Origin: an uncultured Candidatus Poseidoniales archaeon
GTDB lineage: Archaea > Thermoplasmatota > Poseidoniia > Poseidoniales > Poseidoniaceae
Length of the DNA stretch: 64,000 nt
Reading direction: 5' to 3'
Assembly (NCBI GenBank): GCA_902625885.1
Contig: CACODE010000002.1
Span: 8,454 to 72,453 of the forward strand
Each line of letters starts with the position of its first letter. Within the stretch, counting starts at the first letter, position 1. The notes beneath the pieces are model-generated. The model was given only the letters and a program-made list of their open reading frames with translations. It was not told the origin of the DNA and ran no database searches. Position numbers and translations under genes: made by a program. This document shows, one piece after another, positions 1 through 64,000 of this stretch.

Positions 1-995
1 TACCATGGCTTGGTTTCTGAGCCCACAAACGTCGCCGAAAGCAACTCGACGTTTTGTGCAGGTCTGTCGTTAGCGCCCGTTTCAACCGCTGAAATCGCAG
101 TGACGTGATCGCAACCGCTGGTGATTTCACCAAACACGGTGTGTTGGCCATCGAGCCAACTGGGCGTGCTGTCTTCAGGAATGAGGAAGAACTGGCTGCC
201 GCCCGTGTTCGGCGAGTTTGTCTTGGCCATGGAGATGGTGCATGGTTTGTGGTCAAGGGCTCCCGGAAGCGTGGCTTCGTCAGGAATGGTGAAGGACGTC
301 GTGCCGCACTCGGATTCCGTGGTTTGTTGGCCGTTGCAGTAGCCAAACCATTTGGCGGCGTGGCCGCCTGTGCCATCGCCGTTGGTGAAATCGCCGCCCT
401 GGATCATGAAATCATCAATGATGCGGTGGAAAATGGTACCGTCGTAATCCCCGTTTTCAACAAGGAGTTTGAAATTCTCAACATGGACAGGCGCCAAGTC
501 AGGATAAAGCTCGATGGTAACGGTGCCGCTGTCGGCCCCACCGTTCCATGTCAACTGCATGTCAACGATATCCGTCGTGGTATCTGAACGATTGGCGACG
601 TTGATGCCGGCGAGGAGAAGCACGACAGCGAGGAAAATGGCAACAATACCAGCGGGCGTGGGCGTACCGTCGTTCATCAGCCGAGGAAAGGAGGTCTCTC
701 GTATGCCTCTGTTCTGCATTTCGTTCAGCAGGTCGTTGTAGAGACGGTCGGCTTTCTTGTCCTTGGGATTCTTTTTGGTCGATTCTCGCAGGAGCGAGGC
801 GGCTTTTCTGTAATCGTGCCGGCTGTTTCTAGCCTTCGCTTCCAACCACGTCGCATGGCCTGCCAATCGCAGCGTTGTCGGCTCAATGCCTTCGGGGTCT
901 GCGTCTCGAAGAATGCTGAGGGCACCCTCGCCTTTTCCTTTGACAATGGCCTTCTCGGCTTTTTCCCAAGCCGTCGTTATTGCTTCGTCCGCCAT
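1..995 (-). CDS. Membrane-anchored cyclophilin-type peptidyl-prolyl cis-trans isomerase; 3' end runs off the window
   Basis: Own translation of the minus strand. The frame is open from the ATG at 995 (alternative ATG at 677) down to position 1, so it is absent from the ORF track, which needs a stop. Cyclophilin motifs are present: FHRIIDDFMIQGGDFTNGDGTGG, SMAKTNSPNTGGSQFF and HTVFGE. There is a hydrophobic anchor (GIVAIFLAVVLLLAG) and a ~100-aa helical N-terminal region. The track ORF 105..587 (+) is its antisense shadow. Confidence 0.85.
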   Translation of the reverse strand, partial: MADEAITTAWEKAEKAIVKGKGEGALSILRDADPEGIEPTTLRLAGHATWLEAKARNSRHDYRKAASLLRESTKKNPKDKKADRLYNDLLNEMQNRGIRETSFPRLMNDGTPTPAGIVAIFLAVVLLLAGINVANRSDTTTDIVDMQLTWNGGADSGTVTIELYPDLAPVHVENFKLLVENGDYDGTIFHRIIDDFMIQGGDFTNGDGTGGHAAKWFGYCNGQQTTESECGTTSFTIPDEATLPGALDHKPCTISMAKTNSPNTGGSQFFLIPEDSTPSWLDGQHTVFGEITSGCDHVTAISAVETGANDRPAQNVELLSATFVGSETKPW

Positions 996-1026
996 GTGCA
1001 GACGAGGGCCGATGTGGTTTTGAGTC

Positions 1027-1605
1027 TCACGCTTCCGTTTCACTCAATTGGACTTGCAATTCGTCAGGTTGATTCGACTGGGTTTCTGGCGTCATCGATC
1101 CCATTTGAACACGCAATTCGTTGAGTTGGCTCGACTGATTTTCTGGTGTCACCGACCCCAAATCGCTCTGCTCTTCGGCGTCCTGTGCTTCTGACATGTT
1201 CCAATGAAGGAGGCCGCTCAATGCAAGAAGCGCCCAAAGCAGCAACGGCGGCGCCAACTCGAGGTTGATGGAGAATTTGTAGAGAAACGGCGGCTCAAGG
1301 CTGGCGTTGAAATCAAAGTTGTTGGAGGGATCCATGGCGATCATGCTCAGCAACCAGATGAACACGGCCCCGGCCGTGACGGCCACCATTCTGGCCTGAG
1401 AGCGTCCGGCGGTGAACAAGAAAATGGCGACCAAAACCACCGTATTCAGCAGGCCAAACGTGGCGTTGGTGAATGTATCAGACCCAACTTCGCTTTGGCT
1501 CAACGGTACGAGAGCGCTGAAAAGGGTGTGAGGAACGCAGACGATGACCAGCCAATACTTCGGGTTGAAGAAATCCCGCAAATTTCGGTCGAGCAGGCGC
1601 GTCAT
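1027..1605 (-). CDS. Hypothetical multi-pass membrane protein with a duplicated 19-aa C-terminal module
   Basis: 192-aa ORF with several hydrophobic segments. The C-terminus reads GSVTPENQSSQLNELRVQM / GSMTPETQSNQPDELQVQL. Its start overlaps the stop of the upstream gene by 4 nt (1602-1605). Confidence 0.6.
   Translation of the reverse strand: MTRLLDRNLRDFFNPKYWLVIVCVPHTLFSALVPLSQSEVGSDTFTNATFGLLNTVVLVAIFLFTAGRSQARMVAVTAGAVFIWLLSMIAMDPSNNFDFNASLEPPFLYKFSINLELAPPLLLWALLALSGLLHWNMSEAQDAEEQSDLGSVTPENQSSQLNELRVQMGSMTPETQSNQPDELQVQLSETEA
1045..1158. repeat. Imperfect tandem duplication, 2 x 57 nt, in frame inside CDS 1027..1605
   Basis: caattggacttgcaattcgtcaggttgattcgactgggtttctggcgtcatcgatcc c (1045-1101) aligns with catttgaacacgcaattcgttgagttggctcgactgattttctggtgtcaccgacccc (1102-1158). 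Confidence 0.8.
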
Positions 1606-3296
1606 TGGCTCTTCACCTCATCGATTGGCACCTTTACAGGCTCCTCTTTTTTCTCCCAAATCTTGCGGGCGCCCAGAGCCACACTGACACCGAACGAGAA
1701 CACCAGAAGCAAGAGCAGCGGCGTCATGGTCAGGCTGGTCGAGTCGTCGTCATCCGACGCGGAAAGGGAAGCGCCTCCTGAAGATTGGTCCCAACGACCG
1801 TCGTACGGATAGGCGTCAAAAATATCGAGCAGCCCGTCGTTATCGTCGTCCACGTCGAGGTTGTTGCCAATGCCGTCACCGTCGTTATCGGCCCACTCCG
1901 TGAAGTTCATCGGGTACAGGTCGAGCGTGTTGGGAACGCCATCGCCGTCAATGTCAAGATCAATTGTGTCGGGCACGCCGTCGAGGTCAAAATCAGCCGA
2001 TGAGGTGGCGTCCAACGGGAAAGCGTCCTCTTCGTCGGGTATACCGTCGTTGTCGTCGTCGGGGTCGGCGTTGTCGCCGATGTTGTCTTGGTCGTTATCG
2101 GCCCATTCCGTGGCGTTGAACGGGAAGGCGTCAACGGTGTCGTTGTAGCCATCGTTGTCATCGTCCGTGTCGGCGTTGTCGCCGACCGCATCGCCGTCGT
2201 TGTTGGCGTGCTCGGCGGGGTCAAAGGGATACAGATCGTTCTGGTCCACAACGCCGTCGTTGTCGTCGTCAGGGTCGTCCTCGTCCGATATACCGTCGCC
2301 GTCGAAATCGTTCACGATCACAACTTCGCCCAGTTCATCGTCCTCGGTGTCGGGCACGCCGTCGTTGTCGTCGTCCGTATCGGCGTTGTCGCCAATACCG
2401 TCGCCATCGTAGTCAAACGCTTCGTTGGCGTTGAGCGGGAAAGCGTCGTCAGCGTCCCCAACGCCGTCGTTGTCGTCGTCGGAATCGGCGTTGTTGCCAA
2501 TGCCGTCCGCGTCCGTGTCGTACTGTTCGCTGGCGTCGTAGGGGAAGGCGTCTTGCTGGTCGTTCACGCCGTCGTTGTCGTCGTCGGGATCAGCGTTGTC
2601 ACCAAGCGCATCGCCGTCGTGGTTGGTCCACTCGCTGGCGTCGTACGGGTAAACGTCGATGGTGTCAATGAAACCGTCGTTGTCGTCATCGGAATCGGCG
2701 TTGTCTCCCACACCATCTCCGTCAAAGTCACTGTGCTCAGAAGCGTCTTTCGGGAAGGCGTCTTGCTGGTCGCTCACGCCGTCGTTGTCGTCGTCATCGT
2801 CAGCGTCGTCGTTGATGCCGTCGCCGTCCGTGTCCACCGTGGTGCTGCCGCCGCCGCTGCCGCTGCCGCCGCCGTTGCCGTTGCCGCCACCGTTGCCATT
2901 GCCGTTGCCGCCACCCGTACCGCCGCCACTCGTATCGGCGTCTTCGCAATCGTCGTAAGTTCCATCCTCATCATCGTACTCCGGGTCGCACAAAGAATCG
3001 GCAATGCAAGCGTTTTCGTTGTACTCGTACTGGTCGCAATAATCGTCATCCTCATCGTCGCTCTCATCGGCATCTTCGCAGTCGTCGAATTCGCCGTCAT
3101 CTTCGTACTCTGGCGTGCATCGGGAATCGTTGATACAACCCTGCTCGTCGTCTTCATACAAATCCTCGCAGATGCCGTCGCGCCCGCTGGCTGAATAGAT
3201 TGCATACGATTCGTCGAGCAATGCGGGAGCTTGGAGGCCAACTGAAAACACCATCACAAAGATCAGGACAAGGGACAACGGTTTGAGAAACCTCAT
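1602..3296 (-). CDS. Secreted, C-terminally anchored calcium-binding protein with about 13 TSP3-like repeats
   Basis: 564 aa with an N-terminal signal-like segment (LSLVLIFVMVFSVGLQA). Two Cys-rich acidic modules and a GGNGNGNGG low-complexity tract follow. DxDxDGxxDxxD-type motifs are reiterated (DTDGDGINDDADDDDDNDGVSD and similar). A C-terminal TM (LLLLLVFSFGVSVALGA) is followed by a basic tail. Confidence 0.8.
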   Translation of the reverse strand: MRFLKPLSLVLIFVMVFSVGLQAPALLDESYAIYSASGRDGICEDLYEDDEQGCINDSRCTPEYEDDGEFDDCEDADESDDEDDDYCDQYEYNENACIADSLCDPEYDDEDGTYDDCEDADTSGGGTGGGNGNGNGGGNGNGGGSGSGGGSTTVDTDGDGINDDADDDDDNDGVSDQQDAFPKDASEHSDFDGDGVGDNADSDDDNDGFIDTIDVYPYDASEWTNHDGDALGDNADPDDDNDGVNDQQDAFPYDASEQYDTDADGIGNNADSDDDNDGVGDADDAFPLNANEAFDYDGDGIGDNADTDDDNDGVPDTEDDELGEVVIVNDFDGDGISDEDDPDDDNDGVVDQNDLYPFDPAEHANNDGDAVGDNADTDDDNDGYNDTVDAFPFNATEWADNDQDNIGDNADPDDDNDGIPDEEDAFPLDATSSADFDLDGVPDTIDLDIDGDGVPNTLDLYPMNFTEWADNDGDGIGNNLDVDDDNDGLLDIFDAYPYDGRWDQSSGGASLSASDDDDSTSLTMTPLLLLLVFSFGVSVALGARKIWEKKEEPVKVPIDEVKSQ

Positions 3297-3340
3297 TTTT
3301 GAACACCCACCGTGGCTGGTATGGTTGCTCCACCCGTGCC

Positions 3341-3375
3341 ATATGTAAATAATTTAGTAGCACCTAAATAATGCA
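3341..3375. promoter_or_regulatory. Candidate divergent TATA boxes between genes 3296(-) and 3424(+)
   Basis: AT-rich taaataattta (3346-3356) and taaataat (3365-3372) each lie about 50-60 nt upstream of one of the two divergent start codons. Confidence 0.3.
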
Positions 3376-3423
3376 TCCAAGTGGTTGTGAGCAAGGCGAT
3401 TGCGCTGGTAAGGGGACGGACGT

Positions 3424-4185
3424 ATGGAAGAAGACATGCTCCACTACGTTCAACTGCTTGAACGAGGGTACGACCCTGAAGATGCGGCCCTCGTCACCAA
3501 AGCCAAATATCCGGATTTCCAACGCTCCAAAGACGCCAACGCGACCGCAGGAACCGTTCAACAGACCGTGGTAGCAGAACCACCGGTAGCCTACAACCCG
3601 TACGTTCCGCCCAAAGAAATCCCTGAGCCGCTTGGCGACATAAAGTCGAAAGGCAAGCAAGCCTGGGACTACGTTCAGTCAAGCCTTGAGGACATGGACG
3701 TGGAACGCTTCAAGCCCTCTCGAAAAACTGCGCTCATCGCTGGTGGTGTCGCCGCTTCGCTCTTGCTCGTTGCCCTTCTCTACGCCCTTGTCGCTCAGAG
3801 CGGTGCGCTGACCGAGGGCACATGGATGAACGACCAAGGTCAGCGTTTCACCTTTCGAGAGGACAACACCGCCGATTGGAATCGCGATCAACAGGCCCAA
3901 TGGAGCCAGAGCGGCGACGAAATGACGGTTCTCGCTACCTACGGCGACACCGCCTTCACCCACGTGTTCAAATTTGATATCTCGGAAGACGGGAAGGCGA
4001 TGTGGTTGCTTCCGACCTCCATCACCGATAACGAAGGCAAGGAATACATGGACGAGCCGGGATACGAAGCGTCGTGCTCTATGATGCTCAAATCCGACCT
4101 GGCCAAGACGCTCAACAACTACATGTCGCACGCCGACACGTACACCGATCAGGGCCCAAATTGGTGCGACCTCGACAGCGAATAA
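3424..4185 (+). CDS. Hypothetical single-pass membrane protein
   Basis: 253-aa ORF with one TM (ALIAGGVAASLLLVALLYALVA) and a C-terminal ~130-aa soluble domain. No recognisable family. Confidence 0.55.
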   Translation: MEEDMLHYVQLLERGYDPEDAALVTKAKYPDFQRSKDANATAGTVQQTVVAEPPVAYNPYVPPKEIPEPLGDIKSKGKQAWDYVQSSLEDMDVERFKPSRKTALIAGGVAASLLLVALLYALVAQSGALTEGTWMNDQGQRFTFREDNTADWNRDQQAQWSQSGDEMTVLATYGDTAFTHVFKFDISEDGKAMWLLPTSITDNEGKEYMDEPGYEASCSMMLKSDLAKTLNNYMSHADTYTDQGPNWCDLDSE

Positions 4186-4302
4186 TCGGTGCCCTGACAG
4201 CCAACTTGGGCCATGAATTCCGGGAATGTGAGGGCAACATGTTGAAAGGGTGCTTTGGAACCCCTCAAAAAGGACGGCAGAGCCGTTGACCCCAGCCGAG
4301 GG

Positions 4303-6102
4303 ATGGTGCTCATGGAAAAAATCATCAACGATTTCACCATCAACATCGCCACCGCAAACGGCACCGGTTCGCAATCAGCAAATCTCATTTTGCTCCAATC
4401 GTTGTTTGACATGGGCGTCCCCGTCAGCGGGAAGAACCTGTTTCCTTCCAACATCTCCGGTTTGCCCACGTGGTACATCGTTCGTTTGTCGGACAAAGGC
4501 TACCAAGCACCCGGCGACCGCACGCACATTCAGGTGCTCGTCAATCCCGCAACGTGGGACGAAGACCTTGCCGCTCTGGAACCCGGTTCTGTGGTGATCT
4601 GGAACAGCGACACCAAGAAGAAAACCGTCGAACGCGAAGACATCATCTCCTACCCGATCCCCATGACCTCCATGGCTCGAAAGATCAACACCAAACTCGC
4701 AAAGCTGGTTACAAACATCATCTATGTCGGTGTTCTTGCCGAACTTTTGGGCATTGACCAAGCATGCCTTGAATCGGCCGTCGCCAAGCAGTTCAAGGGC
4801 AAGGCCACGGCGGTCGAACTCAACACCACCGCCTTGGGCCTCGGTCGAGATTACTGCAAAGAAAACCTCACCAAAGCCGACCCCTACGCCGTTGAAGCGC
4901 GTGAAATAGAGACACCAAAATTCTTCTTTGAAGGCAACGAAGCGGCTGCACTCGGCTCGATTTACGGAGGTATCCAACTGCTGGCGTGGTACCCGATCAC
5001 GCCATCATCGTCAATGTGCGAGGGCATCATCAGCTACATCCCTCGCCTCCGAACCGACGACGAAGGCAACGCCACCGTCGCCGTAATTCAAGCGGAGGAC
5101 GAACTTGCGGCTGCAGGCATGGTCCTGGGCGCCGGTTGGGCCGGTGGGCGTGGTTTGACGGCCACTTCAGGCCCGGGCATTTCCCTGATGCAGGAATTCA
5201 TCGGTCTGGCCTACTTTGCAGAAATCCCTTCGGTGTTCTGGGATGTTGTGCGGGTGGGACCTTCCACCGGACTGCCCACACGAACGCAGCAATCCGACAT
5301 CGCCATGCTGTACGAAGGCAGCCACGGCGACACGCAGCACATTGTTCTCTTGCCGGGGACCGTTGAAGAGTGCTTTGAGTTTGGCTGGCGAGCCTTCGAC
5401 TATTCTGAGCGATTCCAGACACCCGTCTTCGGCATGAGCGACCTCGACCTTGGCATGAACCGATGGGCCTGCGGCGGCTTCACCTACCCTGACAAACCGA
5501 TGGACAGAGGCAAGGTCGTCAGAGAAAAAGACGTCTTTGAGGCCTTCGAAACGTTCGGGCGCTACCTCGACGTGGACGGCGACGGCATCCCCTACAGAAC
5601 CTTACCCGGATCCGGCATGGACCCAATTTTGTATCGCGGTACCGGCCACAACCCGATGGGCGTCTACTCGGAAAAACCCGAGGACTACTACAACTTGATG
5701 CAGCGACTTAGGAAGAAAATTGACAACGCAAGGGACGAATTGCCAGCCCCCATCATTCGGGAAGCCGAGGCATGCGAAGTCGGTATCGTCTTCCTAGGAA
5801 GCATGGAAAACTCCATCCAAGAAATCGACGACATCTTGGAAGAGACCGGCCTGCAGGTCAGCCAGTGCCGCATCAGAGCGCTTCCGGCCCACTCAGAGGT
5901 TGAAGCGTTCATCCGTCGTCATGAAGTGTCGATTGTTCTTGAAATCAATCGCGACGGTCAACTCTACGGCATTCTACGCCGAGAGCTGCCAAACGATCTG
6001 GTGACCAAAGTCCACTCCGTTGCCTACAGCGACGGCATGCCACCAAGGGCACGCATTTATGCGGAACGGATTCTTGCCAAACTTGAGGAAGTGAAGAAAT
6101 GA
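4303..6102 (+). CDS. korA: 2-oxoacid:ferredoxin oxidoreductase, alpha subunit (fused gamma-alpha type)
   Basis: The N-terminus INIATANGTGSQSANLIL..GKNLFPSNISGLPTWY is a gamma-type domain, followed by a long alpha domain (GNEAAALGSIYGG, YPITPSS). The track ORF begins at TTG 4255; ATG 4303 or 4312 is the more likely start. The stop overlaps the korB start (ATGA). Confidence 0.85.
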   Translation: MVLMEKIINDFTINIATANGTGSQSANLILLQSLFDMGVPVSGKNLFPSNISGLPTWYIVRLSDKGYQAPGDRTHIQVLVNPATWDEDLAALEPGSVVIWNSDTKKKTVEREDIISYPIPMTSMARKINTKLAKLVTNIIYVGVLAELLGIDQACLESAVAKQFKGKATAVELNTTALGLGRDYCKENLTKADPYAVEAREIETPKFFFEGNEAAALGSIYGGIQLLAWYPITPSSSMCEGIISYIPRLRTDDEGNATVAVIQAEDELAAAGMVLGAGWAGGRGLTATSGPGISLMQEFIGLAYFAEIPSVFWDVVRVGPSTGLPTRTQQSDIAMLYEGSHGDTQHIVLLPGTVEECFEFGWRAFDYSERFQTPVFGMSDLDLGMNRWACGGFTYPDKPMDRGKVVREKDVFEAFETFGRYLDVDGDGIPYRTLPGSGMDPILYRGTGHNPMGVYSEKPEDYYNLMQRLRKKIDNARDELPAPIIREAEACEVGIVFLGSMENSIQEIDDILEETGLQVSQCRIRALPAHSEVEAFIRRHEVSIVLEINRDGQLYGILRRELPNDLVTKVHSVAYSDGMPPRARIYAERILAKLEEVKK

Positions 6103-7145
6103 GGGAAAGACCCGCACGCGCTGTTAAACTCAACGTCCTGAACGAGCCCAAGGACAGTTACACGGGAGGCCCTTCCTCGCTCTGCCCAGGTTGCGGGCAC
6201 GACCAAATCTCAAACGTCATCATCACGGCGGCTTGGGAAAACGGCGTTGAACCTCATCGTATCGCCAAAATGTCAGGTATCGGATGCTCTTCCAAAACTC
6301 CGGCCTACTACCTCGGTCAGTCCCACGGGTTCAACACCGTGCACGGCCGAATGCCATCGGTCACTACCGGAGCCTACGCCATCAACAAGGATTTGCTCTA
6401 CCTCGGCGTGTCAGGAGACGGCGACTCGGCTTCCATCGGCATTGGGCAGTTGATTCACGCCATTCGCAGGAACATGGACATGGTTTACATCGTGGAGAAC
6501 AACGGCGTCTACGGCCTGACCAAGGGCCAATACTCAGCCACCGCTGACGTTGGCTCGAAAAAGAAAAAGGGTGCTGCAAACGAAACGCAACCCATCGATC
6601 TTTGCGCCATGGCCATCAACCTCGGCTGCACGTTCGTTGCGCGCTCGTTCTCCGGTTCCAAGAAACAATTGGCCTCAATTCTCAAAGCGGCCATGTCGCA
6701 CAAAGGATTCGCCCTTGTTGATGTGATTTCGCCCTGTGTCACGTTCAACAACAACGACGAATCGATGCGTTCGTACGGCTACGTGAAAGACAACGAAGTC
6801 ACGCTCCACATGGCCGACTACATTCCGCATTTCAACCCGATGGAAGAGGTTGAGGTGCCCGATGGCCACTTCCGAGACATCACCCTTCACGACGGCTCCA
6901 CCATCCGCCTCGAGACCATTTCCGAGGATCACGACCCCAGCGACGCCATGGCCGCCCTAACGGCCCTCCATGCGGCTGAAACCGGTAAGAAGCACGTCAC
7001 CGGCCTGCTGTACTTCGACGCCACGAAGCCTTCCCTCGCCGAAGACCTCGGGCTGGTTGATGAGGCACTTCTGGACCTGCCAAACGAGGCGCTGCGTCCT
7101 GACAGAGCCTCACTTGACGCGCTCAACGCTGAGTTCTTTGCCTGA
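6099..7145 (+). CDS. korB: 2-oxoacid:ferredoxin oxidoreductase, beta (TPP-binding) subunit
   Basis: CPGCGH motif and GVSGDGDSASIG TPP-binding loop. 348 aa, translationally coupled to korA. Confidence 0.85.
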   Translation: MRERPARAVKLNVLNEPKDSYTGGPSSLCPGCGHDQISNVIITAAWENGVEPHRIAKMSGIGCSSKTPAYYLGQSHGFNTVHGRMPSVTTGAYAINKDLLYLGVSGDGDSASIGIGQLIHAIRRNMDMVYIVENNGVYGLTKGQYSATADVGSKKKKGAANETQPIDLCAMAINLGCTFVARSFSGSKKQLASILKAAMSHKGFALVDVISPCVTFNNNDESMRSYGYVKDNEVTLHMADYIPHFNPMEEVEVPDGHFRDITLHDGSTIRLETISEDHDPSDAMAALTALHAAETGKKHVTGLLYFDATKPSLAEDLGLVDEALLDLPNEALRPDRASLDALNAEFFA

Positions 7146-7156
7146 CGGGTATGCCA

Positions 7157-7191
7157 CCGGACCTCTCATAAAGGACCGGGTGTGGATTTTT
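7157..7191 (+). terminator. Hairpin plus T-run downstream of korB
   Basis: ccggacct-ctcataa-aggaccgg (7 of 8 bp) at 7157-7179, followed by ggattttt. Confidence 0.3.
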
Positions 7192-7195
7192 ACGC

Positions 7196-8080
7196 ATGGT
7201 TGACCCTACTTCCGTTGCCGTTGGTTTGGGCTTGGGCGGCTATGGAATCCATTTGTTGAGGAAATACCTGAAGCAACGCCAAGACCGACTCAGGTCGCTG
7301 GCGATGCTCAGAAAATACAGCACGAGCTCAAGGATTGGCCTTCATCAAGGGCAGATGCGCCTGTTGGTGAGCATGCCGCAAGTGGGTGAGCTCCCCCTTG
7401 TGGAGCAAGAAGCCTGGCGGGTGCGGGAGGAAGACAGAAACCAGAATTTCCTCGAACTCGGTCTTTTGCAAGAAGTCCCTGAAGGCGATGAATCAGAGCC
7501 CGATGAGACCCATCGCCAAGCGGAACTCCAGTCGAGAGCGGCATGGATGGAAACACACGAACCGCCCTTGCAGGAACACGCTGCGGTGGTGGCCGAGGAA
7601 CACGTGGGCAGCGGTGTCGTGATCGCCACGCAGGACGATGAGGAGCCGGAGGTCAAGATCGACGAACGGCTCAAACGGGAAGGCGGCGCTTCGGGAGAAG
7701 TTCAGATCTCTCTTGCTTGGGACGACTACAACGACCTCGACCTGCACCTTTTTTGCCCGTCCGGTGAGCGCATTTACTTCAACAACAAAAAAAGCGAATG
7801 CGGCGGTGAATTGGACGTTGACATGAACATACGCCCGCTTTCCAAAACCCCTGTGGAGAACGTGGTGTGGCGAACAAACGCACCCCTCGGTACGTACAAA
7901 GTGGGCGTTCATTTTTACAAGCATCACAGGAAACGCAGGACGAAACGCCTGTGCCGCTTCCGGCTTCGGGTGGTGACCCACGGACAGAGCAAAGAATACC
8001 TCGGGAAGATCAAGTACGGCCAAGCCATGCAGATGGTTACCTCGTTTTCACTCGCCGACGCAGCTCACAAGGCGTCATGA
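7196..8080 (+). CDS. Single-pass membrane protein with a C-terminal YfaP/DUF2135-like domain
   Basis: N-terminal TM (VAVGLGLGGYGIHLL) and an acidic linker. The C-terminal ~125 aa read EVQISLAWDDYNDLDLHLFCPSGERIYFNNKKSECGGELDVDMN...PVENVVW...APLGTYKVGVHFYKHH. This matches my recollection of the DUF2135 pattern (L.W....DLDLH..P.GE..Y....GG.L..D....PE.....A..G.Y.V.V.Y). Confidence 0.55.
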   Translation: MVDPTSVAVGLGLGGYGIHLLRKYLKQRQDRLRSLAMLRKYSTSSRIGLHQGQMRLLVSMPQVGELPLVEQEAWRVREEDRNQNFLELGLLQEVPEGDESEPDETHRQAELQSRAAWMETHEPPLQEHAAVVAEEHVGSGVVIATQDDEEPEVKIDERLKREGGASGEVQISLAWDDYNDLDLHLFCPSGERIYFNNKKSECGGELDVDMNIRPLSKTPVENVVWRTNAPLGTYKVGVHFYKHHRKRRTKRLCRFRLRVVTHGQSKEYLGKIKYGQAMQMVTSFSLADAAHKAS

Positions 8081-8817
8081 GCCTGAGCCGCAACAATCGC
8101 AGCGCCCAGAGGGCCGGCGGTCTCGCTCAGTTTGGACGCCACCAGAGTGGCCTTTGTCCTCAACAACGGTTCAATTTGAGGCCAGTGTTCCATGATACCA
8201 CCGTAGAGGACGATTCGGTCGGGTTGGATGGAGGCTTCAAGGTGTTCCAAGCCCTCTTGGAACCGTTCAGCCCACGCCTCAAGGGAGAGGTTCTCCTCGG
8301 TCCGAACCGCACCAGAAAGGTGTTGTTCCAACAGCCCTCCTCTGGAGGGGTGTGGCCATCTTCCATACTCCAGATTGGGAATCAACTGACCGTTTTTGTG
8401 GACCGTCGTACCGAGACCTGTACCGACGGTTAGCGTGAGCACACACGAGGCCTGCTGATGACCCGCGCCGTGGTGCTTCTCAGCAATGGCAACAGCGTCG
8501 GCATCGTTCACCATGGCAAGACAACCGTCATGCACCGAACCGAGGTGCTCTTTCACGTCATAACCAATCCATGCCTCTCCCAAATTCGGTGCCGTCGTCG
8601 GTCGATTGCTCTCAATGGCGCCGGGAAAACCCAGGCCGATTGGGCCCTTCCAATTCGCGCCTTTCACCGCAGCGATGATGGCGTCAAGAACGACCTCCGG
8701 TTCGGTTGAACATCGATGATTATGCCTGATGAGGGAGCCGATGAGTTGTCCAGATTCGGTATCGAACACACCCGCCCGGAACCCGCTTCCTCCAAGGTCA
8801 ATGCCCATGACGTTCAA
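8065..8817 (-). CDS. ROK-family sugar kinase (short, polyphosphate/ATP-glucokinase-like)
   Basis: MGIDLGGSGFRAGVF phosphate-1 motif, VGTGLGT and AGPLGAA motifs. 250 aa and no zinc CxC motif, as in PPGK-type ROK kinases. Confidence 0.75.
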   Translation of the reverse strand: MNVMGIDLGGSGFRAGVFDTESGQLIGSLIRHNHRCSTEPEVVLDAIIAAVKGANWKGPIGLGFPGAIESNRPTTAPNLGEAWIGYDVKEHLGSVHDGCLAMVNDADAVAIAEKHHGAGHQQASCVLTLTVGTGLGTTVHKNGQLIPNLEYGRWPHPSRGGLLEQHLSGAVRTEENLSLEAWAERFQEGLEHLEASIQPDRIVLYGGIMEHWPQIEPLLRTKATLVASKLSETAGPLGAAIVAAQAHDAL

Positions 8818-9548
8818 GCCACATCACCTGCTTTTCGAGCCAATATTGCCTCGACCAAAGGCGGAAAGGTGGCCCCGTGTGGGTGAGGCGAAACCACGCT
8901 CGCGGCCTCGCCGACCGATTCAAAGGCCCCGCCTACAGCAACGGACCAGTGAAGCAACTCAAACATGGGCAGGTCGTTGGGCGCATCACCAACACACAAC
9001 GCATCATCAACCGACCAACCCATCTTCTCAAAGAGAACAGAAAGACCCTCGCCCTTGCTCAAATGCGGCTCCATCAAGTGAATAGCGAAACCGGTTCGGA
9101 CCACACTGAGGTGGGCCCAGGGGCTTCGTTGCACCGCCTGAACAATGGCCTCGAGCGGTTCGTCAGGGTACAGACACCATTCGCTTTCCCGCCACCTGTT
9201 GGTGACGATACCGTGCGGATTCACGCCATCGATTTCGTTAGCGAGCCATACCGCCGCTTCTTTCGCCTCCGTCGCCGAGGCGCGAAGCACCGGTTCGTCC
9301 CAATCGGGGTGCCACAAAACACCGCCATTTTCGCAGCACATCGGGGCTGAGAGACCCAAAAAACGCCAGAGGCCGTAGGTGATAGGGCGGACGTTTCCTG
9401 TCGCAAGAACAACGGGTATGCCGGCCTCTTCCAGTTCACGAACGGCTTGAACGGCCTCCATTGAGAGGTGTTTTTCTCCGTCCGTTATCGTGCCATCAAT
9501 GTCGATAACCACGACGCTGGGGCACCATCCCGGCGGGAGCCATTCCAT
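8814..9548 (-). CDS. Phosphoglycolate phosphatase, archaeal type (HAD subfamily IIB)
   Basis: VVIDIDGTITD nucleophile motif, VVLATGN, and CVGDAPNDLPMF motif IV. 4-nt overlap with the downstream ROK gene. Confidence 0.75.
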   Translation of the reverse strand: MEWLPPGWCPSVVVIDIDGTITDGEKHLSMEAVQAVRELEEAGIPVVLATGNVRPITYGLWRFLGLSAPMCCENGGVLWHPDWDEPVLRASATEAKEAAVWLANEIDGVNPHGIVTNRWRESEWCLYPDEPLEAIVQAVQRSPWAHLSVVRTGFAIHLMEPHLSKGEGLSVLFEKMGWSVDDALCVGDAPNDLPMFELLHWSVAVGGAFESVGEAASVVSPHPHGATFPPLVEAILARKAGDVA

Positions 9549-9624
9549 AACGAAACCCAGACGTTAGACAGGGATGAAGATTGCCTCGCCGGAACCTTCC
9601 AAAACAAAGCGATGAGATGGGTTC

Positions 9625-12339
9625 ATGAACACAGAGTTGGTGGTTTGGAGCATGGGGGAAGGAGACGAGGACGAAATCTTCCTGTCTCTGGAGGACGAAG
9701 AGCCCAAGGCGACGCAACCCGCTGCAAAACCCACACCGCAACCGATCGTCATCGCGGAGGCCGCTGAAGAGGTGATGGAGGTTGATGTTGTCGACAGCAC
9801 CGTCCTTTCCGACGCTGCCGGAACCTATGCCGTCAGTTGGCCCATCTTGGGCATGGATTGCCCTGACTGCGCTGCAAAGGCGACTCGCGCCATGAAGCAA
9901 ATGAAGCAGGTCTCAAATTCCACGGTCTCGGTGACGTCCGGAGAGGTCAAACTGGACGTGGATTTGGAGATTGGGCCGTTGTTTGAGGTCTCTTCTGTTC
10001 TGCGGTCCCTCGGCCACGCGCCCGACGTCGAATATCACGAACTTGTGGGCGTGAGTGCTTCATCCATCGCTCAGCGGAACGATGTGCCGGTGGCACGACT
10101 CAATCGCGTGATTCGACGTCAACCCGGCGTGCTTGATGTTGAAATCATGGACGACGACCGAATTCTTTTGCAAATGGTGGTTACCAATGACGAAAACCTC
10201 CTCAAGGCCAGATCGAACGGCTTGCGGAACGTCTTGGGGAGAGAACCGGTCTTCACGAAAGCCAAATCCGATCGGCTTCGTCCCGACCAGTGGCGATTGA
10301 TTGGTGGAGGCATTGCCTTCCCGGTCTTGGTGTTCGTTCTGATGGCCGAAACGATCGGTTTCGGCGGTGCCCTAATACCGCTGCTCGCCGTTCTCGGGGT
10401 CGCCGTTGGTGGTGTTCAGATGTTCAAGGAAGCCTTTGGTTCGCTCAGAACCCTCCAAATGGGGTTCCAAGTGTTGACGAGCCTGGCCGTGATCGGCGCG
10501 CTTATCCTTCAAATGTGGGAAGAAGCGCTTATCGTAACCATCCTCGTTGCGTTCACAATTCACCTCGAGGGGGATGCGCTCCTGAAAGCCAGAGACGCCA
10601 TGCAAGGCGGGCTTGACAGGCTTCCTCGAACGGCGCGAAAACTGCACGACTATCTCGACGTCGATGTTGGAAACATGGCCGCTATCTCGGTAGCGCCGAC
10701 CACGCACGCACCGTTGCTGACCGCCGGGCTGGGCCTCAACATGACGACACAGGAAGGACCGAAGTCGGCAGTTGTGCCGGTTGATCTCATCAAACCGGGA
10801 GATAAAGTGGAGGTGAGAAGCGGTGAATTGATTCCTGTCGACGGACGGATTGTTGAGGGATTCGGTGCCCTCAACAAAGCACCCCTCACGGGTGAATCGG
10901 TGCCCGTGAGCGTGGGCGTGGGTGACACCATCGAAGCAGGACTCGTTCTTGCGCAGGGTCCTGTGGTCTGTGAAGTGCTGGCGGTTGGCGACGATACCAA
11001 ACTCGCTGGCCTCATCGAAGCGGTTCACACCTTCCGAGAAGTGCCCCCTCGGCTCCATAGCGGTATTGAAAAATTCACGGCGGTCTGGGTACCAACGGTG
11101 CTTTTCGGGGCTTTTTTGGTGTATTATTTCGCCTTCCCCGGCGATTGGAAAATCATCCTGCTCCTCTGGGTTGTTTCCTGCCCTTGCGCTCTGCTTTTGG
11201 CCACGCCCGTTCCACACGCTGCGGCACTGTCCAATGCCGCGCAGAGCGGTGCTGTGTTCAGGGGAGGCGATGCCCTTGAGAGAATGGCCCATGTCAATCA
11301 CATTTTGTTGGACAAAACGGGCACGCTAACATCGGGCAAACCCAAAGTTGGCAGCATTGTTCTTGGCAAAGGCCGTCGGATGAAATCGGCGTTGCAGATC
11401 ATCATGGGGCTTGAGGCCCGTTCCAACCACCCTTACGCTACGACGATTGTGGAGCACTGCAAATCGGAAGCCATAGAGGCAGCGAACATCAAGAACCTGC
11501 GGGATATTGAGGCCGGTGTTGCAGGGCAACACGGAAAATCAGAAGTCGCCTTCATACGGCCCGACAAGGCGGAAACGATGGGGTATAAGGTTGAACAGCG
11601 GCTTGTTCAAGCCCACCAAGAAGCCAAAGCATCGGGCAACGGCGCAAGCCTCCTGGTAAAAGACGGTGTTGGCATCGCCGTTGTTTCCTTCATTCATGAC
11701 GACACGAGAGCGGGTTCTGCAGACCTCATTGAGTCGATGAAGAAACGCAACATCAACATTGAAATCCTGTCCGGAGACAATCAACAAGCCGTTTCGGAGT
11801 TCGCTCGCTCCGTCGGCCTTCCCGAAAGTTCGGCCCACGGCGAATTGAGCCCGGAAGAGAAGGTAGCGTGGGTTCGAGCCCGTTCAAGTTCTCACGTTAC
11901 GATGATGGTTGGAGACGGCTTCAACGATGCGGCGGCTCTTGCTGTGGCCGATGTAGGGGTCGCCATCGGCACCGGTGAAGCGGTGAACCTCGAAGCAGCG
12001 GACGTGCTTGTCCCGGGTGACGACCCGAAACTGCTGACCGAAATGATCGACTTGTCAAGGCAAGCACAAAGGACGTTGATGCAGAACCTCTTCTTTTCCG
12101 TGTTCATCACCATCACGCTCGTGTTCGCCGTGGTTCAAGGTTGGTACGACCAGCTCTGGGTGGGGGTTTTGATTCACGAGCTTTCGGTGGTCTTCGTGAT
12201 CATCAACGGTGCTCGGCTCGCTCAGAACGGTCAATCACTGAAGTTGCTTAAGGCAACCATACTCACGATGATTGAAGACATGAAGCTGGCGTTTGCTATG
12301 TTTCGTTCAAGATACATCCCGAAGAAAGAGAACGCTTGA
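9625..12339 (+). CDS. Heavy-metal-translocating P1B-type ATPase
   Basis: N-terminal HMA-like GMDCPDCAAKATRAMK, TM6 SCPCAL, DKTGTLT, MVGDGFNDAAAL. The last TM pair reads HELSVVFVIINGARL rather than the Cu-type MxxSS, so metal specificity is unresolved. Confidence 0.85.
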   Translation: MNTELVVWSMGEGDEDEIFLSLEDEEPKATQPAAKPTPQPIVIAEAAEEVMEVDVVDSTVLSDAAGTYAVSWPILGMDCPDCAAKATRAMKQMKQVSNSTVSVTSGEVKLDVDLEIGPLFEVSSVLRSLGHAPDVEYHELVGVSASSIAQRNDVPVARLNRVIRRQPGVLDVEIMDDDRILLQMVVTNDENLLKARSNGLRNVLGREPVFTKAKSDRLRPDQWRLIGGGIAFPVLVFVLMAETIGFGGALIPLLAVLGVAVGGVQMFKEAFGSLRTLQMGFQVLTSLAVIGALILQMWEEALIVTILVAFTIHLEGDALLKARDAMQGGLDRLPRTARKLHDYLDVDVGNMAAISVAPTTHAPLLTAGLGLNMTTQEGPKSAVVPVDLIKPGDKVEVRSGELIPVDGRIVEGFGALNKAPLTGESVPVSVGVGDTIEAGLVLAQGPVVCEVLAVGDDTKLAGLIEAVHTFREVPPRLHSGIEKFTAVWVPTVLFGAFLVYYFAFPGDWKIILLLWVVSCPCALLLATPVPHAAALSNAAQSGAVFRGGDALERMAHVNHILLDKTGTLTSGKPKVGSIVLGKGRRMKSALQIIMGLEARSNHPYATTIVEHCKSEAIEAANIKNLRDIEAGVAGQHGKSEVAFIRPDKAETMGYKVEQRLVQAHQEAKASGNGASLLVKDGVGIAVVSFIHDDTRAGSADLIESMKKRNINIEILSGDNQQAVSEFARSVGLPESSAHGELSPEEKVAWVRARSSSHVTMMVGDGFNDAAALAVADVGVAIGTGEAVNLEAADVLVPGDDPKLLTEMIDLSRQAQRTLMQNLFFSVFITITLVFAVVQGWYDQLWVGVLIHELSVVFVIINGARLAQNGQSLKLLKATILTMIEDMKLAFAMFRSRYIPKKENA

Positions 12340-12400
12340 CGCTTCAATTTGACGCGACATGTTCAAACCCTAGGAGCCTCTGTTCTGTCTCGGTGAGAAG

Positions 12401-12904
12401 GTGGGAAGAGTACGCGGCGACCCAATCACCACGGCACTGGCCCACCCTACGCGTCGTTCAGCCTACGTCGCGTTGGCTCAACAAGAGGAAATGAGCACCG
12501 TCCAGTTGCAAAAGGAACTCGGTGTTGACCGGTACAACCTCTACCACCACCTCAAGAAACTTGCATCGCTTGAGTTGATTGAAAATCACCGAGATGAAGG
12601 TCGCGCCCGATGGTGGAAAAAACGCTTGCACGTTGATCTTCCCGAATTGCTGAACGCCACAGCACCGCCCGCCGCCGCTCAAGAAAGCCTCCCGGCATCG
12701 CCCGCTCGGCAAGCCACGACTTTGGCGTCGCTTGCCGTGGACGAGGAAGGCAGGGACGTTATCGTTCTGAACCTCGAAGGTTCCCGGGACCAAGTGAGCG
12801 CCAAACAGCTCATTGTCCGCCTTTCCGAAGAGTTTGGATTGACCCTTGATGTCCCTTGGAATTTCATCCCAGAACAACTGGTGTTGTACTCCAAAAAGAA
12901 GTGA
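12401..12904 (+). CDS. ArsR/SmtB-like winged-helix transcriptional regulator
   Basis: GTG start. LAHPTRRSAYVALAQQEEMSTVQLQKELGVDRYNLYHHLKKLASLELI is a typical ArsR HTH. The C-terminal ~80 aa are unassigned. Confidence 0.7.
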   Translation: MGRVRGDPITTALAHPTRRSAYVALAQQEEMSTVQLQKELGVDRYNLYHHLKKLASLELIENHRDEGRARWWKKRLHVDLPELLNATAPPAAAQESLPASPARQATTLASLAVDEEGRDVIVLNLEGSRDQVSAKQLIVRLSEEFGLTLDVPWNFIPEQLVLYSKKK

Positions 12905-12908
12905 TTCC

Positions 12909-13301
12909 ATGACAGACGAACACGTTGTGGAGTCAAGGGTTGCGCCGCCGCCATTGAGCTGCCCCAAATGCGATGGGCTGTTGCCTTCCGGTCTCGGGGA
13001 GTTGGACTGCACGCTTTGCGATGCTCGCGTCCGTGTTGACCACCAAGCCACACGACGAAAGTGGATGGAGGAGAAAGTGCCATGCCCCGCATGCACCAAG
13101 GTCTTGGTCGCCGGCGTGGACCATCGGCCTGCCGAATTGAAATGCGGTTCGTGCGAGGCTTTTTTCACGCTCACGCCCAGCGTGCCGAGAGTGGAGGTTG
13201 AGTGCCCCGGCTGCAACCGAAATTTGAGGATGAAGCGGCGCCCAGGAAAGCGAGAGATCGCCTGCCCTGCATGCTTTACAGAATTCGTTGTTCATTTCTA
13301 A
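12909..13301 (+). CDS. Triple zinc-ribbon protein
   Basis: Three CxxC-x12-15-CxxC units: CPKCDG..CTLCD, CPACTK..CGSCE, CPGCNR..CPACF. ATG 12909 lies 5 nt after the ArsR stop; the track ORF 12846 start overlaps ArsR. Confidence 0.6.
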   Translation: MTDEHVVESRVAPPPLSCPKCDGLLPSGLGELDCTLCDARVRVDHQATRRKWMEEKVPCPACTKVLVAGVDHRPAELKCGSCEAFFTLTPSVPRVEVECPGCNRNLRMKRRPGKREIACPACFTEFVVHF

Positions 13302-13390
13302 GCCCCGCCCCGCTTCTGAGGTGGAAAAAGCATAGGCTACGGCCCTGTGTCCGTCGCGCTCCTTATCTATGAAGAGAAGTCCATGAAGTA

Positions 13391-15793
13391 GTGGATGGGA
13401 TTCCAATGGGTATGAGCGAAAGCCATGACGTTGAGGCAACGGATGCGACGCACACGGGCCACGGCATGACGGAAAAGATGTCACTCGCCTCCCTGAGGTC
13501 CCAATTCACCGCCACGAACATCACGACGTTGGATGATGCGGTTGACACGAGGGCTCGATTCCGACAGGAAGAACGTCTCAGAGCCGACTTGCGACGGGAG
13601 CGACGACTTCGCCAGCAGGCCATCAGCGAGCGGGTGAACGCCATGAAGGCGAACATCGCCAAAGACCTCGCTGCCCAACACGACCTCACCCTGGACGCTC
13701 TTGAAACCGAATTGCGTGGAACGATGGAGAACGAACTCGAAGGCATGGAGCGAGACGCTCTCGCTGCTGAAGAGGCTAGGGTGCGACAAGAATTGGACCT
13801 TCGCCTTGAGCGAGAAATTCAAGCCATGCACGAACGGCACGGTGTGGAACAGCACCAGCGTTTGGAAGAGCGGAAGACCGAGATGAAGGCTGCCATTGAG
13901 TCCCAACTTCATGAAGAATACGATCGCCGCCTCGCCATCCAGAAAGAGCGATTGCGTTTGGATTACAACCAGGAACTTCAGAGCCGCCTGCGGCAAATTG
14001 AGGAAAACCTCGAGCAGGAGATGGAGCAACGGTTCGTTGAGATGGAAACGTTGGAAATCAGCCGTCTAGAAGAAGGTCATCAAGCCCTGCTTGCCGAACG
14101 TGAGGAACAGCTGAGAAGGGGCATCAGAACGCGACTGGAGCAACAGCTTCGCCAGCGCCTCAAGCAACGCGAGGCGCGACTTAAGGTTGAATTTGAACGA
14201 CGGAGCCTCCGTCTTGAAGAGGACATTGCTCAGCAACTTCAAAGCGAAATTGAGACGCAACTGCGACGTGAAACCGATGAACTCGAAGACCGAATGCGCG
14301 AGGATGTTGAACTTGCCGTTGCCAAGCGGAGGGACGAACTCCGAACGGAGATAGAGCAACAACTCAACGAACAACAAGCCGGCAGGCTGGCCGAACGTAA
14401 AGCCCGCTTGAAGGCCAAATACGACGTCACGTTCAGCAAGGCCATCGATGACATCTCTCGCAGCTTGGAAGCGGAGATTGAAGCTGAACTTGAACATCGC
14501 AAAGAGAGCGAATTCAATTCGTACAGGCATGCAAGGGAAGCCGAAATACAGAACCGTCTCTCGAGGTACAGGTACGAACGAGAAGCCGAACTTCGTGAAC
14601 AGTTGGAAGCCCAGTACACCGTCAGCAAAGAGGATTGGACGGAGCGACTTGACCTTGAATTCCAATCCAGAGAAGCCGCTGCCCGCAAAGCGATCATGTC
14701 GGAGGTTGATGCTCAACTGCGCAACGAGCGCTTGACCCACGAAACCGACCTTGACCTGTTGAAGGAAGAGACGACACTTGAACTGGAGGTCGAGATGGAA
14801 GAAAGGCTTCAAGCCTTCAAATCAAGGAAGGAAGAAGAGGTCGCAACGCAACTTGAGCGCCAGCTGGACAAGCGGGAAGAAATCATGCGGAACAAGGCCC
14901 TTATCGATGTTCGAAAGCGTGAGGCACAAATCCGTGCTGAAATTGAGGCTCAACTTGGTCTCAAGCGTGCTGAGATTCGTGACCGCTTGAAGGGCCTTGC
15001 TGAACGGATGGATTCGTTCAAGGAAATGGCCGAAGAGAAAATGCGCGACGCCGTCTCGCAACAAATTCAGAGCGAAATTGATGCAGATGAAGGCGAACTC
15101 CGAGCGCGAGAACAGGAATTCAGTGCCCTCCAATCCACGGACACACGTGCGGAAAAGCGGCAGAAATGGATGCAGTCAATTTCCGGCCAAGCCCCGGCTG
15201 CCTTCGGTACTGGAGCGATGGACCCCACGGCGCTTGGCGCAAGACCGGACGGCCTTGGCGCTGCCGCCGGCCGACCCCTACGCGGCCTGATGGGGCAGCA
15301 AGCAAAGGAAGAGCCGCGATTGGGCCTTGGCAACATGCGTGCACCGATGACCAGTGCGCGACCGCTCGCCGGTCAAGTCCCGCCCGTGCGAAACGTACGC
15401 CAACCCATCGCTGTTCCAGAGCCCGTACGAACCGTACGAAAGCCGATTGCAGAGGCACCGTTTGAAACCCAAGACGAGATCGCCATGAAAGAGCAGGAGA
15501 TGGCGGAAGAAACCGTTGAAACGGTGGCTGAGGAGGTCGAAGAGGTTCAGACCACATCGCTGCTCAAACCGATTCGTGGAACCCTTCAGCCTGTTGAAGA
15601 GGCGGCTGAAACATCGACATTGACGCCTGTAGGCCACATGTTGGTGCCAGAAAAGAAGCGAGGTTCTCCTCCTCCCTCTTCGATCGGTACCGGTAACACC
15701 GCAACATTGCGTCCCGTTCGAGGCACGCTCACGCCCGTTCCGGACGACCCCGTTGAGCAAACGGATGCCGACGAAGAGGCCGACGAGGACTGA
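13391..15793 (+). CDS. Very long E/R/K/Q/L-rich alpha-helical (coiled-coil or single-alpha-helix) protein with a proline-rich tail
   Basis: 800 aa. About 550 aa consist of charged heptad-like sequence (EERKTEMKAAIESQLHEEYDRRLAIQKERLRLDYNQELQSRLRQIEENLEQEMEQ and similar). The tail has repeated motifs KPIRGTLQPVEE and LRPVRGTLTPVPDD. No TM or signal. Confidence 0.65.
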   Translation: MDGIPMGMSESHDVEATDATHTGHGMTEKMSLASLRSQFTATNITTLDDAVDTRARFRQEERLRADLRRERRLRQQAISERVNAMKANIAKDLAAQHDLTLDALETELRGTMENELEGMERDALAAEEARVRQELDLRLEREIQAMHERHGVEQHQRLEERKTEMKAAIESQLHEEYDRRLAIQKERLRLDYNQELQSRLRQIEENLEQEMEQRFVEMETLEISRLEEGHQALLAEREEQLRRGIRTRLEQQLRQRLKQREARLKVEFERRSLRLEEDIAQQLQSEIETQLRRETDELEDRMREDVELAVAKRRDELRTEIEQQLNEQQAGRLAERKARLKAKYDVTFSKAIDDISRSLEAEIEAELEHRKESEFNSYRHAREAEIQNRLSRYRYEREAELREQLEAQYTVSKEDWTERLDLEFQSREAAARKAIMSEVDAQLRNERLTHETDLDLLKEETTLELEVEMEERLQAFKSRKEEEVATQLERQLDKREEIMRNKALIDVRKREAQIRAEIEAQLGLKRAEIRDRLKGLAERMDSFKEMAEEKMRDAVSQQIQSEIDADEGELRAREQEFSALQSTDTRAEKRQKWMQSISGQAPAAFGTGAMDPTALGARPDGLGAAAGRPLRGLMGQQAKEEPRLGLGNMRAPMTSARPLAGQVPPVRNVRQPIAVPEPVRTVRKPIAEAPFETQDEIAMKEQEMAEETVETVAEEVEEVQTTSLLKPIRGTLQPVEEAAETSTLTPVGHMLVPEKKRGSPPPSSIGTGNTATLRPVRGTLTPVPDDPVEQTDADEEADED

Positions 15794-15852
15794 CACGCTT
15801 GTTAACACGAGCAAGCGCGCTGTTCATATCTGACAGGTTCGTGGGTGACGGT

Positions 15853-18282
15853 ATGAACCGTGCAATAGCGATGCTTGTCATATTGATACTTGGCACACAG
15901 GGCACGGCCGGGATTGCCTCCGCCGATTTGTCCCTCCTCACCGACGCCGGCCAAACCGACAGTCTTGACCGTCCCCTGGTGCTGTGGGCCCAACTCTTTG
16001 ATGGCGACATTCTCTCCGTTGACGACCAAGGCAACGTCAGTTTGAACACCTTCAGCAACGGCGTCATCTCCACCCAATGGAGCGTTTTGCTCGATGTCGA
16101 TGCCAACAATGCGCGCATTGATGATGCACAGGAACTGGTGACTGTCGCTCATGACGCAGGCGCCTTTGTGATTCAAATGAGCACGCAATCCGTCTACCGA
16201 AACATCTCCTCTCCCGACCCGGTCGACGATGCGATTCTTGACCAGGAAGGCGATTTGTGGCTGGCCTTTTTCGCTGGCAAACGTCGCGCTGACCAGTACG
16301 ATGCCAACGGCTTCACCGGCATCACCAGCAGCACCATCGCCTCGGGCATCTCGGCCTTTGAAATCCTCAACGATGGCCGACTCGCCATGGCCTCGTACAA
16401 CAAGAAGATCTACGTCCACGCCAACGACGGCACGCTTGAAACAACCTTAACCGAGCCTAACGGCATTGTTTCCAGCCTTGTCGAAATTGACAACAACACG
16501 TTGCTCGCTGGCACCACCGGCGGCACGGTTTACCTCTACGACACCGGGTCGTGGTCCTCGTCAAATGCCAATTTAGGCCATACCAAACAGACGACCTACC
16601 TCGGGCAGTACGGTACGATGTACATCGTTGGAGCAAAACAAGGCAAAGTGTCGTTCCTGAACAAGACCTCGTTTACGGTGATTGAAACGTTCACCGCCTC
16701 GGGCGACATCATCGCTGTGCTGCCCGAATTTACGGGCCAATTTTACGCCATCAGCGCCTCTCCCTCGGACACCAAGGTTCGTTACTTTGACCTGGACAGC
16801 GACAGCGACGGCATCAACGACAGCAACGACGCCTTCCCGCAAGACGCCACACAGTCCACGGACACCGACGGCGACGGATACGGCGACAATCCTGACGGCA
16901 ACCAACCCGACGCCTTTCCATCCGATGAAACACAATGGGCTGACAGTGACGGCGACGGGTACGGCGATAACGTCGCTGGCGAAAATCCAGACCTCTTCCC
17001 CACCAACGGCGACCAGTGGGCGGATGCCGACGGCGACGGCTACGGTGACAACAGCAACGGACAGGACGGCGACGTCTTCCCCGAGGAATCCAGCCAGTGG
17101 GCCGATACCGACCGCGATGGCTACGGCGACAATCCTGACGGTTTCAAGCCAGACAGTTGCCCGACCGTCAACGCTTTTTCCAGCATTGACAGGTACGGTT
17201 GCCCGGACAGCGACTTGGACGGGTATTCAAACCCGGACGAAAATTGGACCGTTGAAAACGGCGCCGATGCCCTTCCAAACAACCCGACCCAATGGCTGGA
17301 CGGCGATGGAGACGGGTACGGCGACGCTGCTGACGGTCAAAATCCAGATTCCTGTCCTTGGGAATTTGGCACGTCAACCAAAGCCGTCGTTCCAGACACA
17401 AACGCCACCGAGGGGTACATCGCCGAACCATCGTTTGGTTGCCTTGATGAAGACAACGACGGATGGGTGGACCGAACCGAATCGCCGCTCATGGCCATCG
17501 ATCCCAACGAACACTTTGACGGCGACGGTGATGGCGTTGGTTCAAACACCGACTACGACGACACAAAACCGTTCATCAAGGATGAGCAGGATTACTGTTT
17601 GAACAACAAGAACGATTCCACCGATGCCTGCCTGGGATGGAGAGACCCTGCGTATCAAGCCTACCTCAACACGGTAGAGGACGGAACGGCACCGCTCGGT
17701 TATGGTGCATGGAACACATCGCTAGAGGACGATTCAGCGGGCAGCAGTGAAGGCACGGTGGATGAGGAAACCATAAACCAAGTGATTGTTGTTGGACTTG
17801 TGGCCTTCGTTGGCATCACGGCTGTTATCCTCGCTATCGCTTTCATCATGAACCGAAGGAAAACGGCGGCCACCACCAAAGAATACGGTGGAGTGCAACC
17901 GGGTGCATCCTCTAAAGCGGCCGAGGAAGCCCTTGAAGGGCGAGGCGGCTTGTCTGCGGACGGTGGCATCATTTCAGACGCTTCGTGGGATGACGATGTC
18001 GCCCAACTTGACTTCGACAAGGAACAAGACGCCTACGACGAACAGGACGTTTTGGAAGAGCGCGTGGATGAGCAAACGCCAGTGACTTACGAAGAAGAGA
18101 GCATCGAAACGCTCGCCGGTGTTAGCGAGACAGAACGTCAAGAAGCCGTCAGCGATGCTGGCGTTCCAACAATGCCCAGCGAAGCACCACCGCTTCCCGA
18201 AGGTGGCCTGCCTGAAGGGTGGACGATGGACCAGTGGCGTTGGTACGGCCACGAATGGCTGGCAAAATACGGGAAAAATTAG
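15853..18282 (+). CDS. Surface protein with a beta-propeller-like N-domain, ~10 TSP3 calcium-binding repeats, a TM and an acidic cytoplasmic tail
   Basis: Signal-like MNRAIAMLVILILGTQGTAG. Repetitive beta-strand-rich ~300 aa. DTDGDGYGDNPDG / DSDGDGYGDNVAG / DADGDGYGDNSNG repeats. TM at VIVVGLVAFVGITAVILAIAFI. The track start 15799 is probably too far upstream. Confidence 0.75.
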   Translation: MNRAIAMLVILILGTQGTAGIASADLSLLTDAGQTDSLDRPLVLWAQLFDGDILSVDDQGNVSLNTFSNGVISTQWSVLLDVDANNARIDDAQELVTVAHDAGAFVIQMSTQSVYRNISSPDPVDDAILDQEGDLWLAFFAGKRRADQYDANGFTGITSSTIASGISAFEILNDGRLAMASYNKKIYVHANDGTLETTLTEPNGIVSSLVEIDNNTLLAGTTGGTVYLYDTGSWSSSNANLGHTKQTTYLGQYGTMYIVGAKQGKVSFLNKTSFTVIETFTASGDIIAVLPEFTGQFYAISASPSDTKVRYFDLDSDSDGINDSNDAFPQDATQSTDTDGDGYGDNPDGNQPDAFPSDETQWADSDGDGYGDNVAGENPDLFPTNGDQWADADGDGYGDNSNGQDGDVFPEESSQWADTDRDGYGDNPDGFKPDSCPTVNAFSSIDRYGCPDSDLDGYSNPDENWTVENGADALPNNPTQWLDGDGDGYGDAADGQNPDSCPWEFGTSTKAVVPDTNATEGYIAEPSFGCLDEDNDGWVDRTESPLMAIDPNEHFDGDGDGVGSNTDYDDTKPFIKDEQDYCLNNKNDSTDACLGWRDPAYQAYLNTVEDGTAPLGYGAWNTSLEDDSAGSSEGTVDEETINQVIVVGLVAFVGITAVILAIAFIMNRRKTAATTKEYGGVQPGASSKAAEEALEGRGGLSADGGIISDASWDDDVAQLDFDKEQDAYDEQDVLEERVDEQTPVTYEEESIETLAGVSETERQEAVSDAGVPTMPSEAPPLPEGGLPEGWTMDQWRWYGHEWLAKYGKN

Positions 18283-18542
18283 ACCCAAACAATGGGAAGG
18301 CTCGATTTCAAAGCACCGAGTTCTACACCCGTGTAGAGTGGTTTTCCCTCAACCTTGCACGTGTTCATAATCAACCAAAGAAAACCGTTCCAGGCCGTTG
18401 AATCGGCGAAGATTTCCACCTTGCCATGAATCGCTGCCATCAACAGGTTGGCGTGTTCTGTTTCATCGCTGCACAACGCCTTCACGAGGTCCTTGGCTCG
18501 GAAACGGTAGCCAGGAGGTCGCCAAGACATCATGGGCATCAA
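18279..18542 (-). CDS. Hypothetical 87-aa protein, 4-nt overlap with the upstream RHH gene
   Basis: ORF MMPMMSWRPPGYRFRAKDLVKAL... with ATGA coupling at 18539-18542. Its size and position resemble a type II toxin or a partition accessory protein. No motif recognised. Confidence 0.4.
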   Translation of the reverse strand: MMPMMSWRPPGYRFRAKDLVKALCSDETEHANLLMAAIHGKVEIFADSTAWNGFLWLIMNTCKVEGKPLYTGVELGALKSSLPIVWV

Positions 18543-18781
18543 ACCTGGAAAGGTGCAAGGTTGAGACGTTCGGCGAGATGGTCAACATCGACATCAACCG
18601 CTTGTTTCATTCGATCTCGCAAGGTGTCTATTTCGCCTTTCATTTTCAACATCTTGTGGGTTCTTATCATTTCAGCCAAGAGGTCGTTGACGCTCTTGTG
18701 GCCTCCAGCTGTTCGCAAGGTGTTCAATTGGCGTCGAATCTCATAACTCACGCTTACCGACGTCATCCCTTCTGCAGTCAT
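18539..18781 (-). CDS. Ribbon-helix-helix-like small DNA-binding protein (antitoxin-like or ParG-like)
   Basis: 80 aa. TSVSVSYEIRRQLNTLRTAGGHKSVNDLLAEMIRTHK fits the strand-helix-helix pattern of CopG/Arc/VapB-type proteins. It lies directly downstream of parA. Confidence 0.45.
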   Translation of the reverse strand: MTAEGMTSVSVSYEIRRQLNTLRTAGGHKSVNDLLAEMIRTHKMLKMKGEIDTLRDRMKQAVDVDVDHLAERLNLAPFQV

Positions 18782-18884
18782 AGGTCAACCCGAACGGTGT
18801 TCCATCCCGGCCTGTACTTAACCCATACGAAGGGTTGAGAGGTAACCACGGCGGTTTTGTCGTGCAACCGAAGCGGTCGAAACA

Positions 18885-19853
18885 TCAGCGAATGCTTCGT
18901 TCCCGTCGTAGACGGGATTCTTCAACAACACCGAATTCACGCCGAACCTCCAAAACTCGCCGATGCACCTCCTTTGCAAGCGTCCAATATTCGAGACTCC
19001 CCGCCCCGGCGCCTGAATTGGTAGGTTTGTTGAGGATAACGGTAGGTGCGCCACTCCATGGCGCTTCGGCGACCTTGGCGAGCCGGCGGACCGTTGTGTT
19101 GAACAGTTTATTCGGCATTTTCTTGTTGACCTGATCGCAGACGTAGGTGCTCAGTTTGGAACGACCGTCAACCATCGTCATCACGATACCGAATATCTTC
19201 AGGTTCCGATTGATCCTACGTTGAATCATCTTGATCGAATTCATGAGCATGCTGAAGCCTTCGAGGGCGTAATACTCGGCCTGTACGGGGACCAAGACCC
19301 AATTTGCAGCGCACATGGCGTTGATTGACAACAGACCGAGTGAGGGCGGTGTATCGATGATGATGTAATCAAACTCGTCCATGATAGGCAGGAGGGCTTC
19401 CTGCAGTCGGGTTTCCCTTCCAATCTTATGGCTGAGTTCTATTTCGGCCCCAGAGAGGTGGATATCGCTTGGCAAGATCCACAGGTTTCCGGCGTCGATG
19501 GTGTCCGGGACTTTCTTGCCCCCGTTACGGTTGCTCCATGCTTCTCGCATCGCTTTTGTGATCTCCTCGGGCGGAATGAGGTATTCCTCCATCAGCGGCA
19601 ACGCTTCGCCCCCATCGTTGGTGAGAAGGTCGTAAACGGTCTTCTTGATTTTTTTCTTTTCCAGACCGAACGAAGTGGCGCAGTTGCCTTGCGGGTCGAG
19701 GTCGACGAGGAGAACTTTCGCCGGTGGCAATCCTTGACGTCGCGAACCTTTTGCGAGGGCGGCAGCAACGTTAACGGCCGTGGTGGTTTTGGCACAACCG
19801 CCCTTCTGGTTTGCAACGGCGATGACCATTTTGTAAGGGTTCATGGCTTGCAA
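18885..19853 (-). CDS. parA: ParA/Soj-family partition ATPase (extended)
   Basis: Deviant Walker A (VANQKGGCAKTTT), DLDPQGN, and IIIDTPPSLG Walker B. 322 aa with an internal ~50-aa insertion and a basic C-terminal extension. Confidence 0.8.
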   Translation of the reverse strand: MQAMNPYKMVIAVANQKGGCAKTTTAVNVAAALAKGSRRQGLPPAKVLLVDLDPQGNCATSFGLEKKKIKKTVYDLLTNDGGEALPLMEEYLIPPEEITKAMREAWSNRNGGKKVPDTIDAGNLWILPSDIHLSGAEIELSHKIGRETRLQEALLPIMDEFDYIIIDTPPSLGLLSINAMCAANWVLVPVQAEYYALEGFSMLMNSIKMIQRRINRNLKIFGIVMTMVDGRSKLSTYVCDQVNKKMPNKLFNTTVRRLAKVAEAPWSGAPTVILNKPTNSGAGAGSLEYWTLAKEVHRRVLEVRREFGVVEESRLRRERSIR

Positions 19854-19913
19854 CTCCGGTAGATTCAGCAGAAAGGACTTCCCCTTTCAATGCAGGCCTC
19901 GTTTTTGCCACAA

Positions 19914-20915
19914 TCAAGCCGGTTGGATGACAGGAACGGGGACTTCGGACAGGATCTTTCGAACGATGTGCATGCCCGTTATGCCGCGAATTTTTGCCTC
20001 AGGCTTCATGTTGATACGGTGCGAGATGATCTGAAGAGCGATGCCCTTGATGTCGTCTGGAATCACGTAGTTCCGTCCGGCCACGGCGGCGGCGGCTCGG
20101 CCGGTTTTGAAGAGGGCTTGGCTGGCCCTTGGACTCGCGCCGTTGATGACACGGTGATCTTCGCGGGTTCGCTGAACAATCTCAATGATGTAAGAAAGAA
20201 TGGCGGGGTCCACGTGAACGGTTTCCAGGGCTTTTTGCATAGCGACGACCTTCTTTGGTGATGTCACTTGCTCGACCACGTGTTCGTCCTGGCCTCTCAA
20301 CTTCCGACGGGCGAGGATGGCTTTTTCTTCAGCTCGGTCTGGATAACCCATGCTCATTTTCATCAGGAAACGGTCCATCTGTGCCTCAGGGAGCGGGTAG
20401 GTTCCTTCCTGCTCAATGGGGTTCTGGGTCGCCAACACGACGAAGGGCGCCGGCAATTTGTGCGTGATGCCCTCAATGGTCACTTGCTTCTCTTCCATAG
20501 CCTCCAGCAGCGCAGCTTGGGTTTTGGGCGGCGCTCGGTTGATTTCGTCCGCCAAGAGAATGTTTGAGAAAAGAGGCCCAGCACGAAGCTTGAATTCACC
20601 CGATTTCTGGTCGTACATGTACGTACCCATGATGTCAGAGGGTAGCAGGTCAGGTGTGAACTGAACTCGCTTAAACTTGCAGCCAAGAGCACGGGCAAAG
20701 GTGTTGGCGAGGAGGGTTTTTGCAAGACCGGGGAAGTCCTCGAGAAGCATGTTACCGTTTGACAAAATACCGACCGTCACACGGCGCAGGTTCTCATTTT
20801 TCCCGATAATGACCTTGCTGACTTCGTTCATCAGGCTGTTGGATATGGCGGAAACGGTGGCGATCAGGTCTTGGGTACGAGCGCCACCTGCGTTTCCTTG
20901 CATAGTTGCTTCCAT
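19914..20915 (-). CDS. MoxR-like AAA+ ATPase
   Basis: LLEDFPGLAKT Walker A variant, ILLADEINRAPPKTQAALLEAMEE, VLATQNPIEQEGTYPLPEAQMDRF. The track ORF extends to 20993; ATG 20915 or 20903 fits the family N-terminus better. Confidence 0.85.
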   Translation of the reverse strand: MEATMQGNAGGARTQDLIATVSAISNSLMNEVSKVIIGKNENLRRVTVGILSNGNMLLEDFPGLAKTLLANTFARALGCKFKRVQFTPDLLPSDIMGTYMYDQKSGEFKLRAGPLFSNILLADEINRAPPKTQAALLEAMEEKQVTIEGITHKLPAPFVVLATQNPIEQEGTYPLPEAQMDRFLMKMSMGYPDRAEEKAILARRKLRGQDEHVVEQVTSPKKVVAMQKALETVHVDPAILSYIIEIVQRTREDHRVINGASPRASQALFKTGRAAAAVAGRNYVIPDDIKGIALQIISHRINMKPEAKIRGITGMHIVRKILSEVPVPVIQPA

Positions 20916-21016
20916 CACAAGACCTCGTTCTGATGCGAATGTCCTGTCATATCTTATATGAATGTGCGCGCATTCTCTATCAAAAATGCTCATCCAAGCA
21001 TCAACGAATTCCCGGG

Positions 21017-22945
21017 TTAACGACCCCAGAAATGGTTGTCTTTTCGATGGAGGGCAACAATCTCAGCCAGAATCTCCTCTTCGATGGGCGTCAGGCCAAC
21101 TCGCTTCAGACGCTTAACGTGGCGCTCAGGCACATCGACATAGAATTCATCCAGTTCTTCGATGTGCCTGCCGACGGTGGGTCCTTGAACAGCAACCGCA
21201 ATTTCGTCCCCCTGAGTGGCTTCTTTGACGTCCTCGCTGGCCCGTGTTCGTAGACTTTTCACCTGACCAACGGGGGTGCCGTCGAGTTTCATGAGCCGCT
21301 GACCGACATGAATTCGTCCACCAAGCACGCGCATGCCGACGATGGCCGGTCCTTTGGCTCGGAACGTGTGGTCCTTGAGATAGAGGACCTTACCCGGATA
21401 GACAATCGTTTCCCGTTGTTCCTCTTCAATCGCTGCTTTGGTGGCTTCTTGCCATTCCTCAAAGGCGTCCATGATGTGGTAAATGATCGGCCCGGAAAGG
21501 AACTTGACATCACCGTCGTCTTCCTCAAGTTGGCTAGCCACGTCGCTGGTGCTGGCTTTGGTTGAAAAACCGAGAATGACTTTTTGCAAGGGGTCCGTGG
21601 CCGACTTCGCCATGAGGATGTCTTTTTTGTTCACGGGGCCAACCGTGGCTTGCCTGACGGGAATGTTTCGCTGATGCAATTCAAAGGCGAGAGCCTCAAG
21701 ACCGCCCACCGTATCGGCTTTGATGACCACGCCTGAGCGGTTCTCCTCTGCGCCTTTGCAGGGACCCGAGGCCGTGTGTTCCTGGAAATCCTGCCGAGCA
21801 AAAATGCTGTTGCAGGATGAACACATGACCGGCATCGTGTTGAAGACGGCGCGCCACTCCTCGCGTATGGCCTCTTCGGCCAACTCACGCTCCTCGGACG
21901 TGTTGGCAAGGTGCAGCGTTGTCCCGGCAATGGTCGCCTCCAACTTTGGCGCCACGATCTTGACGCCGCACGCTGCTTCAACGCTGTCAAAATTGACCCA
22001 ACGTTTCCCAGCGTCCCTCATCTCGGCCATGCCTTGAGGTCGCTTTAGACCCTTGATGTGCGTGGTAAACGGCCCGTCCTGTCCAGCCAGCATGATGGTG
22101 TCACCAACCCTGAGCGAACCACGGAAGAGAATCACATCAACGGTTTTCCCCATACCAACCTCATCTCGCATTTCCAGAACCGTCCCTTGTGCCGACCCGA
22201 GCGTATCGGTGAGGCGATCCTCAAGGAACCGTTCCGCCAACCCAACCGTGACAGCGAGCAGGTCCTGAAGGCCCTCGCCTTCCTTGGCAGACATCGGTAC
22301 CAACGCCACGTTTTGCCGGAAATCTCGTATCTGGTCGTAGCGTTCCAAGTTGAAACCGTGTTCAGAGAACTGGCCAACAGTCTTCCAATAACGCTCTTCA
22401 AACAACGCCTGCACGTCTTCCCGTTGAGATGAGAACGATTCAATGAACGAACGCCCCTTCTCGCATCGCCATCCGTGGAGGCGGTCCACCTTGTTGCCAG
22501 CGATGACAAACGGTGTTCGCGTTTCTTTCAGGATGTTGAGCGATTCGATGGTCTGCGGTTGCAACCCTTCCATGATGTCAACCACGAGAACCGCAATGTC
22601 CGCAACAGAGCCCCCTCTGTTTCTCAACGAAGCGAAAGAGTGGTGCCCTGGCGTATCAATAAACAGCAAACCAGGGGATTTGAACTGCTTGCCGCCCAAC
22701 ATGGCGGCGCATGTTTCGTTCAACACGTCGGCCGGCACTTCGGTGGCCCCAATGTGTTGGGTGATGCCGCCCGCCTCACGGTCCATGACGCTGGCTTGCC
22801 GTTGACTGCCGATGGAGCGAACCATGTCGAGGAGGCTGGTTTTGCCGTGATCTACATGCCCCAATACCGAAACAATGGGTTGTCGGTTATGGCCTCGTTG
22901 TGGGGCATCTTCATCCGAAGATTCACCAACCACATCATCGGTCAT
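21017..22945 (-). CDS. infB: Translation initiation factor aIF5B (IF-2)
   Basis: GHVDHGKTSLLD, DTPGH and NKVD GTPase motifs. VVIKADTVGGLEAL marks domain III. Sits in the conserved archaeal position after ndk. Confidence 0.9.
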   Translation of the reverse strand: MTDDVVGESSDEDAPQRGHNRQPIVSVLGHVDHGKTSLLDMVRSIGSQRQASVMDREAGGITQHIGATEVPADVLNETCAAMLGGKQFKSPGLLFIDTPGHHSFASLRNRGGSVADIAVLVVDIMEGLQPQTIESLNILKETRTPFVIAGNKVDRLHGWRCEKGRSFIESFSSQREDVQALFEERYWKTVGQFSEHGFNLERYDQIRDFRQNVALVPMSAKEGEGLQDLLAVTVGLAERFLEDRLTDTLGSAQGTVLEMRDEVGMGKTVDVILFRGSLRVGDTIMLAGQDGPFTTHIKGLKRPQGMAEMRDAGKRWVNFDSVEAACGVKIVAPKLEATIAGTTLHLANTSEERELAEEAIREEWRAVFNTMPVMCSSCNSIFARQDFQEHTASGPCKGAEENRSGVVIKADTVGGLEALAFELHQRNIPVRQATVGPVNKKDILMAKSATDPLQKVILGFSTKASTSDVASQLEEDDGDVKFLSGPIIYHIMDAFEEWQEATKAAIEEEQRETIVYPGKVLYLKDHTFRAKGPAIVGMRVLGGRIHVGQRLMKLDGTPVGQVKSLRTRASEDVKEATQGDEIAVAVQGPTVGRHIEELDEFYVDVPERHVKRLKRVGLTPIEEEILAEIVALHRKDNHFWGR

Positions 22946-22979
22946 GGATTCACCACCGAAGCAAGGGTGTTATGAGGAT

Positions 22980-23435
22980 TCACTCGTAAACCCAGTTGCC
23001 GATGGTGTTCTCCCAAGACATCAAGCCCTCGGGGAACCACAGCCCGAGCTCGAAAGCAGCCGTCTCGGGGGCATCAGATCCGTGAATCATGTTGTAGCCC
23101 ATGTCCATCCCAAAGTCGCCCCGGATGGTACCCGGGTCTGCGTTGCGACCGTTTGTTGCGCCGATGAGCTTGCGGGCTACGGCAATGGCTTCCACGCCTT
23201 CCCATGCCATGCAGACGACGGGGCCTGAGGTGACGAACTTGATGAGGCCGGGAAAGAAGGGGCGCTCCTTGTGAACATCGTAGTGAGCGCGAGCGATGTC
23301 TTCGGTTGGCACCATGGCTTTCAGACCGACCAGCTTCAGGCCTTTTCGTTCAAATCGGCCAATGATTTCGCTGATGAGGCCTCGCTGCACGCCGTCCGGT
23401 TTGATCATTACGTATGTCGTTTCCATGGTGTTCAC
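22980..23435 (-). CDS. ndk: Nucleoside diphosphate kinase
   Basis: [20 protein letters not shown] active-site His, 151 aa. Confidence 0.9.
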
Positions 23436-23498
23436 CGTGTTGGTCCAAAAGTGGCCTGTTTATTGCCGTTGCTGTGGGTCTGCGAGGCGTTGTGCGCT

Positions 23499-23690
23499 TC
23501 ACTGAATGCCGCCCTTGACGTAATGTCGAGTCCACTTGACTCGACGGGCGTTTCGCTTCAAGTTGAGAAGGTTCTTTCGAGCCTTGCTGCTCTTGAACCA
23601 AAGGACGCTGCCGTCCTTGCGGACGAACATCATGCCGGTACCCGGTTCGATCTCCTCACCGGTAAAATTGCAAATTCGTCGTTCTGGCAT
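23499..23690 (-). CDS. rpl24e: 50S ribosomal protein L24e
   Basis: CNFTGEEIEPGTGMMFVRKDGSVLWFKSSKARKN, 63 aa. Confidence 0.9.
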   Translation of the reverse strand: MPERRICNFTGEEIEPGTGMMFVRKDGSVLWFKSSKARKNLLNLKRNARRVKWTRHYVKGGIQ

Positions 23691-23696
23691 GTTGCA

Positions 23697-23930
23697 TCAC
23701 CGTGCGTTGAGCTTGCGGGCTTCACGACCCGTGTCCTTGAGCATCAAAATGTCGCCAACCCGAATGGGTCCCACGACGTTTCTGCTGATGATACGGCCAA
23801 CGTCCCGAGGGTTCGGAGCGTCGTTGACACGCACCTTGACTTGAGTGGCCTCACCGGTCATACCGGTTCGTCCGACGATCTCGACCACTTCTGCTGGCCA
23901 TCCACCAAGTTCTTCACTCATGTTAATCAT
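23697..23930 (-). CDS. rps28e: 30S ribosomal protein S28e
   Basis: [23 protein letters not shown]...[21 protein letters not shown]. The start may be ATG 23921. Confidence 0.9.
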
Positions 23931-23944
23931 CTCTGGATTGGTCT

Positions 23945-24319
23945 TCAGGCGTTCTTGAGGCCTTTGATTTCCTCAACAACTTCGTGAAATTTCTCTTGAG
24001 CGCCTTTGGTGATTTCCATGACGGCGACCGATGCAGCGGAAGCGCCTTTGGCAAGGCCCACGCCTTTGGCGAGGAACTCTTGACTGGGGACGTAGCCGTA
24101 GGGGATGTCTTTCTCTTCACAGATCAAAGGAATGTGAGCAAGGAGCTCTGGCGGGTTCACGTCCTCAGCGAGGATGATGAACTGGGCCGTGCCGCGCTCG
24201 GCGGCCTTGGTAACCTCGTTGCTTCCTTTCTTGACTCGACCGTTTTTGTTGAGGTCGATCATTTCGTAAATTTTGTTGGCTAGGTCTTCTGGGGTTTCAA
24301 ATTGCACGTGTACACTCAT
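23945..24319 (-). CDS. rpl7ae: 50S ribosomal protein L7Ae
   Basis: [51 protein letters not shown] 24319 is preceded by ggaaggagag. The track start 24382 adds an unlikely 21-aa extension. Confidence 0.9.
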
Positions 24320-24370
24320 TGGAATCTCTCCTTCCTCGTGATAGGGGCATGCCTCCGCAGGACCTCGCGG

Positions 24371-24377
24371 ATATAAA
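24371..24377 (-). promoter_or_regulatory. Candidate TATA box for the rpl7ae operon
   Basis: tttatat on the minus strand, about 52-58 nt upstream of ATG 24319. Confidence 0.3.
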
Positions 24378-24446
24378 CGCAACGGAATGGGTGCGGGCGA
24401 GGTAAACGCACCGGTTTGGTTTGAAAGCCGTTCAGTGGCCCTTTTT

Positions 24447-25412
24447 TCACGGTTTCAGGCCCAAAGTGTCCATTACTTCGTAAACGCCACGGGCAAGCGC
24501 CGGACCGCCAGATATGACGTCGCGTGCATTCGGTAGCGAACCGGTTGCATGAACGCCGTCAACATACCTGAGCAAGCGGGCGATGGCCCCGCCGGTGAAC
24601 AAACCGTGACTGCAGGCCGCGTGAACCTCAATGGCTCCTTGCCCTCGTAGCGCCTCTGCGGCCCGACAGATGGTTCCGCCGGTGGCGATCATGTCGTCCA
24701 CAATGGCCACGGATTTCCCTGAAACATCCAAGTTCTTCGCTTTGTGAACGATGGTGTGAGCATCGATACGTGTTTTCTCCAGGTACGAAAATTCGCAACC
24801 AATTTGATGAGCGACGCTCGATGCTCGCTCGATGGCGCCTTTGTCCGGCGAGAGAATGAAGTCAGGATCAACCGTCTCTTTGAGGTGGTTGGCCAATTCC
24901 GGCATCGCCGAGGTAAACGCCACAGGGATGGGCATCGCCTCCAGCACCGCCGGTGCGTGCAAATCAAACAACACCATGGCGTCGCACCGGGTGGCCAACA
25001 TCTCGGCAATCGCCCTTGCTGAAATCGACTCGCCGGGCTTGAATCGTTTGTCTTGCCTTGAGTAGCCAAAATAAGGAATCGCCAAAATGACGCCTTTTCC
25101 TACTTCAGGGAGGGTCTGAGGGCCAATTTCTCGTAAATTCTGCAAACGGCCGTTTCGGACATCCTGAATGGCGTCCAACATCAACAAAGTTTCAACGATG
25201 CCTGAATCAGGGAAGGTGTTGGAAACCAGCACGACTGGTTCGCTGCGTAGCGCCTCAATGGTTTCGGACGGTATGCGAATGTAGCCTTCCGTGTCTGGAA
25301 AGCGTCGCGTCTCGAGCGGGTGGTGGGCCCACCCAAGAGTTTCTGCGAGCTGACCGGCCATCGTGCCTGCGTTGCTGCCCGAAACGACGACCATCTTCTC
25401 CCCTTGGTGCAT
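24447..25412 (-). CDS. prs: Ribose-phosphate pyrophosphokinase
   Basis: VAIVDDMIATGGT PRPP-binding loop, YFGYSRQDKRF, 321 aa. Confidence 0.85.
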   Translation of the reverse strand: MHQGEKMVVVSGSNAGTMAGQLAETLGWAHHPLETRRFPDTEGYIRIPSETIEALRSEPVVLVSNTFPDSGIVETLLMLDAIQDVRNGRLQNLREIGPQTLPEVGKGVILAIPYFGYSRQDKRFKPGESISARAIAEMLATRCDAMVLFDLHAPAVLEAMPIPVAFTSAMPELANHLKETVDPDFILSPDKGAIERASSVAHQIGCEFSYLEKTRIDAHTIVHKAKNLDVSGKSVAIVDDMIATGGTICRAAEALRGQGAIEVHAACSHGLFTGGAIARLLRYVDGVHATGSLPNARDVISGGPALARGVYEVMDTLGLKP

Positions 25413-25462
25413 TCCAATGGTTGGCCCTTCATTTTCTTTGCGAGGCGGGTAATCCGTCAGTG

Positions 25463-25539
25463 TGGTGCGCGAGGCAGGACTTGAACCTGCGACCTCCCGG
25501 TTATCAGCCGGGTGCTCTAACCGACTAAGCCACCCGCGC
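25463..25539 (-). tRNA. tRNA-Ile (anticodon GAU), CCA encoded
   Basis: Hand-folded cloverleaf: acceptor GCGCGGG/CTCGCGC, D-arm GCTT..GAGC, anticodon stem CCCGG/CCGGG with loop CTGATAA, T-arm GCAGG-TTCAAGT-CCTGC, discriminator A plus CCA. No intron. Confidence 0.85.
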
Positions 25540-25613
25540 TAGGGTAACTTGCCGACTTGACATCCCGTCATAAGCATGACGGCTCAGATGAGCACCGCAA
25601 AACGGTGGGCGAT

Positions 25614-26198
25614 TCACTCCTCTTCCATGTTGTTGATCGTGATGTACGACGGTAACTGCATGACTTTCTCGAACGTCCGTGAGAGAACAACCTCGTCCAG
25701 TCGCTCTCGAGTGCGAGCAAGCGCCGTAATCGGTATGCGAATCTGCTCTTCAACGCCAAACTCCATCTGCATGCGCATTCGGGTTGTGACGATGACACCC
25801 TTGTAGGTTCGCTTGACCCTAAAGAGCCCCGTAATCACGCCAATTTCTTCGCCCTGGTTGTCCAAGACGGCTCGGTCGAGCATCTCATCCGGTGCGTACA
25901 GCTTTTCATCAATGCGAACGGTGTTGCGCCACCGACGCTGCAGTTCACGCATGGATTTTGACAGTTTGACCGTCCCATCTCCACGAATGCTGTGGACCAA
26001 CTCTTTCGGGAGCGGCGCCAATTCCGCAGGTTTTCGCATGTATTCGTCAGCAACTTCCGGGGCCACTTGTATCCGCATGGATTTCACGCGAGCCTCGTTT
26101 GGGTGGTGTCGTTCACCCACAATCGTTCCTACTTTCTTATCGTTGACATAGACATCGCGTTGGATTAACTCCTGGATGTCGTAATCTGTATTTTTCAT
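25614..26198 (-). CDS. Hypothetical protein with two PRC-barrel-like modules
   Basis: Segments DVYVNDKKVGTIVGE and AVLDNQGEEIGVITGLF resemble PRC-barrel strands. The internal ATG (MKNTDYD) is preferred because the ORF upstream of it (to 26393) runs through AT-rich, promoter-like sequence. Confidence 0.4.
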   Translation of the reverse strand: MKNTDYDIQELIQRDVYVNDKKVGTIVGERHHPNEARVKSMRIQVAPEVADEYMRKPAELAPLPKELVHSIRGDGTVKLSKSMRELQRRWRNTVRIDEKLYAPDEMLDRAVLDNQGEEIGVITGLFRVKRTYKGVIVTTRMRMQMEFGVEEQIRIPITALARTRERLDEVVLSRTFEKVMQLPSYITINNMEEE

Positions 26199-26606
26199 TT
26201 CCCATCTCTCCTTGCCGATTTTTCGGCTTAGCCTACTGTCCACCTCGGCACCTAATATATTCTTCGCCGAATAAAATATCATTTCCAATTGTATTTGACG
26301 CATAATTGTATGCTCAACCAATTGAAATATAGAAATAAATTTACTTTCCAATGTCGCATAACGCGCATCTTTTCCTATTGGAATCCCCACCATAATCCGG
26401 AAAGGTTGAATTTACATTGCAGTTGAAAATAAAGGATTTGAGCGATCTGCGCGTTACCGTTCGGACTCCACCCCTTTTTTTCTCAAATTATGAAATATTC
26501 AATTGGAATTTGCATATAATTGGCGTATTTTGACGAGCGGCGATGCCAAAAGACGCAGACAAGTTTCGTTGGTAGCGTTGATGAAGCAGGTTATGAAGGG
26601 CGTAAC

Positions 26607-27398
26607 ATGGCCCCAGCGTGCGTCTTGACTGCACCCGATCACGCGCTGGCACAGGCCCTGTTGTCTCGTGGAATGTTGGACGGGTTGACGTTTTTCGTGT
26701 CGCAAGACCGACTGGCAGCGGTTCAAGAACGATCCGTAATGAAACAACACGCCGACCCAACCGCTCTTCAGGGCTACAAAACCGACCCCGGTGACGCTTT
26801 GTTTCTGAGTTTCGAGGACATGCCTTCCCAAATCGATGTGCCCGATGGAGCGAGGCACATGGTGGTTGGTTTTGGAGAAGGAGAGGGAAGCCCTGAATTG
26901 GAAAGTATCAACGTTCGCATCCACGACATGCTCCCACCCCTCCCGAATTCACGAGATTCGACCATGTTTCACTCTTGGATGGAAACAAGTCTGCGCGACG
27001 AGGTGCCTGAAATCCATCCCAGCGAACGCTTTTGGTTTGACATCAACGATGCGGTCACTGCCCTTATTGAGCTGATAAAAGGCCAACCTGACACCGCAAC
27101 ATACAACCTCGCCGGCAGAAGAGGATGGACCCTTGAAGAAACATGGACAGAATTCCATCCCCTTGTGCAGAGGACCAAGGCCGGTCAGCACGGTGCGTTT
27201 GCTATTGAACATCTCGTTGCTCGGGGGTTGCCCTCGGTGAGCGTAAAAGAAATCACTGATAGCGGCCATAACCAGCGGCCGTCGCTTTCCAGCATCCATG
27301 CCTATCTCGAAAAAGCGACTGGTGAGGGTTGGCGGCCGAAAACGCCCCTCCGACAGAGCCTGATGCTCGTCATTGCAGATCTGAATCAGGCACTGTAA
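26607..27398 (+). CDS. Degenerate NAD-dependent epimerase/dehydratase (extended SDR)-like protein
   Basis: The C-terminal half resembles epimerases (FWFDINDAVTALIELIKG, YNLAGRRGWTLEE, RPSLSSIHAYLEKATGEGWRPKTPL). The N-terminus CVLTAPDHALAQALLSRG lacks the GxxGxxG dinucleotide loop. The track start TTG 26520 is unlikely. Confidence 0.4.
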   Translation: MAPACVLTAPDHALAQALLSRGMLDGLTFFVSQDRLAAVQERSVMKQHADPTALQGYKTDPGDALFLSFEDMPSQIDVPDGARHMVVGFGEGEGSPELESINVRIHDMLPPLPNSRDSTMFHSWMETSLRDEVPEIHPSERFWFDINDAVTALIELIKGQPDTATYNLAGRRGWTLEETWTEFHPLVQRTKAGQHGAFAIEHLVARGLPSVSVKEITDSGHNQRPSLSSIHAYLEKATGEGWRPKTPLRQSLMLVIADLNQAL

Positions 27399-28402
27399 GG
27401 TTCGCAAAACAAATCGGCACCAAGCAGCGGCAACAGAAGACTGGCATCGCCTTCAACGCAAACATGCGGCGCCTCTGGCCGCATTTTCCCCCACGAAATG
27501 GCCTCCCGCAGACGGGCGCCCGAAAGGCTACCATCGTGTTCTGGCGCCGTTGTGATGTACACGGCGCTGTCAAGGCCGCCTCTGTACTGGTTCCACCATA
27601 TTACGTGATGTTTGGAAATGCCCCCCCCGATCATCAGGGCGTTTGAGGTCGCCACGTCCCAAGTGATGTCGCTCATGATTTGCTCATCTGCGAGCGTGTC
27701 CAGGTGGAAATCACGGTACTTTTGACGGAACATGAAGAGTTGGGCTCCAATGGAACCGTCCGTTATGCCGGGAATGCAAACAGGAATGTTGTGTTTGGCA
27801 GCCCAATAAATCAACGTGTCAGGGGTTCCTATACGCTTGCCGAGTTCCCATACAAGATGAATTGAACCAAAACCTATCCAGGCGTCAGCACCGGTCTTTC
27901 CCGTCTCCTTCAGCCGGTCCTGATAGATGTCCTCAAGCACAGGAAGCACGACAGCTTCCAGAATTTCGCCGTAGGAGGCGTTGGGGACAATGACGTTTCC
28001 AAGACGCATCAAATGATGTTCACCGAGTTCAATGTCGTCCAATTCAAAGGACCCGTGATAGTAGTGTTTGAAGGCCCGGGCGATGTCGTGGTCAAGGGTT
28101 CCGCAGGTCGTCGAAACCACGTTGAACATCTTCCGTTTGATGGCCTCGACAAAGAAGCCACGGGTTCCTGTAGCGCAGAGGCAGGCTGGAAACGAAAGCC
28201 AATTGGTCACCTTGTCAGGGTTGGCGTCTACCGCCTCCGATTGGGCCCTCATGTCAGCGAGAATGGTTCGCGCTTCTGCAAGTTTCGTGGCTGTAAAACC
28301 GCCCGCTTTGGCCATCTGATCGATAAGGGCGCCGGGCGTTGCTGCCTTGGTAAAATCGTAGTCCTCAACGGGAACATCGAACGCTTCGGGATCCACTGCC
28401 AT
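27386..28402 (-). CDS. dys: Deoxyhypusine synthase
   Basis: STTCGTLDHDI, GGGISKHHVIWWN and EAISWGK motifs, 338 aa. Confidence 0.9.
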   Translation of the reverse strand: MAVDPEAFDVPVEDYDFTKAATPGALIDQMAKAGGFTATKLAEARTILADMRAQSEAVDANPDKVTNWLSFPACLCATGTRGFFVEAIKRKMFNVVSTTCGTLDHDIARAFKHYYHGSFELDDIELGEHHLMRLGNVIVPNASYGEILEAVVLPVLEDIYQDRLKETGKTGADAWIGFGSIHLVWELGKRIGTPDTLIYWAAKHNIPVCIPGITDGSIGAQLFMFRQKYRDFHLDTLADEQIMSDITWDVATSNALMIGGGISKHHVIWWNQYRGGLDSAVYITTAPEHDGSLSGARLREAISWGKMRPEAPHVCVEGDASLLLPLLGADLFCEPYSA

Positions 28403-28453
28403 GCCCCGACCTCGCGGCCGTGCTTCATGAAGGTCGCCCTCGGAAGTTGTCGC

Positions 28454-30883
28454 TCACTCCGTCCAATGTTCAAGCTCGTGGATTCGATCCCGGAGACGCG
28501 CGGCTTGCTCGAAATCAAGCTCTTTGGCCGCCTCGTTCATCGCTTTGCGCAATTCTTCAATCAATGTCCCGCGCTCTTCGGCCGTGAGGTTGGCCACGAC
28601 CTCATCCGGCTCGTCATAAGTCAATTCAGAATTTGAATTTCTAATTGGATTTTCGCCTTTTTCAGTTGCGCCCCAAGCACCGGCACCGAGGCGTAGGCGT
28701 TGCGCCCAATCGCCGTCCTTCCTCCCGCCCTTTTTGGCGATGAGGCGCCGCTTGCCGTCTGCTGAAGTTGTCGTGCCGCTGATCGTGGCGTTTTCTGTCT
28801 CACCCATCACGGGCAAGGCCTTGACGATGGTCTTGGGCGTGATGCCCAGCGCTTCGTTGTTGGCTTCCTGACGTTGTCGACGCTCCAACGTCTGCCGAAT
28901 GGCAGCTTCCATCGCAGGTGAAAACCCGTCGGCGTAAAGCAGCACCTTGCCGTCTTGGTTGCGAGCCGCTCGTCCGATGGTCTGGAGAAGGCTGCGCTCG
29001 TTTCGAAGGAAGCCTTGGCGATCGGCGTCGAAAATGGCCACTAAACTGACCTCGGGGATGTCGAGACCCTCTCGTAGCAGGTTGATGCCCACGATGACAT
29101 CGATATGCCCCAGTCGCAGAGCGTTGATGATTTCCGTCCGTTCGATGGTGTCAATTTCAGAGTGGAGATGGTGGGCCTTTACACCCATTCTGTTGAGATA
29201 AGCGGCGACTTCTTCTGCAAATTTTATGGTCATCACCGTGACGAGGCATCGCTGTTTTTGCTCGATGCGTTGGTTGATTTCCGTCAGCAAATCGTTGACC
29301 TGCCCTGCCGTTGGTCGCACTTCAATCTCCGGGTCCAACAGCCCCGTGGGCCGAAGTTCCATCTTCGCAATGCCCCCGATGCTCTGGAGCATATCGTACA
29401 TCGATTCAGCTTCTGGGTGTTTCTTGCGCAAATCGGGCTCGCCCGCACCGCCTCCGGACGGGGAATGCAGCAAACCGTTGGGAACGGTTTGACCGGTGAC
29501 CTCGCACAAATGGCGCAATTCACGCTCGCCCGGCGTGGCCGATACGTAGACCATTTGCGGCACCAGGCTCTGAAACTCCGGGAGTTTCAACGGACGGTTA
29601 TCTGCAGCCGTAGGCAAGCGGAAACCGTGCGTGATGAGGCTCTCCTTTCGGGACCTGTCACCGTGGTACATGCCACCCACCTGAGGCAGGCTGACGTGGG
29701 ACTCGTCCATGATGACAAGGTAGCGTTTCGGGTCCCCGTGGAATTGATTCGCACACGCTGCAAAGAAGTCAAGCAAGCAATAAGGCCGTTGCTCCGGTTC
29801 TCGCCCGTCAAAGTGCAACGAGTAGTTTTCAACCGACTGGCAATGACCGATCTCTCGAAGCATTTCAAGATCGTATTCCGTCTTTTGCTCGAGGCGATAC
29901 CGTTCAAGCTCCTTCCCTTGTTGGGCGAACCACTTGCTTCGCTCGTTGAGTTCCTCCTCAATGGACTCCAACGCAGCTTCGAACCTTTCGGGGCTCGTCA
30001 TGAAGAATTCTTTTGGGTGAATCCATGCTTCTTCCAGTGTATCGAGTGCTTCCCAGGAGACCGGGTCGCAAATTTGAATGCTCTTGATACCGTCAAAATC
30101 AAACACGATTCTGAGCGGATCGTCCCTGCTCGGCATCCAGATGTCCACCACTTCACCACGAACCCTGCACTCCCCGCGATTCAAATCCGATGTTGTACGC
30201 CGGTACTGCAGTTCAATCAATTCTCTAAGCAAATCGCTTGTCTCGATGTTCTGACCGACATGACACCTGAGGTGGTGCTCGAGGAAGGTCTCGGGTGGAT
30301 TGAGCCCGTAAATGCACGAAACCGATGAAACAACCACGCAATCCGGCCTTGAGACAAGGGAGGCGACTGCAGCGAAGCGCTCTTGTTCAATGCGTTCGTT
30401 GATGCTCAACTCCTTGTCAATGTAGAGGTCTCTTTTGGCGAGATAGGCTTCAGGCTGGTAGTAATCGTAGTGCGAAACGAAATATTCCACGGCGTTGTCG
30501 GGGAAATAACCCACCATTTCTTGATGAAGTTGCCGAGCGAGCGTTTTGTTGTGACTCATAATGAGCGTGGGGATGTTCAACCGCTGAATGATGTGCGCCA
30601 TGGCAAAAGTCTTCCCGCTACCGGTGACACCCAACAAGACGCACCGCTCTTGACCATTTTCCAATTGGGAAATTAATTTTTCAATTGCTTTTGGTTGGTC
30701 ACCAGCGGGTTGGAATTCGGCGTCCAAGCGAAACCGCTTGATCGACGGGTTGAGTTCGTCCATCGCTGCGCCGTCAAGCGCTTTTGAGAGGTCAAACGGG
30801 TTTCGTTGCGTCAAGTCAACATCGCCAAGCGGCTGATCGGCGAGCGACTCAAACGAACCTTCGTCGTCCCAATCGTCCACCAT
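28454..30883 (-). CDS. uvrB: Excinuclease ABC subunit B
   Basis: GVTGSGKTF Walker A, DESH box, helicase motifs, and a C-terminal UVR domain (EELRKAMNEAAKELDFEQAARLRDRIHELE). At 809 aa it is longer than typical, with an N-terminal extension and a longer linker. Confidence 0.9.
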   Translation of the reverse strand: MVDDWDDEGSFESLADQPLGDVDLTQRNPFDLSKALDGAAMDELNPSIKRFRLDAEFQPAGDQPKAIEKLISQLENGQERCVLLGVTGSGKTFAMAHIIQRLNIPTLIMSHNKTLARQLHQEMVGYFPDNAVEYFVSHYDYYQPEAYLAKRDLYIDKELSINERIEQERFAAVASLVSRPDCVVVSSVSCIYGLNPPETFLEHHLRCHVGQNIETSDLLRELIELQYRRTTSDLNRGECRVRGEVVDIWMPSRDDPLRIVFDFDGIKSIQICDPVSWEALDTLEEAWIHPKEFFMTSPERFEAALESIEEELNERSKWFAQQGKELERYRLEQKTEYDLEMLREIGHCQSVENYSLHFDGREPEQRPYCLLDFFAACANQFHGDPKRYLVIMDESHVSLPQVGGMYHGDRSRKESLITHGFRLPTAADNRPLKLPEFQSLVPQMVYVSATPGERELRHLCEVTGQTVPNGLLHSPSGGGAGEPDLRKKHPEAESMYDMLQSIGGIAKMELRPTGLLDPEIEVRPTAGQVNDLLTEINQRIEQKQRCLVTVMTIKFAEEVAAYLNRMGVKAHHLHSEIDTIERTEIINALRLGHIDVIVGINLLREGLDIPEVSLVAIFDADRQGFLRNERSLLQTIGRAARNQDGKVLLYADGFSPAMEAAIRQTLERRQRQEANNEALGITPKTIVKALPVMGETENATISGTTTSADGKRRLIAKKGGRKDGDWAQRLRLGAGAWGATEKGENPIRNSNSELTYDEPDEVVANLTAEERGTLIEELRKAMNEAAKELDFEQAARLRDRIHELEHWTE

Positions 30884-30908
30884 AGCATCACCGACGTCAG
30901 TGGTTGAA

Positions 30909-31640
30909 CTAGGGGAGATAAAGTCCCCCGTTTACGTGAAGGATAGCCCCGGTGATGTACGATGAATCGGGGCCGACAAGAAACGAAACCGTAGCAGCCA
31001 TGTCCTCTGGGGACCCGACACGTTGGAGGGGAACCTCCATCTCGCGCTGTTGGCGCTTCTTGGCGCTGTCGCCGGCGAGGATGTCGGTATCGACGTAGCC
31101 AGGTGCCAGAATGTTCACGCGTTTGCCTTCCGGCCCCACGGACTGCGCTAACGAACGCGCCCATGTTGACAACGCAGCCTTTGAGGCGGCGTAGTCGGCG
31201 CCGTGAGGGGACCCTCTCGTGCCCAATTGTGAGCCAACCACCACCATTCTGGCATGGGCCGTAAGGTGCGGTTGAACGGCTTTCCAAACCGCTACGGCGC
31301 CTTCAAAGTTCGTCCTCATGGTCGCTGCCAAGTCGTCCATGGTCATCTCGTGACCTTGCACGCGATTGTAGATGCCGTGGTTAAGGACAAGCACGTCGAT
31401 GCCTCGCTCCATCCAAGGGTGACCGGCCAGAAGGCCCACTTCGCCCAGGTCAGCACAGTCAACCTTGACGGCAAGGGCGTCATCTCCACGCTCGCGTATG
31501 GCATCGACGATCATCTCGGCAGGTTTTGACGATTGGTTGTACGTGAGAAGGACATCGTAGCCGTCAGAAGCCAACCGGTCGGATATAGCGGCACCTATGC
31601 CCCGGCCGCCCCCTGTCACCAGCGCTACTGGACGGCTCAT
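30909..31640 (-). CDS. Short-chain dehydrogenase/reductase (FabG-like)
   Basis: VALVTGGGRGIGAAI, NHGI, and YAASKAAL catalytic YxxxK. Confidence 0.8.
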   Translation of the reverse strand: MSRPVALVTGGGRGIGAAISDRLASDGYDVLLTYNQSSKPAEMIVDAIRERGDDALAVKVDCADLGEVGLLAGHPWMERGIDVLVLNHGIYNRVQGHEMTMDDLAATMRTNFEGAVAVWKAVQPHLTAHARMVVVGSQLGTRGSPHGADYAASKAALSTWARSLAQSVGPEGKRVNILAPGYVDTDILAGDSAKKRQQREMEVPLQRVGSPEDMAATVSFLVGPDSSYITGAILHVNGGLYLP

Positions 31641-31683
31641 GCGAAAGGCTCACCCTCATTGTTCATGAAACCATGTGAATCGC

Positions 31684-32073
31684 TCATTGGTCCGAGGACG
31701 GTAAGAATTGAGCCAAGTTGGGTGGTTGCCAACCCTCGGGTTTGAGCACTTTCCCGTCCTCTCGACGGAGGACCTTACCGTCCACCAACTTGGCCATGTT
31801 GGACCGGTGCACCTCATTGAAAGCATCGTCGTAAATATTCTGCATGCCGTGGTTGATGATGGTTCCAGCAAGGATGTAGGCAATGTCGGCCAGAGCGTCC
31901 AACACCTCCACCAAATCGCCTGCACGGGCAGCCTCGGCGTATTCCTGCACCTCTTCGGTCAAGAGTTTGATTCGAAGTTCAATCAGTTCGTCAGGACCAA
32001 GTCCTGGCGTGTCAAGTTTTGGAATCTCAAAGGCTTGATTGAATTCAAGCAGCGAAGCAACGATGGGGTTCAT
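31684..32073 (-). CDS. MazG-like nucleotide pyrophosphohydrolase family protein
   Basis: ELRIKLLTEEVQEYAEA...EVLDALADIAYI EExxE/D-type helices, 129 aa. Confidence 0.6.
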   Translation of the reverse strand: MNPIVASLLEFNQAFEIPKLDTPGLGPDELIELRIKLLTEEVQEYAEAARAGDLVEVLDALADIAYILAGTIINHGMQNIYDDAFNEVHRSNMAKLVDGKVLRREDGKVLKPEGWQPPNLAQFLPSSDQ

Positions 32074-32141
32074 AGCCCCTGTTTCTCAAGTCGGCTCAAG
32101 AACCTTCACCACGTCAACCTCGAGACGAGGAACTGGAGGCA

Positions 32142-33062
32142 TCAATCGATGGCAAGACCCGCTGGTTCAACAGCGAACCCGTAGACCAAAGCGGCCAGAA
32201 GCACCCACCCCGTGAGCATGGAGACCCGAAACAGCACCGTTTGAAAATCGGCGAAACTGTTCATTCGAAGCACAACGAAGATGTTGGCCAGCGCCATGCC
32301 TGCGGCGGCCGCAAGAAACCAGATGCCGTCCATCGGGTCGGCAACGGCAAAACAAGCGAACCAAAGGAGGGAAAGCTGGACGGTCGTGCGCGTGGTGGCC
32401 GCTTCGCCGAATGCGGACGGGAAGGAATGGATGCCTTGTTCTTGGTCGCTTTCCATGTCCATGCGTGCGTAGTTGATATCAAAAGCCGCAATCCACAGCG
32501 CTACGCCAATGGAAATGGGCAGGATGGTCGGCGCCCAGAGAAACTCACTACCGATTGAGAGGTTTCCCGTTAAGGCACCCCAGCCGTGAACATCAGCAGC
32601 AATGGCCACCCAAGCACCGGCTGGAGCGAGGCCCAGGCAAAGCCCAAGCCAGAAATGGCACCCCCACGTGAAGCGCTTCATGTACGGGTAAATCACGAAC
32701 GTGAGAACGGGCAGCCAAGCCATCATCAAAGCCACCCTGTTCAGCAGGCCGGCGCTGATGAGGAGCATCGCAAGGAACACGGCTGCGAGGGTCCAAGCTG
32801 TTTGCATGCTCATGCTGCCAGAGGCGAGGTGCCGCCCCTGCGTGCGAGGGTTGGCAGCGTCAATGTCTCGGTCAATAATTCGGTTCAGGGCCATCGCCAA
32901 CCCTCGGGCACCGACCGCAGCCAGCAAAATCCACAGAAGATCGATTCCAGGGTCAAGACCAAACTCTCTCAACGCGATGAAATAGCCCATCAGGACGAAC
33001 GGAAGCGAAAACAGGGTGTGTTCAACCTTGATGAAGGACAGGACTTGTTTGATGTCCATCAC
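32142..33062 (-). CDS. UbiA-family aromatic prenyltransferase
   Basis: NRIIDRDIDAANPRTQGRHLASG first Asp-rich motif, 8-9 TM segments, 4-nt overlap with the upstream UbiD gene. Confidence 0.8.
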   Translation of the reverse strand: MMDIKQVLSFIKVEHTLFSLPFVLMGYFIALREFGLDPGIDLLWILLAAVGARGLAMALNRIIDRDIDAANPRTQGRHLASGSMSMQTAWTLAAVFLAMLLISAGLLNRVALMMAWLPVLTFVIYPYMKRFTWGCHFWLGLCLGLAPAGAWVAIAADVHGWGALTGNLSIGSEFLWAPTILPISIGVALWIAAFDINYARMDMESDQEQGIHSFPSAFGEAATTRTTVQLSLLWFACFAVADPMDGIWFLAAAAGMALANIFVVLRMNSFADFQTVLFRVSMLTGWVLLAALVYGFAVEPAGLAID

Positions 33063-35065
33063 TCAGGGCCCCCAAATGAGAGGTGGGGCGGCCATTCGTA
33101 TTTACTGAGTTCGGGGTGGGCGGCAACTTTTGCCAGGGTTTCATCATCGTGCAACGTGACGGCTGGCCACCGGCGAACGCCGTGCTCTTCGGAGGGAATT
33201 GGTGTGGTGGCATCCCAGCAAAGGCGATTTCGGCCCTCGTCAAAGGTGAGACCGCGTCCGACATCGAAGCGAGATGTCAGTTGCCAGAGCAAACGTCGCC
33301 GGGCTTTTTCATGCGTCATGTCAAGATCATCGTTGGTGATGAACAGCCAGCGAAGGTTCCGCTCAGCATCAAGCGCCCAAATGGCGTCCCGTAGCCGGAG
33401 AATATTTTCGATCCGTTCGCTTTCCATAGAGTCATTGCCTTCGTGCTGACCGGTACGCGGGCTGGGCGTTCCTTCAATGCTGGTTGACACCACCAACATG
33501 TTGTTTCGCAGCAATCTCGCTTGCCGAACGCCTGCGATGGCCTCAACGTCCTCCACCTTTTCGAAAGGAACTGAAGCCGAGCCCTGTTGGCGCCATGTTG
33601 GCGTGGGTTGGTTGTAGGACCCCTCAAGAGGTTCATCGGGAGAACGCGGGTCGGTAGCGACAATGGAGGTGGCGTCGATGAGCAGTTTGTCGTGCACGTT
33701 TTCAAACGGCGAGGCGGCTTCGAGAGCATCGGCCACCATCCCTGGCAGAACAATAACGTCCTGACCGATCTCCACCTTGTCGTTGAGGGCGTCGAGGAAA
33801 GCCTCGAGATCCTTTGGGTTTTGATCAGGGTCCACAGCAGCGATGATTTTCAGGAACATCATTTGGCCGGCACCCAACAATCCCAAGGCGGTTTTCCGAC
33901 CTTGCCGAGGGTAGCGTTGTTTGGAAGAGACAATGGCCAGGTTGTGGAAGCCCGTTTCGAGCGGGAGGTGGACGCTTCGTACGTCTCGATGTTGAAACTG
34001 AAGAACAGGCGAAAATTGGCGCCCGATGGCCTCGCCGAGGTACCCGTCTTCCATCGGCGGCAGACCAACGATGGTTGCAGGAAGGATGGCGTCCGAGCGG
34101 CACGTGATGGCGGTGACATGGAGCACGGGGTACTGTCCCGTGAGGGAGTAAAAGCCGTAGTGGTCGCCAAACGGCCCCTCCAGTTTGGTTTCGGTAGGGT
34201 CGCAGTAGCCCTCAATGATGATATCGGCCTCGGCCGGCACCCAGAGGTCTTGGGTGAGGGCTTTGGTGATGGGCAAGGACTTCTGGCCGAGGATGCCAGC
34301 GAATTGGTATTCAGAGAGGTTATCCGGCAGCGGTGAAATTGCCGAGAAGATGAGTTCGGGCGGCCCACCAATGCAAACAGCCACCGGCATGCGCTCGCCT
34401 TTGGCAGCGTGGTCTGCGGCGTGTTTGTGAATCTGCCAGTGCAACCCCAACTCCGTCTCGTTGTGAACCTGCGCCCGATACATACCCAAGTTGTGTTCGC
34501 CGTCCCCGTCTTTGGTGACGACAAGCGGTAGGGTGATGAAGTGACCACCGTCCATCGGCCATGTTTTTGGAATGGGGAGTTTGGTTAGGTCGTTGGGCAA
34601 TCGAACCCGCTGTCCTTTCCCCTTTCGCACCTTCTTAGGTGGCATGGCCAAAGCGTCTCGAAGCAGCGGCAAGCCCTTCCAAGGCTTCCGCATGTAGAGA
34701 CCAATGTCCGGCTTCATCATGGCCACCATGCGGTCGCCAATCTCGGTTTCGTGACTGGCGCCAAGGGCGCGCAGGGTCCGGTCGTGACTGCCAAAGGCGT
34801 TCATTAGAAGCGGGATGGACGAGATCGTGCCGTCGGCCAGCCTCGGCTGTTCAAACAGTACGGCAGGCCCGTCGTTCTTGACCAGCAAATCGGCAATTGC
34901 CCCCGCCTCGTATTCAACATCAACGGGGCGGTCAATTCGGAGAAGTTCATCCCGCTGGTCGAGATGGTTCACCCAACGCCTCAAGGTCCTCCATGCCACG
35001 GCTTGCCCTGTGGCTTCTTGGATTTGAACCTCCGTATGATGGCCGCTTTCAGCCAAGCCGCTCAA
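33059..35065 (-). CDS. UbiD-family (prenyl-FMN-dependent) decarboxylase with a ~180-aa C-terminal extension
   Basis: N-terminal TLRRWVNHLDQRDELLRIDRPVDVEYE, GGHFITLPLVVTKD, HNLGMYR, IIIEGY. 668 aa, against about 490 in typical family members. Confidence 0.8.
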   Translation of the reverse strand: MSGLAESGHHTEVQIQEATGQAVAWRTLRRWVNHLDQRDELLRIDRPVDVEYEAGAIADLLVKNDGPAVLFEQPRLADGTISSIPLLMNAFGSHDRTLRALGASHETEIGDRMVAMMKPDIGLYMRKPWKGLPLLRDALAMPPKKVRKGKGQRVRLPNDLTKLPIPKTWPMDGGHFITLPLVVTKDGDGEHNLGMYRAQVHNETELGLHWQIHKHAADHAAKGERMPVAVCIGGPPELIFSAISPLPDNLSEYQFAGILGQKSLPITKALTQDLWVPAEADIIIEGYCDPTETKLEGPFGDHYGFYSLTGQYPVLHVTAITCRSDAILPATIVGLPPMEDGYLGEAIGRQFSPVLQFQHRDVRSVHLPLETGFHNLAIVSSKQRYPRQGRKTALGLLGAGQMMFLKIIAAVDPDQNPKDLEAFLDALNDKVEIGQDVIVLPGMVADALEAASPFENVHDKLLIDATSIVATDPRSPDEPLEGSYNQPTPTWRQQGSASVPFEKVEDVEAIAGVRQARLLRNNMLVVSTSIEGTPSPRTGQHEGNDSMESERIENILRLRDAIWALDAERNLRWLFITNDDLDMTHEKARRRLLWQLTSRFDVGRGLTFDEGRNRLCWDATTPIPSEEHGVRRWPAVTLHDDETLAKVAAHPELSKYEWPPHLSFGGPE

Positions 35066-35125
35066 AAGGCATCACCGTTGCCTTCATGGGCTTCCATCGC
35101 TTCCTGTGTAGCGGAGGCGGCAAAA

Positions 35126-36346
35126 GTGTACGATGTTGTGGTCATCGGTGCCGGACCCGGTGGGGGTTCAGCGGCGCTCCATGCCGCCCGCGCCGGCCTT
35201 CGTACACTCATTCTCGAGGCAGACCCCGAAATCGGCACGCCCGTTCACTGCGGCGAATGCTTGTCGGAACTCGCCGTGCAAAACCTTGACCTTGAGATAC
35301 CCGACCACGTGAAGGCCTTGGACGTCAAAGGCATACGCGTGATCTTCCCAGACGGCACCGAAAAACTGCTCACCGAAGAGGGCTACGTCCTTGAAAAGCA
35401 TCTCTTCGAACGCTGGTTGGCCGATGAAGCGGTCCAGAAAGGAGCGGATCTGCTGCTTGGCCATCGCGTCCGAGGTATGGAAAGAATTTACAACAGCGAT
35501 AATCGATTTAGCAATTGGAAACTTGAGGGGCGTGGTGAGGGTTTCCCCATCGAGTGCCGCGCCGTAATCGATGCCTCGGGTGTTTCGGGAGCGGCAGCAA
35601 AATTCCTCGACATGGGCGGCGACATCGAGGTCATCGCCGGCTTTCAATACGAACTTAACGATGTCCCAAACGACGGCTATCTGGACTTTTACATCTGGCC
35701 AAAGTACTCGCCTCACGGCTATGTGTGGATGATCCCGAAAGAAGGCGGGCGAGCCAACGTCGGGCTTGTCACGACCGAGAAAAAAGGGGCGCTAAAACAC
35801 CTCGAGGACTTCATTGAAGACACGTACCTCAACAACAAACCCACCGTCAACCCTCCGTGGCGAACCAAGGGCGGCAAAGTAAGGCCGTTTGGCGGCACCA
35901 TACCGATTTCAGGCCCGAGGACGACCACCGTGGGCGATGGCATACTCCTCGTTGGTGATGCCGCAGGCTTCACCTCACCCCTCTTTGAAGGCGGCACTCA
36001 CCTTGCCTTGTGGTCGGGAAGAGAAGCCGCCGTCACGCTGGCCGCCGCCATGAAAGACGGCGATTTGTCAGGCGCTCGACTAAGCGCTTACGAAAAGGCG
36101 TGGAAAAAACGGTTCCCACCGTACCACAAAATCCTGAAAGGCAAAACGGCGCTCTACGAGTTGACCGATGAAGAAATGTCGGCCATGGCGCGTTGCCTTC
36201 CCAACGAGCTTGGGAACATGAGCCCGCTGGACAAGGCGTTTATTGGGCTCAAAATACTCGTTCGCAGGCCCTTGCTGTTCACCAAACGCGTGATTTCTGT
36301 GCTCCTTTCGTTCGGGTATTCCAGAGCGAAATTCTTCGGTTGGTAG
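35126..36346 (+). CDS. Geranylgeranyl reductase family flavoprotein
   Basis: YDVVVIGAGPGGGSAALHAARAG FAD fingerprint, and LLVGDAAGFTSPLFEGG. The track ORF begins at 34964 and overlaps the divergent UbiD start. GTG 35126 (M-YDVVVIGAG) or ATG 35036 are candidates, so the start is uncertain. Confidence 0.75.
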   Translation: MYDVVVIGAGPGGGSAALHAARAGLRTLILEADPEIGTPVHCGECLSELAVQNLDLEIPDHVKALDVKGIRVIFPDGTEKLLTEEGYVLEKHLFERWLADEAVQKGADLLLGHRVRGMERIYNSDNRFSNWKLEGRGEGFPIECRAVIDASGVSGAAAKFLDMGGDIEVIAGFQYELNDVPNDGYLDFYIWPKYSPHGYVWMIPKEGGRANVGLVTTEKKGALKHLEDFIEDTYLNNKPTVNPPWRTKGGKVRPFGGTIPISGPRTTTVGDGILLVGDAAGFTSPLFEGGTHLALWSGREAAVTLAAAMKDGDLSGARLSAYEKAWKKRFPPYHKILKGKTALYELTDEEMSAMARCLPNELGNMSPLDKAFIGLKILVRRPLLFTKRVISVLLSFGYSRAKFFGW

Positions 36347-36380
36347 GCAAAACTTCCCCCGTGGCGGATGAGCAAAGCCC

Positions 36381-38945
36381 ATGAGGGTCGGCCGGCTGCA
36401 GTTGACCATGTGGGGGGTCACGATGTGGATGGCCCTGGGCGCCATCTGTTGGCTGTTGGTGAACCCTCGACTGCACGAAACCAAGCCGTGGTTGTCAGCG
36501 GGCCTGCACCTTGCCATGGTGTTGCCCTTTGTCTCGCTTGTTCGCCTTTTCTTGGTTGATGACACCTCGGTTTTCCACGTCGCCACGTTTGGTGGCGCCG
36601 ACCTTCCGCTGAAGTACCGTTTTGCAGCGACATGGGCGGCCCGAGAAGGCCCCTTGCTGATGTGGATCGGCTGGATGTCCCTCGTCGCATGGATATGGCG
36701 ACGCCCGCTACCGGGCGAGCGCTTTGGAACGGTTGACGCTCACGCTTGGCGGCTGAGAATCTCGCACGTCATGAGCCTGACCCTCCTGCTCGTGTCCTTT
36801 TCCCTTGACCCGTTCAAACCGAGCCCCGAATTCTTCCAGCGAGTTGGCCTTAACCCGCTCCTGCAGACCAACTTGATGATCATTCATCCACCGCTTATTT
36901 TCCTCACCTATGCGTTGTGCTTGCACCTCACCGCCATCGCTCTTGCAGCGGCCTACACGAACGAAACGGGCAATCTTGGGGAACGCATGCTCCACCTCGC
37001 TCGTCCAGGATTGCTGGTGGCCACCCTCGGTATTGGCCTTGGCGGCCTGTGGGCGTACCTGATTCTCGATTGGGGCGGGTATTGGGCTTGGGACCCGGTT
37101 GAGACGGGGTCGTTTCTTCCTTGGCTCGCCTTGGTGATGATCGTCCACCTCCGGACAAGGCCGGGCGTGGTTCGGCCTGAAATCTGGATTGGCGGCGGTT
37201 TGGCCACCGGTGTTCTGGCGCTTTTCGCCACCACCGTCACGCGAGCCGGCGGGGTTTGGGCATCGTCGGTCCACACCTTCGTCACCAACGAAAGCAGCAC
37301 ACCACCGAGCGATGTCTTTGGACGCTTGATGATCCTCAGGGACGATGCGGCGGCCACCGAAATCATGACCTATCTCACCTGGATGTTCGTGCTCATCGGT
37401 TGTTGGTTGGCCGTTCAACGCGCCGCTGCCGTGCGGAAGCCGCTCTCCACCCAAACCGTGTGGGTCTCGTGCATTCCCGCTGGCGTTGCTCTCCTAGGTT
37501 GCATCGTGTTCACGGGCAGCGACGGTGTGGGCCTGTCGTGGAACGCCGTGCCGGCATTTACCTTCATCGGCGTTCTCTTCATCCCGATGGCGCTTGTTGC
37601 GAAGGGTGAACCACTCCCTCAGCAACAAAAAGATGCGCCGTGGACGTACCATTCGCTCACGCCGCTCCCTCTCGACGTTGGCTTTGCCGTTCTGCTCTAT
37701 GCGCTCACCGGTGACCTCTGGATCACCACCGCCAGCACCGTGCTTTTCGTCCCACTCTACCGGTCGGAGGACGCCCTCAAAGCGTGGCCGTGGGCGGCCG
37801 CCGGCGTCATGCTGGGCCTTTCTTTGGCTTGGTCTCAAGCCATGAGCATCCCTGTTGCGGGCTTGATGTTGCTCGCCTACGTCCTGCCGTGGCTGCTGGC
37901 GCCGCAAAACGAAGAGGTGGTCGGCCTCGCTCTCGACGCTCGCAAAGGCCAACAACGCATCGTGCGCTGGGGCAGCGTCTTGCTGGTCAGTTTGTACCTC
38001 ATTTTGACATGGGTCTTGCTGCTCACGAGCATTGATGCCGTGAATTTTGAGGCTCACGAGCTGTACGGTGCGCCATTTCTCGCCGCTTTAGGGGCGGGGT
38101 TGTTTGTGTACAACCGAAGGGATGACAACCCCAAAACAACACTCGGACTTCTAGGAGGAGGCCTTGCGTTATCGGTGGCTGGCATGATTTGGGCTCCCGA
38201 CGCCTTCGGAAGGGATGCGGCAACCATGGTCTCGGACAACCTGACTCGCGGGCACATCGTGTGGATGTCGCTCCCCATGCTGGTGCTGGCGCTCGCCCCG
38301 GTCTCTCGAGAGGTCGTGTCGCACCTGAAATCCACCGGAGAAAACGGCTGGTTGAAGCGCGTGCCCATGGGGGCCCACATCGTCCATTTCGGCCTACTCT
38401 TGCTGTTGCTCGGCCACCTTTCCACGACCGTGCTGGTCGATCGCGGCGATGCCAGCCATCGGTTGTCCTTGGTCAAAGACGAAACCATCGTCTATGAGGA
38501 CATGGGCTTTGAATTCACAGGGCTGGAAAACCAGTCCACTGGGCTTGAGGTCGGCGACGGTTTCATCGGCGCGAACATCAACGTCTACGAAATGGAAGAC
38601 GGCGACCAACGAACGCTCATCGGCGAGGTGACGCCCGGAACGCTTCGCTTTGACAGCCAAGGCTTCCCAAGGTCCGAAGTGGCGACGCTAACCAGATGGA
38701 CGGGGGATGTGGTGTTCATCTTCGACGGAAGTCAAGCAGGGACGCTCATGACCGCTGCAGGCGATGGTGGTCTGGAAAGCATCGAACTTGTGCGGGTGAC
38801 CATTTACGATCTACCGCATTCGCACGCCGTGTGGATCGGCTGGTGCACGATGATGCTGGGCATGGCGCTCATCGTTATCGCGGGAGCAGAAAAAGCAGCG
38901 TCCTCCAACGGAGAAGATGGAAAATGGCGTGTTGAGGAAGAATGA
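36381..38945 (+). CDS. ccmF: Cytochrome c-type biogenesis protein CcmF-like (heme lyase, WWD family)
   Basis: Trp-rich WWD motif WGGYWAWDPVETGSFLPWL, at least 13 TM segments, and a C-terminal periplasmic-type domain. 854 aa. Confidence 0.7.
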   Translation: MRVGRLQLTMWGVTMWMALGAICWLLVNPRLHETKPWLSAGLHLAMVLPFVSLVRLFLVDDTSVFHVATFGGADLPLKYRFAATWAAREGPLLMWIGWMSLVAWIWRRPLPGERFGTVDAHAWRLRISHVMSLTLLLVSFSLDPFKPSPEFFQRVGLNPLLQTNLMIIHPPLIFLTYALCLHLTAIALAAAYTNETGNLGERMLHLARPGLLVATLGIGLGGLWAYLILDWGGYWAWDPVETGSFLPWLALVMIVHLRTRPGVVRPEIWIGGGLATGVLALFATTVTRAGGVWASSVHTFVTNESSTPPSDVFGRLMILRDDAAATEIMTYLTWMFVLIGCWLAVQRAAAVRKPLSTQTVWVSCIPAGVALLGCIVFTGSDGVGLSWNAVPAFTFIGVLFIPMALVAKGEPLPQQQKDAPWTYHSLTPLPLDVGFAVLLYALTGDLWITTASTVLFVPLYRSEDALKAWPWAAAGVMLGLSLAWSQAMSIPVAGLMLLAYVLPWLLAPQNEEVVGLALDARKGQQRIVRWGSVLLVSLYLILTWVLLLTSIDAVNFEAHELYGAPFLAALGAGLFVYNRRDDNPKTTLGLLGGGLALSVAGMIWAPDAFGRDAATMVSDNLTRGHIVWMSLPMLVLALAPVSREVVSHLKSTGENGWLKRVPMGAHIVHFGLLLLLLGHLSTTVLVDRGDASHRLSLVKDETIVYEDMGFEFTGLENQSTGLEVGDGFIGANINVYEMEDGDQRTLIGEVTPGTLRFDSQGFPRSEVATLTRWTGDVVFIFDGSQAGTLMTAAGDGGLESIELVRVTIYDLPHSHAVWIGWCTMMLGMALIVIAGAEKAASSNGEDGKWRVEEE

Positions 38946-39008
38946 CCACTTCCAATGGAATTATGAAGGGGGGGCTGGTCGCCGAATCATCACCTTGGAG
39001 GCTAAACC

Positions 39009-39848
39009 ATGGAAGAAGGAACAATTGTTCACGTTGACTACGAACTCTACAACGGCGAAAGCGGCGACCTGATCGAGACCACTCGTGAAGAGGTTGCGAA
39101 AGAACACGAAACCCATCAAGAGGGTCGTTCCTACACGCCCATGGTGTGCGTCGTTGGCGCCGGCAACCTCATCCCCGGATTTGATGCCGCCCTCTCCGAC
39201 GCCAAAGCCAACAAGGAAACCGAAGTGGTCATCCAACCCGCAGAAGCCTACGGAGAGAAGGACCCGCAACAAATTGAAACCATCAGCATCGACAAACTCA
39301 TCCGTGCCGTGAAGGATCCAAACGCCCTCTACATCGGGGCTCCTGTCAACATCGGCAACCGGCAGGGCTACCTCTCCTACCTTGCTGCTGGACGGGCTCG
39401 CATCGACTACAACCACCCAATGGCAGGGAAGACGCTGAAGTATTCCTTCAAAGTCGTCAAGGTCGTCGAAGGCAAGGAAGAACAAGTGATGGCTCTGCTT
39501 GAGTCCAACACCGGACACAGTGATTTCGGCGTGGCCTTTGACGGTGACGATCTTAACATCACCATTCCACAAACCATGCTGTTTGACACCAACGCTGCCA
39601 TGATGAAATTCCGCTTGGTGACCATCATTCGAGACGCCGTTGAGTGCGGCAAGGTGTCGTTCATTGAAGTGCACGAACCCCGAGGCTTCGGTCTTGACGC
39701 CGATGACGAAGAAGAGGCTTCAACCGATGGAGAAGACCTCTCCAAGCTCTCGGTTGCGGAACTCAAGGAACGGCTGAAAGCCGCAGGCCTTCCCGTCAGC
39801 GGCAAGAAAGCGGACCTCATCGCTCGTCTTTCTCAGGAAGAAGAGTGA
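39009..39848 (+). CDS. Long-type archaeal FKBP peptidyl-prolyl isomerase (SlyD-like with IF domain) with a C-terminal SAP motif
   Basis: VHVDYELY...VVGAGNLIPGFDAAL...IDYNHPMAGKTLKYSFKVVKV is the FKBP fold. The C-terminus reads LSVAELKERLKAAGLPVSGKKADLIARL. Confidence 0.8.
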   Translation: MEEGTIVHVDYELYNGESGDLIETTREEVAKEHETHQEGRSYTPMVCVVGAGNLIPGFDAALSDAKANKETEVVIQPAEAYGEKDPQQIETISIDKLIRAVKDPNALYIGAPVNIGNRQGYLSYLAAGRARIDYNHPMAGKTLKYSFKVVKVVEGKEEQVMALLESNTGHSDFGVAFDGDDLNITIPQTMLFDTNAAMMKFRLVTIIRDAVECGKVSFIEVHEPRGFGLDADDEEEASTDGEDLSKLSVAELKERLKAAGLPVSGKKADLIARLSQEEE

Positions 39849-39900
39849 ACGTCGGAAAACCGATAGCCAAGGTTTGGTTGGGAAGTCTTGCTGAGGCGGG

Positions 39901-41283
39901 ATGACGATGTCCGAAAACGATGCTGTCGCACAGTTTTCCCCACCTCTCCCTTCCAACGAATACTCCCCTGTGGAAAAAATCGTCATATGGACTGCCATCG
40001 GTCTTTCCATTGCCGTTCTCTCGGGTCTGGTTCTCGCTTTTGATACCGTGTGGACCGACACCCTGAAACCGATCATTTGGGACCCTGTAGTCGAAGACGC
40101 CGGCGTCGCTGGCGATGCCGGGTACACCCCACAGAACACCACGATATACACCTTGAGCATGCTTGGCTGCGTGGTGCTGTTTCAAGCGCTCTTTCGCAAG
40201 TGGAACCTGCCCACGGACGAGAAAATGACCCTCGCCCTCATCGCATGGGTTTGTTTGGCTCCCGTGTTAAGGGTGCTTGAGGACGCTGACTTTTTTGCAT
40301 CCACCCACGACGTACTGTTCATTTCCCCCATCATTCATCTTCACCTCGCAGCGTGGTTAATTGCCGTGGCTTTCATCAGCCATCGTCTCGGGCGACGGTT
40401 TGATGGCCAGCACAACGACCGTGCCCAAGAAGCCCAAGCAACCTTGCTCGGAGGGTTCCTGTTTACAGCGCTCATGCTTCACTGGTACTGGCTTTATGTG
40501 CCTGCTCACCAAAGCCACCCCGACGTTGATTTTACCGTTGCCACGGCAGGGCTCTGTGTTGCTATTGTAACGCTTTGGATGACGTTGGTCTGGACCAGAA
40601 CATGGCCTGCCATCACTCGCGGCATGATGGCTTTCGCCACCAGTGCTGTGGTGTTGGGTGTAGCGTACTGGGTTCAATTCATGGCCACGCCGTGGGCACA
40701 AGAAAGCGGAAAGGCATCGGGCGAAATCACGTTCTGGCCGGTGTGGATCGTGCTCGGCCTACCGGCACTGGTTTGCGTTGCCCTCTACCGAGCGGGGAAG
40801 GAAGACGCCATGCAACTCAGCCTCACGGGCCACACGGCAGGCGTGCTGCCAGCGGACGTTGGCATCAAGCAATGGGAGGAAGAAAGCGAGGCGTGGGCGG
40901 AGCACCCTGTTGAGTTCTTGTCGAACAAAGCCCTTCTGGCTCATCCCATGGTGTTGGGCATGGTGTTTGGACAACTGTGCGACGGTTTTGCGACCATGGT
41001 CGGCATCGACATGTTTGGTTATGGCGAGAAACACCCCGTCAGCGACGCCGTTATCCAGTTTGGTGGAACCATCAACGATTCGGTTGGCCTTGACTGGGGC
41101 GAAGGAGCGTGGCTTTTTGCTCTGGTCAAGACCCTCCTCATCGGCCTCATCGTGTGGCTGTTTGTCCAGATGCGGGTTGAAAAGCGGCAGGAACATTTCC
41201 GACTCCTCATCGTTCTGGCCGTCCTTATCGTCGGCCTTGCTCCAGGTCTGCGAGACATCGGACGATTGATGCTGGGCGTCTAG
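39901..41283 (+). CDS. Polytopic membrane protein, DUF63-like
   Basis: 460 aa with about 10 TM segments. The C-terminal motif GQLCDGFATMVGIDMFGYGEKHPVSD resembles my recollection of archaeal DUF63 proteins. Confidence 0.4.
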   Translation: MTMSENDAVAQFSPPLPSNEYSPVEKIVIWTAIGLSIAVLSGLVLAFDTVWTDTLKPIIWDPVVEDAGVAGDAGYTPQNTTIYTLSMLGCVVLFQALFRKWNLPTDEKMTLALIAWVCLAPVLRVLEDADFFASTHDVLFISPIIHLHLAAWLIAVAFISHRLGRRFDGQHNDRAQEAQATLLGGFLFTALMLHWYWLYVPAHQSHPDVDFTVATAGLCVAIVTLWMTLVWTRTWPAITRGMMAFATSAVVLGVAYWVQFMATPWAQESGKASGEITFWPVWIVLGLPALVCVALYRAGKEDAMQLSLTGHTAGVLPADVGIKQWEEESEAWAEHPVEFLSNKALLAHPMVLGMVFGQLCDGFATMVGIDMFGYGEKHPVSDAVIQFGGTINDSVGLDWGEGAWLFALVKTLLIGLIVWLFVQMRVEKRQEHFRLLIVLAVLIVGLAPGLRDIGRLMLGV

Positions 41284-41347
41284 CGTCAATGACCGGCTTC
41301 CATGCAATTAAGTGCAGGTCTCCCCTCGGACGTTTTGAGGGCTCAGC

Positions 41348-42958
41348 ATGGACAGACTGCCAACCAGAGTCAATCGAGCAGACCCCGACTTTGCGCAACG
41401 AAAAGAGCGAAATCTGAGCCTGCTGGAAGAATTGCGGCAACGGCTTGACACCGCTTCAGAAGGCGGTGGAGGGAAGTACGTTGACCGGCATCGCTCCCGA
41501 GGCAAACACCTCGCTCGCGAACGAATTGAGCAGATCATTGACCCGGGAACAGCGTTTCTTGAATTGTCCCCTTTGGCCGCTTTCGAGCTTTACGATGGGC
41601 GAGCGCACTCGGCTGGAATCGTGACGGGCATCGGCATGGTTCACGGCAGAGAATGCCTCTTTGTTGCCAACGACGCCACGGTCAAGGGGGGTTCGTACTA
41701 CCCGATGACCGTAAAGAAACACATCCGCGCACAAACCGTGGCCCACGAAAATCACCTACCGTGCATTTACCTGGTCGATTCAGGCGGCGCCTTTCTTCCC
41801 ATGCAAGACGATGTGTTTCCCGACATTGGCCACTTTGGCCGAATTTTCAGAAACCAAGCCCGAATGTCCGGGGACGGCATTCCTCAAGTGGCGGCTGTTT
41901 TGGGTTCCTGCACGGCTGGCGGCGCCTACGTTCCAGCCATGTCAGACGAATCCATTATTGTCAAAGGCAACGGCACAATCTTTCTCGCAGGTCCACCGCT
42001 CGTGAAGGCGGCCACAGGAGAAGAGGTGACGGCGGAGGAATTGGGTGGGGCTGATGTTCACACCGCACAGTCGGGTGTCGCCGATCACTTTGCAGAAGAC
42101 GAAAACGAAGCGCTCAGGATGGTCCGAAACGTCATCGAGAACCTCGGTCCCGCCGAAAAAACGCCAGCCGCCATGGCCGCACCAGAGCCACCGGCCCACG
42201 ATGTTGAAGATTTGTTGGGGCTCATTCCAGCAGACAACCGGACCCCGGTCGATGTCCGCGAACTGATCGCACGTGTTGTGGACGGCTCGCGCTTCCACGA
42301 ATTCAAATCGAGATACGGTACCACCCTGGTCTGCGGTTTCGCCCACATCCATGGGCACAAAGTTGGCATCGTGGCAAACAACGGCATCTTGTTTTCAGAA
42401 TCCAGCCAAAAAGGCGCTCATTTCGTGGAACTCTGCGGCCAGAGAGGGATACCCCTCGTGTTCCTGCAAAACATCACCGGTTTCATGGTGGGCAAGGCCT
42501 ACGAGGCGGGCGGTATTGCAAAAGACGGGGCAAAACTCGTCACGGCCGTTTCGTGTGTGAACGTTCCGAAGTTCACCGTCATTGTTGGTGGGTCGCACGG
42601 AGCAGGAAATTACGGCATGTGTGGACGCGCTTACGACCCGCGCTTCCTGTTCATGTGGCCCAACAGCCGAATTTCGGTGATGGGTGGGCCGCAGGCTGCG
42701 GACGTTCTCACGACGGTCAAACAGGACCAGCGACAACGGGAAGGGAAACCGCCCATGGAAGGCGAAGAACTCGAGGCGTTTCGCCGACCGATTCTTGAGA
42801 AGTACGAAACCGAAGGGAGCCCGTATTACTCAACCGCCCGCCTGTGGGACGACGGTATTATCGACCCGAGGGACACGAGGGACGTGCTCGGTTTGTGCCT
42901 CGCCGCAGCCAGAAATGCCCCCCTACCGGACCATCGGTACGGTATTTTCAGAATGTAA
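41348..42958 (+). CDS. Acyl-CoA carboxylase carboxyltransferase subunit (methylcrotonyl-CoA carboxylase beta-like)
   Basis: [30 protein letters not shown]-terminus, [29 protein letters not shown]. Context also fits: an enoyl-CoA hydratase and biotin carboxylase follow downstream. Confidence 0.85.
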
Positions 42959-43000
42959 TTTTTCAATATAGAATTCAAATTTGCAATTGGAGATTTTGAC

Positions 43001-43864
43001 ATGAAGATGGACAACCCACCCACCACATCCATGGTATCGCTCACCATCGATGGCTCTCAAGCCAACATCACGCTAACACGGCCGGATAAATTCAATGCGA
43101 TGAACGTTGAACTCATCCAGGAATTGATCGCCCTTTTGCAGTGGACGGCGGAGCGAAGTGCTGGAGCCATGGATGCGTTGCATGATGAAAACAACCAGCC
43201 CTACTTGCGGACTGTCGTTCTTCGCGGGGAAGGAAAGCACTTCTGTGCCGGAGCAGACATCAACATGATGAGGGACGCTGGCGCCAACACACCCGAAGAA
43301 AACAGAGCCGATTCCGAACGTCTCGATCGCTTGTTCAACGGGTTGTGGTCGCACCCATGCTTCACCATCGCCGCCGTCCAAGGCGTGGCCCTGGGCGGGG
43401 GTGCTGGATTGATCTCCTGCTGCGACTATGTCGTAGCCACGCCAAACATACGCATTGCGTTGTCCGAGGGCAAGCTTGGCATTCTACCGGCCGTGATCGG
43501 CCCTTATGTTTACAGAAGGTTGGGTTCTGCTACCTTTCGAAGATTGGCCATGCAAGCCGGCCGGGTCGGCGCCGAGGAAGCCTTGCGAATCGGCTTCATC
43601 GAGGAACTTGTTGACACCAAAGAAGGAATGGAAACGGCGATTGAGGCTATCGTTAACGAAGTCATGACCACGGGACCTTCCGCCGTGACGCTGGCCAAAG
43701 AGCTCACCCTCGGCTTCGACCGATGGACGCAGTCGGACGAAGCGTTGCGAAACTGGACGCTCGACTTTACCAGCAGGATGCGGGGTTCAAAGGAAGGGCA
43801 GGAAGGGTTGTCGTCGTTCCTCGAAAAGCGCCCGCCCGAGTGGAAACCATCGAAGGAAGAGTAG
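43001..43864 (+). CDS. Enoyl-CoA hydratase/isomerase family (methylglutaconyl-CoA hydratase-like)
   Basis: LRGEGKHFCAGADI oxyanion motif and GVALGGGAGLISCCDY. Confidence 0.8.
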   Translation: MKMDNPPTTSMVSLTIDGSQANITLTRPDKFNAMNVELIQELIALLQWTAERSAGAMDALHDENNQPYLRTVVLRGEGKHFCAGADINMMRDAGANTPEENRADSERLDRLFNGLWSHPCFTIAAVQGVALGGGAGLISCCDYVVATPNIRIALSEGKLGILPAVIGPYVYRRLGSATFRRLAMQAGRVGAEEALRIGFIEELVDTKEGMETAIEAIVNEVMTTGPSAVTLAKELTLGFDRWTQSDEALRNWTLDFTSRMRGSKEGQEGLSSFLEKRPPEWKPSKEE

Positions 43865-45378
43865 GGGGTCTTGAAATCAAAGTCTTGGTGGCCAATCGCG
43901 GTGAAATCGCCTGCCGCATCTTGCGCGCATGCAAGGAAGCGGGCCACCCTACCGTCGCCATCTGCGCCCCAAACGATGATGGAAGCCTGTTCACCGAACT
44001 CGCCGACGAGGTTGTTTTGCTGAGCGGCGACTCCATCGCCGAGACCTACCTCAATCAGCAGCAAATTCTAGCGGCTGCGAGCAAAACGGGTGCCACAGCT
44101 GTTCACCCCGGTTTCGGCTTTCTTTCCGAGCGAGCCGACTTCGCTACGGCCGTTTCAGAAGCGGGCCTTGTGTGGATTGGTCCATCGGCCAGCGCCATTG
44201 AAAAAATGGGCGACAAAATGACGGCTCGGCAAACCATGCGCGCCGCCGGCGTTCCTGTGATTCCCGGCGAAGAAGTGGACGGGGACGGCGAAGGCGCGCT
44301 GGCGACCCTTCGCCAAGCCGCAGAGCGGGTTGGCTACCCGCTTTTGCTCAAGGCATCAAGCGGCGGCGGGGGCAAAGGCATGCGCGCCGTTCACGAGCCT
44401 GGTGAGTTCGATCAGGCCGCTGCGGGTGCACGAAGAGAAGCCATCGCAGCCTTTGGCGACGGTCGGATTTACATCGAACGGTTGCTGTCGGGGTCAAAGC
44501 ATGTGGAAATTCAGGTGCTTGCCGACCAGCACGGCCGGACCATCCACCTTGGAGAGCGAGAATGCAGTGTCCAACGAAGGCATCAGAAGGTGTTTGAAGA
44601 GGCCCCAGGGCCAACGATGACACCCGAACTCAGGGAGGCGATGGGTCAAGCGGCTGTTGCTGCAGCCCAAGCCGTTGATTACGTCGGTGCGGGAACCGTG
44701 GAGTTTCTTCTGGCCCCAAGCGGGGAGTTTTTCTTCCTTGAGATGAACACGAGAATCCAGGTTGAACATCCGGTCACCGAACTGGTAACGGGCGTTGATA
44801 TTGTCCGCGAACAACTCAGAATCGCAGCGGGCGAACCAATGTCCTGTGGCCCGTTGATGATTCGAGGCCACGCCATCGAAGTTCGACTCTATGCAGAAGA
44901 CGCCGCGAACGGTTTCCTGCCGTCAATCGGGCCGTTGGCCGTGTTTCGCCCACCGGAAGGGCCGGGTATTCGGCTCGATACTGGCGTAAGGGAGGGTGAT
45001 GAGGTCACGCCAAACTACGACCCCATGCTCGCTAAACTCATCGTCTGGGCGCCGTCGCGCGGCGAAGCGCTTGAAAAAATGAGGCGAGCACTGGACGAGT
45101 TTGTCGTCCTTGGCACCACGACCAACATTGAATTCCTGCGCGACCTTTGCGATGCGGTGCCGGTTGTCGACGGCTCCACCACAACCACCACCATTGACGA
45201 CCTTTGGCCAAGCGGATGGAACCCGCCCCACGACCTGATGCTGGAAGAAGCCGCTCTCCTCGCTGCTGCGAGCGCCGAAACCATGGGGTTGCACCGGCGA
45301 AACGCCACAGGTGATTCATCCGGCACCGCTCAAGGGCCTCCGAGCCCGTTCACCACGCTGCAAAGGAGGTACCCTTGA
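43723..45378 (+). CDS. Biotin carboxylase subunit; start codon uncertain, homology begins about 43869
   Basis: KVLVANRGEIACRILRACKE, ATP-grasp motifs (LLKASSGGGGKGMR, EMNTRIQVEHPVTE). The only upstream ATG (43723) overlaps the hydratase gene by 142 nt and encodes non-homologous sequence. No BCCP domain in this ORF. Confidence 0.85.
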   Translation: MDAVGRSVAKLDARLYQQDAGFKGRAGRVVVVPRKAPARVETIEGRVGGLEIKVLVANRGEIACRILRACKEAGHPTVAICAPNDDGSLFTELADEVVLLSGDSIAETYLNQQQILAAASKTGATAVHPGFGFLSERADFATAVSEAGLVWIGPSASAIEKMGDKMTARQTMRAAGVPVIPGEEVDGDGEGALATLRQAAERVGYPLLLKASSGGGGKGMRAVHEPGEFDQAAAGARREAIAAFGDGRIYIERLLSGSKHVEIQVLADQHGRTIHLGERECSVQRRHQKVFEEAPGPTMTPELREAMGQAAVAAAQAVDYVGAGTVEFLLAPSGEFFFLEMNTRIQVEHPVTELVTGVDIVREQLRIAAGEPMSCGPLMIRGHAIEVRLYAEDAANGFLPSIGPLAVFRPPEGPGIRLDTGVREGDEVTPNYDPMLAKLIVWAPSRGEALEKMRRALDEFVVLGTTTNIEFLRDLCDAVPVVDGSTTTTTIDDLWPSGWNPPHDLMLEEAALLAAASAETMGLHRRNATGDSSGTAQGPPSPFTTLQRRYP

Positions 45379-45845
45379 TGCAGCATGTCTTTGCATCCAA
45401 CGACGGCCCGATCGAGGTCGCGCTCGTAAAAGACGGGGAGGCGTACACACTCGAAGGCCACTCGGTGACCAAGCACAGCCACGGAAGGTTACGTCTGCTT
45501 CTGCGGAACGGTCGCACGTGCCTGGCCCATGTCGCTAAGGTTGACGATACCTGGTGGGTTCACCTCAACGGGCGCACGTTCCGCTGGGAGCGGGTGGAAC
45601 CCGGATCTTCCAGCGCCAGCGACGAGGGAGGCTTGGTTGCCCCCATGCCTGGAAAGGTGCTCGAAGTCCACGTCAATGAAGGGGACGTTGTTGAGGCTGG
45701 CGAGCCGTTAATGGTGCTTGAGGCGATGAAAATGGAGCACCGCATCGTTGCTTCTGAGGCAGGAAAGGTAACGGCTGTTCATTTTGGCGTTGGCGAACAG
45801 GTGGCTCAAGGTGCGACGCTTCTCGAGATAGAAGAAGCATCATGA
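45375..45845 (+). CDS. Biotin carboxyl carrier protein (separate biotinyl-domain subunit)
   Basis: C-terminal PMPGKVLEVHVNEGDVVEAGEPLMVLEAMKMEHRI with the biotinylation motif EAMKM. ATGA-type coupling to the biotin carboxylase gene. Confidence 0.85.
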   Translation: MMQHVFASNDGPIEVALVKDGEAYTLEGHSVTKHSHGRLRLLLRNGRTCLAHVAKVDDTWWVHLNGRTFRWERVEPGSSSASDEGGLVAPMPGKVLEVHVNEGDVVEAGEPLMVLEAMKMEHRIVASEAGKVTAVHFGVGEQVAQGATLLEIEEAS

Positions 45846-46709
45846 CGTCCAGCGCCCGTCCGGAACGACGCTGGCATGGTCCGGTATCGCGTTGATGATG
45901 TAGGTCCACGCCCAAACCGAACCGCTTGCCGTCCGAACGAGAACGGGAGCCCTGATGTAAAGCCCCTCGCTGGGGTCAAAGGCATTGTGCCCTTCAATCA
46001 CGTCGAGTTCCCCAAGTGCGCCAGCAAGATCGTCGGATCGATGAAGTTCACCGTGAACAACCCCTTGGTCGTCCGGTCGCAAACCCGGGTAAGCACCAAG
46101 GTCGTACAATCTTCCCATCACAGAACCACCTCGCACGGGCCCGCTCGACCAAGGTTCCAGCTGCGCCCATCGTTGACCGTGGTTCATGAGTGTCCCGTAG
46201 ACAAACAGGTGAGAAATCCATGGTTTGTTGGCTTTATTTTGTATTGCAAATTTCAAATGTTCAATTGGCAATTTGTAATTCCTCAAGCCGGTTTCAACAG
46301 TTTCTGCATACGCTGGGGTTGGGGGGACCAATTCGTCACGACGCATGTCCGGACTAACCGTGTAGGTGATCGCCTCCACAACATCACCTGCTGCGGTGAC
46401 CACAAACACAACCTGCCGCTGGTAATAGCGGGGACTGCCCTCTTTTTTGTCCATCCAAGACCAGCCTTCGTCCGACAAGGAAAACAGCACCCCCGGTACC
46501 GCCGTTCCTCTGCCGTTCTGCACCACGTCAGCTGCGCCACCGCCTCTGTTTCTGGAAAAATAGTGAAACGCCATGGAATGATCAAGGAGCCATGCTGTGC
46601 AGATTGGCTCCATCGAGGAAAAGTTGGCGCCGTTGCTCGAGGACCAAGCTTTCAGGTCGGCGGCGTTCAAATTCGACCCGTAGGCAAAGTAAGGGCGACG
46701 CTCGTCCAT
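45840..46709 (-). CDS. Tandem gamma-glutamylcyclotransferase (AIG2/GGCT-like) protein
   Basis: Two GGCT modules: YFAYGSNLNAADL... and LFVYGTLMNHGQRW...GRLYDLGAYPGL...VHGEL. ATG 46709 (MDERRPYFAYGSN) is preferred over track start 46814. Confidence 0.65.
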   Translation of the reverse strand: MDERRPYFAYGSNLNAADLKAWSSSNGANFSSMEPICTAWLLDHSMAFHYFSRNRGGGAADVVQNGRGTAVPGVLFSLSDEGWSWMDKKEGSPRYYQRQVVFVVTAAGDVVEAITYTVSPDMRRDELVPPTPAYAETVETGLRNYKLPIEHLKFAIQNKANKPWISHLFVYGTLMNHGQRWAQLEPWSSGPVRGGSVMGRLYDLGAYPGLRPDDQGVVHGELHRSDDLAGALGELDVIEGHNAFDPSEGLYIRAPVLVRTASGSVWAWTYIINAIPDHASVVPDGRWTS

Positions 46710-46819
46710 AGTCCGAGATGTCGCTGAGGGTATTTCAATCACCCACAAAGGCGCCAATCTGGTGCCGGGGAGATGGACGCTAAACGGACGGTTATAAGCA
46801 GGTAGAATGTGCAAAAATC

Positions 46820-49597
46820 ATGCGAAATCCTTTCATGATGCTCACCGATTGGAGCGTTGACCGCCCCAAGCAAGCGTTCACGGTTGTCATTCTTGCCATG
46901 GTTTTCCTCTCTGCAGGCGGTATGCACCTCAACTTTGACAACAGCGAGGACGGGTTCTTCCCCGACGACCCAAGCGTGGATTTGCTCAACGAAGTGGAGG
47001 AAGAGTACCGGGCAAGCATCGATTTCATCCGCGTGCTCGACGAGATAGAGGCTGAGGACCTCTTGGAGGCAGAAACGTGGCACCGCCTTGCCGCCATCGA
47101 AGCCACCATGCTGGCCGATGAAAACTTCGCACCTTACCACTACCCTCTGTTTGGTACCCAAGCCAACAACGGGCCTGCAGGACAGGCCATGCAATGGATG
47201 GCGTTGCAAGACAAGGCCACAGCATCATCATGGCTGGAACTGGCTCACGCAGCATCAATTGAAGTTCTTCTCGCTAACGATGATGCCAACCTCTCGGCTG
47301 CCTTGTCCAACCTCTCCCAGGCCGCTTTGTTGGTTCCAACGGTGGAGCCGGTCACGGCTGAACGCTTGCTTGATTGGGACGCCGGAGAACCAGCAGCTTG
47401 GCTTGCCCGTATGGACACAGGCGACAACCTCAGTGCAGACTTTGGCCGGTTGATGGCCCATCTCTCAAGCGCAACGGACAACAGAACGCCAACGCAAATT
47501 GAGCAAATTCTCGCTGTAACGGGCCCGCTGCAAGGCCAGATTGGACCGCTGTTTGGGTTGCAATCCATCGATTTTAGAGCCGCCATTCTCGCCTGTTTGC
47601 CAAGCGAGGACGGCGACGATCCGTGGCTGTCCGATGGGCCCGTCATGGTAACGCTCGTGGTCTCAAGCGAGCCTTTGGACTACGGGTACGAGATTCTGGG
47701 TGATGTCCAAGCCGACTTAACGGCATGGGCTGAGGAAATGGAAGCCAATGTTGTTGAGACCACCAACGACAGCGATGTTCGAACGTTTTCCTTCGCCCAA
47801 TTTGCCGAGAATTCCAGCGCCACCATCGGCAAAGAGATTGGCATGCTGACCAGCGCTGCCATGCTCCTGCTCGGCGTCATCCTGTGGTTCAATTTCAGGA
47901 GCGTTCGAGAAACGGCCTACGTGCTTGTGTTGACGGTGTTGGCCATTGCCGGCACCTACGGTTTGTCGGGCTGGCTGCAATTTGCCGGCGTCGACATGAC
48001 CTTCAACGCCGCCATGAACTCAATTCCGGTTCTTTTGCTGGCCATCGGCGTGGATTATGGATTGCATGTTGTTCTCCGGATTCGAGAAGAACTCAAGGAG
48101 GAAGAAAACCGTAATCCTGCTGGTCGTGTTACGCTCAGGGATTTCGACAAGGAATCCCGCCAGCGTGCAATCCGCCAAGGAACGGTGCTGACGTCCATTG
48201 CCTTGATGATCGCCATCACCACCGACATCGTTGGTTTTCTCTCCTTCAGGCTGTCGTCGTTGGCCTTCTTGCAGGTCTTTGGTACGGTCATCGCCATCGG
48301 GTTGTTCCTCATTTACCTGCTCAGCATATCCGCTCTACCAGCGCTCATGCTCATGCTGCCCAGCAAAAAACTCCCGCTCGAGCGGGCGAGCAAGGTCACG
48401 GTTGGGCCGCTCAGTCAAAACTTGGGAAAACTTTCCCAACAGCCTCTCAAGGTTGGGCTCATCGCTCTTGTTTTGCTCGCTCCGATGGTGGCTGGATTCC
48501 AGCAGTTGGAAGTGGCGTTTGAACAGCGAGACCAACTGGACGACTCGATTCCTGTAGTCCAGGATTTCCTGCTCATCAGTGATGAATTTGGTACCAGCCG
48601 CTCTCCGCTTTACGTGGTCATCGACGGGGACGTCATCAGCGAGAACGGGCGGACTGCATGGACCGCTGCATCGGAAGCAATGAGTGCGCGCGACGATGTA
48701 AACGGCATCCCGAACGGTGTTTGGGACGTGTTTGAACAAGCACGGCTGCAAGATCCGGTTCTGGACGCTATCATGCTGGATGTCGATGACGGAAATGCAA
48801 GCGGGTACGATGATCTTCGCCGTTGGTCGCTCGAAAACGAAACCGGCATTGAGACAACAAAAAGCCTCCTCGCTCGAGACGGTGAGCAGACACTCCTGTC
48901 CTTCCAAGCCGACACCCTTGGTTGGGGCGCTACCGTTGAGCTTGCTGAAAGCATTGAAGCGACCCTTGAGGCGTTGTCTGATGAGGCCGGTGAAGCCTTC
49001 ACCCTCCGGTTGAGTGGACGCGCCCTCATTAACGCCCAAACCACCTCTGACGTGGCCAGTGCATCGGTCCAATCCACAGGCATCGTGGCGCTGGTCATTC
49101 TGTTCATGCTGGTGGGCATCCACACCGTGCGCAACGAAAACGACCTCAAGGAGGGTTTGCAACGAGGCGTCGTTTCGTGGATTCCGCTCATGATGGTGGT
49201 GGTATGGGTCTACGGGCTGATGGGTTACACCGGCTACAACATCAACTCTCAAACCGTGACCATCGGAGCCTTGTCGTTGGGTTTGGGCGTGGACTACGCT
49301 GTTCACTTCACCACGCGACTGGAAGAAGAAGCCGAACACCATCCGTTTGGAATGCCTGAGGAATGGGTGGCGAAATCCACGGCGACGACCGGACGAGCCA
49401 TGGCTGGGGCTGCCCTGACCACGGCGGGTGGTTTTGCCGTGCTCAATCTCTCTGCGCTCTTGCCACTCCGCCTCTTCGGTCAAGCCTTTGTGGTCGCCAT
49501 CTCGCTGGCTCTTCTCTCAAGTTTGTTGATTTTGCCAGCACTCTACGCCCCGTTCCTCAAAAGGACGGCAGCGAAGGCTCGAGGTGAGAGCGAATGA
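46820..49597 (+). CDS. RND-superfamily exporter (MMPL/HpnN-like, two 6-TM bundles with large external loops)
   Basis: 925 aa. Two homologous membrane halves carry AIGVDYGLHV and GLGVDYAVHF motifs, each preceded by a large soluble loop. Confidence 0.75.
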   Translation: MRNPFMMLTDWSVDRPKQAFTVVILAMVFLSAGGMHLNFDNSEDGFFPDDPSVDLLNEVEEEYRASIDFIRVLDEIEAEDLLEAETWHRLAAIEATMLADENFAPYHYPLFGTQANNGPAGQAMQWMALQDKATASSWLELAHAASIEVLLANDDANLSAALSNLSQAALLVPTVEPVTAERLLDWDAGEPAAWLARMDTGDNLSADFGRLMAHLSSATDNRTPTQIEQILAVTGPLQGQIGPLFGLQSIDFRAAILACLPSEDGDDPWLSDGPVMVTLVVSSEPLDYGYEILGDVQADLTAWAEEMEANVVETTNDSDVRTFSFAQFAENSSATIGKEIGMLTSAAMLLLGVILWFNFRSVRETAYVLVLTVLAIAGTYGLSGWLQFAGVDMTFNAAMNSIPVLLLAIGVDYGLHVVLRIREELKEEENRNPAGRVTLRDFDKESRQRAIRQGTVLTSIALMIAITTDIVGFLSFRLSSLAFLQVFGTVIAIGLFLIYLLSISALPALMLMLPSKKLPLERASKVTVGPLSQNLGKLSQQPLKVGLIALVLLAPMVAGFQQLEVAFEQRDQLDDSIPVVQDFLLISDEFGTSRSPLYVVIDGDVISENGRTAWTAASEAMSARDDVNGIPNGVWDVFEQARLQDPVLDAIMLDVDDGNASGYDDLRRWSLENETGIETTKSLLARDGEQTLLSFQADTLGWGATVELAESIEATLEALSDEAGEAFTLRLSGRALINAQTTSDVASASVQSTGIVALVILFMLVGIHTVRNENDLKEGLQRGVVSWIPLMMVVVWVYGLMGYTGYNINSQTVTIGALSLGLGVDYAVHFTTRLEEEAEHHPFGMPEEWVAKSTATTGRAMAGAALTTAGGFAVLNLSALLPLRLFGQAFVVAISLALLSSLLILPALYAPFLKRTAAKARGESE

Positions 49598-50136
49598 ATC
49601 GGCGGACGGTCTTTTGGTTCACCAACATCGTTGGTCCGCTCATTTTGGTGTCCTATTGGCGAGGCGTCGGTGCATTTGATGACCCGCTGGTGTATTGGGG
49701 AGATGTACCACCCTCCATGCAGACCTTCATCGTCCCTTGGATGTTTGTTGCTGCAACGGGTTATCTGATGATGTTTCAACGGTTTTTCTTTGCGTGGAGT
49801 GAAGAAGAAATCGCTGCTCTTCACTGGCCGGGAGGCGTTGCCGATGGCCAGGGTGTCAGGCGACTGTTCATCTTGTACGCCGCTTTTCTTTTGACATCGA
49901 TGCTCTGGATAGATCTGACGCGGATGTACATCCTCTCGCCGTCAACGCTCGGAGCGGTTGTCGTTGTCGTCGTTCTGTGGATTGCCGGTTTGGCATCCGT
50001 TGGTTTCGGCGTGCTCGTTTGGCCGTCAAGGCACCGGCTGAAGGGCGCCAACATCGCTCTTGCGGGGTGCCTCATGCTCTCCATCCAGTGCACCGGTTGG
50101 GACGCCATCTATTGGGTGATGAATTTCGGTTGGTGA
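49594..50136 (+). CDS. Hypothetical membrane protein
   Basis: 180 aa, 5-6 hydrophobic segments, 4-nt overlap with the RND exporter stop. Confidence 0.5.
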   Translation: MNRRTVFWFTNIVGPLILVSYWRGVGAFDDPLVYWGDVPPSMQTFIVPWMFVAATGYLMMFQRFFFAWSEEEIAALHWPGGVADGQGVRRLFILYAAFLLTSMLWIDLTRMYILSPSTLGAVVVVVVLWIAGLASVGFGVLVWPSRHRLKGANIALAGCLMLSIQCTGWDAIYWVMNFGW

Positions 50137-50174
50137 GAACACGCGTTGAAATACACAACGGGTGAGGTGGAACC

Positions 50175-50795
50175 ATGAAGCCAATGCAGCGTTTCGTTTC
50201 GGGAATGATCGTCCTTCTGTTGCTCAGTGGGTGCACGGCGGCACCGTTTGAAGAGACGCCGACGCAGGAAGAGGAAGCGGTGTTGTCACCCGTTCCAGAG
50301 CGCCTCTCGTTCACGGCGCCCACGTTTGACCGGGTTGACGATAACGGCGCTCAGCACGACCTAAGAAACTCCTTTGATGGTCCCGTGCTGATGCTCTGGG
50401 TGGCTGCAGGTTGCAGTGGATGCCACGATTGGACGGCCATGCTGAGCGAAGAATTGGCGGCCGGCAACATCTCCAACACGACCAACATCGTCTCCGTTCA
50501 CCGCTACCCGTCCTTTGAGTCCACCGAGAAAGTGCAGGAGAGGTACACCACAAACAACACCAGTACCTACACGCCTTGGCCACTGCTTTTGCCTCCCGCC
50601 TCAACCAACGTCATCGACCTTGACACCGGCCGGATGACGGATGTCGAACTCTACCGTGCGTTCCAGAACCCCGTCACACCAACGTTGCAAGTCCTTGACG
50701 GCGACGGTCGTTTGGTCTGGACGTCGAAAACCTACTGGGCAAACGCCACCGTGTTGGAAGAAGCCCTGAGCATCATGAACCCGGATGGCGCGTGA
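50175..50795 (+). CDS. Thioredoxin-fold lipoprotein (TlpA/ResA-like thiol-disulfide oxidoreductase)
   Basis: Lipobox-like LLLLSGCTA and a CxxC active site in VLMLWVAAGCSGCHDW. 206 aa. Confidence 0.55.
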   Translation: MKPMQRFVSGMIVLLLLSGCTAAPFEETPTQEEEAVLSPVPERLSFTAPTFDRVDDNGAQHDLRNSFDGPVLMLWVAAGCSGCHDWTAMLSEELAAGNISNTTNIVSVHRYPSFESTEKVQERYTTNNTSTYTPWPLLLPPASTNVIDLDTGRMTDVELYRAFQNPVTPTLQVLDGDGRLVWTSKTYWANATVLEEALSIMNPDGA

Positions 50796-51249
50796 AATGG
50801 TCGCTTACATTGAGCTGCTTTTCTGGTTTTCAAGCCTCTACATCTTACCGTTTTGGCTGATGATGCTGTTCGCACCGCACAGCGAACGAACCGCCGCTAT
50901 GCTGCGAAGCGAGTGGATTTACCTCGCACCCCTTGCCGCAGCCTACTCGCTGGCCGTCCTGCCGCACCTGGGGGACATCTTGTTGCTGTTGGGCAGCGAC
51001 ATGCCCACGCCCGCCATCGTTTTGGAACTGTTCGAGAACGACGAGGTGGTCATTGTTGGATGGCTCCATTATCTGGCGTTCGATCTCTTCGTGGGGCGCT
51101 GGACATGGCAGCGTTTGACGCAGACCGAGAAACCGCTGTTGGTCTCGTTCCCAGTGTTGCTTCTGTCCATGATGGTCGCCCCTCTTGGTGCTCTGGTAGG
51201 CATGGTGGTGACGAGGGACGCAAAAGCACCCGCTGCAAACGATGCATGA
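50785..51249 (+). CDS. ABA4-like/DUF4281 family membrane protein
   Basis: 4 TM segments. LYILPFWLMMLFAP and WLHYLAFDLFVGRW motifs match my recollection of DUF4281. Confidence 0.5.
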   Translation: MAREMVAYIELLFWFSSLYILPFWLMMLFAPHSERTAAMLRSEWIYLAPLAAAYSLAVLPHLGDILLLLGSDMPTPAIVLELFENDEVVIVGWLHYLAFDLFVGRWTWQRLTQTEKPLLVSFPVLLLSMMVAPLGALVGMVVTRDAKAPAANDA

Positions 51250-51259
51250 ACAAAGGGTG

Positions 51260-51568
51260 CTAACGGAACAACGACCAGTTGTCCCTCCGCAAGCCTTCCA
51301 GCGCCACGCCCGTCAAACCACCCCAAACCCACGGGGATGCAACATCTACGGCGACCAGAACAAGCATGGCTAAGGCGGCGAGGATCCAGTGATGAACCCA
51401 AAACCGCCGGTTTCTAAGATGAAATTTCACGTTCTCCGTAAACCACCTCGCCCCGCTGAAGGCAAGAACGAGCGCGACGGAATAGAAGGCGAACTCCATG
51501 CGCCGACCTAAGGGGAGGTGGTATAATCCGCTTTCCATGGTCGCTACCGACAGCGGTGTGAACGCCAT
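51260..51568 (-). CDS. Hypothetical small membrane protein
   Basis: About 100 aa with 3 hydrophobic segments. The internal ATG avoids overlap with the divergent gene at 51644. Confidence 0.35.
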   Translation of the reverse strand: MAFTPLSVATMESGLYHLPLGRRMEFAFYSVALVLAFSGARWFTENVKFHLRNRRFWVHHWILAALAMLVLVAVDVASPWVWGGLTGVALEGLRRDNWSLFR

Positions 51569-51643
51569 ATCGGTACTGACTTGCGCTTCATTGTCTTTTT
51601 TCGGTTGCCCTAAATTTATGACCTCTTCATCCCTCGCAGAACC

Positions 51644-53923
51644 ATGGGCCTCTTTGAGGGACACAGGTTGACCATCGTCGGCGTGGTTTCGGCGCTCGTG
51701 CTGGTCTCCAGCCTCGGTTACGAGTTCCTTTCCGACCACGAAGAAGAGGTGAGTTTCAGCATTGATAACGACCTCATGATGAACGACATCAACGAGCTCG
51801 CTTCCTTTGGACCGAGAATTGCAGGTTCAAGTGAGGAAGCCGATGCCACAGCCTACATCAAACAGCGGTTTACGGACATGGGCTTGACCAACGTGAACAT
51901 TGAAACCTTTCCAGTCACCGGAACGTGGTTTGTCGATGCGGAGCCTGATGAGCACCAGATATTGATGCATGCGCAACTCGAGATGGGGGTGCAGAACGGT
52001 CCCGGCCTTCCCGACGGTACGGCGGGCTCCGGGCGCATCGCCGTTGATGAAACGGGGAACATCAACCACATTGAGTCCTTCACCTACCTCGGCTATTCGG
52101 GTGCGAATCACAAGCACGACAACATGTTGACGTTCATCGGTAACGGTTCCGCCGATGCGTTTGCGAACACGAACGGTGGCGACCTCACCGACCTAGCGAT
52201 CATGATCAACTACGACAACATGCGCAACCTGTCTGACATCTACAAGGACGCTATCGACCGGCAGGCTGGCGTGGTGATGATTTACACCGAAGGGGTTGAG
52301 ACCCCACCGTTCCGAAGCGTCACCGTTCAAGAAAACGGCGCCACTGTCCCGTTTCCTGACGCTTACAACGGCGACTATGCCGACCAACTCATTCCGTTCA
52401 TCTACATCTCTGAAAGCGTGGCCATGACCTTCCACGACTTCATTGAACAAGCAGCCGACGACCCCACGCTTTATGCCTCGTTGGACGGTTTTTGGGAAGG
52501 CAACAATGTCGGAACGAGGAACGTCCAAGTCGTCACTGCTGAACTCCCGGGAACGGGTGACGGCACCATTATGCTTGGAGCGCATCACGATTCCGCCTAC
52601 ATCAGCCCCGGGGCGGTTGACAACGCCGTGGGTGTTTCACAACTCCTTGAAATCGCCTCACAACTCAGCACGCTTGAGTTGGAATCCACCGTCAAATTTG
52701 CCACATGGGGTGGTGAGGAACTCGGCATGTTGGGTAGCCAAGCCTACATCAACGCCCACCAACAAGAAATTGACGACTTGGACCTTTACATCAACCTGGA
52801 CTCAACAAACCTTGACCCGCAGAAGGGATTGGGAACCCTCGGTATTGAAACCTCGGACGAGCGGTTGGTCGACTCCATTAGCGGCATCAAAAGCAGGGTT
52901 CTCGACCAGGGGAAATGGAACGATTACGCCGCCACCGTGGCGGTGAGCGATACGGGGAACAGCGACCACCGTTCGTTCAATCAACACGGCGTGACAACCG
53001 TTGGCTTGTTTGGATGGCAGTACGATGAAAACCATCGCCAGACCGACACCCCAAACATCGTCAATCAAGAGGGGCTTGACCTCGCCACGGAAATCGTGCT
53101 GCAGGTGGTCGTCGCCCAAGGCGGGCACCAAACCGGTTCGGAGCCACTGATTCAGATTTCTGGATTGGAAGGCGAATCTGAAAGCTGGGTGTTTCCGTTT
53201 GTCTTGGCGCTGTTGGCCGGCCTTGCCACGGGCATTGGCGGGCTCATCGTGTACATCGTGAAAGAGATCAGCGCCGAAATGATGGCGTTTCTTTTGGCCA
53301 TGGCTGCAGGCGTGATGCTTCTCGTGTCGGTGTTGGACCTTTGGCTCGGTCAAGCCGGGGAAAACGGCTTCCTTCCCATCACGCTTTCTTTCGGCGTAGG
53401 TGTCGCTCTCGTTCTGGGCATCAATCGATACACGGACAAACAAGAAGACGTCTCCAACATGACGCAGGAGAGAAAACTGTACCGGTCGGGTATTCTTACC
53501 GCCATTGCCCTCGCCATCCACAACTTCCCCGAAGGCCTCGCCATGGGTGTGGCGGTCCTGGAGTCGGCACAGTACGGTGTCGTGTTGATGGCCGCCATTG
53601 CGCTGCACAACATTCCGGAGGGCATCGCCGTTGCTGCCCCAATTCAGGCAGGTGGAGGTGGGCGGCTAAAGGCCACGATGATCGCCACCATGACCGGCTT
53701 CACCGAACCGCTTGGGGCGTTGTTTGCGCTGCTTGTTCTCGGCTCCATCCTTACACCGTTCATGGTTGGCTGTTCACTGGCGTTTGTTGGCGGCATCATG
53801 ACGGTCGTGGCCGCCAAAGAACTGATTCCACAAGCTCGCGCCCAAAACCGACCGCGATACATGGTCGTTGGTGCCGTCTTTGGGGCGGCCGTCATGCAGA
53901 TCAGTTTGCTCCTTCTTGCATGA
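51644..53923 (+). CDS. Fusion protein: extracytoplasmic M28-family zinc aminopeptidase plus C-terminal ZIP (ZupT-like) metal transporter
   Basis: N-terminal anchor, then M28 motifs (LGAHHDSAYISPGAVDNAVGVS, WGGEELGMLGSQAY, NLDS, NSDHRSF). From about aa 500 there are 7-8 TM segments with the ZIP signatures AIHNFPEGLAMGV and ALHNIPEGIAVAAP. Confidence 0.8.
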   Translation: MGLFEGHRLTIVGVVSALVLVSSLGYEFLSDHEEEVSFSIDNDLMMNDINELASFGPRIAGSSEEADATAYIKQRFTDMGLTNVNIETFPVTGTWFVDAEPDEHQILMHAQLEMGVQNGPGLPDGTAGSGRIAVDETGNINHIESFTYLGYSGANHKHDNMLTFIGNGSADAFANTNGGDLTDLAIMINYDNMRNLSDIYKDAIDRQAGVVMIYTEGVETPPFRSVTVQENGATVPFPDAYNGDYADQLIPFIYISESVAMTFHDFIEQAADDPTLYASLDGFWEGNNVGTRNVQVVTAELPGTGDGTIMLGAHHDSAYISPGAVDNAVGVSQLLEIASQLSTLELESTVKFATWGGEELGMLGSQAYINAHQQEIDDLDLYINLDSTNLDPQKGLGTLGIETSDERLVDSISGIKSRVLDQGKWNDYAATVAVSDTGNSDHRSFNQHGVTTVGLFGWQYDENHRQTDTPNIVNQEGLDLATEIVLQVVVAQGGHQTGSEPLIQISGLEGESESWVFPFVLALLAGLATGIGGLIVYIVKEISAEMMAFLLAMAAGVMLLVSVLDLWLGQAGENGFLPITLSFGVGVALVLGINRYTDKQEDVSNMTQERKLYRSGILTAIALAIHNFPEGLAMGVAVLESAQYGVVLMAAIALHNIPEGIAVAAPIQAGGGGRLKATMIATMTGFTEPLGALFALLVLGSILTPFMVGCSLAFVGGIMTVVAAKELIPQARAQNRPRYMVVGAVFGAAVMQISLLLLA

Positions 53924-53974
53924 AGGCTCTAGGCATTTGACCATGTCTAAATAGCATGCTGAGGAGGGTTTGCC

Positions 53975-54166
53975 ATGACCACCGGTGCCAAAGTCGGCTG
54001 CAGCCACTGCGATACGGAAGCGGCCACAAACCACTACCATGGTCCAGGTCTCAAGCGCATACCGCTGTGCAGAACTTGCTACGACCAGTACGTCGCCAAA
54101 GAGATGGTTGCGTACTGGAAAGACCACATCGCTGAGGAACAACGCCGAGCAGGAACGTCCTCCTGA
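53975..54166 (+). CDS. Small zinc-ribbon protein
   Basis: 63 aa with CSHC...CRTC. Preceded by gaggaggg. Confidence 0.4.
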   Translation: MTTGAKVGCSHCDTEAATNHYHGPGLKRIPLCRTCYDQYVAKEMVAYWKDHIAEEQRRAGTSS

Positions 54167-54287
54167 ACGGCTCAACCGGAGATAATGCACCACTCAGAGC
54201 CTGCGAGGCAAAAGTCGCGGGCGATTTCATCGCTGTTTAGAGTGTTAGAAAAAAAACAATCCTATTAACGCAAAAAGAATTGGTTCC

Positions 54288-55172
54288 GTGGTCATGAGGG
54301 ACCGTGTCCACGACGCTGTTTTGGGCAACCAAACCGACGCGTTCTTGAGAAAATGGGCCATCAATCTGGCGATTGTCGGATTTCTTCTCCACCTTGTCGC
54401 CTGCACGATTTACAACCTAACGGGTGGGTTTCTCGAAGGGACGGCGCCGTTTGTCGATTCTTATCTTGATGCCCTGTACACGCCCTTTTCCATTATTCTG
54501 GCCTACGAGGTCTACGAACTCATCAAAGCGATTCCGGAATCGTTTTCCAACTCGATCGGTAAGCAATTCGAGGTCATCACGCTCCTCGTCGTTCGTGATA
54601 TTTTCAAAAATCTCGCCGACATCAATGCGACGGCTGCCTCCACCGTGGATTCCGACGTGGCCTTCGTCGCCACCGAAGCTTTGGCGTTCGTCGTTCTGTT
54701 CACCACCGCCCTGTACTTCCGTTCAACAACGCAAGGCGGGAACGAGGGTGAGCTACAAGACGACGCCGTCAAGATGTTCGTGATGCAAAAGAAGGACCTC
54801 GCCTGCGCTCTTGCCGTCGCCTACGTCTGCGTGGCGGTGTATTCGATCACGTCGTGGTCCTACGGCGTGTTGGAGGGCGATAACGATTTGAGCCGCACCG
54901 TGTTTTTCGCCAATTTCTTCACCTTGCTCATTCTGTCAGACATCATCATCCTTCTCGTGTCCTACAAGCACATCACGGATTTCCCTCAACTGGCCAGAAA
55001 CACGGGGTTCGTGCTGTCCACCGTGGTGGTTCGTGTCGGTATTGCCACGCCCGGTTTCACCGGTGCCGTGCTGTTCATTCTCTCGGCCGTTCTCGCTTCT
55101 GTGGTGCTTAAGCTCAGCATCCTCTCCGAGGATAAGGCCGAACCCTCACCAGTCGAGGCCAACCCGGTTTGA
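54288..55172 (+). CDS. Hypothetical polytopic membrane protein
   Basis: 294 aa, about 6 TM segments, GTG start in the track. Confidence 0.5.
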   Translation: MVMRDRVHDAVLGNQTDAFLRKWAINLAIVGFLLHLVACTIYNLTGGFLEGTAPFVDSYLDALYTPFSIILAYEVYELIKAIPESFSNSIGKQFEVITLLVVRDIFKNLADINATAASTVDSDVAFVATEALAFVVLFTTALYFRSTTQGGNEGELQDDAVKMFVMQKKDLACALAVAYVCVAVYSITSWSYGVLEGDNDLSRTVFFANFFTLLILSDIIILLVSYKHITDFPQLARNTGFVLSTVVVRVGIATPGFTGAVLFILSAVLASVVLKLSILSEDKAEPSPVEANPV

Positions 55173-55182
55173 GACGTGGGAG

Positions 55183-55201
55183 AGCAATTCGATTGCTTTT
55201 C
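55183..55201 (+). terminator. Hairpin plus T-run after gene 54288..55172
   Basis: agcaat-tcg-attgct followed by tttt. Confidence 0.35.
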
Positions 55202-55242
55202 AAACAATGCATTAAGAATAAAAACTCAGGAATGCAAAGCAA

Positions 55243-55455
55243 ATGAAGAACGTTGGTGGCAAGGAAAGAGCCCTACGAGCCGTGTTTGGTTCGTTTGTTG
55301 TGGTTGCTGATTTTCTTGCAAACGTGCAGATTGAGATTCTGTTCCTCATCGTTGGCTTGTGGGGTGTGCTCACCTCTGCCTTCGGCTACTGCCCGTTTAA
55401 TTGGATGCTGAACCGAAACACCTGCGCCATCGACATCCCAGCGGCTCAGGCCTGA
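55243..55455 (+). CDS. DUF2892/YgaP-like small membrane protein
   Basis: NVGGKERALRAVFG...GYCPFNWML pattern typical of DUF2892. 70 aa. Confidence 0.6.
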   Translation: MKNVGGKERALRAVFGSFVVVADFLANVQIEILFLIVGLWGVLTSAFGYCPFNWMLNRNTCAIDIPAAQA

Positions 55456-55521
55456 TCGATGATTTGGCGTCTACCTCATCGTGGTCGAGCGTCCACTCAC
55501 AGGAAATCTTGGCGAGATAAA

Positions 55522-55866
55522 TCAGGATTGTTCGGCAGGGTTTGATTGGTTGCTGAACAGGATGCTCGCCGTTGCGTTAAACAGGATGTCCTCGGGAATT
55601 TCAAAACCCGCAGCAACGAACGAATGGATGATGTCGGTTTCTCGTTCCTTGTAGGCTTTTGATGAACGAAACGCCTCCAACGTCATCTCGTCCATCCACC
55701 GTGTGAAGACGATGATTCGCTCGCTGTCTTCGGCAAACGTTGACCCGACGCATCCCTGTTCAACGGCAGCCGACAGAAAATCCACCATGGCACCGTGCAT
55801 TTCAGACGTAATTGTTCTGTCGAATTTGTTGGTGATCCACATCCTGATGACGGGCGAGGTATCCAT
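55522..55866 (-). CDS. Hypothetical protein, possibly ABM-like (dimeric alpha/beta barrel)
   Basis: IIVFTRWMDEMTLEAFRSSKAYKE is reminiscent of antibiotic-biosynthesis-monooxygenase domains. Weak call. Confidence 0.3.
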   Translation of the reverse strand: MDTSPVIRMWITNKFDRTITSEMHGAMVDFLSAAVEQGCVGSTFAEDSERIIVFTRWMDEMTLEAFRSSKAYKERETDIIHSFVAAGFEIPEDILFNATASILFSNQSNPAEQS

Positions 55867-56016
55867 GCTCTGCCCACGGCATGAAGCCATTTACGCTTTC
55901 CTGTTGGGGTCTTTGTTAGAAGAAAACAGGCCCATTCAAAATGCACGAGGGGACCTTTCCATGGGTAGCGTCTGAAAAGGCCCACAGCAAGCCCTATGAT
56001 TTGCCAATTCCTGAGC

Positions 56017-56041
56017 AATGGGCATTCGGATAGACCCTCTG
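56017..56041. repeat. Left terminal inverted repeat of the cassette
   Basis: See the cassette entry. Its inner 11 nt (CCCTCTGCTTA, 56035-56045) are also the perfect inverted complement of TAAGCAGAGGG at 56389-56399. Confidence 0.7.
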
Positions 56042-56088
56042 CTTATACGTATAGAATGGTATATCAGTGATTTATTGGTGGAACATAC

Positions 56089-56385
56089 ATGGACATCTTT
56101 TCGATTATTGTATTCGTAGTATGTGTCCTTGTTGTTAGAGCAAAGGTGTTCAATGGTTATTTTGTTGAGAGGCAGTTTAACCCAATTCAGCGTTTTTTGA
56201 TTTCATTTCTTCTTGGGATTATGATTGTGATTGTTGTGAATGTAGTTGGATTACTGATCGCAATTCTTGAGTTGGTGGGTGGAGATGATTACTTCAATAT
56301 TTTTTCAACTACATTGACTTTGACTGGCCTTTCCACCAGAGATATTGCTGCTAAAATTTCTAGTTTTTTGAAAACTAGCGACTGA
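56089..56385 (+). CDS. Small 3-TM membrane protein (cassette gene 1)
   Basis: 98-aa AT-rich ORF flanked by the 11-nt inverted repeat pair 56035-56045 / 56389-56399. Confidence 0.5.
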   Translation: MDIFSIIVFVVCVLVVRAKVFNGYFVERQFNPIQRFLISFLLGIMIVIVVNVVGLLIAILELVGGDDYFNIFSTTLTLTGLSTRDIAAKISSFLKTSD

Positions 56386-56388
56386 AAC

Positions 56389-56408
56389 TAAGCAGAGGGC
56401 CCCCTCTG
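56389..56408. repeat. Hairpin CAGAGGG-cc-CCCTCTG
   Basis: 7-bp stem and 2-nt loop, immediately after the stop of gene 56089..56385. Confidence 0.7.
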
Positions 56409-56449
56409 ATTAAATGGGTAGGCAAAGGGTACGGACTGATGACCCGTCT

Positions 56450-56470
56450 AATCAGAGGGACCCTCTGATT
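56450..56470. repeat. Perfect 21-nt palindrome AATCAGAGGG-A-CCCTCTGATT (likely bidirectional terminator)
   Basis: Lies between convergent genes and overlaps the stop codon of gene 56470..56730 by one nucleotide. Confidence 0.75.
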
Positions 56471-56730
56471 CACTCTGCGTCTTTCGCCTCTGCAATTTCT
56501 TCCTTCTCAACAACGGCGAGATAGTATGATGTTACGATGTTAAGCGCACCAAAAATAATCAAAATAAGACCGAGGAGGCGAGTATTAACAGCAACGAGTT
56601 CTGACAAGTTCGGATCATCAACAATATTCCCGAAAATTGGACTGTTCATCATGAAAGCAATGCCCATCACAATAAGGACAACCTTGCCCGCCAATTCGTT
56701 CACAAACCTCTTCAGGGCACTTTCCGACAT
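56470..56730 (-). CDS. Small 2-TM membrane protein (cassette gene 2)
   Basis: 86 aa. VVLIVMGIAFMMNSPIF and LLGLILIIFGALNIVTSYYLAVV segments, with an acidic C-terminus. Confidence 0.5.
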   Translation of the reverse strand: MSESALKRFVNELAGKVVLIVMGIAFMMNSPIFGNIVDDPNLSELVAVNTRLLGLILIIFGALNIVTSYYLAVVEKEEIAEAKDAE

Positions 56731-56835
56731 GTTTCATCCACAATGCACATGCATCATGAAGATATTGATGATGACCGAAAATTATCGTTGAGGCGAAAAT
56801 GTGGTGGTTTAAGCAGTAAATCAAAGGGTAAATGC

Positions 56836-56907
56836 ACAAACCCACTGCTCCGTTTTGACCCAATCAGAGGGCTTGCAGTGGGCTTTGTCATAGCCTACCC
56901 TCTGATT
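56836..56907. repeat. Nested inverted repeats upstream of the AIPR gene
   Basis: ACAAACCCACTGC (56836-48) pairs with GCAGTGGGCTTTGT (56875-88, one indel). AATCAGAGGG (56862-71) pairs with CCCTCTGATT (56898-907). Confidence 0.7.
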
Positions 56908-57044
56908 CGTACCAGTTTAATCAGTGTGTTGAACAATTATTTCAATGGCGAGGCCGCGCTCGTGACGGGATTCGCCGTCGATGAAGTCGCTGACTTTGGA
57001 CATGTAAATCCCAATTATGACGCTTATTTCAACACTTTGAGCAG

Positions 57045-57054
57045 AAATATAATT
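57045..57054 (+). promoter_or_regulatory. Candidate TATA box for the AIPR gene
   Basis: aaatataatt, 36-45 nt upstream of ATG 57090. Confidence 0.25.
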
Positions 57055-57089
57055 AGAATCATTGAATAACACGGCACCTATGCGATGTC

Positions 57090-59054
57090 ATGGATGTTGC
57101 AGAGTGCCAAGATTACTATCTTGAGTGGAGTGGCCATCATCGAGATGATGTCCCAGCACATATAGCCGCTGATAAAAAACAAAAAAGAGCACTCGAATGT
57201 ATGTTGATGCGAGATGTGATTTATTCTGAATTCGGTATCAGAATAGAATATGCAACTGCGCTGAACGATTTTCTTCGTTATGACGGACCAGGGGATGGAG
57301 GATGCGATGAGCATATCATCGATGATGTGGGCCAAAGAGTAATTTTAATCCAATCAAAAATGAGCGATATAGCTCCAGATGGTTCGTGGACAATGGACTA
57401 CCATATGGATGCGGGGGAGTTGAGCCGTATTGAAACATTTGTCGACAATATACTGGCAGGAACTGCCAAAACAGAGGTTTCGGCAGTACGAACAATCGCC
57501 GCTGGATCAACACGGGAAACTGAGTTGCACGACAGGATCGATCAAATTCATGCAGCCATTAATGGCGGATACGATGTATGTCTAGTTCAGTTGTGCTCTG
57601 GCACTTTTGCCGGACATTGGGAAGCAACCCAAAAACCTGCGATTGTAGCAAAAGGTTGGGATGGTCGCGCTATTGGTTTGGAAGATATCGCTCATTGTGC
57701 AACTGAAGCATTGCAATTAGATGCAACTGGTGGAGCACCAGACCCTATTACACTTAATTTCATCACATCTCATAGTTCAACTGATGACGATGATATTATT
57801 CACGGATTCATTACTGCCTCTTCTCTTGATTCTGCTGTATATCAGGAGGGGTGGAAACTAACGCGCCAAAATCTGCGTCATTTTAAGGGAACAAATGCAA
57901 CAGCAGCCAATTCTGGAATGGTGGAGACACTGAATAACTGTCCTGAAAAATTCCACTTATTTAACAATGGATTGCGGATTACGTGTAGTGCAATGGAAAA
58001 AATCCAGGATACCACAGAAGCAGGTGCTGCTGGGAACATCGATGTTGAAGAGTGGCAAATCGAGAATGCGCAAATCGTAAATGGGGGGCAAACTAGTTTC
58101 TCGATTCGAAGATATAACGGACCATCGAATCTTGTTGATGTCAAAATTGGTTGTGTCCTCATTAAGGAAGAAGATGAAGGGGTGTTGAGGAATATCGCTA
58201 GATATAGCAATACCCAAGAAGCGCTGGATGATTGGGACTTCCACGCAGATAGTGATGAATTACTGCTGTTGAAGGACAACATTGACTTAATTCAATTTGA
58301 TGTCTTGGGGCATCAAAAATCATTCTATTTTGATCAAAAATCAGGTGCCTTTGAATTCCTAAGTCCAGCAGAAAAACAACAATACAGGATCCAAAGAAAT
58401 GCTGGAAAGGCGATCCACTACCGGTTGCACCCTTCTGATTTCGCCAAAGCAAGTTTAGTGATTAATAGTGAGCCATCTGTTGCAAAATCTTCCGCTAAAA
58501 AATTTCACTCTACCAGTGCAACAGGAAGATATAATGATATTTTTGTTAACCAACCTTACTCGCCAAAACCTGTGCTCTACACAATGATTTTGCTTCATCG
58601 TTGTAAAGCACTATTGAAGACTCAAGTTGACGCTGGTGCTCCAGCATTCTACAATCAAGCGGTAGCGCACCTGTCAAGTCTGTTCCTAGACTTCATCCTT
58701 AAAATCTGCAACGATGATCTTGACGATTGGAACGACACAATAGAAGGATACTTCGATGCAATAGTGTGGCATGATGGTGCTCAGGGCAAAAAGATCAACC
58801 AACTCGGTTGTGAAAAATTTGATCTCTGGTTCAACACAATTATAGCAACATGGGGCGCACACATGCATGGTACTCATTCGGTCGCTTTACAAACTCCCAA
58901 CTCTTATTTCAACGGTGAAACCTCATACACCCATTGTAGCACTTGGTTGGATGCGTGGATAGTAGGCAACCAAGCAGCGCCACATCCACTTGCAGCTCAA
59001 CCCCAGTTTGCAGGACAAAACATGCAAGATGCAATTAATGCACAGTTTGTTTGA
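57090..59054 (+). CDS. AIPR-family abortive-infection phage-resistance protein
   Basis: 654 aa. N-terminal nuclease-like motif GDGGCDEHIIDD...VILIQSKM. Central NLRHFKGTNATAANSGMVETLNNCPEKFHLFNNGLRITC and IVNGGQTS match my recollection of the AIPR (PF10592) core (NNGITI, IVNG.QT). Confidence 0.75.
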   Translation: MDVAECQDYYLEWSGHHRDDVPAHIAADKKQKRALECMLMRDVIYSEFGIRIEYATALNDFLRYDGPGDGGCDEHIIDDVGQRVILIQSKMSDIAPDGSWTMDYHMDAGELSRIETFVDNILAGTAKTEVSAVRTIAAGSTRETELHDRIDQIHAAINGGYDVCLVQLCSGTFAGHWEATQKPAIVAKGWDGRAIGLEDIAHCATEALQLDATGGAPDPITLNFITSHSSTDDDDIIHGFITASSLDSAVYQEGWKLTRQNLRHFKGTNATAANSGMVETLNNCPEKFHLFNNGLRITCSAMEKIQDTTEAGAAGNIDVEEWQIENAQIVNGGQTSFSIRRYNGPSNLVDVKIGCVLIKEEDEGVLRNIARYSNTQEALDDWDFHADSDELLLLKDNIDLIQFDVLGHQKSFYFDQKSGAFEFLSPAEKQQYRIQRNAGKAIHYRLHPSDFAKASLVINSEPSVAKSSAKKFHSTSATGRYNDIFVNQPYSPKPVLYTMILLHRCKALLKTQVDAGAPAFYNQAVAHLSSLFLDFILKICNDDLDDWNDTIEGYFDAIVWHDGAQGKKINQLGCEKFDLWFNTIIATWGAHMHGTHSVALQTPNSYFNGETSYTHCSTWLDAWIVGNQAAPHPLAAQPQFAGQNMQDAINAQFV

Positions 59055-59385
59055 TAATAGTGAGATTTGTTCTTAAGAGAATCCTATGTGTTTCTCACAT
59101 TTCAAGTCTCGATATCTAGAAAGTCCTTGCACGCATCAATTGCTTGACGTTCATGTCGGCCATACCTTGGGACTTCGGCTATTTCTAAGATATCAATCGC
59201 GCTTAGATAACCAGAGTTATGAGTGGGTTAAGCAATAGTTTCAATGGATTTTCATTCGCCTCAAAGCGGGTGTGCAGTGACTACCGACTGCCAACCCTGT
59301 TTGGCAAAGGGGGGCCCTTTGCTAAGCTGGTAAAATGGACTGCTGCCTATACACGTTTTTTTTGCCTTTTTCTACTAAATACATC

Positions 59386-59395
59386 TATTTTAAAT
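59386..59395 (+). promoter_or_regulatory. Candidate TATA box for gene 59418..59900
   Basis: tattttaaat, 23-32 nt upstream of ATG 59418, suggesting a leaderless or short-leader transcript. Confidence 0.3.
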
Positions 59396-59417
59396 CAAAA
59401 CTGTGCATAGAAACTTT

Positions 59418-59900
59418 ATGTCAAGCTTAGGGTTCTTGGCAGATATTACCATAATTATTGTTGGTTTTATTTTACTCTACAAATTCCGTAAGCCGATTGC
59501 AAAACTATTTGCAAGAATTCCGCTCTCTGCAGTTTTTCTTGCTCCTCTTGTTTCGCTTCCGTTTATCTTTCTTGAAGAAACTATCAATTGTATGGATTCT
59601 GGCGACGGGCTCGGTTGTCGGATGACAACATGGATCAATGTTGTTCTTCTCATTCAAGTGTTTATTTTATGTCTGATTGTCCATAAGAAAAAAATGACTG
59701 ATATTAAGTGGCCATTATTCTGGTATGCGGTAATTGGAGTTATTTGGGAGATGACTCTTGGTGGATTATCTGTACTTGTTTTAACACTGAATCCCTTCAT
59801 GTTATTCATGGGTCCATATGTGATGGTGAGTTATGCGTTTTTAGCAGTAATTCCACTCACAATTGTGGTTTTACGTAATACTGTATATTCCGAAGATTAG
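59418..59900 (+). CDS. Five-TM membrane protein (cassette gene 4)
   Basis: AT-rich ORF. The track starts at GTG 59403; ATG 59418 (MSSLGFLADITIIIVGFILLY) is preferred. Confidence 0.5.
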   Translation: MSSLGFLADITIIIVGFILLYKFRKPIAKLFARIPLSAVFLAPLVSLPFIFLEETINCMDSGDGLGCRMTTWINVVLLIQVFILCLIVHKKKMTDIKWPLFWYAVIGVIWEMTLGGLSVLVLTLNPFMLFMGPYVMVSYAFLAVIPLTIVVLRNTVYSED

Positions 59901-59920
59901 TGATTAGTTTAGGGTCTTGT

Positions 59921-59945
59921 CAGAGGGTTTATCCGAATACCCATT
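59921..59945. repeat. Right terminal inverted repeat of the cassette
   Basis: cagagggtttatccgaatacccatt is the reverse complement of the left repeat at 23 of 25 positions. Confidence 0.7.
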
Positions 59946-59970
59946 ACTCTGGTATTAGCAAATCAAAGTA

Positions 59971-59989
59971 CTTGCAGTGGGTCTTGTCA
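59971..59989. repeat. 19-nt direct repeat copy, partner at 56872-56890
   Basis: cttgcagtgggtcttgtca versus cttgcagtgggctttgtca (17/19). In addition, gggtcttgtcaga occurs exactly twice, at 59912-59924 and 59979-59991. Confidence 0.65.
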
Positions 59990-60049
59990 GACGCTACTCT
60001 CGATGACGTATAGGAATACGAGGGGAGCCCTTGGAAACGAACCTTCTGC

Positions 60050-62890
60050 TCAATTCGCTTCCCAAAACGGGCTTTCTTTGCTCGTCTCTTCCTGCAGATC
60101 TCGGTCGTAGACCAAGTAGGTGGTGTCGTGCGTTTCAAAACGGTTGATGTCACCGACCTTATGCTGATGTTTGATTTTGCTGCTGGTGATTTTTTTGGTG
60201 AATTCGTTTCGGTGATCGGGAACGAGGCCGTTGAGGCGCTGGCCGTCAAATTCAGCCTCCTTCATCCAAACCTCCTCTTTGCTGTCGGCACGAAGTTCGA
60301 AGTCCACGCGTTGCTGCAAGGTGTAGCCGCCGTCAGAGAAGAGACGGAGGCTCCAAGGACCCTGTTCTTGGCCGGGGAGGGTGGCGTTGCTGACGTCAAT
60401 GTCTCTCAGGTAGCGCCAGCGGTCGCCGTGGTTGCGGTCGTCCGCATTCACCGGATACAGGCCCACCCAGGCATCGTTGTGCCCGGGAGGGTTGGTGATC
60501 TTGAATCGGACGGGTTGACGGTGGTTGAAGGACAGGACCTCAAGGTTCGGATTCGCATTGCTTGAGGCTCCAGTTTTCGCCACGGACGAGTGCCCTTCCT
60601 TGGACTTCATTCCTATCGTGGCGGTAAGAACTATCACTAGTGCGCCAATACTAAACATTACCGCACCCGGAATCAACATGGCGAGTCTGCCTTCGCCCGT
60701 GGATATGGATCCTATGATGAGAAGCGGTAAACCCATGATGACCAAGGTAATGCCAACGCCCGTGGCAGCGACCGCTCTTCTCTTGGAGGATGAGGAAGGC
60801 ATGGATTTGAATCCCATATTCAGGAGGGCGAACAGGCTAACAATGAACGTAAAGCCGCCTATACCCATGAATATGGCGCCGGGAATAAGCATCCCAAGGA
60901 CTTCCTTCTTCTCCTCGTTTTGAATCCACATCATGACCTCGCCACCATCGGAGTTTTGTGCCGTGATGGTGGTCGTGCCGGCCATGCAACCGTGGCATGC
61001 TCGTCCAATCTTGATGAGCTCTCTTCCATCGTGATAGCGCGATTCGGGCCAAGCGCCATCCATAGTGCTGCAGCCACTCCCCTCGTGTGCAGTTTCGAGA
61101 TAGAACACCTGTCGGGTTTCGTCTGGAGCGTTGACGCTCTGATACCCCGTCCACGGGTCAGACATCCAGCTTCCAGAGTGGGTGGCGTTCACGATGATGT
61201 TTTCACAGTGGTCATAGATGCCGTTTGAATTGAAATCGACGGCGCTCCCCTCGACATAAATTCCCCATCCTAAATCGCCTTGCCCGTCGCTGTCTTTGAT
61301 TTCCAAGGTTGCGGAGGTCATGCCGTCGCTGAGGCCCTCACCCAATCCGGCGATAAACAAAGGAACGCTCGGTGCGAGCAGAACCATACCGATGAACAAG
61401 GCGATTAATGCCGACCGCCGACTTGATTCCAGGATGGCTGGGTCAACCGGTTCAGGCGGCTTCACATCGAAGTCTTTCCGTTCGTGGAGGGCGTGCCCTC
61501 CGTTGGAGAACACCCGTATGCTCCAAGGGCCTGCTGCCCGCTTGGGGAACGACACGTTGTTGACATCGATGTTGCGAAGCCATTTCCATCGATGGTTTTC
61601 CGCTCCGTGGTCCTGGTCGCTGGCGTTTGGCGGGTAGATGCCGACCCACGCGTCGTGGTTGGTTGGAGGGTTGTTGATCTTGAAACGAACGGGTTTGTTG
61701 GCCACGGCTTCCAGAATTTCAATCGATTCCCTCGCTGATGATACCGCCTTGCTCGAGTGGATTTTATGCGCCGTGTGGATGGTGACATCTTTTCGTTGGA
61801 CCAGCGTGTATCCGCCGTCTGAAAAGACACGTATGCTCCAATCGCCAGCAGTCAACTCCCCGTTTGATAAGGATACGTTGTTAACGTCAACATCCCTAAT
61901 GTATTTCCACCGAGGAGGCGCCCCATGATCCTGATCGCTTGCACCCGTTGGATAGATGCCCACCCAAGCATCGTTGTGGCTTGGGGGATGGTTCAATTTG
62001 AAGCGGACAGGTTTACCCAGCACGGCTTCCAGCACCTGAATTGGTTCGCCTGAAGCAGACGTGGAGGTACGGCTTTTGTTGAGGTGCCGCTGAATTCGAG
62101 ACGCAGCGTCGGACGCTTGGTCGCCGTGCCTGACCGTTGGCGCGGGATGTGCGCCACCGGGTGCTCCCGGATGACCCCAGTCAACATTTTCCCATACGCC
62201 TTCACGCGGGGGAACACCGATCTTTCCACCGGTATGCGCAGCATAGAGAACCCCTGCTCTTGAGATGATCATCCACTTCCTCCACTCCGGGCGTTGATGG
62301 TAAGGACCGGTGTCTTGGAAAGCGATGAAAATCTCAGGGTTCTGAGTATGCTGGTAATGGCCGGCGATAGTGCTGAAGTGTCTATTCTCATGTTTGCCGG
62401 GCATGAACTCATAGTTCCCGTTCACTTCCGGACTTCCGGCTTGAGCGACGATTACATACGAGGGCATAGATGCTGTAGTTGTTGCAGGGTGTTGTTGACC
62501 TGTAGCGCCCTGCTGCACGAACTGGATGTCTTCCCAGCCCCCAGGGGGCGCATGGTCCCGGTTCCACTGTGCCGTGCCATCAGACTGCGCGCTCAGGTAC
62601 TTCCCGTGGCAGGACTTCAAACAGACCGTGTTGTTGCCACGGTCTTCAACGCTGAACTCCTCCCAGCCATTTGGCGGTGCCGATCGGCGATTGATTTGCA
62701 CGCTGCCGTCGGGCTGTGCTGAAACATACATGCCGTGGGCGCCCCTGAGGGTGATTTTACCGCCTGGCCGCTCCTCAACGTGGAAGTACTCCCACGCACT
62801 TGCAACAGGTCTGTTCCATTCAGCGCGCCCGTCAGGCTGTGCGCTCAGAAACTTCCCGTGTACGCTGCGAAGCGACACGATACCCGACAT
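60050..62890 (-). CDS. Large 4-TM protein: N-terminal fascin-like beta-trefoil, unassigned domain, three ~88-aa repeats, Cys-rich ectodomain
   Basis: 946 aa. Three ~40-aa trefoil repeats (LRSVHGKFLSAQPDGRAEWNR / LRGAHGMYVSAQPDGSVQINR / LKSCHGKYLSAQSDGTAQWNR). Repeats with PVRFK(L/I)(N/T)(H/N)PP..(N/H)DAWVG(I/L)YP...D..HG..(R/H)(W/R)(K/R/W)...(D/N)(V/I)DV.N..(L/F/T)...(D/G/P)(P)WS(I/L)R(V/L)FS(D/N)GG at aa 283-371, 389-476 and 782-865. TMs at about aa 493-516, 665-690, 708-729 and 736-760. Confidence 0.7.
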   Translation of the reverse strand: MSGIVSLRSVHGKFLSAQPDGRAEWNRPVASAWEYFHVEERPGGKITLRGAHGMYVSAQPDGSVQINRRSAPPNGWEEFSVEDRGNNTVCLKSCHGKYLSAQSDGTAQWNRDHAPPGGWEDIQFVQQGATGQQHPATTTASMPSYVIVAQAGSPEVNGNYEFMPGKHENRHFSTIAGHYQHTQNPEIFIAFQDTGPYHQRPEWRKWMIISRAGVLYAAHTGGKIGVPPREGVWENVDWGHPGAPGGAHPAPTVRHGDQASDAASRIQRHLNKSRTSTSASGEPIQVLEAVLGKPVRFKLNHPPSHNDAWVGIYPTGASDQDHGAPPRWKYIRDVDVNNVSLSNGELTAGDWSIRVFSDGGYTLVQRKDVTIHTAHKIHSSKAVSSARESIEILEAVANKPVRFKINNPPTNHDAWVGIYPPNASDQDHGAENHRWKWLRNIDVNNVSFPKRAAGPWSIRVFSNGGHALHERKDFDVKPPEPVDPAILESSRRSALIALFIGMVLLAPSVPLFIAGLGEGLSDGMTSATLEIKDSDGQGDLGWGIYVEGSAVDFNSNGIYDHCENIIVNATHSGSWMSDPWTGYQSVNAPDETRQVFYLETAHEGSGCSTMDGAWPESRYHDGRELIKIGRACHGCMAGTTTITAQNSDGGEVMMWIQNEEKKEVLGMLIPGAIFMGIGGFTFIVSLFALLNMGFKSMPSSSSKRRAVAATGVGITLVIMGLPLLIIGSISTGEGRLAMLIPGAVMFSIGALVIVLTATIGMKSKEGHSSVAKTGASSNANPNLEVLSFNHRQPVRFKITNPPGHNDAWVGLYPVNADDRNHGDRWRYLRDIDVSNATLPGQEQGPWSLRLFSDGGYTLQQRVDFELRADSKEEVWMKEAEFDGQRLNGLVPDHRNEFTKKITSSKIKHQHKVGDINRFETHDTTYLVYDRDLQEETSKESPFWEAN

Positions 62891-63122
62891 GATTTCTCCA
62901 CAACCATGCTGGATATGGGGTTTGTGTCAGGATTTGCATGTTCGATTCACCCGATATTACGATCTTTGCCGCACTCGGCCTATCCTCTACGGCGGGGTCC
63001 AATCTGACGGACACCGTTGAATTGACTGCAGCATGCTCAAAATGCCATCAAAACAGCCTTCTTCGTTGGTTTTGCGGCCATCATCGTTAATTAGCAAGTG
63101 AACGGACAGGTCATTGATTAAG

Positions 63123-64000
63123 ATGCTAAAAATTGAATCCACACCCGCAAAAGTTTGCCTCGGCATTTCGGCTTTTCTGTTCCTGCTTTACTCGGTCACG
63201 TTCATGTTCTTTTCCATGGGATACGTGACCGGGGGCGACACCGGCTTTGCGCTCCTCGACAACGGTCTTGCTGGCATGCTTGAAGACCCTGCCTACGGCA
63301 AGGGTGGCGTTGAGAGCAGCTTCAACGGCGTGCTCTTCTTTGGGATTTTCATCTCCACCATGCTCATTTTCTTTGAAGGGGCCAAAGGCAAGTGGACCAT
63401 CATGCTGCCCGTCATCATCGGCAGCATCACCATGACGGCCTGCATCTGGTTGAATTGGAACCCGGACAGCGAGGCAAGCGCGGCCCCAAAGTACGTTTCA
63501 ATCCTCGTGACGCTGGTTTACATTGGCGCTTACGCACTGTTGCGTGAAGAGGGCGTCAACGAGGGTTTGTCGGATTACAAGCCGGGGTTGAAGGTCAACG
63601 ACAAAGTGGCCATGCTGGCGCTCGTCCTCCTTGTGTTGTCGGGGTTGTACTATGCCTTGCGAATGATCTTCACGCCCGACGACGTAATTGCTCAAGGTTT
63701 CCCGGCGGGCGAGGAGTGGGTGAGTAAACTTGACGACACTCCAGGTTTGGGAGCACCGCTACCTACTACGGTGTCGGTGACCGGTGCCATGATTCTCGTG
63801 TACACGCTCTGGTCAGCGCTGGTCCTCACCGACGGTGCCAAAGGCAAGTGGACAGTCATGCACCCCTCTGCCATGGCCTTCATCGCTGCCACGGTCTCCA
63901 CGTACGTCGGACTCGTGGCCGGCCTATCACGGACGACCAGCGACACCAACAAGATGGATGTGTTGACGATTCCTCTGGTGATGCTTCTGGTCCTCATCAG
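63123..64000 (+). CDS. Hypothetical polytopic membrane protein with internal duplication; 3' end runs off the window
   Basis: Own translation from ATG 63123 is open to the window end, so it is missing from the ORF track. Duplicated segments GAKGKWTIMLPVIIGSITMTA and GAKGKWTVMHPSAMAFIAATV. Confidence 0.6.
   Translation, partial: MLKIESTPAKVCLGISAFLFLLYSVTFMFFSMGYVTGGDTGFALLDNGLAGMLEDPAYGKGGVESSFNGVLFFGIFISTMLIFFEGAKGKWTIMLPVIIGSITMTACIWLNWNPDSEASAAPKYVSILVTLVYIGAYALLREEGVNEGLSDYKPGLKVNDKVAMLALVLLVLSGLYYALRMIFTPDDVIAQGFPAGEEWVSKLDDTPGLGAPLPTTVSVTGAMILVYTLWSALVLTDGAKGKWTVMHPSAMAFIAATVSTYVGLVAGLSRTTSDTNKMDVLTIPLVMLLVLI

Follow-up and report, generated by a model that had tools for sequence, protein, structure and literature searches.

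Here, we report that a 4,029-nt insert (55968-59996) in the chromosome of a marine archaeon is a strain-variable stack of TA-delimited cassettes, most of them with a single gene, and not one transposon. The window, that is the whole stretch of 64,000 nt that was analysed, belongs to a high-GC member of the Poseidoniales (Marine Group II, MGII), in agreement with the archaeal host named in a preliminary description of this DNA. Seven units make up the insert, three without an ORF and four with one gene each, and with a probability of about 0.7 we read it as the present contents of a hypervariable hotspot for gene cassettes, situated between the genes for a 946-aa protein and an ABM-like protein, at which units are exchanged singly at TA. 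The units and their flanks are arranged as follows.

55522..55890, minus strand: ABM-like flanking gene, 122 aa, with a weak Pfam ABM match
55960..55967, no strand: ABM-side half-site CATGGG plus TA (55966-55967), the left boundary of the insert, where sister-strain homology stops
55968..56030, plus strand: copy L of the ORF-less unit u66, left-repeat core, TA on both sides (nhmmer E = 1e-24)
56033..56429, plus strand: 98-aa unit, ORF 56089-56385 (plus), head GACCCTCTGCTT
56388..56470, no strand: hp1, where the 98-aa and 86-aa units meet tail to tail, a long hairpin (fold z = -5.2)
56432..56828, minus strand: reversed 86-aa unit, ORF 56470-56730 (minus)
56831..56895, minus strand: u66 copy M, reversed, flanked by TA (56829-56830 and 56896-56897; nhmmer E = 9e-25)
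56898..59281, plus strand: AIPR unit, ORF 57090-59054 (654 aa), head CCCTCTGATTCG
59284..59929, plus strand: 165-aa unit, ORF 59403-59900 (plus)
59932..59994, minus strand: u66 copy R, reversed, right-repeat core, TA-flanked (nhmmer E = 3e-23)
59997..60049, no strand: flank on the side of the 946-aa gene, with a degenerate palindrome at 60020-60035, kept in the empty-site allele
60050..62890, minus strand: gene for a 946-aa membrane/surface protein with internal repeats, a conserved flank

A related palindromic junction is found between every gene and the next in the insert. The tail of the 98-aa unit consists of a short palindrome and ...GCAAAGGG, followed by TA at 56430-56431, and the hairpin hp1 that it shares with the reversed 86-aa unit contains two CAGAGGG.CCCTCTG palindromes, with strict core palindromes at 56393-56408 and 56453-56467. 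The head of the 86-aa unit, CCCTTTGATTT, stands at its right end and adjoins TA 56829-56830. The neighbouring u66 copy M is a direct repeat (fold z = -4.2), and because it sits between two unit heads a hairpin of ~90 nt results. The AIPR unit closes with ...GCAGTGAC and TA 59282-59283, while the 165-aa unit has its tail at the left, as hp2 with the palindrome GCAAAGGGGGGCCCTTTGC at 59305-59321, and its head ...TCAGAGGGTT on the opposite side, preceding TA 59930-59931. On the right, the insert is bounded by TA 59995-59996. The three copies of u66 are 63-65 nt long and form an imperfect hairpin, and each unit, as read from the sequence, appears to possess its own AT-rich, TATA-like promoter.

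TA was present at 28/28 junctions from 17 sequences, within a symmetric GG-TA-CC core; one allele (L058/L063) has TG instead. The junction consensus, ...GG-TA-CC(S)T(Y)KKA, has short and degenerate inverted half-sites separated by a central region of 1-3 bp, typically TA, and it is because TA lies in these half-sites that the junctions read as palindromes or hairpins. Strict core palindromes are confined to the island within the window, and in 352 kb of related sequence the elements and unit heads were found at array junctions only. In further genera of the Poseidoniales, the ABM gene is likewise flanked by these junction elements, with the CATGGG-TA boundary, and the CATGGGTA boundary of the ABM-side half-site recurs in another genus.

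The preliminary description had seen in this DNA a single cassette bounded by terminal inverted repeats matching at 23 of 25 nt. The 25-mers in question (56017-56041 and, on the reverse strand, 59921-59945) do differ at 2 positions, and further matches with <=3 mismatches were found neither elsewhere in the window nor in 100 shuffles. The inverted repeat is longer, however, its arms (55965-56041 and 59921-59997) reaching 77 nt with 84% complementarity, so that the 25-mers are merely its inner ends. A third copy lies inside the segment, at 56821-56905, and a terminal inverted repeat exists only because the ORF-less unit occupies both array ends in opposite orientations. The supposed terminal repeats are not private to one element but two of three copies of u66, a unit that occurs in other genera as well; nor are the 25-mers genome-wide REP sequences, since all copies in the 352 kb stand at cassette junctions. 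The earlier statement that no target-site duplication is evident holds just for the ends chosen there, as TA is present on both sides of the true ends (55966-55967 and 59995-59996).

At least 10 alleles, some of them with a wholly different set of cassettes, occur at the exact same nucleotide, between flanks of 91-97% identity, among sister-strain contigs, which are metagenomic contigs from different samples and not isogenic strains, so that each "gain or loss" could also be an allele swap by homologous recombination in the flanks. Circular or excised intermediates were not seen. Homology to contigs L023, L024, L039 and L041-L045 stops at the ABM-side half-site. In the empty-site allele, L041, which aligns to 60018-60348 at 95.8%, the 946-aa gene directly adjoins the ABM gene and a single TA is left. 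L023 is without 55975-59281 (3.3 kb) only, and hp2 of the 165-aa unit there abuts the ABM flank through a crossover with only ~10 nt of imperfect similarity. L042 carries two other cassettes, one of which is missing from L045 with a difference exact to TA, and in L043 the same cassette head is found behind a different neighbour. Further alleles are those of L024/L057-L065, L039, L052 and L054; in L054 the 946-aa gene is at most ~400 nt from the ABM gene, and in L024 the place of the 946-aa gene past the array is taken by other genes. In two species, long contigs (18-72 kb) terminate at the hotspot. Homologs of ABM (62-97% identity) adjoin variable arrays in four lineages, and the hotspot is anchored by the ABM-like gene in every lineage examined.

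The alternative that fares best, itself unlikely, is a corrected form of the preliminary reading, in which the entire 4.03 kb make up a single composite, non-autonomous transposon with two inverted MITE-like copies as ends (TA-GCGTCTGA...TCAGACGC-TA), inserted in one piece into a TA that was thereby duplicated, by an IS630/Tc1-mariner-type transposase acting in trans. Such an element would resemble MITE-flanked "integron mobilisation units" and composite transposons, and it would account for the 77-nt inverted repeat at the ends, for the TA at both true ends with a single TA in the empty site, and for a segment without internal transposase. IS630/Tc1-mariner elements and MITEs are characterised by TA target-site duplication, TIRs of ~20-30 bp and a DDE transposase. 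The present units, too, have TA on both sides, and just one TA is left where a site is empty (L041 and the L045/L042 pair), a pattern that fits a 2-bp recombinase crossover just as well, and the ORF-less, hairpin-like u66 of ~65 nt recalls the short inverted ends and hairpin-like form of MITEs. IS630/Tc1-mariner insertions disperse, however, whereas the units here are stacked at one site. The composite transposon is further opposed by the internal position of the third u66 copy, by the partial absence of the segment from L023 with a breakpoint at an internal TA, by the other strains that differ by single cassettes, and by the AIPR unit that is found elsewhere without its companions. The ends of gene-bearing units resemble each other, imperfectly and in inverted orientation, over only ~8 nt, long TIRs being absent from these units, and the similarity between arms L and R (84%) is not above the 86% of each arm to a copy on an unrelated TARA contig.

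Likewise improbable is the reading of the palindromes as passive intergenic hairpins (REP-, BIME- or terminator-like), carried along with genes from low-GC Poseidoniales donors, with the variation at the locus arising by ordinary homologous recombination in the flanking genes as in the "minimal mobile elements" of Neisseria. Most ORFs are followed by a hairpin, no recombinase was found, and the flanking sequences are similar enough to permit homologous recombination. The register of the hairpin is retained (63% paired versus 27-43% in slid controls), covariation supporting a selected hairpin was not above that of shuffles, and Rfam covariance models gave no match at E <= 1 in 55500-60500. Against passive hairpins, the breakpoints coincide on the same TA in at least 9 alleles and do not fall inside the flanking genes, units are re-assorted within arrays, and the elements are missing from ~300 kb of core sequence, low-GC genomes included. 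They are also ~85% identical between genera in which the neighbouring ABM proteins share ~70%.

As to its content, the segment is compositionally foreign. The G+C per kb across 56-60 kb is 0.42, 0.43, 0.43 and 0.39, while nearly all other kb of the window range from 0.52 to 0.62 (39-43% against ~56% in the remaining window), and the four cargo genes have a GC3 of 0.34-0.48, compared to a mean of 0.65 (sd 0.05, minimum 0.52) for 48 other window genes. The AT-richness relative to the flanks that was noted earlier is thereby borne out, and the segment is absent from the sister strain L041, where a check for an empty site finds the flanking genes adjacent. The low G+C of the cassettes suggests a shared gene pool circulating among Poseidoniales, low-GC lineages included.

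All four ORFs previously listed as cargo are present. The AIPR protein passes the Pfam AIPR model (PF10592; 1.5e-31, 110.7 bits against a gathering cut-off of 25) over residues 260-538, with the N-terminal ~250 residues left without assignment, and it matches PADLOC AbiU (2e-15) and MzaE, scoring 44 bits against the NCBIfam MzaE equivalog, far under its cut-off of 1050. Mza systems include partner genes, none of which lies beside the AIPR gene here. Among 5.8 billion proteins 9 homologs were found at E <= 1e-10. By its family membership only, the AIPR unit may be assigned to abortive-infection-type antiviral defence; of the four genes it is the sole one related to defence, contrary to the earlier label of a defence cassette. 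The unit recurs in a different array (L010-L012), there without the other units of the window, with 93% nucleotide identity over 56901-56935 and 57062-59154. Its homology to L010 begins at the unit head and stops 127 nt before the unit end; units are thus mosaics in their own right. The 98-aa, 86-aa and 165-aa proteins are ORFans without homologs in the 5.8 billion proteins, and their hydrophobic segments roughly fit the 3, 2 and 5 TM helices attributed to them before.

No integrase or transposase was found inside the segment and none was recognised in the 64-kb window, where Pfam was applied to the flanking genes and ten unidentified ORFs and the other translations were read by eye. The gene tables of related arrays list no recombinase, PF00589-type or other, and no transposase, IS630/Tc1-mariner-type or other, was seen in ~0.4 Mb examined. 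As no recombinase is encoded in the segment, any mobility must be supplied in trans, and on this point the preliminary description stands. Its overall interpretation is partly upheld, for foreign, recombinase-free DNA with an AIPR gene but not for one TIR-bounded cassette.

In the cassette-hotspot reading, units would be gained, lost and re-assorted singly, in either orientation, by precise recombination at TA. This recombination would be site-specific, and the enzyme catalysing it would act in trans, from a gene located elsewhere. A serine-recombinase-type site would be the best fit to a 2-bp symmetric crossover, inverted half-sites and both orientations, and a TA-targeting IS630/Tc1-mariner-type transposase may be the next-best. 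IS200/IS605 derivatives (PATE) and REP/RAYT elements have subterminal hairpins, insert without duplication on the 3' side of a constant tetra- or pentanucleotide and depend on a Y1 HUH transposase. Every left flank here ends in ...GGTA or a similar ...TA, with hairpins; units lie in either orientation, and TnpA was not detected.

The platform is best read as integron-like or dif-module-like, served by an enzyme in trans. Integron arrays, including CALINs and archaeal integrons (Ghaly et al. 2022, PMC9668308, a paper that makes no mention of Poseidoniales), are likewise composed of mostly single-gene, compositionally foreign cassettes, with imperfect palindromic separators that have inverted core ends and a fixed boundary position in the core. 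Shared with them are also ORF-less cassettes, arrays often without a recombinase, a cargo rich in ORFans and defence genes, and differences between strains by cassettes gained or lost precisely at the site. A scan of 55801-60200 on both strands found no attC cores (RYYYAAC...GTTRRRY) at the junctions, matches to the pattern lying inside ORFs only (56175-56251 and 58829-58952), and neither Pfam and by-eye reading nor the gene tables of related arrays revealed an IntI tyrosine recombinase with attI beside the array. A canonical integron was rejected on these grounds. IntI and attI are absent in CALINs too. The crossover differs, being G/TT in integrons and apparently a symmetric TA here, as do the presence of units in both orientations and their apparent TATA-like promoters.

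The dif (pdif) modules of Acinetobacter (for example PMC6449649 and PMC13141974) resemble the present units in being small and recombinase-free, with one to a few genes, short and partly palindromic sites, either orientation and shuffling of context; the host recombinase is thought to move them in trans, analogous to the reading given here. Their setting is the plasmid and not an archaeal chromosome, and their 28-bp sites, which serve the tyrosine recombinases XerC/XerD, consist of two 11-bp arms around a 6-bp spacer, as opposed to a 2-bp TA spacer and unrelated half-sites. A Xer/dif site was rejected, the central region being 1-3 bp versus the 6-8 bp required.

Tycheposons (bioRxiv 10.1101/2020.12.28.424599) share a hotspot at a constant chromosomal position of a streamlined marine microbe, cargo accreting in tandem with short repeats as separators, strain-variable content and assembly breaks at the island, but they have tyrosine recombinases and direct partial-tRNA repeats, whereas the array here has no integrase, no tRNA fragment and palindromic TA sites. 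That the array is a decayed remnant of successive integrase insertions at a tRNA-type att site, with degenerate partial-tRNA repeats as palindromes, is highly improbable, even though comparable accretion is known from tycheposon islands, a related species (L035) has a tRNA-Leu(TAG) gene at the equivalent ABM-adjacent position, its strains carry 11- or 24-nt tRNA 3' fragments followed by foreign genes, one junction there reads GCAGGGG-TA-CCCTCTGCTT and the acceptor stem GCAGGGG/CCCCTGC is similar to the core: partial-tRNA repeats were seen in L035 only, ARAGORN and Rfam (E <= 1) found no tRNA or fragment in the window array, the sole tRNA of the window is tRNA-Ile (25463-25539), the elements align weakly to tRNA-Leu, junctions are palindromic with units in both orientations where att remnants are direct repeats, and integrase remnants were found in none of the arrays.

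No description of a cassette platform such as the hotspot proposed here was found in the literature searched. The finding points to an undescribed, integron-like mode of gene exchange in Marine Group II, which ranks among the most abundant archaea of the ocean.

What lies at this locus is best read as an integron-like array of TA-delimited cassettes at a population-level hotspot, inserted between the gene for a 122-aa ABM-like protein (55522..55890, minus strand) and that for a 946-aa membrane protein (60050..62890, minus strand) in a Poseidoniales (Marine Group II) archaeon. The preliminary description had presented a single AT-rich, foreign cassette closed by its own terminal inverted repeats and lacking a recombinase; the foreign, recombinase-less insert was upheld, but the single cassette with terminal repeats of its own was not.

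The segment is compositionally foreign. G+C per kilobase is 0.39-0.43 at 56-60 kb against 0.52-0.62 almost everywhere else in the window, the shift occurs within ~100 nt of the repeat, and GC3 of the four cargo genes (0.34-0.48) lies below that of all 48 other window genes (mean 0.65, minimum 0.52). The predicted cargo is borne out as three small hydrophobic proteins (98, 86 and 165 aa) and a 654-aa AIPR protein encoded at 57090-59054 (Pfam 1.5e-31; PADLOC matches to AbiU and MzaE). The small proteins matched no family, and a concatenated search of the three against 5.8 billion proteins returned no homolog; a sequence search of the PDB with the AIPR protein turned up designed repeat proteins only, all of them spurious matches. 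The segment encodes no recombinase, and none was recognised elsewhere in the window by Pfam searches of the flanking genes and ten unrecognised ORFs or by visual inspection of the remaining translations; housekeeping genes make up the rest of the window. The only other low-GC kilobase in the window, 26001-27000 (0.479), follows tRNA-Ile(GAT); ORFs 25614-26393 and 26520-27398 have no clear Pfam matches, and the region 25463-27400 could be another small variable spot.

The two 25-mers previously regarded as terminal repeats were correctly placed and differ at 2 positions, and no further copy at ≤3 mismatches was found in the window or in 100 shuffles. The inverted repeat is real but longer than had been proposed, with arms of 77 nt (55965-56041 and 59921-59997, 84% complementary), so that the 25-mers are its inner ends. 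A third copy, oriented like the right arm, lies inside the segment at 56821-56905, and the two remaining intergenic spacers, hp1 (56388-56470) and hp2 (~59262-59330), contain palindromes of the CAGAGGG...CCCTCTG type; a related palindromic element thus separates every neighbouring gene pair. A base-by-base reading resolves the insert into seven stacked units with TA at the boundaries of each.

Units of the array in window order, with the TA that follows each
ABM-side flank: ...CATGGG, then TA 55966-67
55968-56030, forward: ORF-less unit, copy L; then TA 56031-32
56033-56429: 98-aa unit; then TA 56430-31
56432-56828, reversed: 86-aa unit; then TA 56829-30
56831-56895, reversed: ORF-less unit, copy M; then TA 56896-97
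56898-59281: AIPR unit; then TA 59282-83
59284-59929: 165-aa unit; then TA 59930-31
59932-59994, reversed: ORF-less unit, copy R; then TA 59995-96
946-aa-gene-side flank, after TA 59995-96: CTCTCG...

Gene-bearing units share a conserved head, TA followed by CCCTYTGATTC or by GACCCTCTGCTT, and end in one of a few types of tail; the long hairpins are formed by facing heads or tails of adjacent units (z = -4.2 at copy M, -5.2 at hp1). TA was present at all 28 of the 28 junctions in 17 sequences. Once symmetrised, the half-sites read CC(S)T(Y)KKA, and the core is therefore a palindrome centred on GG-TA-CC; within the window, strict core palindromes are confined to the segment. The hairpin register of the element is conserved, no covariation was detected with RNAalifold or an explicit long-hairpin model, and Rfam gave no match at E ≤ 1. 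A conserved register without covariation is more in keeping with sites in DNA than with an RNA fold under selection.

Among contigs whose ABM proteins are 91-97% identical to that of the window, at least ten alleles occur at one nucleotide. Empty sites in relatives had been named as something to look for, and one was found in contig L041, which lacks ~4.07 kb of the window: the 3' end of its 946-aa gene is 95.8% identical to window 60018-60348, and ~60 nt past this gene the junction reads ...CACAACTC-TA-CCGTTGTG, followed by an ABM flank 94.7% identical to window 55514-55946. It was recovered solely among cluster members of near-identical ABM proteins; synteny with the species representatives L001-L004 yielded none, gene order there being too rearranged. 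In a second strain, L023 (flank 96.8% identical), the tail of the 165-aa unit is joined directly to the ABM flank (...CCATGGG-TA-CCGACTG...), and only window 55975-59281 is missing. With ~10 imperfect nucleotides in common, the crossover partners share too little sequence to have been joined by an assembly chimera or by ordinary homologous recombination. In L042 the same flanking genes enclose two different cassettes, of 275 aa and 164 aa, of which the 164-aa cassette is absent from L045, exactly to the TA, and stands behind a different neighbour in L043. Further alleles hold a 96-aa unit (L024, L057-L065), other units (L039, L052), or a 54-aa unit whose end forms with the flank a perfect 18-bp palindrome, CACAACGG-TA-CCGTTGTG (L054). 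Long contigs (18-72 kb) of two species end 17-700 nt from the hotspot.

These alleles also bear on the model of the preliminary description in its corrected form, by which the whole 4-kb segment would be one composite element with a TA duplication. The empty site is compatible with such an element, but the third repeat copy within the segment, the position of the L023 breakpoint inside it and unit-by-unit variation between strains all disfavour the model.

Several observations concern the surroundings of the array. One allele of the attachment site (L058, ~690-710, and L063) reads TG where TA is invariant in all others (...ACAACCT TG CAGTTGTG), and this site may be mutated and inactive. In one sister strain (L061 82-774) the distal unit of the array is a T5orf172/MUG113 (GIY-YIG-like nuclease) gene, and in L024 esterase and photolyase genes follow the 96-aa unit in place of the 946-aa gene. 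The 946-aa protein has an N-terminal fascin/beta-trefoil-like domain and three internal repeats of ~300 aa (DNA repeats 60303-60516, 61473-61695 and 61788-62000); its homolog in L003 adjoins ABM in the opposite gene order. A 759-aa ORF (51644-53923), kept in all sister strains, fuses M28 peptidase and ZIP metal-transporter domains.

Members of the repeat family also occur outside this locus. Copies adjoin a homologous ABM-like gene in two other genera (L001; L025/L027), and a TARA contig, L009, has one between two unrelated small genes. The L009 copy is 86% identical to each window arm, so the 84% similarity between the arms reflects family membership only. The preliminary description had considered that the 25-mers might be genome-wide repeats; this was not seen, as every copy lies at a variable-gene junction and none in conserved core regions across 352 kb of window and related loci. 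A metagenome scan with a degenerate 24-nt element pattern returned 5 loci with 1 true member (L009); the family is too divergent for exact-pattern scanning.

Units are reused as well. The AIPR unit recurs in contigs L010-L012 at 93% DNA identity, with homology beginning at the unit head. There it stands in a 12-kb low-GC defence island at another locus, since nothing in the window corresponds to the GC-rich flank of L010. Upstream of the unit (L010 1-8300) are a PbeA-like helicase (PADLOC 2e-47), an HEC-07/NsnC-like protein (8e-20) and several ORFans. The 126-nt stretch 56936-57061 of the AIPR 5' leader is missing from these contigs, and the 108-aa ORF spanning it (56743-57069) is probably not a gene. 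A second junction repeat, TTGAAATAGGTCAAGGACACACCGTG, unrelated to the first, is also used in this island, in four direct copies in L010, each after one ORF (8376-8401, 8703-8728, 11785-11810 and 12300-12325). L011 lacks the 140-aa-ORF cassette between two copies and retains exactly one at the junction (2966-2991). These repeats form a cassette system of their own, and their surroundings look like a further AT-rich island in a GC-rich genome.

At the equivalent position in one related species, a tRNA-Leu(TAG) directly follows the ABM gene (L031 683-769). In two strains foreign genes stand behind fragments of this tRNA: in L035 (~590-620) 24 nt of the tRNA 3' end, with one mismatch, precede a collagen-like gene, and in L036 (~545-575) 11 nt of it precede TA-CCCTCTGCTT and a 290-aa membrane-protein gene, the junction being GCAGGGG-TA-CCCTCTGCTT. 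An origin of the elements from tRNA was rejected, the resemblance being confined to the acceptor stem in a weak alignment without ARAGORN or Rfam support. Nor was there any sign of a magrovirus link, viral contigs matching neither the three element patterns nor the AIPR protein.

In its logic the array resembles integron cassette arrays and Acinetobacter dif modules; in its pattern of island building it resembles tRNA-seeded tycheposon islands. It differs from integrons in lacking canonical attC cores at its junctions and an IntI, from Xer sites in lacking a 6-bp spacer, and from tycheposons in having no partial-tRNA repeats. In the literature searched, no account of such arrays in Poseidoniales was found.

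The units are modular and TA-delimited, strains differ precisely at the TAs, both orientations occur, and the same units and elements recur across genera in arrays without a recombinase gene. The probable cause is site-specific recombination at the TA by a putative enzyme encoded elsewhere, possibly a new recombination system. The symmetric 2-bp core found here, set within inverted half-sites of 8-10 nt and showing no orientation bias, matches the appearance of a serine-recombinase crossover site; TA flanks are equally a hallmark of IS630/Tc1-mariner transposition. Within this explanation, and judging from general knowledge, we favour a serine recombinase at a little under even odds, regard an IS630/Tc1-mariner enzyme as a weaker candidate, and consider a fixed-target HUH enzyme (IS200/IS605) improbable. 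The broader reading, to which we assign a probability of about 0.4, is that Poseidoniales capture gene cassettes by a system of their own, which parallels integrons without being related to them in sequence. A palindromic chromosomal attachment site with a central TA, beside the conserved ABM gene, would receive cassettes with matching half-sites, the ORF-less unit would seed or accompany arrays, and a putative enzyme acting in trans would insert and excise cassettes in either orientation.

Marine Group II archaea, as yet uncultured, rank among the most abundant archaea of the ocean, and to our knowledge almost nothing is known of their gene exchange. The locus offers a sequence-defined handle on it, with a fixed hotspot, at least ten natural alleles, a GG-TA-CC core and modular units found again in other genera and in genomes of differing G+C. 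The core and the 63-65-nt ORF-less unit can serve as search models for the flexible Poseidoniales gene pool, antiviral genes like the AIPR cassette among them. Were an enzyme to act on the core, this would be a new archaeal cassette-recombination system, invisible to integron finders based on attC or IntI, and would account for MAG assemblies breaking here. Should the capture-system reading be true, the arrays would constitute a pool of defence and surface genes shared at the level of the population.

Follow-up and report, generated by a model that had tools for sequence, protein, structure and literature searches.

A ~95-nt structured repeat as the probable end of small mobile gene cassettes in Poseidoniales archaea

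The window analyzed here, a 64,000-nt stretch from an uncultured Candidatus Poseidoniales archaeon (GCA_902625885.1, CACODE010000002.1:8454-72453), contains an island of about 4 kb with a GC content of about 0.40-0.44 (genome GC, 0.55), and the left part of this island is crowded with the motifs CAGAGGG and CCCTCTG. What are these motifs, and what do they do at the gene boundaries where they occur? The preliminary description regarded them as one shared recognition or structure motif, serving a recombinase, a regulator, or a terminator, and suggested modular assembly of gene cassettes. Our analysis identifies the motifs as the arms and inner half-sites of one ~95-nt structured repeat (hereafter the unit) rather than as independent elements. 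This repeat probably forms the ends of small mobile gene cassettes in the Poseidoniales.

Motif search located CCCTCTGCTTA at 56035-45, TAAGCAGAGGG at 56389-99, CAGAGGGccCCCTCTG (palindrome 1) at 56393-408, a perfect 21-nt palindrome (palindrome 2) at 56450-70, AATCAGAGGG at 56862-71, and CCCTCTGATT at 56898-907, all where the preliminary description had placed them, and the core indeed ends the right terminal repeat (CAGAGGG, 59921-27). The claim of at least five core copies within 900 nt is borne out by seven copies of CAGAGGG in 873 nt of the window, where 0.098 would be expected from the 187 copies on both strands of the whole assembly (1,664,726 nt; Poisson, ~1.6e-11). Likewise, five of the seven genome-wide copies of AATCAGAGGG lie inside the cluster. 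Together, the motif positions and these genome-wide counts rule out chance clustering. One detail needed amendment, as the inverted repeats of the fourth site had been called nested but are interleaved, in the order ACAAACCCACTGC (56836-48), AATCAGAGGG, GCAGTGGGCTTTGT (56875-88), and CCCTCTGATT, with AATCAAAGGG (56819-28) as the partner enclosing both inverted repeats. A further palindrome, CAAAGGGGGGCCCTTTG, lies at 59305-21. Folding, another check suggested at the outset, returned strong structures at 56385-56475 (-40.8 kcal/mol, z = -4.8) and 56816-56910 (-37.3 kcal/mol, z = -4.9), and z-scores across the tested sites range from -4.8 to -5.8. Rfam 15 gave no match at E values up to 1 for window positions 54000-62000, and neither a tRNA nor a known RNA family was found as the identity of the sites.

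Alignment of 61 distinct unit copies from many genomes is nearly without gaps over a length of ~95 nt. The unit has a 5' arm AATCARAGGGT and a 3' arm CTACCCTYTGATT (in the other notation used for this alignment, the pair AATCARAGGGT / ACCCTYTGATT), and its inner heptamers are CCCAYTG, CARAGGG, and an invariant CAGTGGG. The heptamer CARWGGG is present five times per unit (forward, reverse, forward, forward, reverse); heptamers 1 and 2 form an inverted pair with a 12-nt spacer, heptamers 4 and 5 form another with a 14-nt spacer, and both spacers are fixed. From this arrangement, the inverted pairs look like candidate binding sites for recombinase dimers. Three alternative helices involving ACCC are mutually exclusive, and each displays co-variation with some compensatory changes. 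In our reading, the co-variation reflects half-sites that serve as double-stranded binding sites and change in concert; a single RNA or single-strand fold would also be compatible with the data. Mini-palindromes of the form CARWGGG-N0-6-CCCWYTG occur nine times in the genome and not once with a reversed-pattern control; units are present in the islands of six of the nine. Five relatives encode 1-7 of them per genome, most within ~1 kb of a unit, and four of those in relatives lie ~10 nt past the outer end of a unit. In one subfamily (alignment A5), conservation reaches ~25 nt further upstream of the 5' arm (TGATTCAATCGTTATTCTAACG), an extension that includes the small inverted repeat TGATTC/GAATCA, and the unit there may be ~120 nt long.

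BLAST and nhmmer searches identified six units in this genome, three of them on other contigs, and all six are located exactly at the drop in GC into low-GC islands. A covariance model built from these six copies detected units in 46 of 61 relatives, often at contig ends and numbering 1-11 per genome. BLAST searches with the island found unit matches in 121 of the 401 genomes of the order, including 109 among the 199 genomes of the window's own family and 11 among the 199 of a second one. All of these are incomplete metagenome-assembled genomes (MAGs), the assembly under study being 70% complete, and related genomes are non-independent samples, so that the statistics given here and below are overstated. 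An exact-pattern scan of species-representative genomes returned almost only MAGs of Poseidoniales, Poseidoniaceae, and Poseidonia; a collection of viral contigs held no exact match to the unit core, and a literature search found no description of the ~95-nt repeat. The existence of one such repeat family across many genomes of the order goes beyond what had been read from the window.

The window holds three units, one collapsed pseudo-unit, and one mini-palindrome. The left terminal unit (55954..56048, minus strand; covariance model R1, 92.7 bits, E 3e-22) points its 5' arm CAGAGGG toward the island (CCCTCTG at 56035-41 on the plus strand) and has a degenerate outer arm; GC drops here from about 0.51 to 0.40. 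The right terminal unit (59914..60008, plus strand; R1, 93.7 bits) also has its 5' arm (59921-27) toward the island, and GC climbs to 0.55 beyond it. The two are 84% complementary over 77 nt (55965-56041 / 59921-59997). The internal unit (56815..56909, plus strand; R1, 97.2 bits) is the best-folding copy (-37.3 kcal/mol, z -4.9), with heptamers CAAAGGG at 56822-28, CCCACTG at 56841-47, CAGAGGG at 56865-71, CAGTGGG at 56877-83, and CCCTCTG at 56898-904, so that two of the previously noted motifs are its third (56865-71) and fifth (56898-904) heptamers. This internal copy (56821-56902) belongs to the same repeat family as the 77-nt terminal inverted repeats, and the direct repeats at 56872-90 and 59971-89 are parts of the internal and right units in the same orientation. 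The pseudo-unit (56389..56470, symmetric and assigned to neither strand; fold -40.8 kcal/mol, z -4.8) combines palindrome 1 (56393-56408), an 18-nt inverted repeat (56402-19 / 56442-59), and palindrome 2 (56450-56470), and it matches the unit model weakly at 56418-56474 on the minus strand (16.8 bits). It serves as the end common to cassettes 1 and 2, and the homologous module in G032 begins exactly at 56393.

At least three cassettes make up the island (55954-60008), a composite that lacks a recombinase gene. Cassette 1 would consist of the left unit, a gene for a 98-aa predicted membrane protein (ORF at 56089..56385, plus strand; no Pfam or PADLOC family), and the pseudo-unit. Cassette 2, which appears to be independently mobile, would run from the pseudo-unit through the gene for an 86-aa predicted membrane protein (56470..56730, minus strand; a mobile module found in at least five genomes) to the internal unit. 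The third segment would carry as defense cargo the gene of a 654-aa AIPR-family (AbiU/MzaE-like) putative abortive-infection protein (57090..59054, plus strand; PF10592, 110.7 bits; PADLOC AbiU, 2e-15), which has no homologue in 200 genomes of the family. It continues with the mini-palindrome CAAAGGGGGGCCCTTTG (59305..59321, found by pattern scan in the non-coding interval before the next gene), the gene for a 165-aa predicted membrane protein (59403..59900, plus strand) with its stop codon 14 nt from the right unit, and the right unit itself. A weak unit-like match (20 bits, E 0.024) was also seen at the far end of the window (63864-64000) and beyond (G000:C2:72401-73600; L012 3444-3538), where a low-GC patch of ~1.2 kb starts at the very end of the window and may be another small cassette.

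The polarity seen in the island holds across the family. GC is lower on the 5' (CAGAGGG) side in 34 of the 43 copies that could be tested (mean difference, -0.065; Wilcoxon p 6e-6). Adjacent units on a contig are arranged (-)(+), with 5' ends face to face, in ten pairs and (+)(-) in one, the others having the same direction; in several relatives the inward-facing pairs enclose sharply bounded low-GC inserts of 1.2-2 kb. The unit and the cargo gene at its 5' arm share a strand in 26 cases, with the gene's stop codon about 10-17 nt from the arm, and are on opposite strands in 27, with the gene's start codon about 55-105 nt away. Since cargo is found in either orientation, the unit is best understood as a border at the DNA level and not as a consistent terminator or promoter. 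Among the three roles considered in the preliminary description, that of a recombinase site fits best; given both cargo orientations, those of terminator and regulator fit poorly.

Cargo varies by place and includes lipoproteins, small membrane proteins, zinc-ribbon proteins, and single GIY-YIG and HNH genes. When the surroundings of units were searched for another enzyme or for conserved cargo, the only recurrent products were esterase-like and pentapeptide-repeat lipoproteins. The other unit-bordered islands of this genome (L008 4184-6458 on G000:C3, L009 4429-5438 on G000:C12, and L010 5092-6434 on G000:C1) encode secreted lipoproteins, two of them esterase/PHB-depolymerase-like as read by eye and two with pentapeptide repeats, and similar lipoproteins are also present as cargo in relatives.

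Segments of the island recur in other genomes. Positions 56393-56907 (pseudo-unit, 86-aa gene, and internal unit) are matched in G032:C62, from the same genus, at 93% nucleotide identity, and positions 56423-56906 in G186:C14, from another genus, at 97%; further matches are found in G069 (56386-56555, 86%) and G009 (56434-56789, 82%). The 86-aa protein differs by one amino acid between the window and the G032 copy. The 165-aa gene segment (59282-59831) is matched at 95% in G279:C15 (another genus; GC 0.30-0.35), and the same identity was obtained for 59378-59529 in G028:C90 and for 59875-60005 in G305:C220, where homology stops at the outer end of the right unit. Core genes nearby (window 40000-54000) show 65-76% identity to the same genomes. 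The 93-97% identity of the 86-aa and 165-aa modules, compared with these core values, indicates that the modules moved recently between species and genera, in line with the earlier suggestion of a shared boundary motif and modular cassette assembly. In every comparison, homology terminates at a unit's outer arm or a palindrome, at or inside the unit, as expected of modular cassettes; at the internal unit it stops after CTACCCTCTG, and among 59 copies the sequence information past CTACCC is zero after 7 nt.

No consistent direct repeat indicating a target-site duplication was found around 12 unit pairs, the direct match ACGAGGGGA beside the island of the window being a single case among the 12, and the relatives compared showed no empty site or conserved target; excised or circular forms were not encountered either. 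A search for an empty site through the ABM (antibiotic biosynthesis monooxygenase-like) gene on the left flank failed on the rarity of this gene (3 of 60 genomes); G028 and G027 have different neighbors and no unit there. A target-like palindrome of the two outer blocks (GGGTAG N2-24 CTACCC) showed no enrichment over control. Cargo at a given chromosomal place can differ between species. Beside an M28 peptidase gene this was seen in G000 (the genome of the window), G032, and G023, and next to the gene of a 463-aa membrane protein in G000 and G028. The M28-type peptidase gene lies upstream of the unit-bounded island in all three genomes (L061 2559-4324, G032:C62; L044 2333-3863, G023:C18; window 51644-56048), and the G032 and G023 islands directly abut it, which looks like a recurrent insertion place.

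The variable positions of the unit fall into two linkage blocks (columns 17-64 and 81-94), with strong linkage within each. The two blocks reassort freely, with 12, 4, 12, and 10 copies for the four possible pairings of 5' and 3' variants (Fisher p 0.31). The 86-aa modules of the window and G186 are 97% identical, yet the block type switches directly after GCAGTGGG. This pattern points to exchange at or beside the invariant fourth heptamer, and it could have been left by either site-specific crossover or homologous exchange.

A candidate enzyme came from G032, where the 86-aa module adjoins an HNH gene and a truncated serine recombinase gene. Full-length relatives of 262-263 aa combine a resolvase catalytic domain (PF00239) with the start of PF07508 ("Recombinase"), the former scoring 109-111 bits together with PF07508 in L076, L077, and L217. 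The nearest solved structures are a DNA invertase, the TP901-1 integrase catalytic domain, and gamma-delta resolvase. In all 12 recombinase loci with sufficient upstream sequence (one genome locus and eleven metagenome contigs), the start codon is preceded, at a distance of 182-187 nt, by the end of a unit or diverged unit in (-) orientation, and this fixed distance in complete relatives is further support for modular cassettes. One complete element is found on the metagenome contig Ga0209603_1012465. It opens with unit(-) at 88-183 and a recombinase gene at 365-1153, continues with a lipoprotein gene, a type II restriction enzyme and methylase, and a 328-aa gene, and closes with a second recombinase gene on the other strand (4665-5453) and unit(+) at 5636-5730.

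The 262-aa family has no member in the assembled 70% of this genome, and recombinase matches were found in 9 of 60 genomes of the genus, compared with units in about three quarters. The genome's only resolvase-domain gene, encoding a 307-aa protein (C2:84420-85343, ~16 kb downstream of the island and outside the window), was considered as a helper from elsewhere and rejected, as the best nearby unit match reached 7.8 bits (E 5). Beyond the catalytic domain that both share, its product shows no detectable similarity to the 262-aa enzyme, and a search of 60 relatives yielded no homologue; the gene is strain specific, of normal GC, and probably from a different mobile element. The single tyrosine recombinase gene of the genome is ~64 kb away, with no convincing unit nearby (best, 11.2 bits, E 0.6).

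Several related loci deserve mention in their own right. In L079 9610-16039 (G083:C3), a serine recombinase of 311 aa that shares 46% identity with the cassette enzyme adjoins a type I restriction specificity subunit and HsdR (read by eye), which could be a specificity-switching arrangement. L214 566-5854 (metagenome contig OCZA010001802.1) carries three successive (-) units separated by cargo, in an integron-like layout, and a recombinase gene starts 187 nt after the third. In L037 1431-1595 (G058:C20), two units overlap tail to tail, (+) then (-), which brings two CAGTGGG heptamers into inverted orientation 28 nt apart; a circle junction was considered for these overlapping units and rejected because the spacing is incompatible.

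In the reading that we consider likely, the units mark cassette borders, with the CAGAGGG end toward the cargo, and complete elements carry the 262-aa serine recombinase gene 182-187 nt inside a unit. The model starts from direct observations: there is a repeat family with a defined polarity and a link to low-GC cargo, modules have passed between genera, and the recombinase gene lies at a fixed distance from a unit. Judging from sequence comparison, the recombinase may act on the units themselves, cutting and rejoining DNA within them near the invariant GCAGTGGG. In this way cassettes would be inserted, removed, or exchanged, arrays would grow beside units already in place, and cassettes lacking a recombinase would be moved by a copy encoded elsewhere. 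Against this reading stand the rarity of the 262-aa family relative to the units and the expectation that a serine recombinase acting on inverted sites would invert DNA and not excise it; the recombinase could also itself be cargo that travels in these islands. More tentatively, the whole may be a cassette-capture system of the Poseidoniales' own, driven by a truncated serine recombinase, integron- or SCC-like in function and mechanistically distinct; we regard this wider reading as possible, and as somewhat less than an even chance.

Other explanations would dispense with such an enzyme. The unit could be a selfish MITE- or REP-like miniature repeat that spreads by itself and lands preferentially in AT-rich foreign DNA or at its edges; the cassettes would then not be mobilized through it, and its linkage to the recombinase would be incidental. 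A short sequence with terminal inverted arms, present in several copies, often at contig ends, and mostly in islands without a recombinase would suit this description, but we consider it unlikely. Copy number is low (1-11 per genome), target duplication was not found, and the units travel with their cargo at 93-97% identity; independent insertion does not predict the strict polarity toward cargo and the inward-facing pairs, and an incidental linkage does not account for a recombinase gene at 182-187 nt in 12 of 12 loci. The Y1/HUH transposase, the enzyme linked to REP sequences, was not found in this genome. It is also quite unlikely that the palindromes and units act as RNA, whether as terminators, as hairpins stabilizing 3' ends, or as small RNAs insulating horizontally acquired genes. 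The window alone would encourage such a reading, with palindrome 1 starting 7 nt past the stop codon of the 98-aa gene, palindrome 2 overlapping that of the 86-aa gene, and the right unit 14 nt past that of the 165-aa gene, and so would the fold z-scores of -4.8 to -5.8 and the presence of some compensatory changes. Across the family, however, half of the units are at gene starts and not at ends (27 versus 26), no T-run follows the hairpins, no Rfam family matches, and co-variation in three mutually exclusive helices fits double-stranded half-sites better. A role as RNA would also leave the module borders and the recombinase linkage unexplained.

The reassortment of the two unit blocks and the different cargo at the same places (beside the M28 peptidase gene in G000, G032, and G023 and the 463-aa gene in G000 and G028) bear on a third possibility, that units anchor ordinary homologous recombination, by which incoming unit-flanked DNA replaces resident cargo and no dedicated recombinase takes part. 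The identity of units between genera (75-95%) is a further point in its favor, but ~95 nt at 75-90% identity make a poor substrate, the strict internal spacing and heptamer pattern suggest recognition by a protein, and the fixed distance between recombinase gene and unit has no explanation in these terms. We judge this account improbable.

The Poseidoniales, or Marine Group II archaea, are abundant worldwide and uncultured, and the routes by which their variable genes move are poorly known. If the proposed reading is true, a multi-subsite site of ~95 nt would allow single-gene cassettes, defense genes included, to be inserted, stacked, and exchanged across genera in one of the ocean's most abundant archaeal groups. 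It offers a concrete and testable recombination system. The end sequence, the covariance model, and the candidate enzyme make the mobile gene pool of the Poseidoniales searchable in metagenomes, and the many units at contig ends would explain why assemblies break at these islands. Defense genes are found as unit-bounded cargo both here (the AIPR gene) and in a relative (the type II restriction-modification pair).

How do these elements compare with known systems? The Charybdis elements of Poseidoniales are ~4.6-kb circles with the hallmark protein Gp3, some of them integrated next to tRNA genes, and were rejected as the identity of the cassettes, being a different kind of element (bioRxiv 10.1101/2025.08.03.668216). 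MITEs and MITE-flanked composites share short non-coding repeats with inverted arms that flank cargo in inverted orientation, most copies having no enzyme inside. The comparison with MITE and REP families, proposed in the preliminary description, nevertheless recovered arms but no target duplication (12 pairs), along with a low copy number, conservation across genera of the order, and no parent insertion sequence with a DDE transposase. As for REP/RAYT (REPIN) systems, PF01797 was not found in this genome, and units number 1-11 per genome. The res sites of Tn3/gamma-delta and the hix/gix sites are closer in architecture, with ~100 bp, several inverted half-site pairs (here with fixed spacers of 12 and 14 nt), a position beside the recombinase gene, and DNA invertase and gamma-delta resolvase among the nearest structures of the linked enzyme. 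However, res sites are direct repeats that resolve cointegrates and DNA invertase sites flank one fixed segment, whereas the units bound diverse transferable cargo at many loci.

Integron cassettes (IntI, attI, and attC) resemble the present ones in being small, often with a single gene and a structured imperfect palindrome of 60-140 nt, and in forming arrays of mostly unknown cargo with the recombinase gene beside the first site. They differ in that the enzyme linked here is of the serine type, not an IntI-type tyrosine recombinase, and that the arrays are of mixed orientation, (-)(-)(+)(+), with cargo on the same strand in 26 cases and the opposite strand in 27; attC core sites (RYYYAAC/GTTRRRY) are absent from the 61 distinct unit copies aligned. 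Serine-recombinase cassette systems are, to our knowledge, little described in archaea. The SCC elements of staphylococci (SCCmec, with CcrAB/CcrC serine recombinases) share variable cargo, often for defense or resistance, as well as inverted-repeat ends, tandem or composite arrays, and pseudo-elements lacking a recombinase. Among NCBIfam models, the 262-aa enzyme is most similar to CcrB (80.8 bits, far below the cut-off of 900), the match covering only the N-terminal ~247 of 542 positions. The C-terminal half of large serine recombinases comprises zinc-ribbon and coiled-coil parts, and the 262-aa enzyme is without this half of CcrB. Further differences are the ~95-nt multi-heptamer units at the ends, the archaeal host, and the use of at least four chromosomal sites in one genome here versus one site in rlmH. 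Without the defining features of integrons, MITEs, or REP sequences, the units and their cassettes are probably best classed as a variant among serine-recombinase cassette elements, functionally like SCC or integrons.

Follow-up and report, generated by a model that had tools for sequence, protein, structure and literature searches.

The gene at positions 60,050 to 62,890 of the window (the whole stretch of 64,000 nucleotides analysed here, from an uncultured archaeon of the Poseidoniales) raises the question of what a membrane protein built from such dissimilar modules does, and on which side of the membrane each of them works. A sequence-only reading had described a four-TM protein that combines a fascin-like trefoil, an unassigned domain and three copies of a novel repeat, and had proposed a sensor or receptor of unknown function. 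Analysis of the open reading frame shows that the product is a real 946-residue membrane protein with an unusual architecture. The frame (60050..62890, minus strand) starts with ATG and contains zero internal stops. NCBI contains the exact gene sequence within a contig of 146,577 bp, and independent assemblies contain one protein at 98% identity and full-length proteins at 80-87% identity, so that the reading of an intact gene holds. Comparison of the gene with three relatives gave dN/dS values of 0.08-0.39 per module; the frame is under purifying selection. The linker gave 0.37-0.48, the highest value in two of the three comparisons. When the modules were mapped by HMM and hydropathy, their order and coordinates agreed within one residue with those first proposed:

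60050..62890, minus strand: whole gene, 946 aa plus the stop codon (60050-60052), from the ORF translation.
62507..62890, minus strand: beta-trefoil of CBM92 type (bacterial fascin-like), aa 1-128, from Pfam Fascin, PDB matches and motifs.
62156..62473, minus strand: orphan "mid" domain, aa 140-245, predicted to be beta-rich.
62045..62155, minus strand: low-complexity linker, aa 246-282, predicted to be mostly disordered with one low-confidence helix (pLDDT <50).
61778..62044, minus strand: SKICH-like beta-sandwich repeat R1, aa 283-371, 7 strands, pLDDT 77-92.
61463..61726, minus strand: SKICH-like repeat R2, aa 389-476, ending about 15 residues before TM1, from HMM mapping and identity.
61337..61417, minus strand: TM1, aa 492-518, helix A of hairpin 1 (MVLLAPSVPLFIAG...GEG), with SSRRS upstream, from hydropathy.
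60902..61336, minus strand: orphan ectodomain, aa 519-663, in the outer turn of hairpin 1, from alignments and AF2.
60809..60901, minus strand: TM2, aa 664-694, helix B of hairpin 1 (LGMLIPGA...), with KSMPSSSSKRR downstream, from hydropathy.
60602..60778, minus strand: TM3 and TM4 (705-732 and 734-763), aa 705-763, the second hairpin, from hydropathy.
60293..60547, minus strand: SKICH-like repeat R3, aa 782-866, starting about 18 residues after TM4, from HMM mapping and identity.
60053..60292, minus strand: orphan C-terminal tail, aa 867-946, found in one sub-group of the family only.

The trefoil belongs to CBM92, a characterised carbohydrate-binding family, and sugar sites are predicted in its three lobes. 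Alignment of aa 1-128 reveals a threefold internal repeat, in agreement with the three subdomains and the 125-150 aa of CBM92 trefoils, and Pfam Fascin (PF06268) matches at 35.3 bits, above the gathering score of 23.1. The best matches in the PDB are crystal structures of CpCBM92 (7zoi_A, 6.9e-15; 7zoh_A, 4.5e-14), followed by weaker matches to human fascin (1e-8) and hisactophilin (1e-5). Of the two labels offered before, fascin-type or ricin-like, the first thus stands, with the refinement that the CpCBM92 structures match better than fascin (7e-15 vs 1e-8). A ricin-type trefoil was rejected, there being no ricin-type lectin family among the matches. The lobes end in WEYF (33-36), WEEF (76-79) and WEDI (119-122), with NR pairs upstream at 26-27, 67-68 and 110-111; compared with WExF, the third lobe keeps Trp and Glu and replaces Phe by Ile. 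The NRP...WExF stretch of the trefoil aligns to CNRP...GWExF of the CpCBM92 structure, and the sugar site of CBM92 consists of WExF plus an Arg (PMC11039641). Among the CBM92 domains for which assays are described there, polysaccharides with Glc-beta-1,6-Glc linkages were consistently bound, and an archaeal domain, EaCBM92A from a Euryarchaeota MAG, is given as one of the twelve selected (PMC11039641). One entry of the CBM92 dataset in that work, MBV23397.1, falls in the cluster of family member P0051. One module of the protein, the trefoil, maps to a well-characterised family.

The three repeats represent a divergent branch of the SKICH/Fn3_PAP-like beta-sandwiches, connected to them through intermediate sequences. 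Identity is 62-63% between R1 and R2 (tblastn E 2e-33) and 53-54% between R1 and R3 (E 1e-28), far beyond chance, and confirms three copies split by the membrane module. The DNA identity of a repeat to the paralogous copy in related loci is only about 67-69%, which shows the copies to be an old duplication and no assembly artefact. A search of metagenomes with the repeat profile, a check that had been suggested, found 943 representative clusters. Among the intermediates, P0157, P0180 and P0245 match the repeat profile (1e-39, 2e-30 and 1e-18) and also Pfam SKICH (PF17751; 71.8, 55.3 and 31.0 bits against a gathering score of 23.4), and both models cover the same residues in each. Alignment of the archaeal repeats with the SKICH-scoring intermediate repeats by hhalign gave a probability of 98.35% (E 1e-14). 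Pfam SKICH matched neither the full protein nor any of 12 repeats scanned singly, for which only fn3_PAP appeared (E 0.004-0.012). In Foldseek searches the R1 model retrieved nothing at E<=0.001; its top matches included the NDP52 SKICH structure 3vvv (probability 1.00, TM 0.52, E 0.02), and generic Fn3 domains scored similarly. Searches of PDB sequences with profiles of the repeat, of the repeat plus intermediates and of the intermediates alone gave nothing significant. The repeat had been taken for a novel one without a nameable family; the three copies are real, and the novelty is to be restricted, as the repeat is SKICH/Fn3_PAP-like and occurs in those 943 clusters.

The mid domain and the C-terminal tail are orphans. 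The mid domain matched nothing significantly in Pfam or PDB, either as a single sequence or as a profile, in keeping with its earlier description as an unassigned domain of about 110 aa. A protein search with this domain alone yielded nothing beyond 19 short pieces of family members, and thus no distant relatives were gained; the domain is confined to this protein family and is missing from many paralogs. Its AF2 model is unreliable given a pLDDT of about 25-60, and its alignment is shallow, with more than 74% identity. A relationship to an accessory module with the motif ILVSEHS..YNGVY was considered and rejected (BLASTP; hhalign probability 2.5%). The C-terminal tail had no match in the Pfam scan.

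The membrane part is a duplicated TM hairpin, with a 145-residue ectodomain inserted in the first copy. The second hairpin is uninterrupted and reads from helix A (...GLPLLIIG..STGEG) through one Arg into helix B (LAMLIPGA...). The inserted domain, foreseen as a Cys-containing ectodomain of about 150 aa after TM1, is acidic (23 D/E vs 8 K/R) and contains four invariant Cys (562, 607, 632 and 635, including a CxxC) and two invariant loops, D-x-D-G-x-G-D and D-x-[DN]-x-N-G-x-x-D-x-C-E. Judging from these motifs, the loops are putative calcium-binding sites and the cysteines may form disulfides. Among close relatives the domain is 94-97% identical, with dN/dS of 0.11-0.16, and belongs to the most conserved modules. 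Its profile has no significant match in Pfam or PDB sequences. The AF2 model is confident (pLDDT 90.8, pTM 0.85) and has no significant structural neighbour in PDB or BFVD, which makes the domain a good target for structure determination.

The protein family is restricted to the Poseidoniales (Marine Group II archaea) and is heavily domain-shuffled. All of the 557 matches in the protein search that carry a source name come from uncultured marine archaea, and all 27 ectodomain loci in GTDB genomes belong to Poseidoniales (27/27), as do the full-length relatives. Marine Group II archaea are described as among the most abundant planktonic archaea of the surface ocean and as still uncultured, so that their cell biology is inferred almost wholly from genes. 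Literature searches linking fascin domains with Marine Group II, or concerning SKICH in archaea, returned nothing relevant. Within the family, shuffling is extreme, genomic position is variable and dS forms a mosaic between modules. Across 120 relatives, TMs are gained or lost solely in pairs. The family member P0140 has no ectodomain, which shows the latter to be an optional insertion rather than a core module, and in P0147 and P0387 the ectodomain comes immediately after a signal-anchor helix at the N-terminus. A protein search with the ectodomain profile gave 25 mostly short or frameshifted pieces and, in addition, the informative minimal protein P0387. In P0151, a 4-TM N-in anchor, recognised by eye from the sequence, precedes the same kinds of soluble module. 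Some paralogs contain a module resembling C-type lectins, with the EPN and WND motifs that classically depend on calcium outside the cell. Pfam scans of single modules covered the repeats, ectodomains, mid domain and tail as well as five accessory modules from paralogs; Vps62 alone passed its threshold, Lectin_C and fn3_PAP matched weakly and below theirs, and the few others were at chance level.

The orientation of these modules is the central issue. The TMs bordering the ectodomain have on average 6.9 K+R beside them on the non-ectodomain side and 1.2 on the ectodomain side, and the excess lies on the non-ectodomain side in 82/82 non-redundant relatives. The positive-inside rule thereby strongly supports an ectodomain on the outside, with the trefoil, the mid domain, all repeats and the tail in the cytoplasm, and the exclusive gain and loss of TMs in pairs is in line with the earlier prediction that the trefoil and all repeats are cytoplasmic. 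The layouts of P0147, P0387 and P0151 also favour this topology. The SKICH/Fn3-like repeats always lie within about 20 residues of those ends of TM helices that are assigned to the cytoplasm.

Counter to this predicted topology, CBM92 modules have nearly always been described on secreted glycoside hydrolases (PMC11039641). That context, together with the C-type-lectin-like paralogs and P0164, suggests an extracellular role for such modules, at odds with the predicted orientation. P0164, a marine protein whose contig carries genes of Bacteroidota type, has a secretion signal, behind which lie the lectin-like module (62% identical) and the repeat (69% identical). What calls for an explanation is that lectin modules of a classically extracellular kind are predicted to lie in the cytoplasm. 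The opposite arrangement would be a surface adhesin with CBM92, mid domain and repeats outside, by which this heterotroph would bind algal beta-glucans (laminarin) or particles; in that case the four-cysteine domain would lie in the cytoplasm as a small metal-binding domain, and its four invariant Cys with the CxxC could in principle bind zinc. Such an adhesin would suit the binding of beta-1,6-linked glucans by CBM92 modules on mostly secreted enzymes, the signal peptide of P0164, and the more distant, apparently bacterial proteins in which SKICH-like repeats form tandem arrays behind N-terminal signal peptides. It is opposed by the charge bias in 82/82 relatives and by the N-terminal region of 490 residues without a signal peptide, for which export is not expected. 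P0147 and P0387 also speak against it, since there the four-cysteine domain comes right after the signal-anchor helix, as do the strong acidity of the domain and its loops of DxDxDG type, which are usual in calcium sites outside the cell. An outward-facing adhesin is an unlikely solution.

With the ectodomain placed outside, the layout resembles that of a receptor, in that TMs border an outer domain and large parts of the protein lie in the cytoplasm. A transmembrane sensor or receptor, as originally proposed, would detect an external cue through the ectodomain and recruit partners through the cytoplasmic sandwich and trefoil modules. The conservation of the ectodomain among close relatives agrees with this, as does the role of eukaryotic SKICH domains, which mediate protein-protein contacts. 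However, Pfam and NCBIfam scans of the protein found no kinase, HAMP, MCP, cyclase, DNA-binding or other output or transmitter domain, related loci have no conserved neighbour or operon partner, signalling genes included, apart from housekeeping genes, and P0140 shows that the ectodomain can be dispensed with. A sensor is judged quite improbable. The same scans found no GH or PL domain and no catalytic domain.

The gene, with a native GC of 0.54-0.575, adjoins, as had been seen from the sequence, an AT-rich island at 55.5-60.0 kb (GC 0.39-0.45). This island encodes an AIPR/AbiU-like protein. A conflict-related role, such as a virus sensor or decoy tied to this abortive-infection island, could be supposed from the contact itself and from the extreme shuffling, variable position and mosaic dS, which are common traits of conflict systems. 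The contact with a defence cassette exists here and does not recur: the island lies beside none of 30 related loci, being absent next to the close relatives L002 and L003 and from 27 other loci, and no neighbour other than housekeeping genes recurs. PADLOC gave no match for the protein, no effector domain was found, and purifying selection acts on all modules, the ectodomain being among the most conserved. No tRNA gene was found near the island in 50-64 kb. The adjacency of gene and cassette is incidental, and a conflict function appears extremely unlikely.

The reading preferred here, to which we give a probability of roughly 0.45 and which is accordingly tentative, is a non-enzymatic membrane tether with a glucan-binding CBM92 under the membrane and a calcium-binding domain outside. 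The protein would act as a passive tether or adaptor spanning the membrane, in which the hairpins provide the anchor and the SKICH-like sandwiches a rigid foot beside the membrane. The trivalent CBM92 would keep a glucose-terminated ligand at the inner membrane face; this could be a glucan, either imported or stored in the cytoplasm, or else a lipid or protein that carries glucose. We know of no cytoplasmic glucan in Poseidoniales, and the WEDI of the third lobe, in place of WExF, speaks against this reading. The ectodomain, presumably stabilised by calcium and disulfide bonds, might bind a partner at the cell surface.

A broader proposal extends this tether to the family. It may form a class of inward-facing lectin scaffolds specific to Poseidoniales, in which SKICH-like domains, carried by a conserved TM hairpin, keep CBM92, or in paralogs a C-type-lectin-like or Vps62-like module, beneath the membrane; the hairpin can display an ectodomain of unseen fold. 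Such scaffolds might connect the envelope with a glucan or glycoconjugate of the cytoplasm. Alternatively they might sense glycans of outside type that turn up in the cytoplasm, a role loosely analogous to that of the damage-sensing pair of galectin-8 and NDP52 in animals. Taken as a whole this proposal is speculative and unlikely.

The family is widespread in Poseidoniales, exists in many versions, and joins a biochemically understood glucan-binding module to several domains without relatives. If the predicted orientation is true, an archaeal membrane employs at its inner face a type of carbohydrate-binding module that in bacteria occurs on secreted enzymes, which would point to an intracellular glycan or glycoconjugate not yet recognised. 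If it is wrong, the family becomes a candidate for attachment to algal glucans such as laminarin.

Comparison with known systems places each module in context. Like CpCBM92A and CpCBM92B of Chitinophaga pinensis (7zoh/7zoi) and EaCBM92A, the N-terminal domain consists of one beta-trefoil (about 130 aa) whose three lobes each have the WExF motif and a nearby Arg, the third lobe here being WEDI. Unlike typical CBM92 modules, it has neither an attached glycoside hydrolase or lyase nor a secretion signal; it is fused to a membrane anchor and predicted to face the cytoplasm. It passes the Pfam model of fascin (PF06268), yet it is one trefoil compared with the four in tandem that make up the actin-bundling unit of fascin, carries the sugar-site motifs of CBM92, and shows nothing pointing to actin binding. 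The repeats resemble SKICH (PF17751; NDP52/CALCOCO2, TAX1BP1, SKIP) and the N-terminal Fn3-like domain of purple acid phosphatase, PAP (PF17808), in being beta-sandwiches of about 85-100 aa, and share with SKICH the strand motif D-[A]-W-[IV]-G-[IL]-[YF], while scoring below all Pfam thresholds themselves. They differ from eukaryotic SKICH in being repeated, in lying at the cytoplasmic ends of TM helices and in occurring in an archaeon.

For the proposed tether as a whole, the nearest working analogy is Stbd1, a eukaryotic membrane-anchored CBM protein. Stbd1 (TM plus CBM20), AMPK beta (CBM48) and laforin (CBM20) belong to CBM families unrelated to that of the archaeal protein, and the likeness rests on the predicted topology of the latter. 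In each of them a non-catalytic carbohydrate-binding module faces the cytoplasm, as is predicted here, and in Stbd1 membrane tethering holds the glucan in place.

Two parts of the 946-aa four-TM protein that had been described as unknown belong to known families, and of these CBM92 has a measured function. New are the architecture of the protein, its predicted orientation in the membrane and an orphan ectodomain. The gene (60050..62890, minus strand) is a single, unbroken reading frame with an ATG start in the ORF listing, and a hydropathy scan placed four TM stretches at aa 492-518, 664-694, 705-732 and 734-763. Module boundaries were mapped with HMMs made from the protein's own modules, which recovered the layout proposed by the sequence-only reading:

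aa 1-128, minus strand: trefoil
aa 140-245, minus strand: mid domain
aa 283-371, 389-476 and 782-866, minus strand: repeats R1, R2 and R3
between TM1 and TM2, minus strand: ectodomain of 145 residues with four cysteines
C-terminal 80 residues, minus strand: tail

The finding is real, and its first description was largely accurate. An NCBI contig of 146,577 bp encodes the identical 946-aa sequence; other assemblies hold one protein 98% identical to it and several full-length ones at 70-87%. The native GC reported for the gene was confirmed (0.54-0.575, the same as its surroundings). In codon alignments with relatives at three related loci (L003, L002 and L001), dN/dS was 0.08-0.39 in every module, thus all modules are under purifying selection. 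Against L003, dS varied up to about sevenfold between modules, from 0.13 in the ectodomain to 0.92 in the tail, and the spread was larger against L002; such unevenness suggests that single modules may have been exchanged between family members, by recombination or gene conversion, to leave a mosaic gene. In the approximately 800 bp upstream of the gene (62891-63690), the longest ORF on either strand is no more than 65 aa.

The N-terminal module had been called a fascin-type trefoil. The trefoil stands, and it passes Pfam Fascin (35.3 bits; gathering score 23.1), but CBM92 structures match better: the best solved-structure matches are 7zoi_A (6.9e-15) and 7zoh_A (4.5e-14), with fascin at only 1e-8. 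Both entries carry the deposition title 'glycoside hydrolase family 18' and are taken to be two Chitinophaga pinensis CBM92 domains, from their 147-151-residue length and the match to PMC11039641. CBM92, formerly 'bacterial fascin-like domains', is a three-lobed trefoil in which WExF closes each lobe with an Arg close by; the Trp makes a stacking contact with a glucosyl unit, to which the Glu forms a hydrogen bond, and the domains assayed consistently bound polysaccharides with Glc-beta-1,6-Glc (Hao et al. 2024, PMC11039641). The three lobes here carry WEYF, WEEF and WEDI, each with NR ahead, and NRP...WExF lines up with CNRP...GWExF of 7zoi and 7zoh. By its sequence the trefoil belongs to CBM92, and sugar binding is predicted for it; assignment to a characterised family had been named beforehand as an outcome that would refute the sequence-only reading, and for the trefoil it has occurred. 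The CBM92 dataset includes Poseidoniales and Euryarchaeota proteins (PMC11039641), and its entry MBV23397.1 is in the 90% cluster of family member P0051. EaCBM92A, one of twelve domains picked for binding assays, is residues 119-254 of the Euryarchaeota MAG protein MBS73237.1 (PMC11039641); in relatives of the P0028 type the trefoil begins at about residue 120, and MBS73237.1 is a candidate relative only.

The three repeats share 53-63% pairwise identity, and tblastn with R1 recovers R2 (E 2e-33) and R3 (E 1e-28). DNA identity of a repeat to paralogous copies in related loci is only about 67-69%, which means that the duplication is old; the same value rules out an assembly artefact. Against Pfam, the repeats gave nothing at threshold and a sole weak match to fn3_PAP (E 0.004-0.012). 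The metagenome-scale search that had been proposed, made with a profile of 12 non-redundant repeats in 1.84 billion representative proteins, returned 943 matches with E<=0.001, of which 309 reach E<=1e-10. The top 40 or so inspected belong to the archaeal family, and lower-ranked matches have 3-10 tandem copies after N-terminal signal peptides. Three of the latter, P0157, P0180 and P0245, pass Pfam SKICH (71.8, 55.3 and 31.0 bits; gathering score 23.4) on the residues matched by the repeat profile, and profile-profile comparison aligned the archaeal repeats with the tandem repeats of these proteins at 98.35% probability (E 1e-14, 80 columns). In an AlphaFold2 model of the mid domain plus R1, the latter has seven strands (pLDDT 77-92); among its top single-domain Foldseek matches in PDB are NDP52 SKICH structures (7eaa, 3vvv, 3vvw, 5z7a), at an E of only about 0.02 that generic Fn3 domains equal. 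These results place the repeat in an unnamed subfamily of divergent SKICH/Fn3-like sandwiches, and it is not a new kind of domain; the claim of three copies was borne out, that of novelty was not.

The mid domain, previously left unassigned, remains so: neither Pfam nor PDB matches it, the protein search gave only members of its own family, and its AlphaFold2 model is unreliable (pLDDT 25-60). The C-terminal tail has no Pfam match. The ectodomain has no sequence match in Pfam or PDB; its model is confident (pLDDT 90.8, pTM 0.85) and almost entirely beta. Foldseek gave nothing significant for it against PDB (best E 0.19, TM <=0.38) or BFVD (best E 0.037), and the weak matches are jelly-roll-like (CBM6, CBM22, a collagen-binding domain and viral capsid proteins). 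Invariant in the ectodomain alignment are the four cysteines and two loops, D-x-D-G-x-G-D and D-x-[DN]-x-N-G-x-x-D-x-C-E. These acidic loops resemble DxDxDG-type and thrombospondin-type-3 calcium sites, and on this motif reading they are putative calcium sites. A minimal TM-ectodomain-TM form exists in P0387 (243 aa; NCBI, JGI, ENA), in which an N-terminal signal-anchor helix is followed by the ectodomain (39% identity), a C-terminal TM and a short tail; the ectodomain is therefore an independent unit shown on the hairpin.

TM1 and TM3 share the pattern ..L..P[GS][LIV]PL[FL]I.G....GE[GD], and TM2 and TM4 share L[GA]M[LI]IPGA...G.G; the protein thus contains two copies of a two-helix hairpin. 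One Arg after 'GEG' joins the helices of the second copy, and precisely at this point the 145-residue ectodomain is inserted in the first. In 120 relatives, an odd number of TMs always flanks the ectodomain on either side. A repeat immediately precedes the first TM in all complete relatives and immediately follows the last in nearly all (exceptions P0055, P0061, P0084, P0093 and P0102). P0140, without the ectodomain, consists of trefoil, repeat, plain hairpin and repeat, and in P0147 an N-terminal signal-anchor helix leads straight into the ectodomain. The flanks of the bracketing TMs away from the ectodomain hold more Lys+Arg in 82/82 non-redundant relatives (mean 6.9 against 1.2 on the ectodomain side; Wilcoxon p 3e-15), and no signal peptide precedes the 490 N-terminal residues. 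The topology of the sequence-only reading, with trefoil and repeats cytoplasmic, is well supported by this bias and this absence: the ectodomain is predicted to face outward, whereas trefoil, mid domain, repeats and tail are predicted to be cytoplasmic. The ectodomain is also strongly acidic (23 D/E, 8 K/R), the other modules being near neutral.

The protein search gave 557 relatives, and those named by source are all uncultured marine archaea (Candidatus Thalassarchaeaceae, Thermoplasmatota or 'Euryarchaeota archaeon'). An ectodomain profile scanned over one genome per GTDB species confirmed 27 loci, all in Poseidoniales MAGs, with Poseidoniaceae and Thalassarchaeum both represented. The family core is repeat-hairpin-repeat, around which many modules are shuffled in varying order: a C-type-lectin-like domain with EPN and WND motifs, Vps62 (PF06101), at least four more orphan modules and an alternative polytopic N-terminal anchor. 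The lectin-like module, free of the canonical cysteines, occurs in P0006, P0143, P0147, P0151 and P0164; the P0006 copy falls below the Pfam Lectin_C threshold (E 0.008), although for P0164 that model is listed in precomputed matches. For the further modules of P0028, P0030, P0055, P0102, P0061, P0020, P0026, P0141 and P0148, Pfam gave no significant match. One module of relatives, 'HDPAKAEEFARALGL.VGG.GHPF.G.W.TKGLYAYRSG', sits at the N- or C-terminal end of the protein. The modules 'ILVSEHS.PKYNGVY...NGKPWYKN', 'WYVEGN.VKVPKFGSTG' and the Cys-containing 'CKPGPRLTYADSE..' have no significant Pfam match, and the polytopic anchor has a weak TatC-like match (E 0.0012).

P0164 (472 aa; L031 6370-7788 / L032 5498-6916) has a secretion or lipoprotein-type signal at its front, followed by a lectin-like module and a SKICH-like repeat 62% and 69% identical to their archaeal counterparts. 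Other genes on the contig, for a Por_Secre_tail (T9SS sorting-domain) protein, a sulfatase, eCIS_core and Mrr_cat_2, suggest a marine Bacteroidota host; P0164 points to movement of the lectin-like and repeat cassette between domains of life. A secreted relative of this kind also speaks for a serious alternative, in which the topology is reversed and the archaeal protein is a surface adhesin. CBM92 modules are nearly always carried by secreted enzymes (PMC11039641), and the lectin-like module of the paralogs retains motifs that ordinarily depend on calcium at millimolar levels; however, all topology indicators point the opposite way.

The AT-rich island beside the gene (55500-59970) has a GC of 0.39-0.45 against about 0.55, and contains:

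57090-59054, plus strand: AIPR/AbiU-like gene (Pfam AIPR 1.5e-31; PADLOC AbiU 2.3e-15)
56089-56385, 56470-56730 and 59403-59900: small hydrophobic ORFs

PADLOC gave no match on the four-TM protein, and no tRNA gene was found near the island (window 50-64 kb). L002 (86% nucleotide identity) has the MMPL-to-ABA4 block and YgaP-like gene in common with the window. It lacks the island, and its family gene is oriented oppositely to the window gene when the YgaP-like gene (55243-55453 in the window) is taken as reference. L003 is 88% identical, with homology limited to 59971-62872. Absent from both, the island is probably a recent insertion. At L001 9929-12900, a 71% identical family protein lies between UbiA and PRA-PH; the matching window site (32073-32446) is empty, with a gap of about 370 bp. 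This site and the L002 inversion indicate that family genes change position between related genomes. When neighbouring ORFs were clustered across 31 loci, only housekeeping genes recurred, and these in a single sub-group (pseudouridine synthase, S15 peptidase, MMPL, SelO, glutamine amidotransferase), and no operon partner or recurrent defence or mobile context was found. Adjacency to a defence cassette thus holds in the window but not as a recurrent feature. Elsewhere in the window, a 759-aa ORF (51644-53923, plus strand) joins M28 peptidase (7e-34) and, C-terminally, ZIP zinc-transporter (3.5e-22) domains, an unusual fusion.

No catalytic or signalling-transmitter domain was found in the protein by Pfam and NCBIfam scans. 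Since what it does carry is one trivalent CBM92-type module, beta-sandwich spacers at the cytoplasmic ends of the TM hairpins and one outward-facing domain, as predicted, a passive membrane tether or adaptor is favoured. Inside, CBM92 would hold a glucose-terminated ligand at the membrane, with the repeats as rigid spacers fixed to the hairpin ends; outside, the putative calcium-binding domain would engage a partner in the envelope or environment. Among eukaryotes, Stbd1, AMPK beta and laforin are cytoplasmic CBM proteins, and the tether proposed here may share with them, by analogy alone, the logic of a CBM that faces the cytoplasm.
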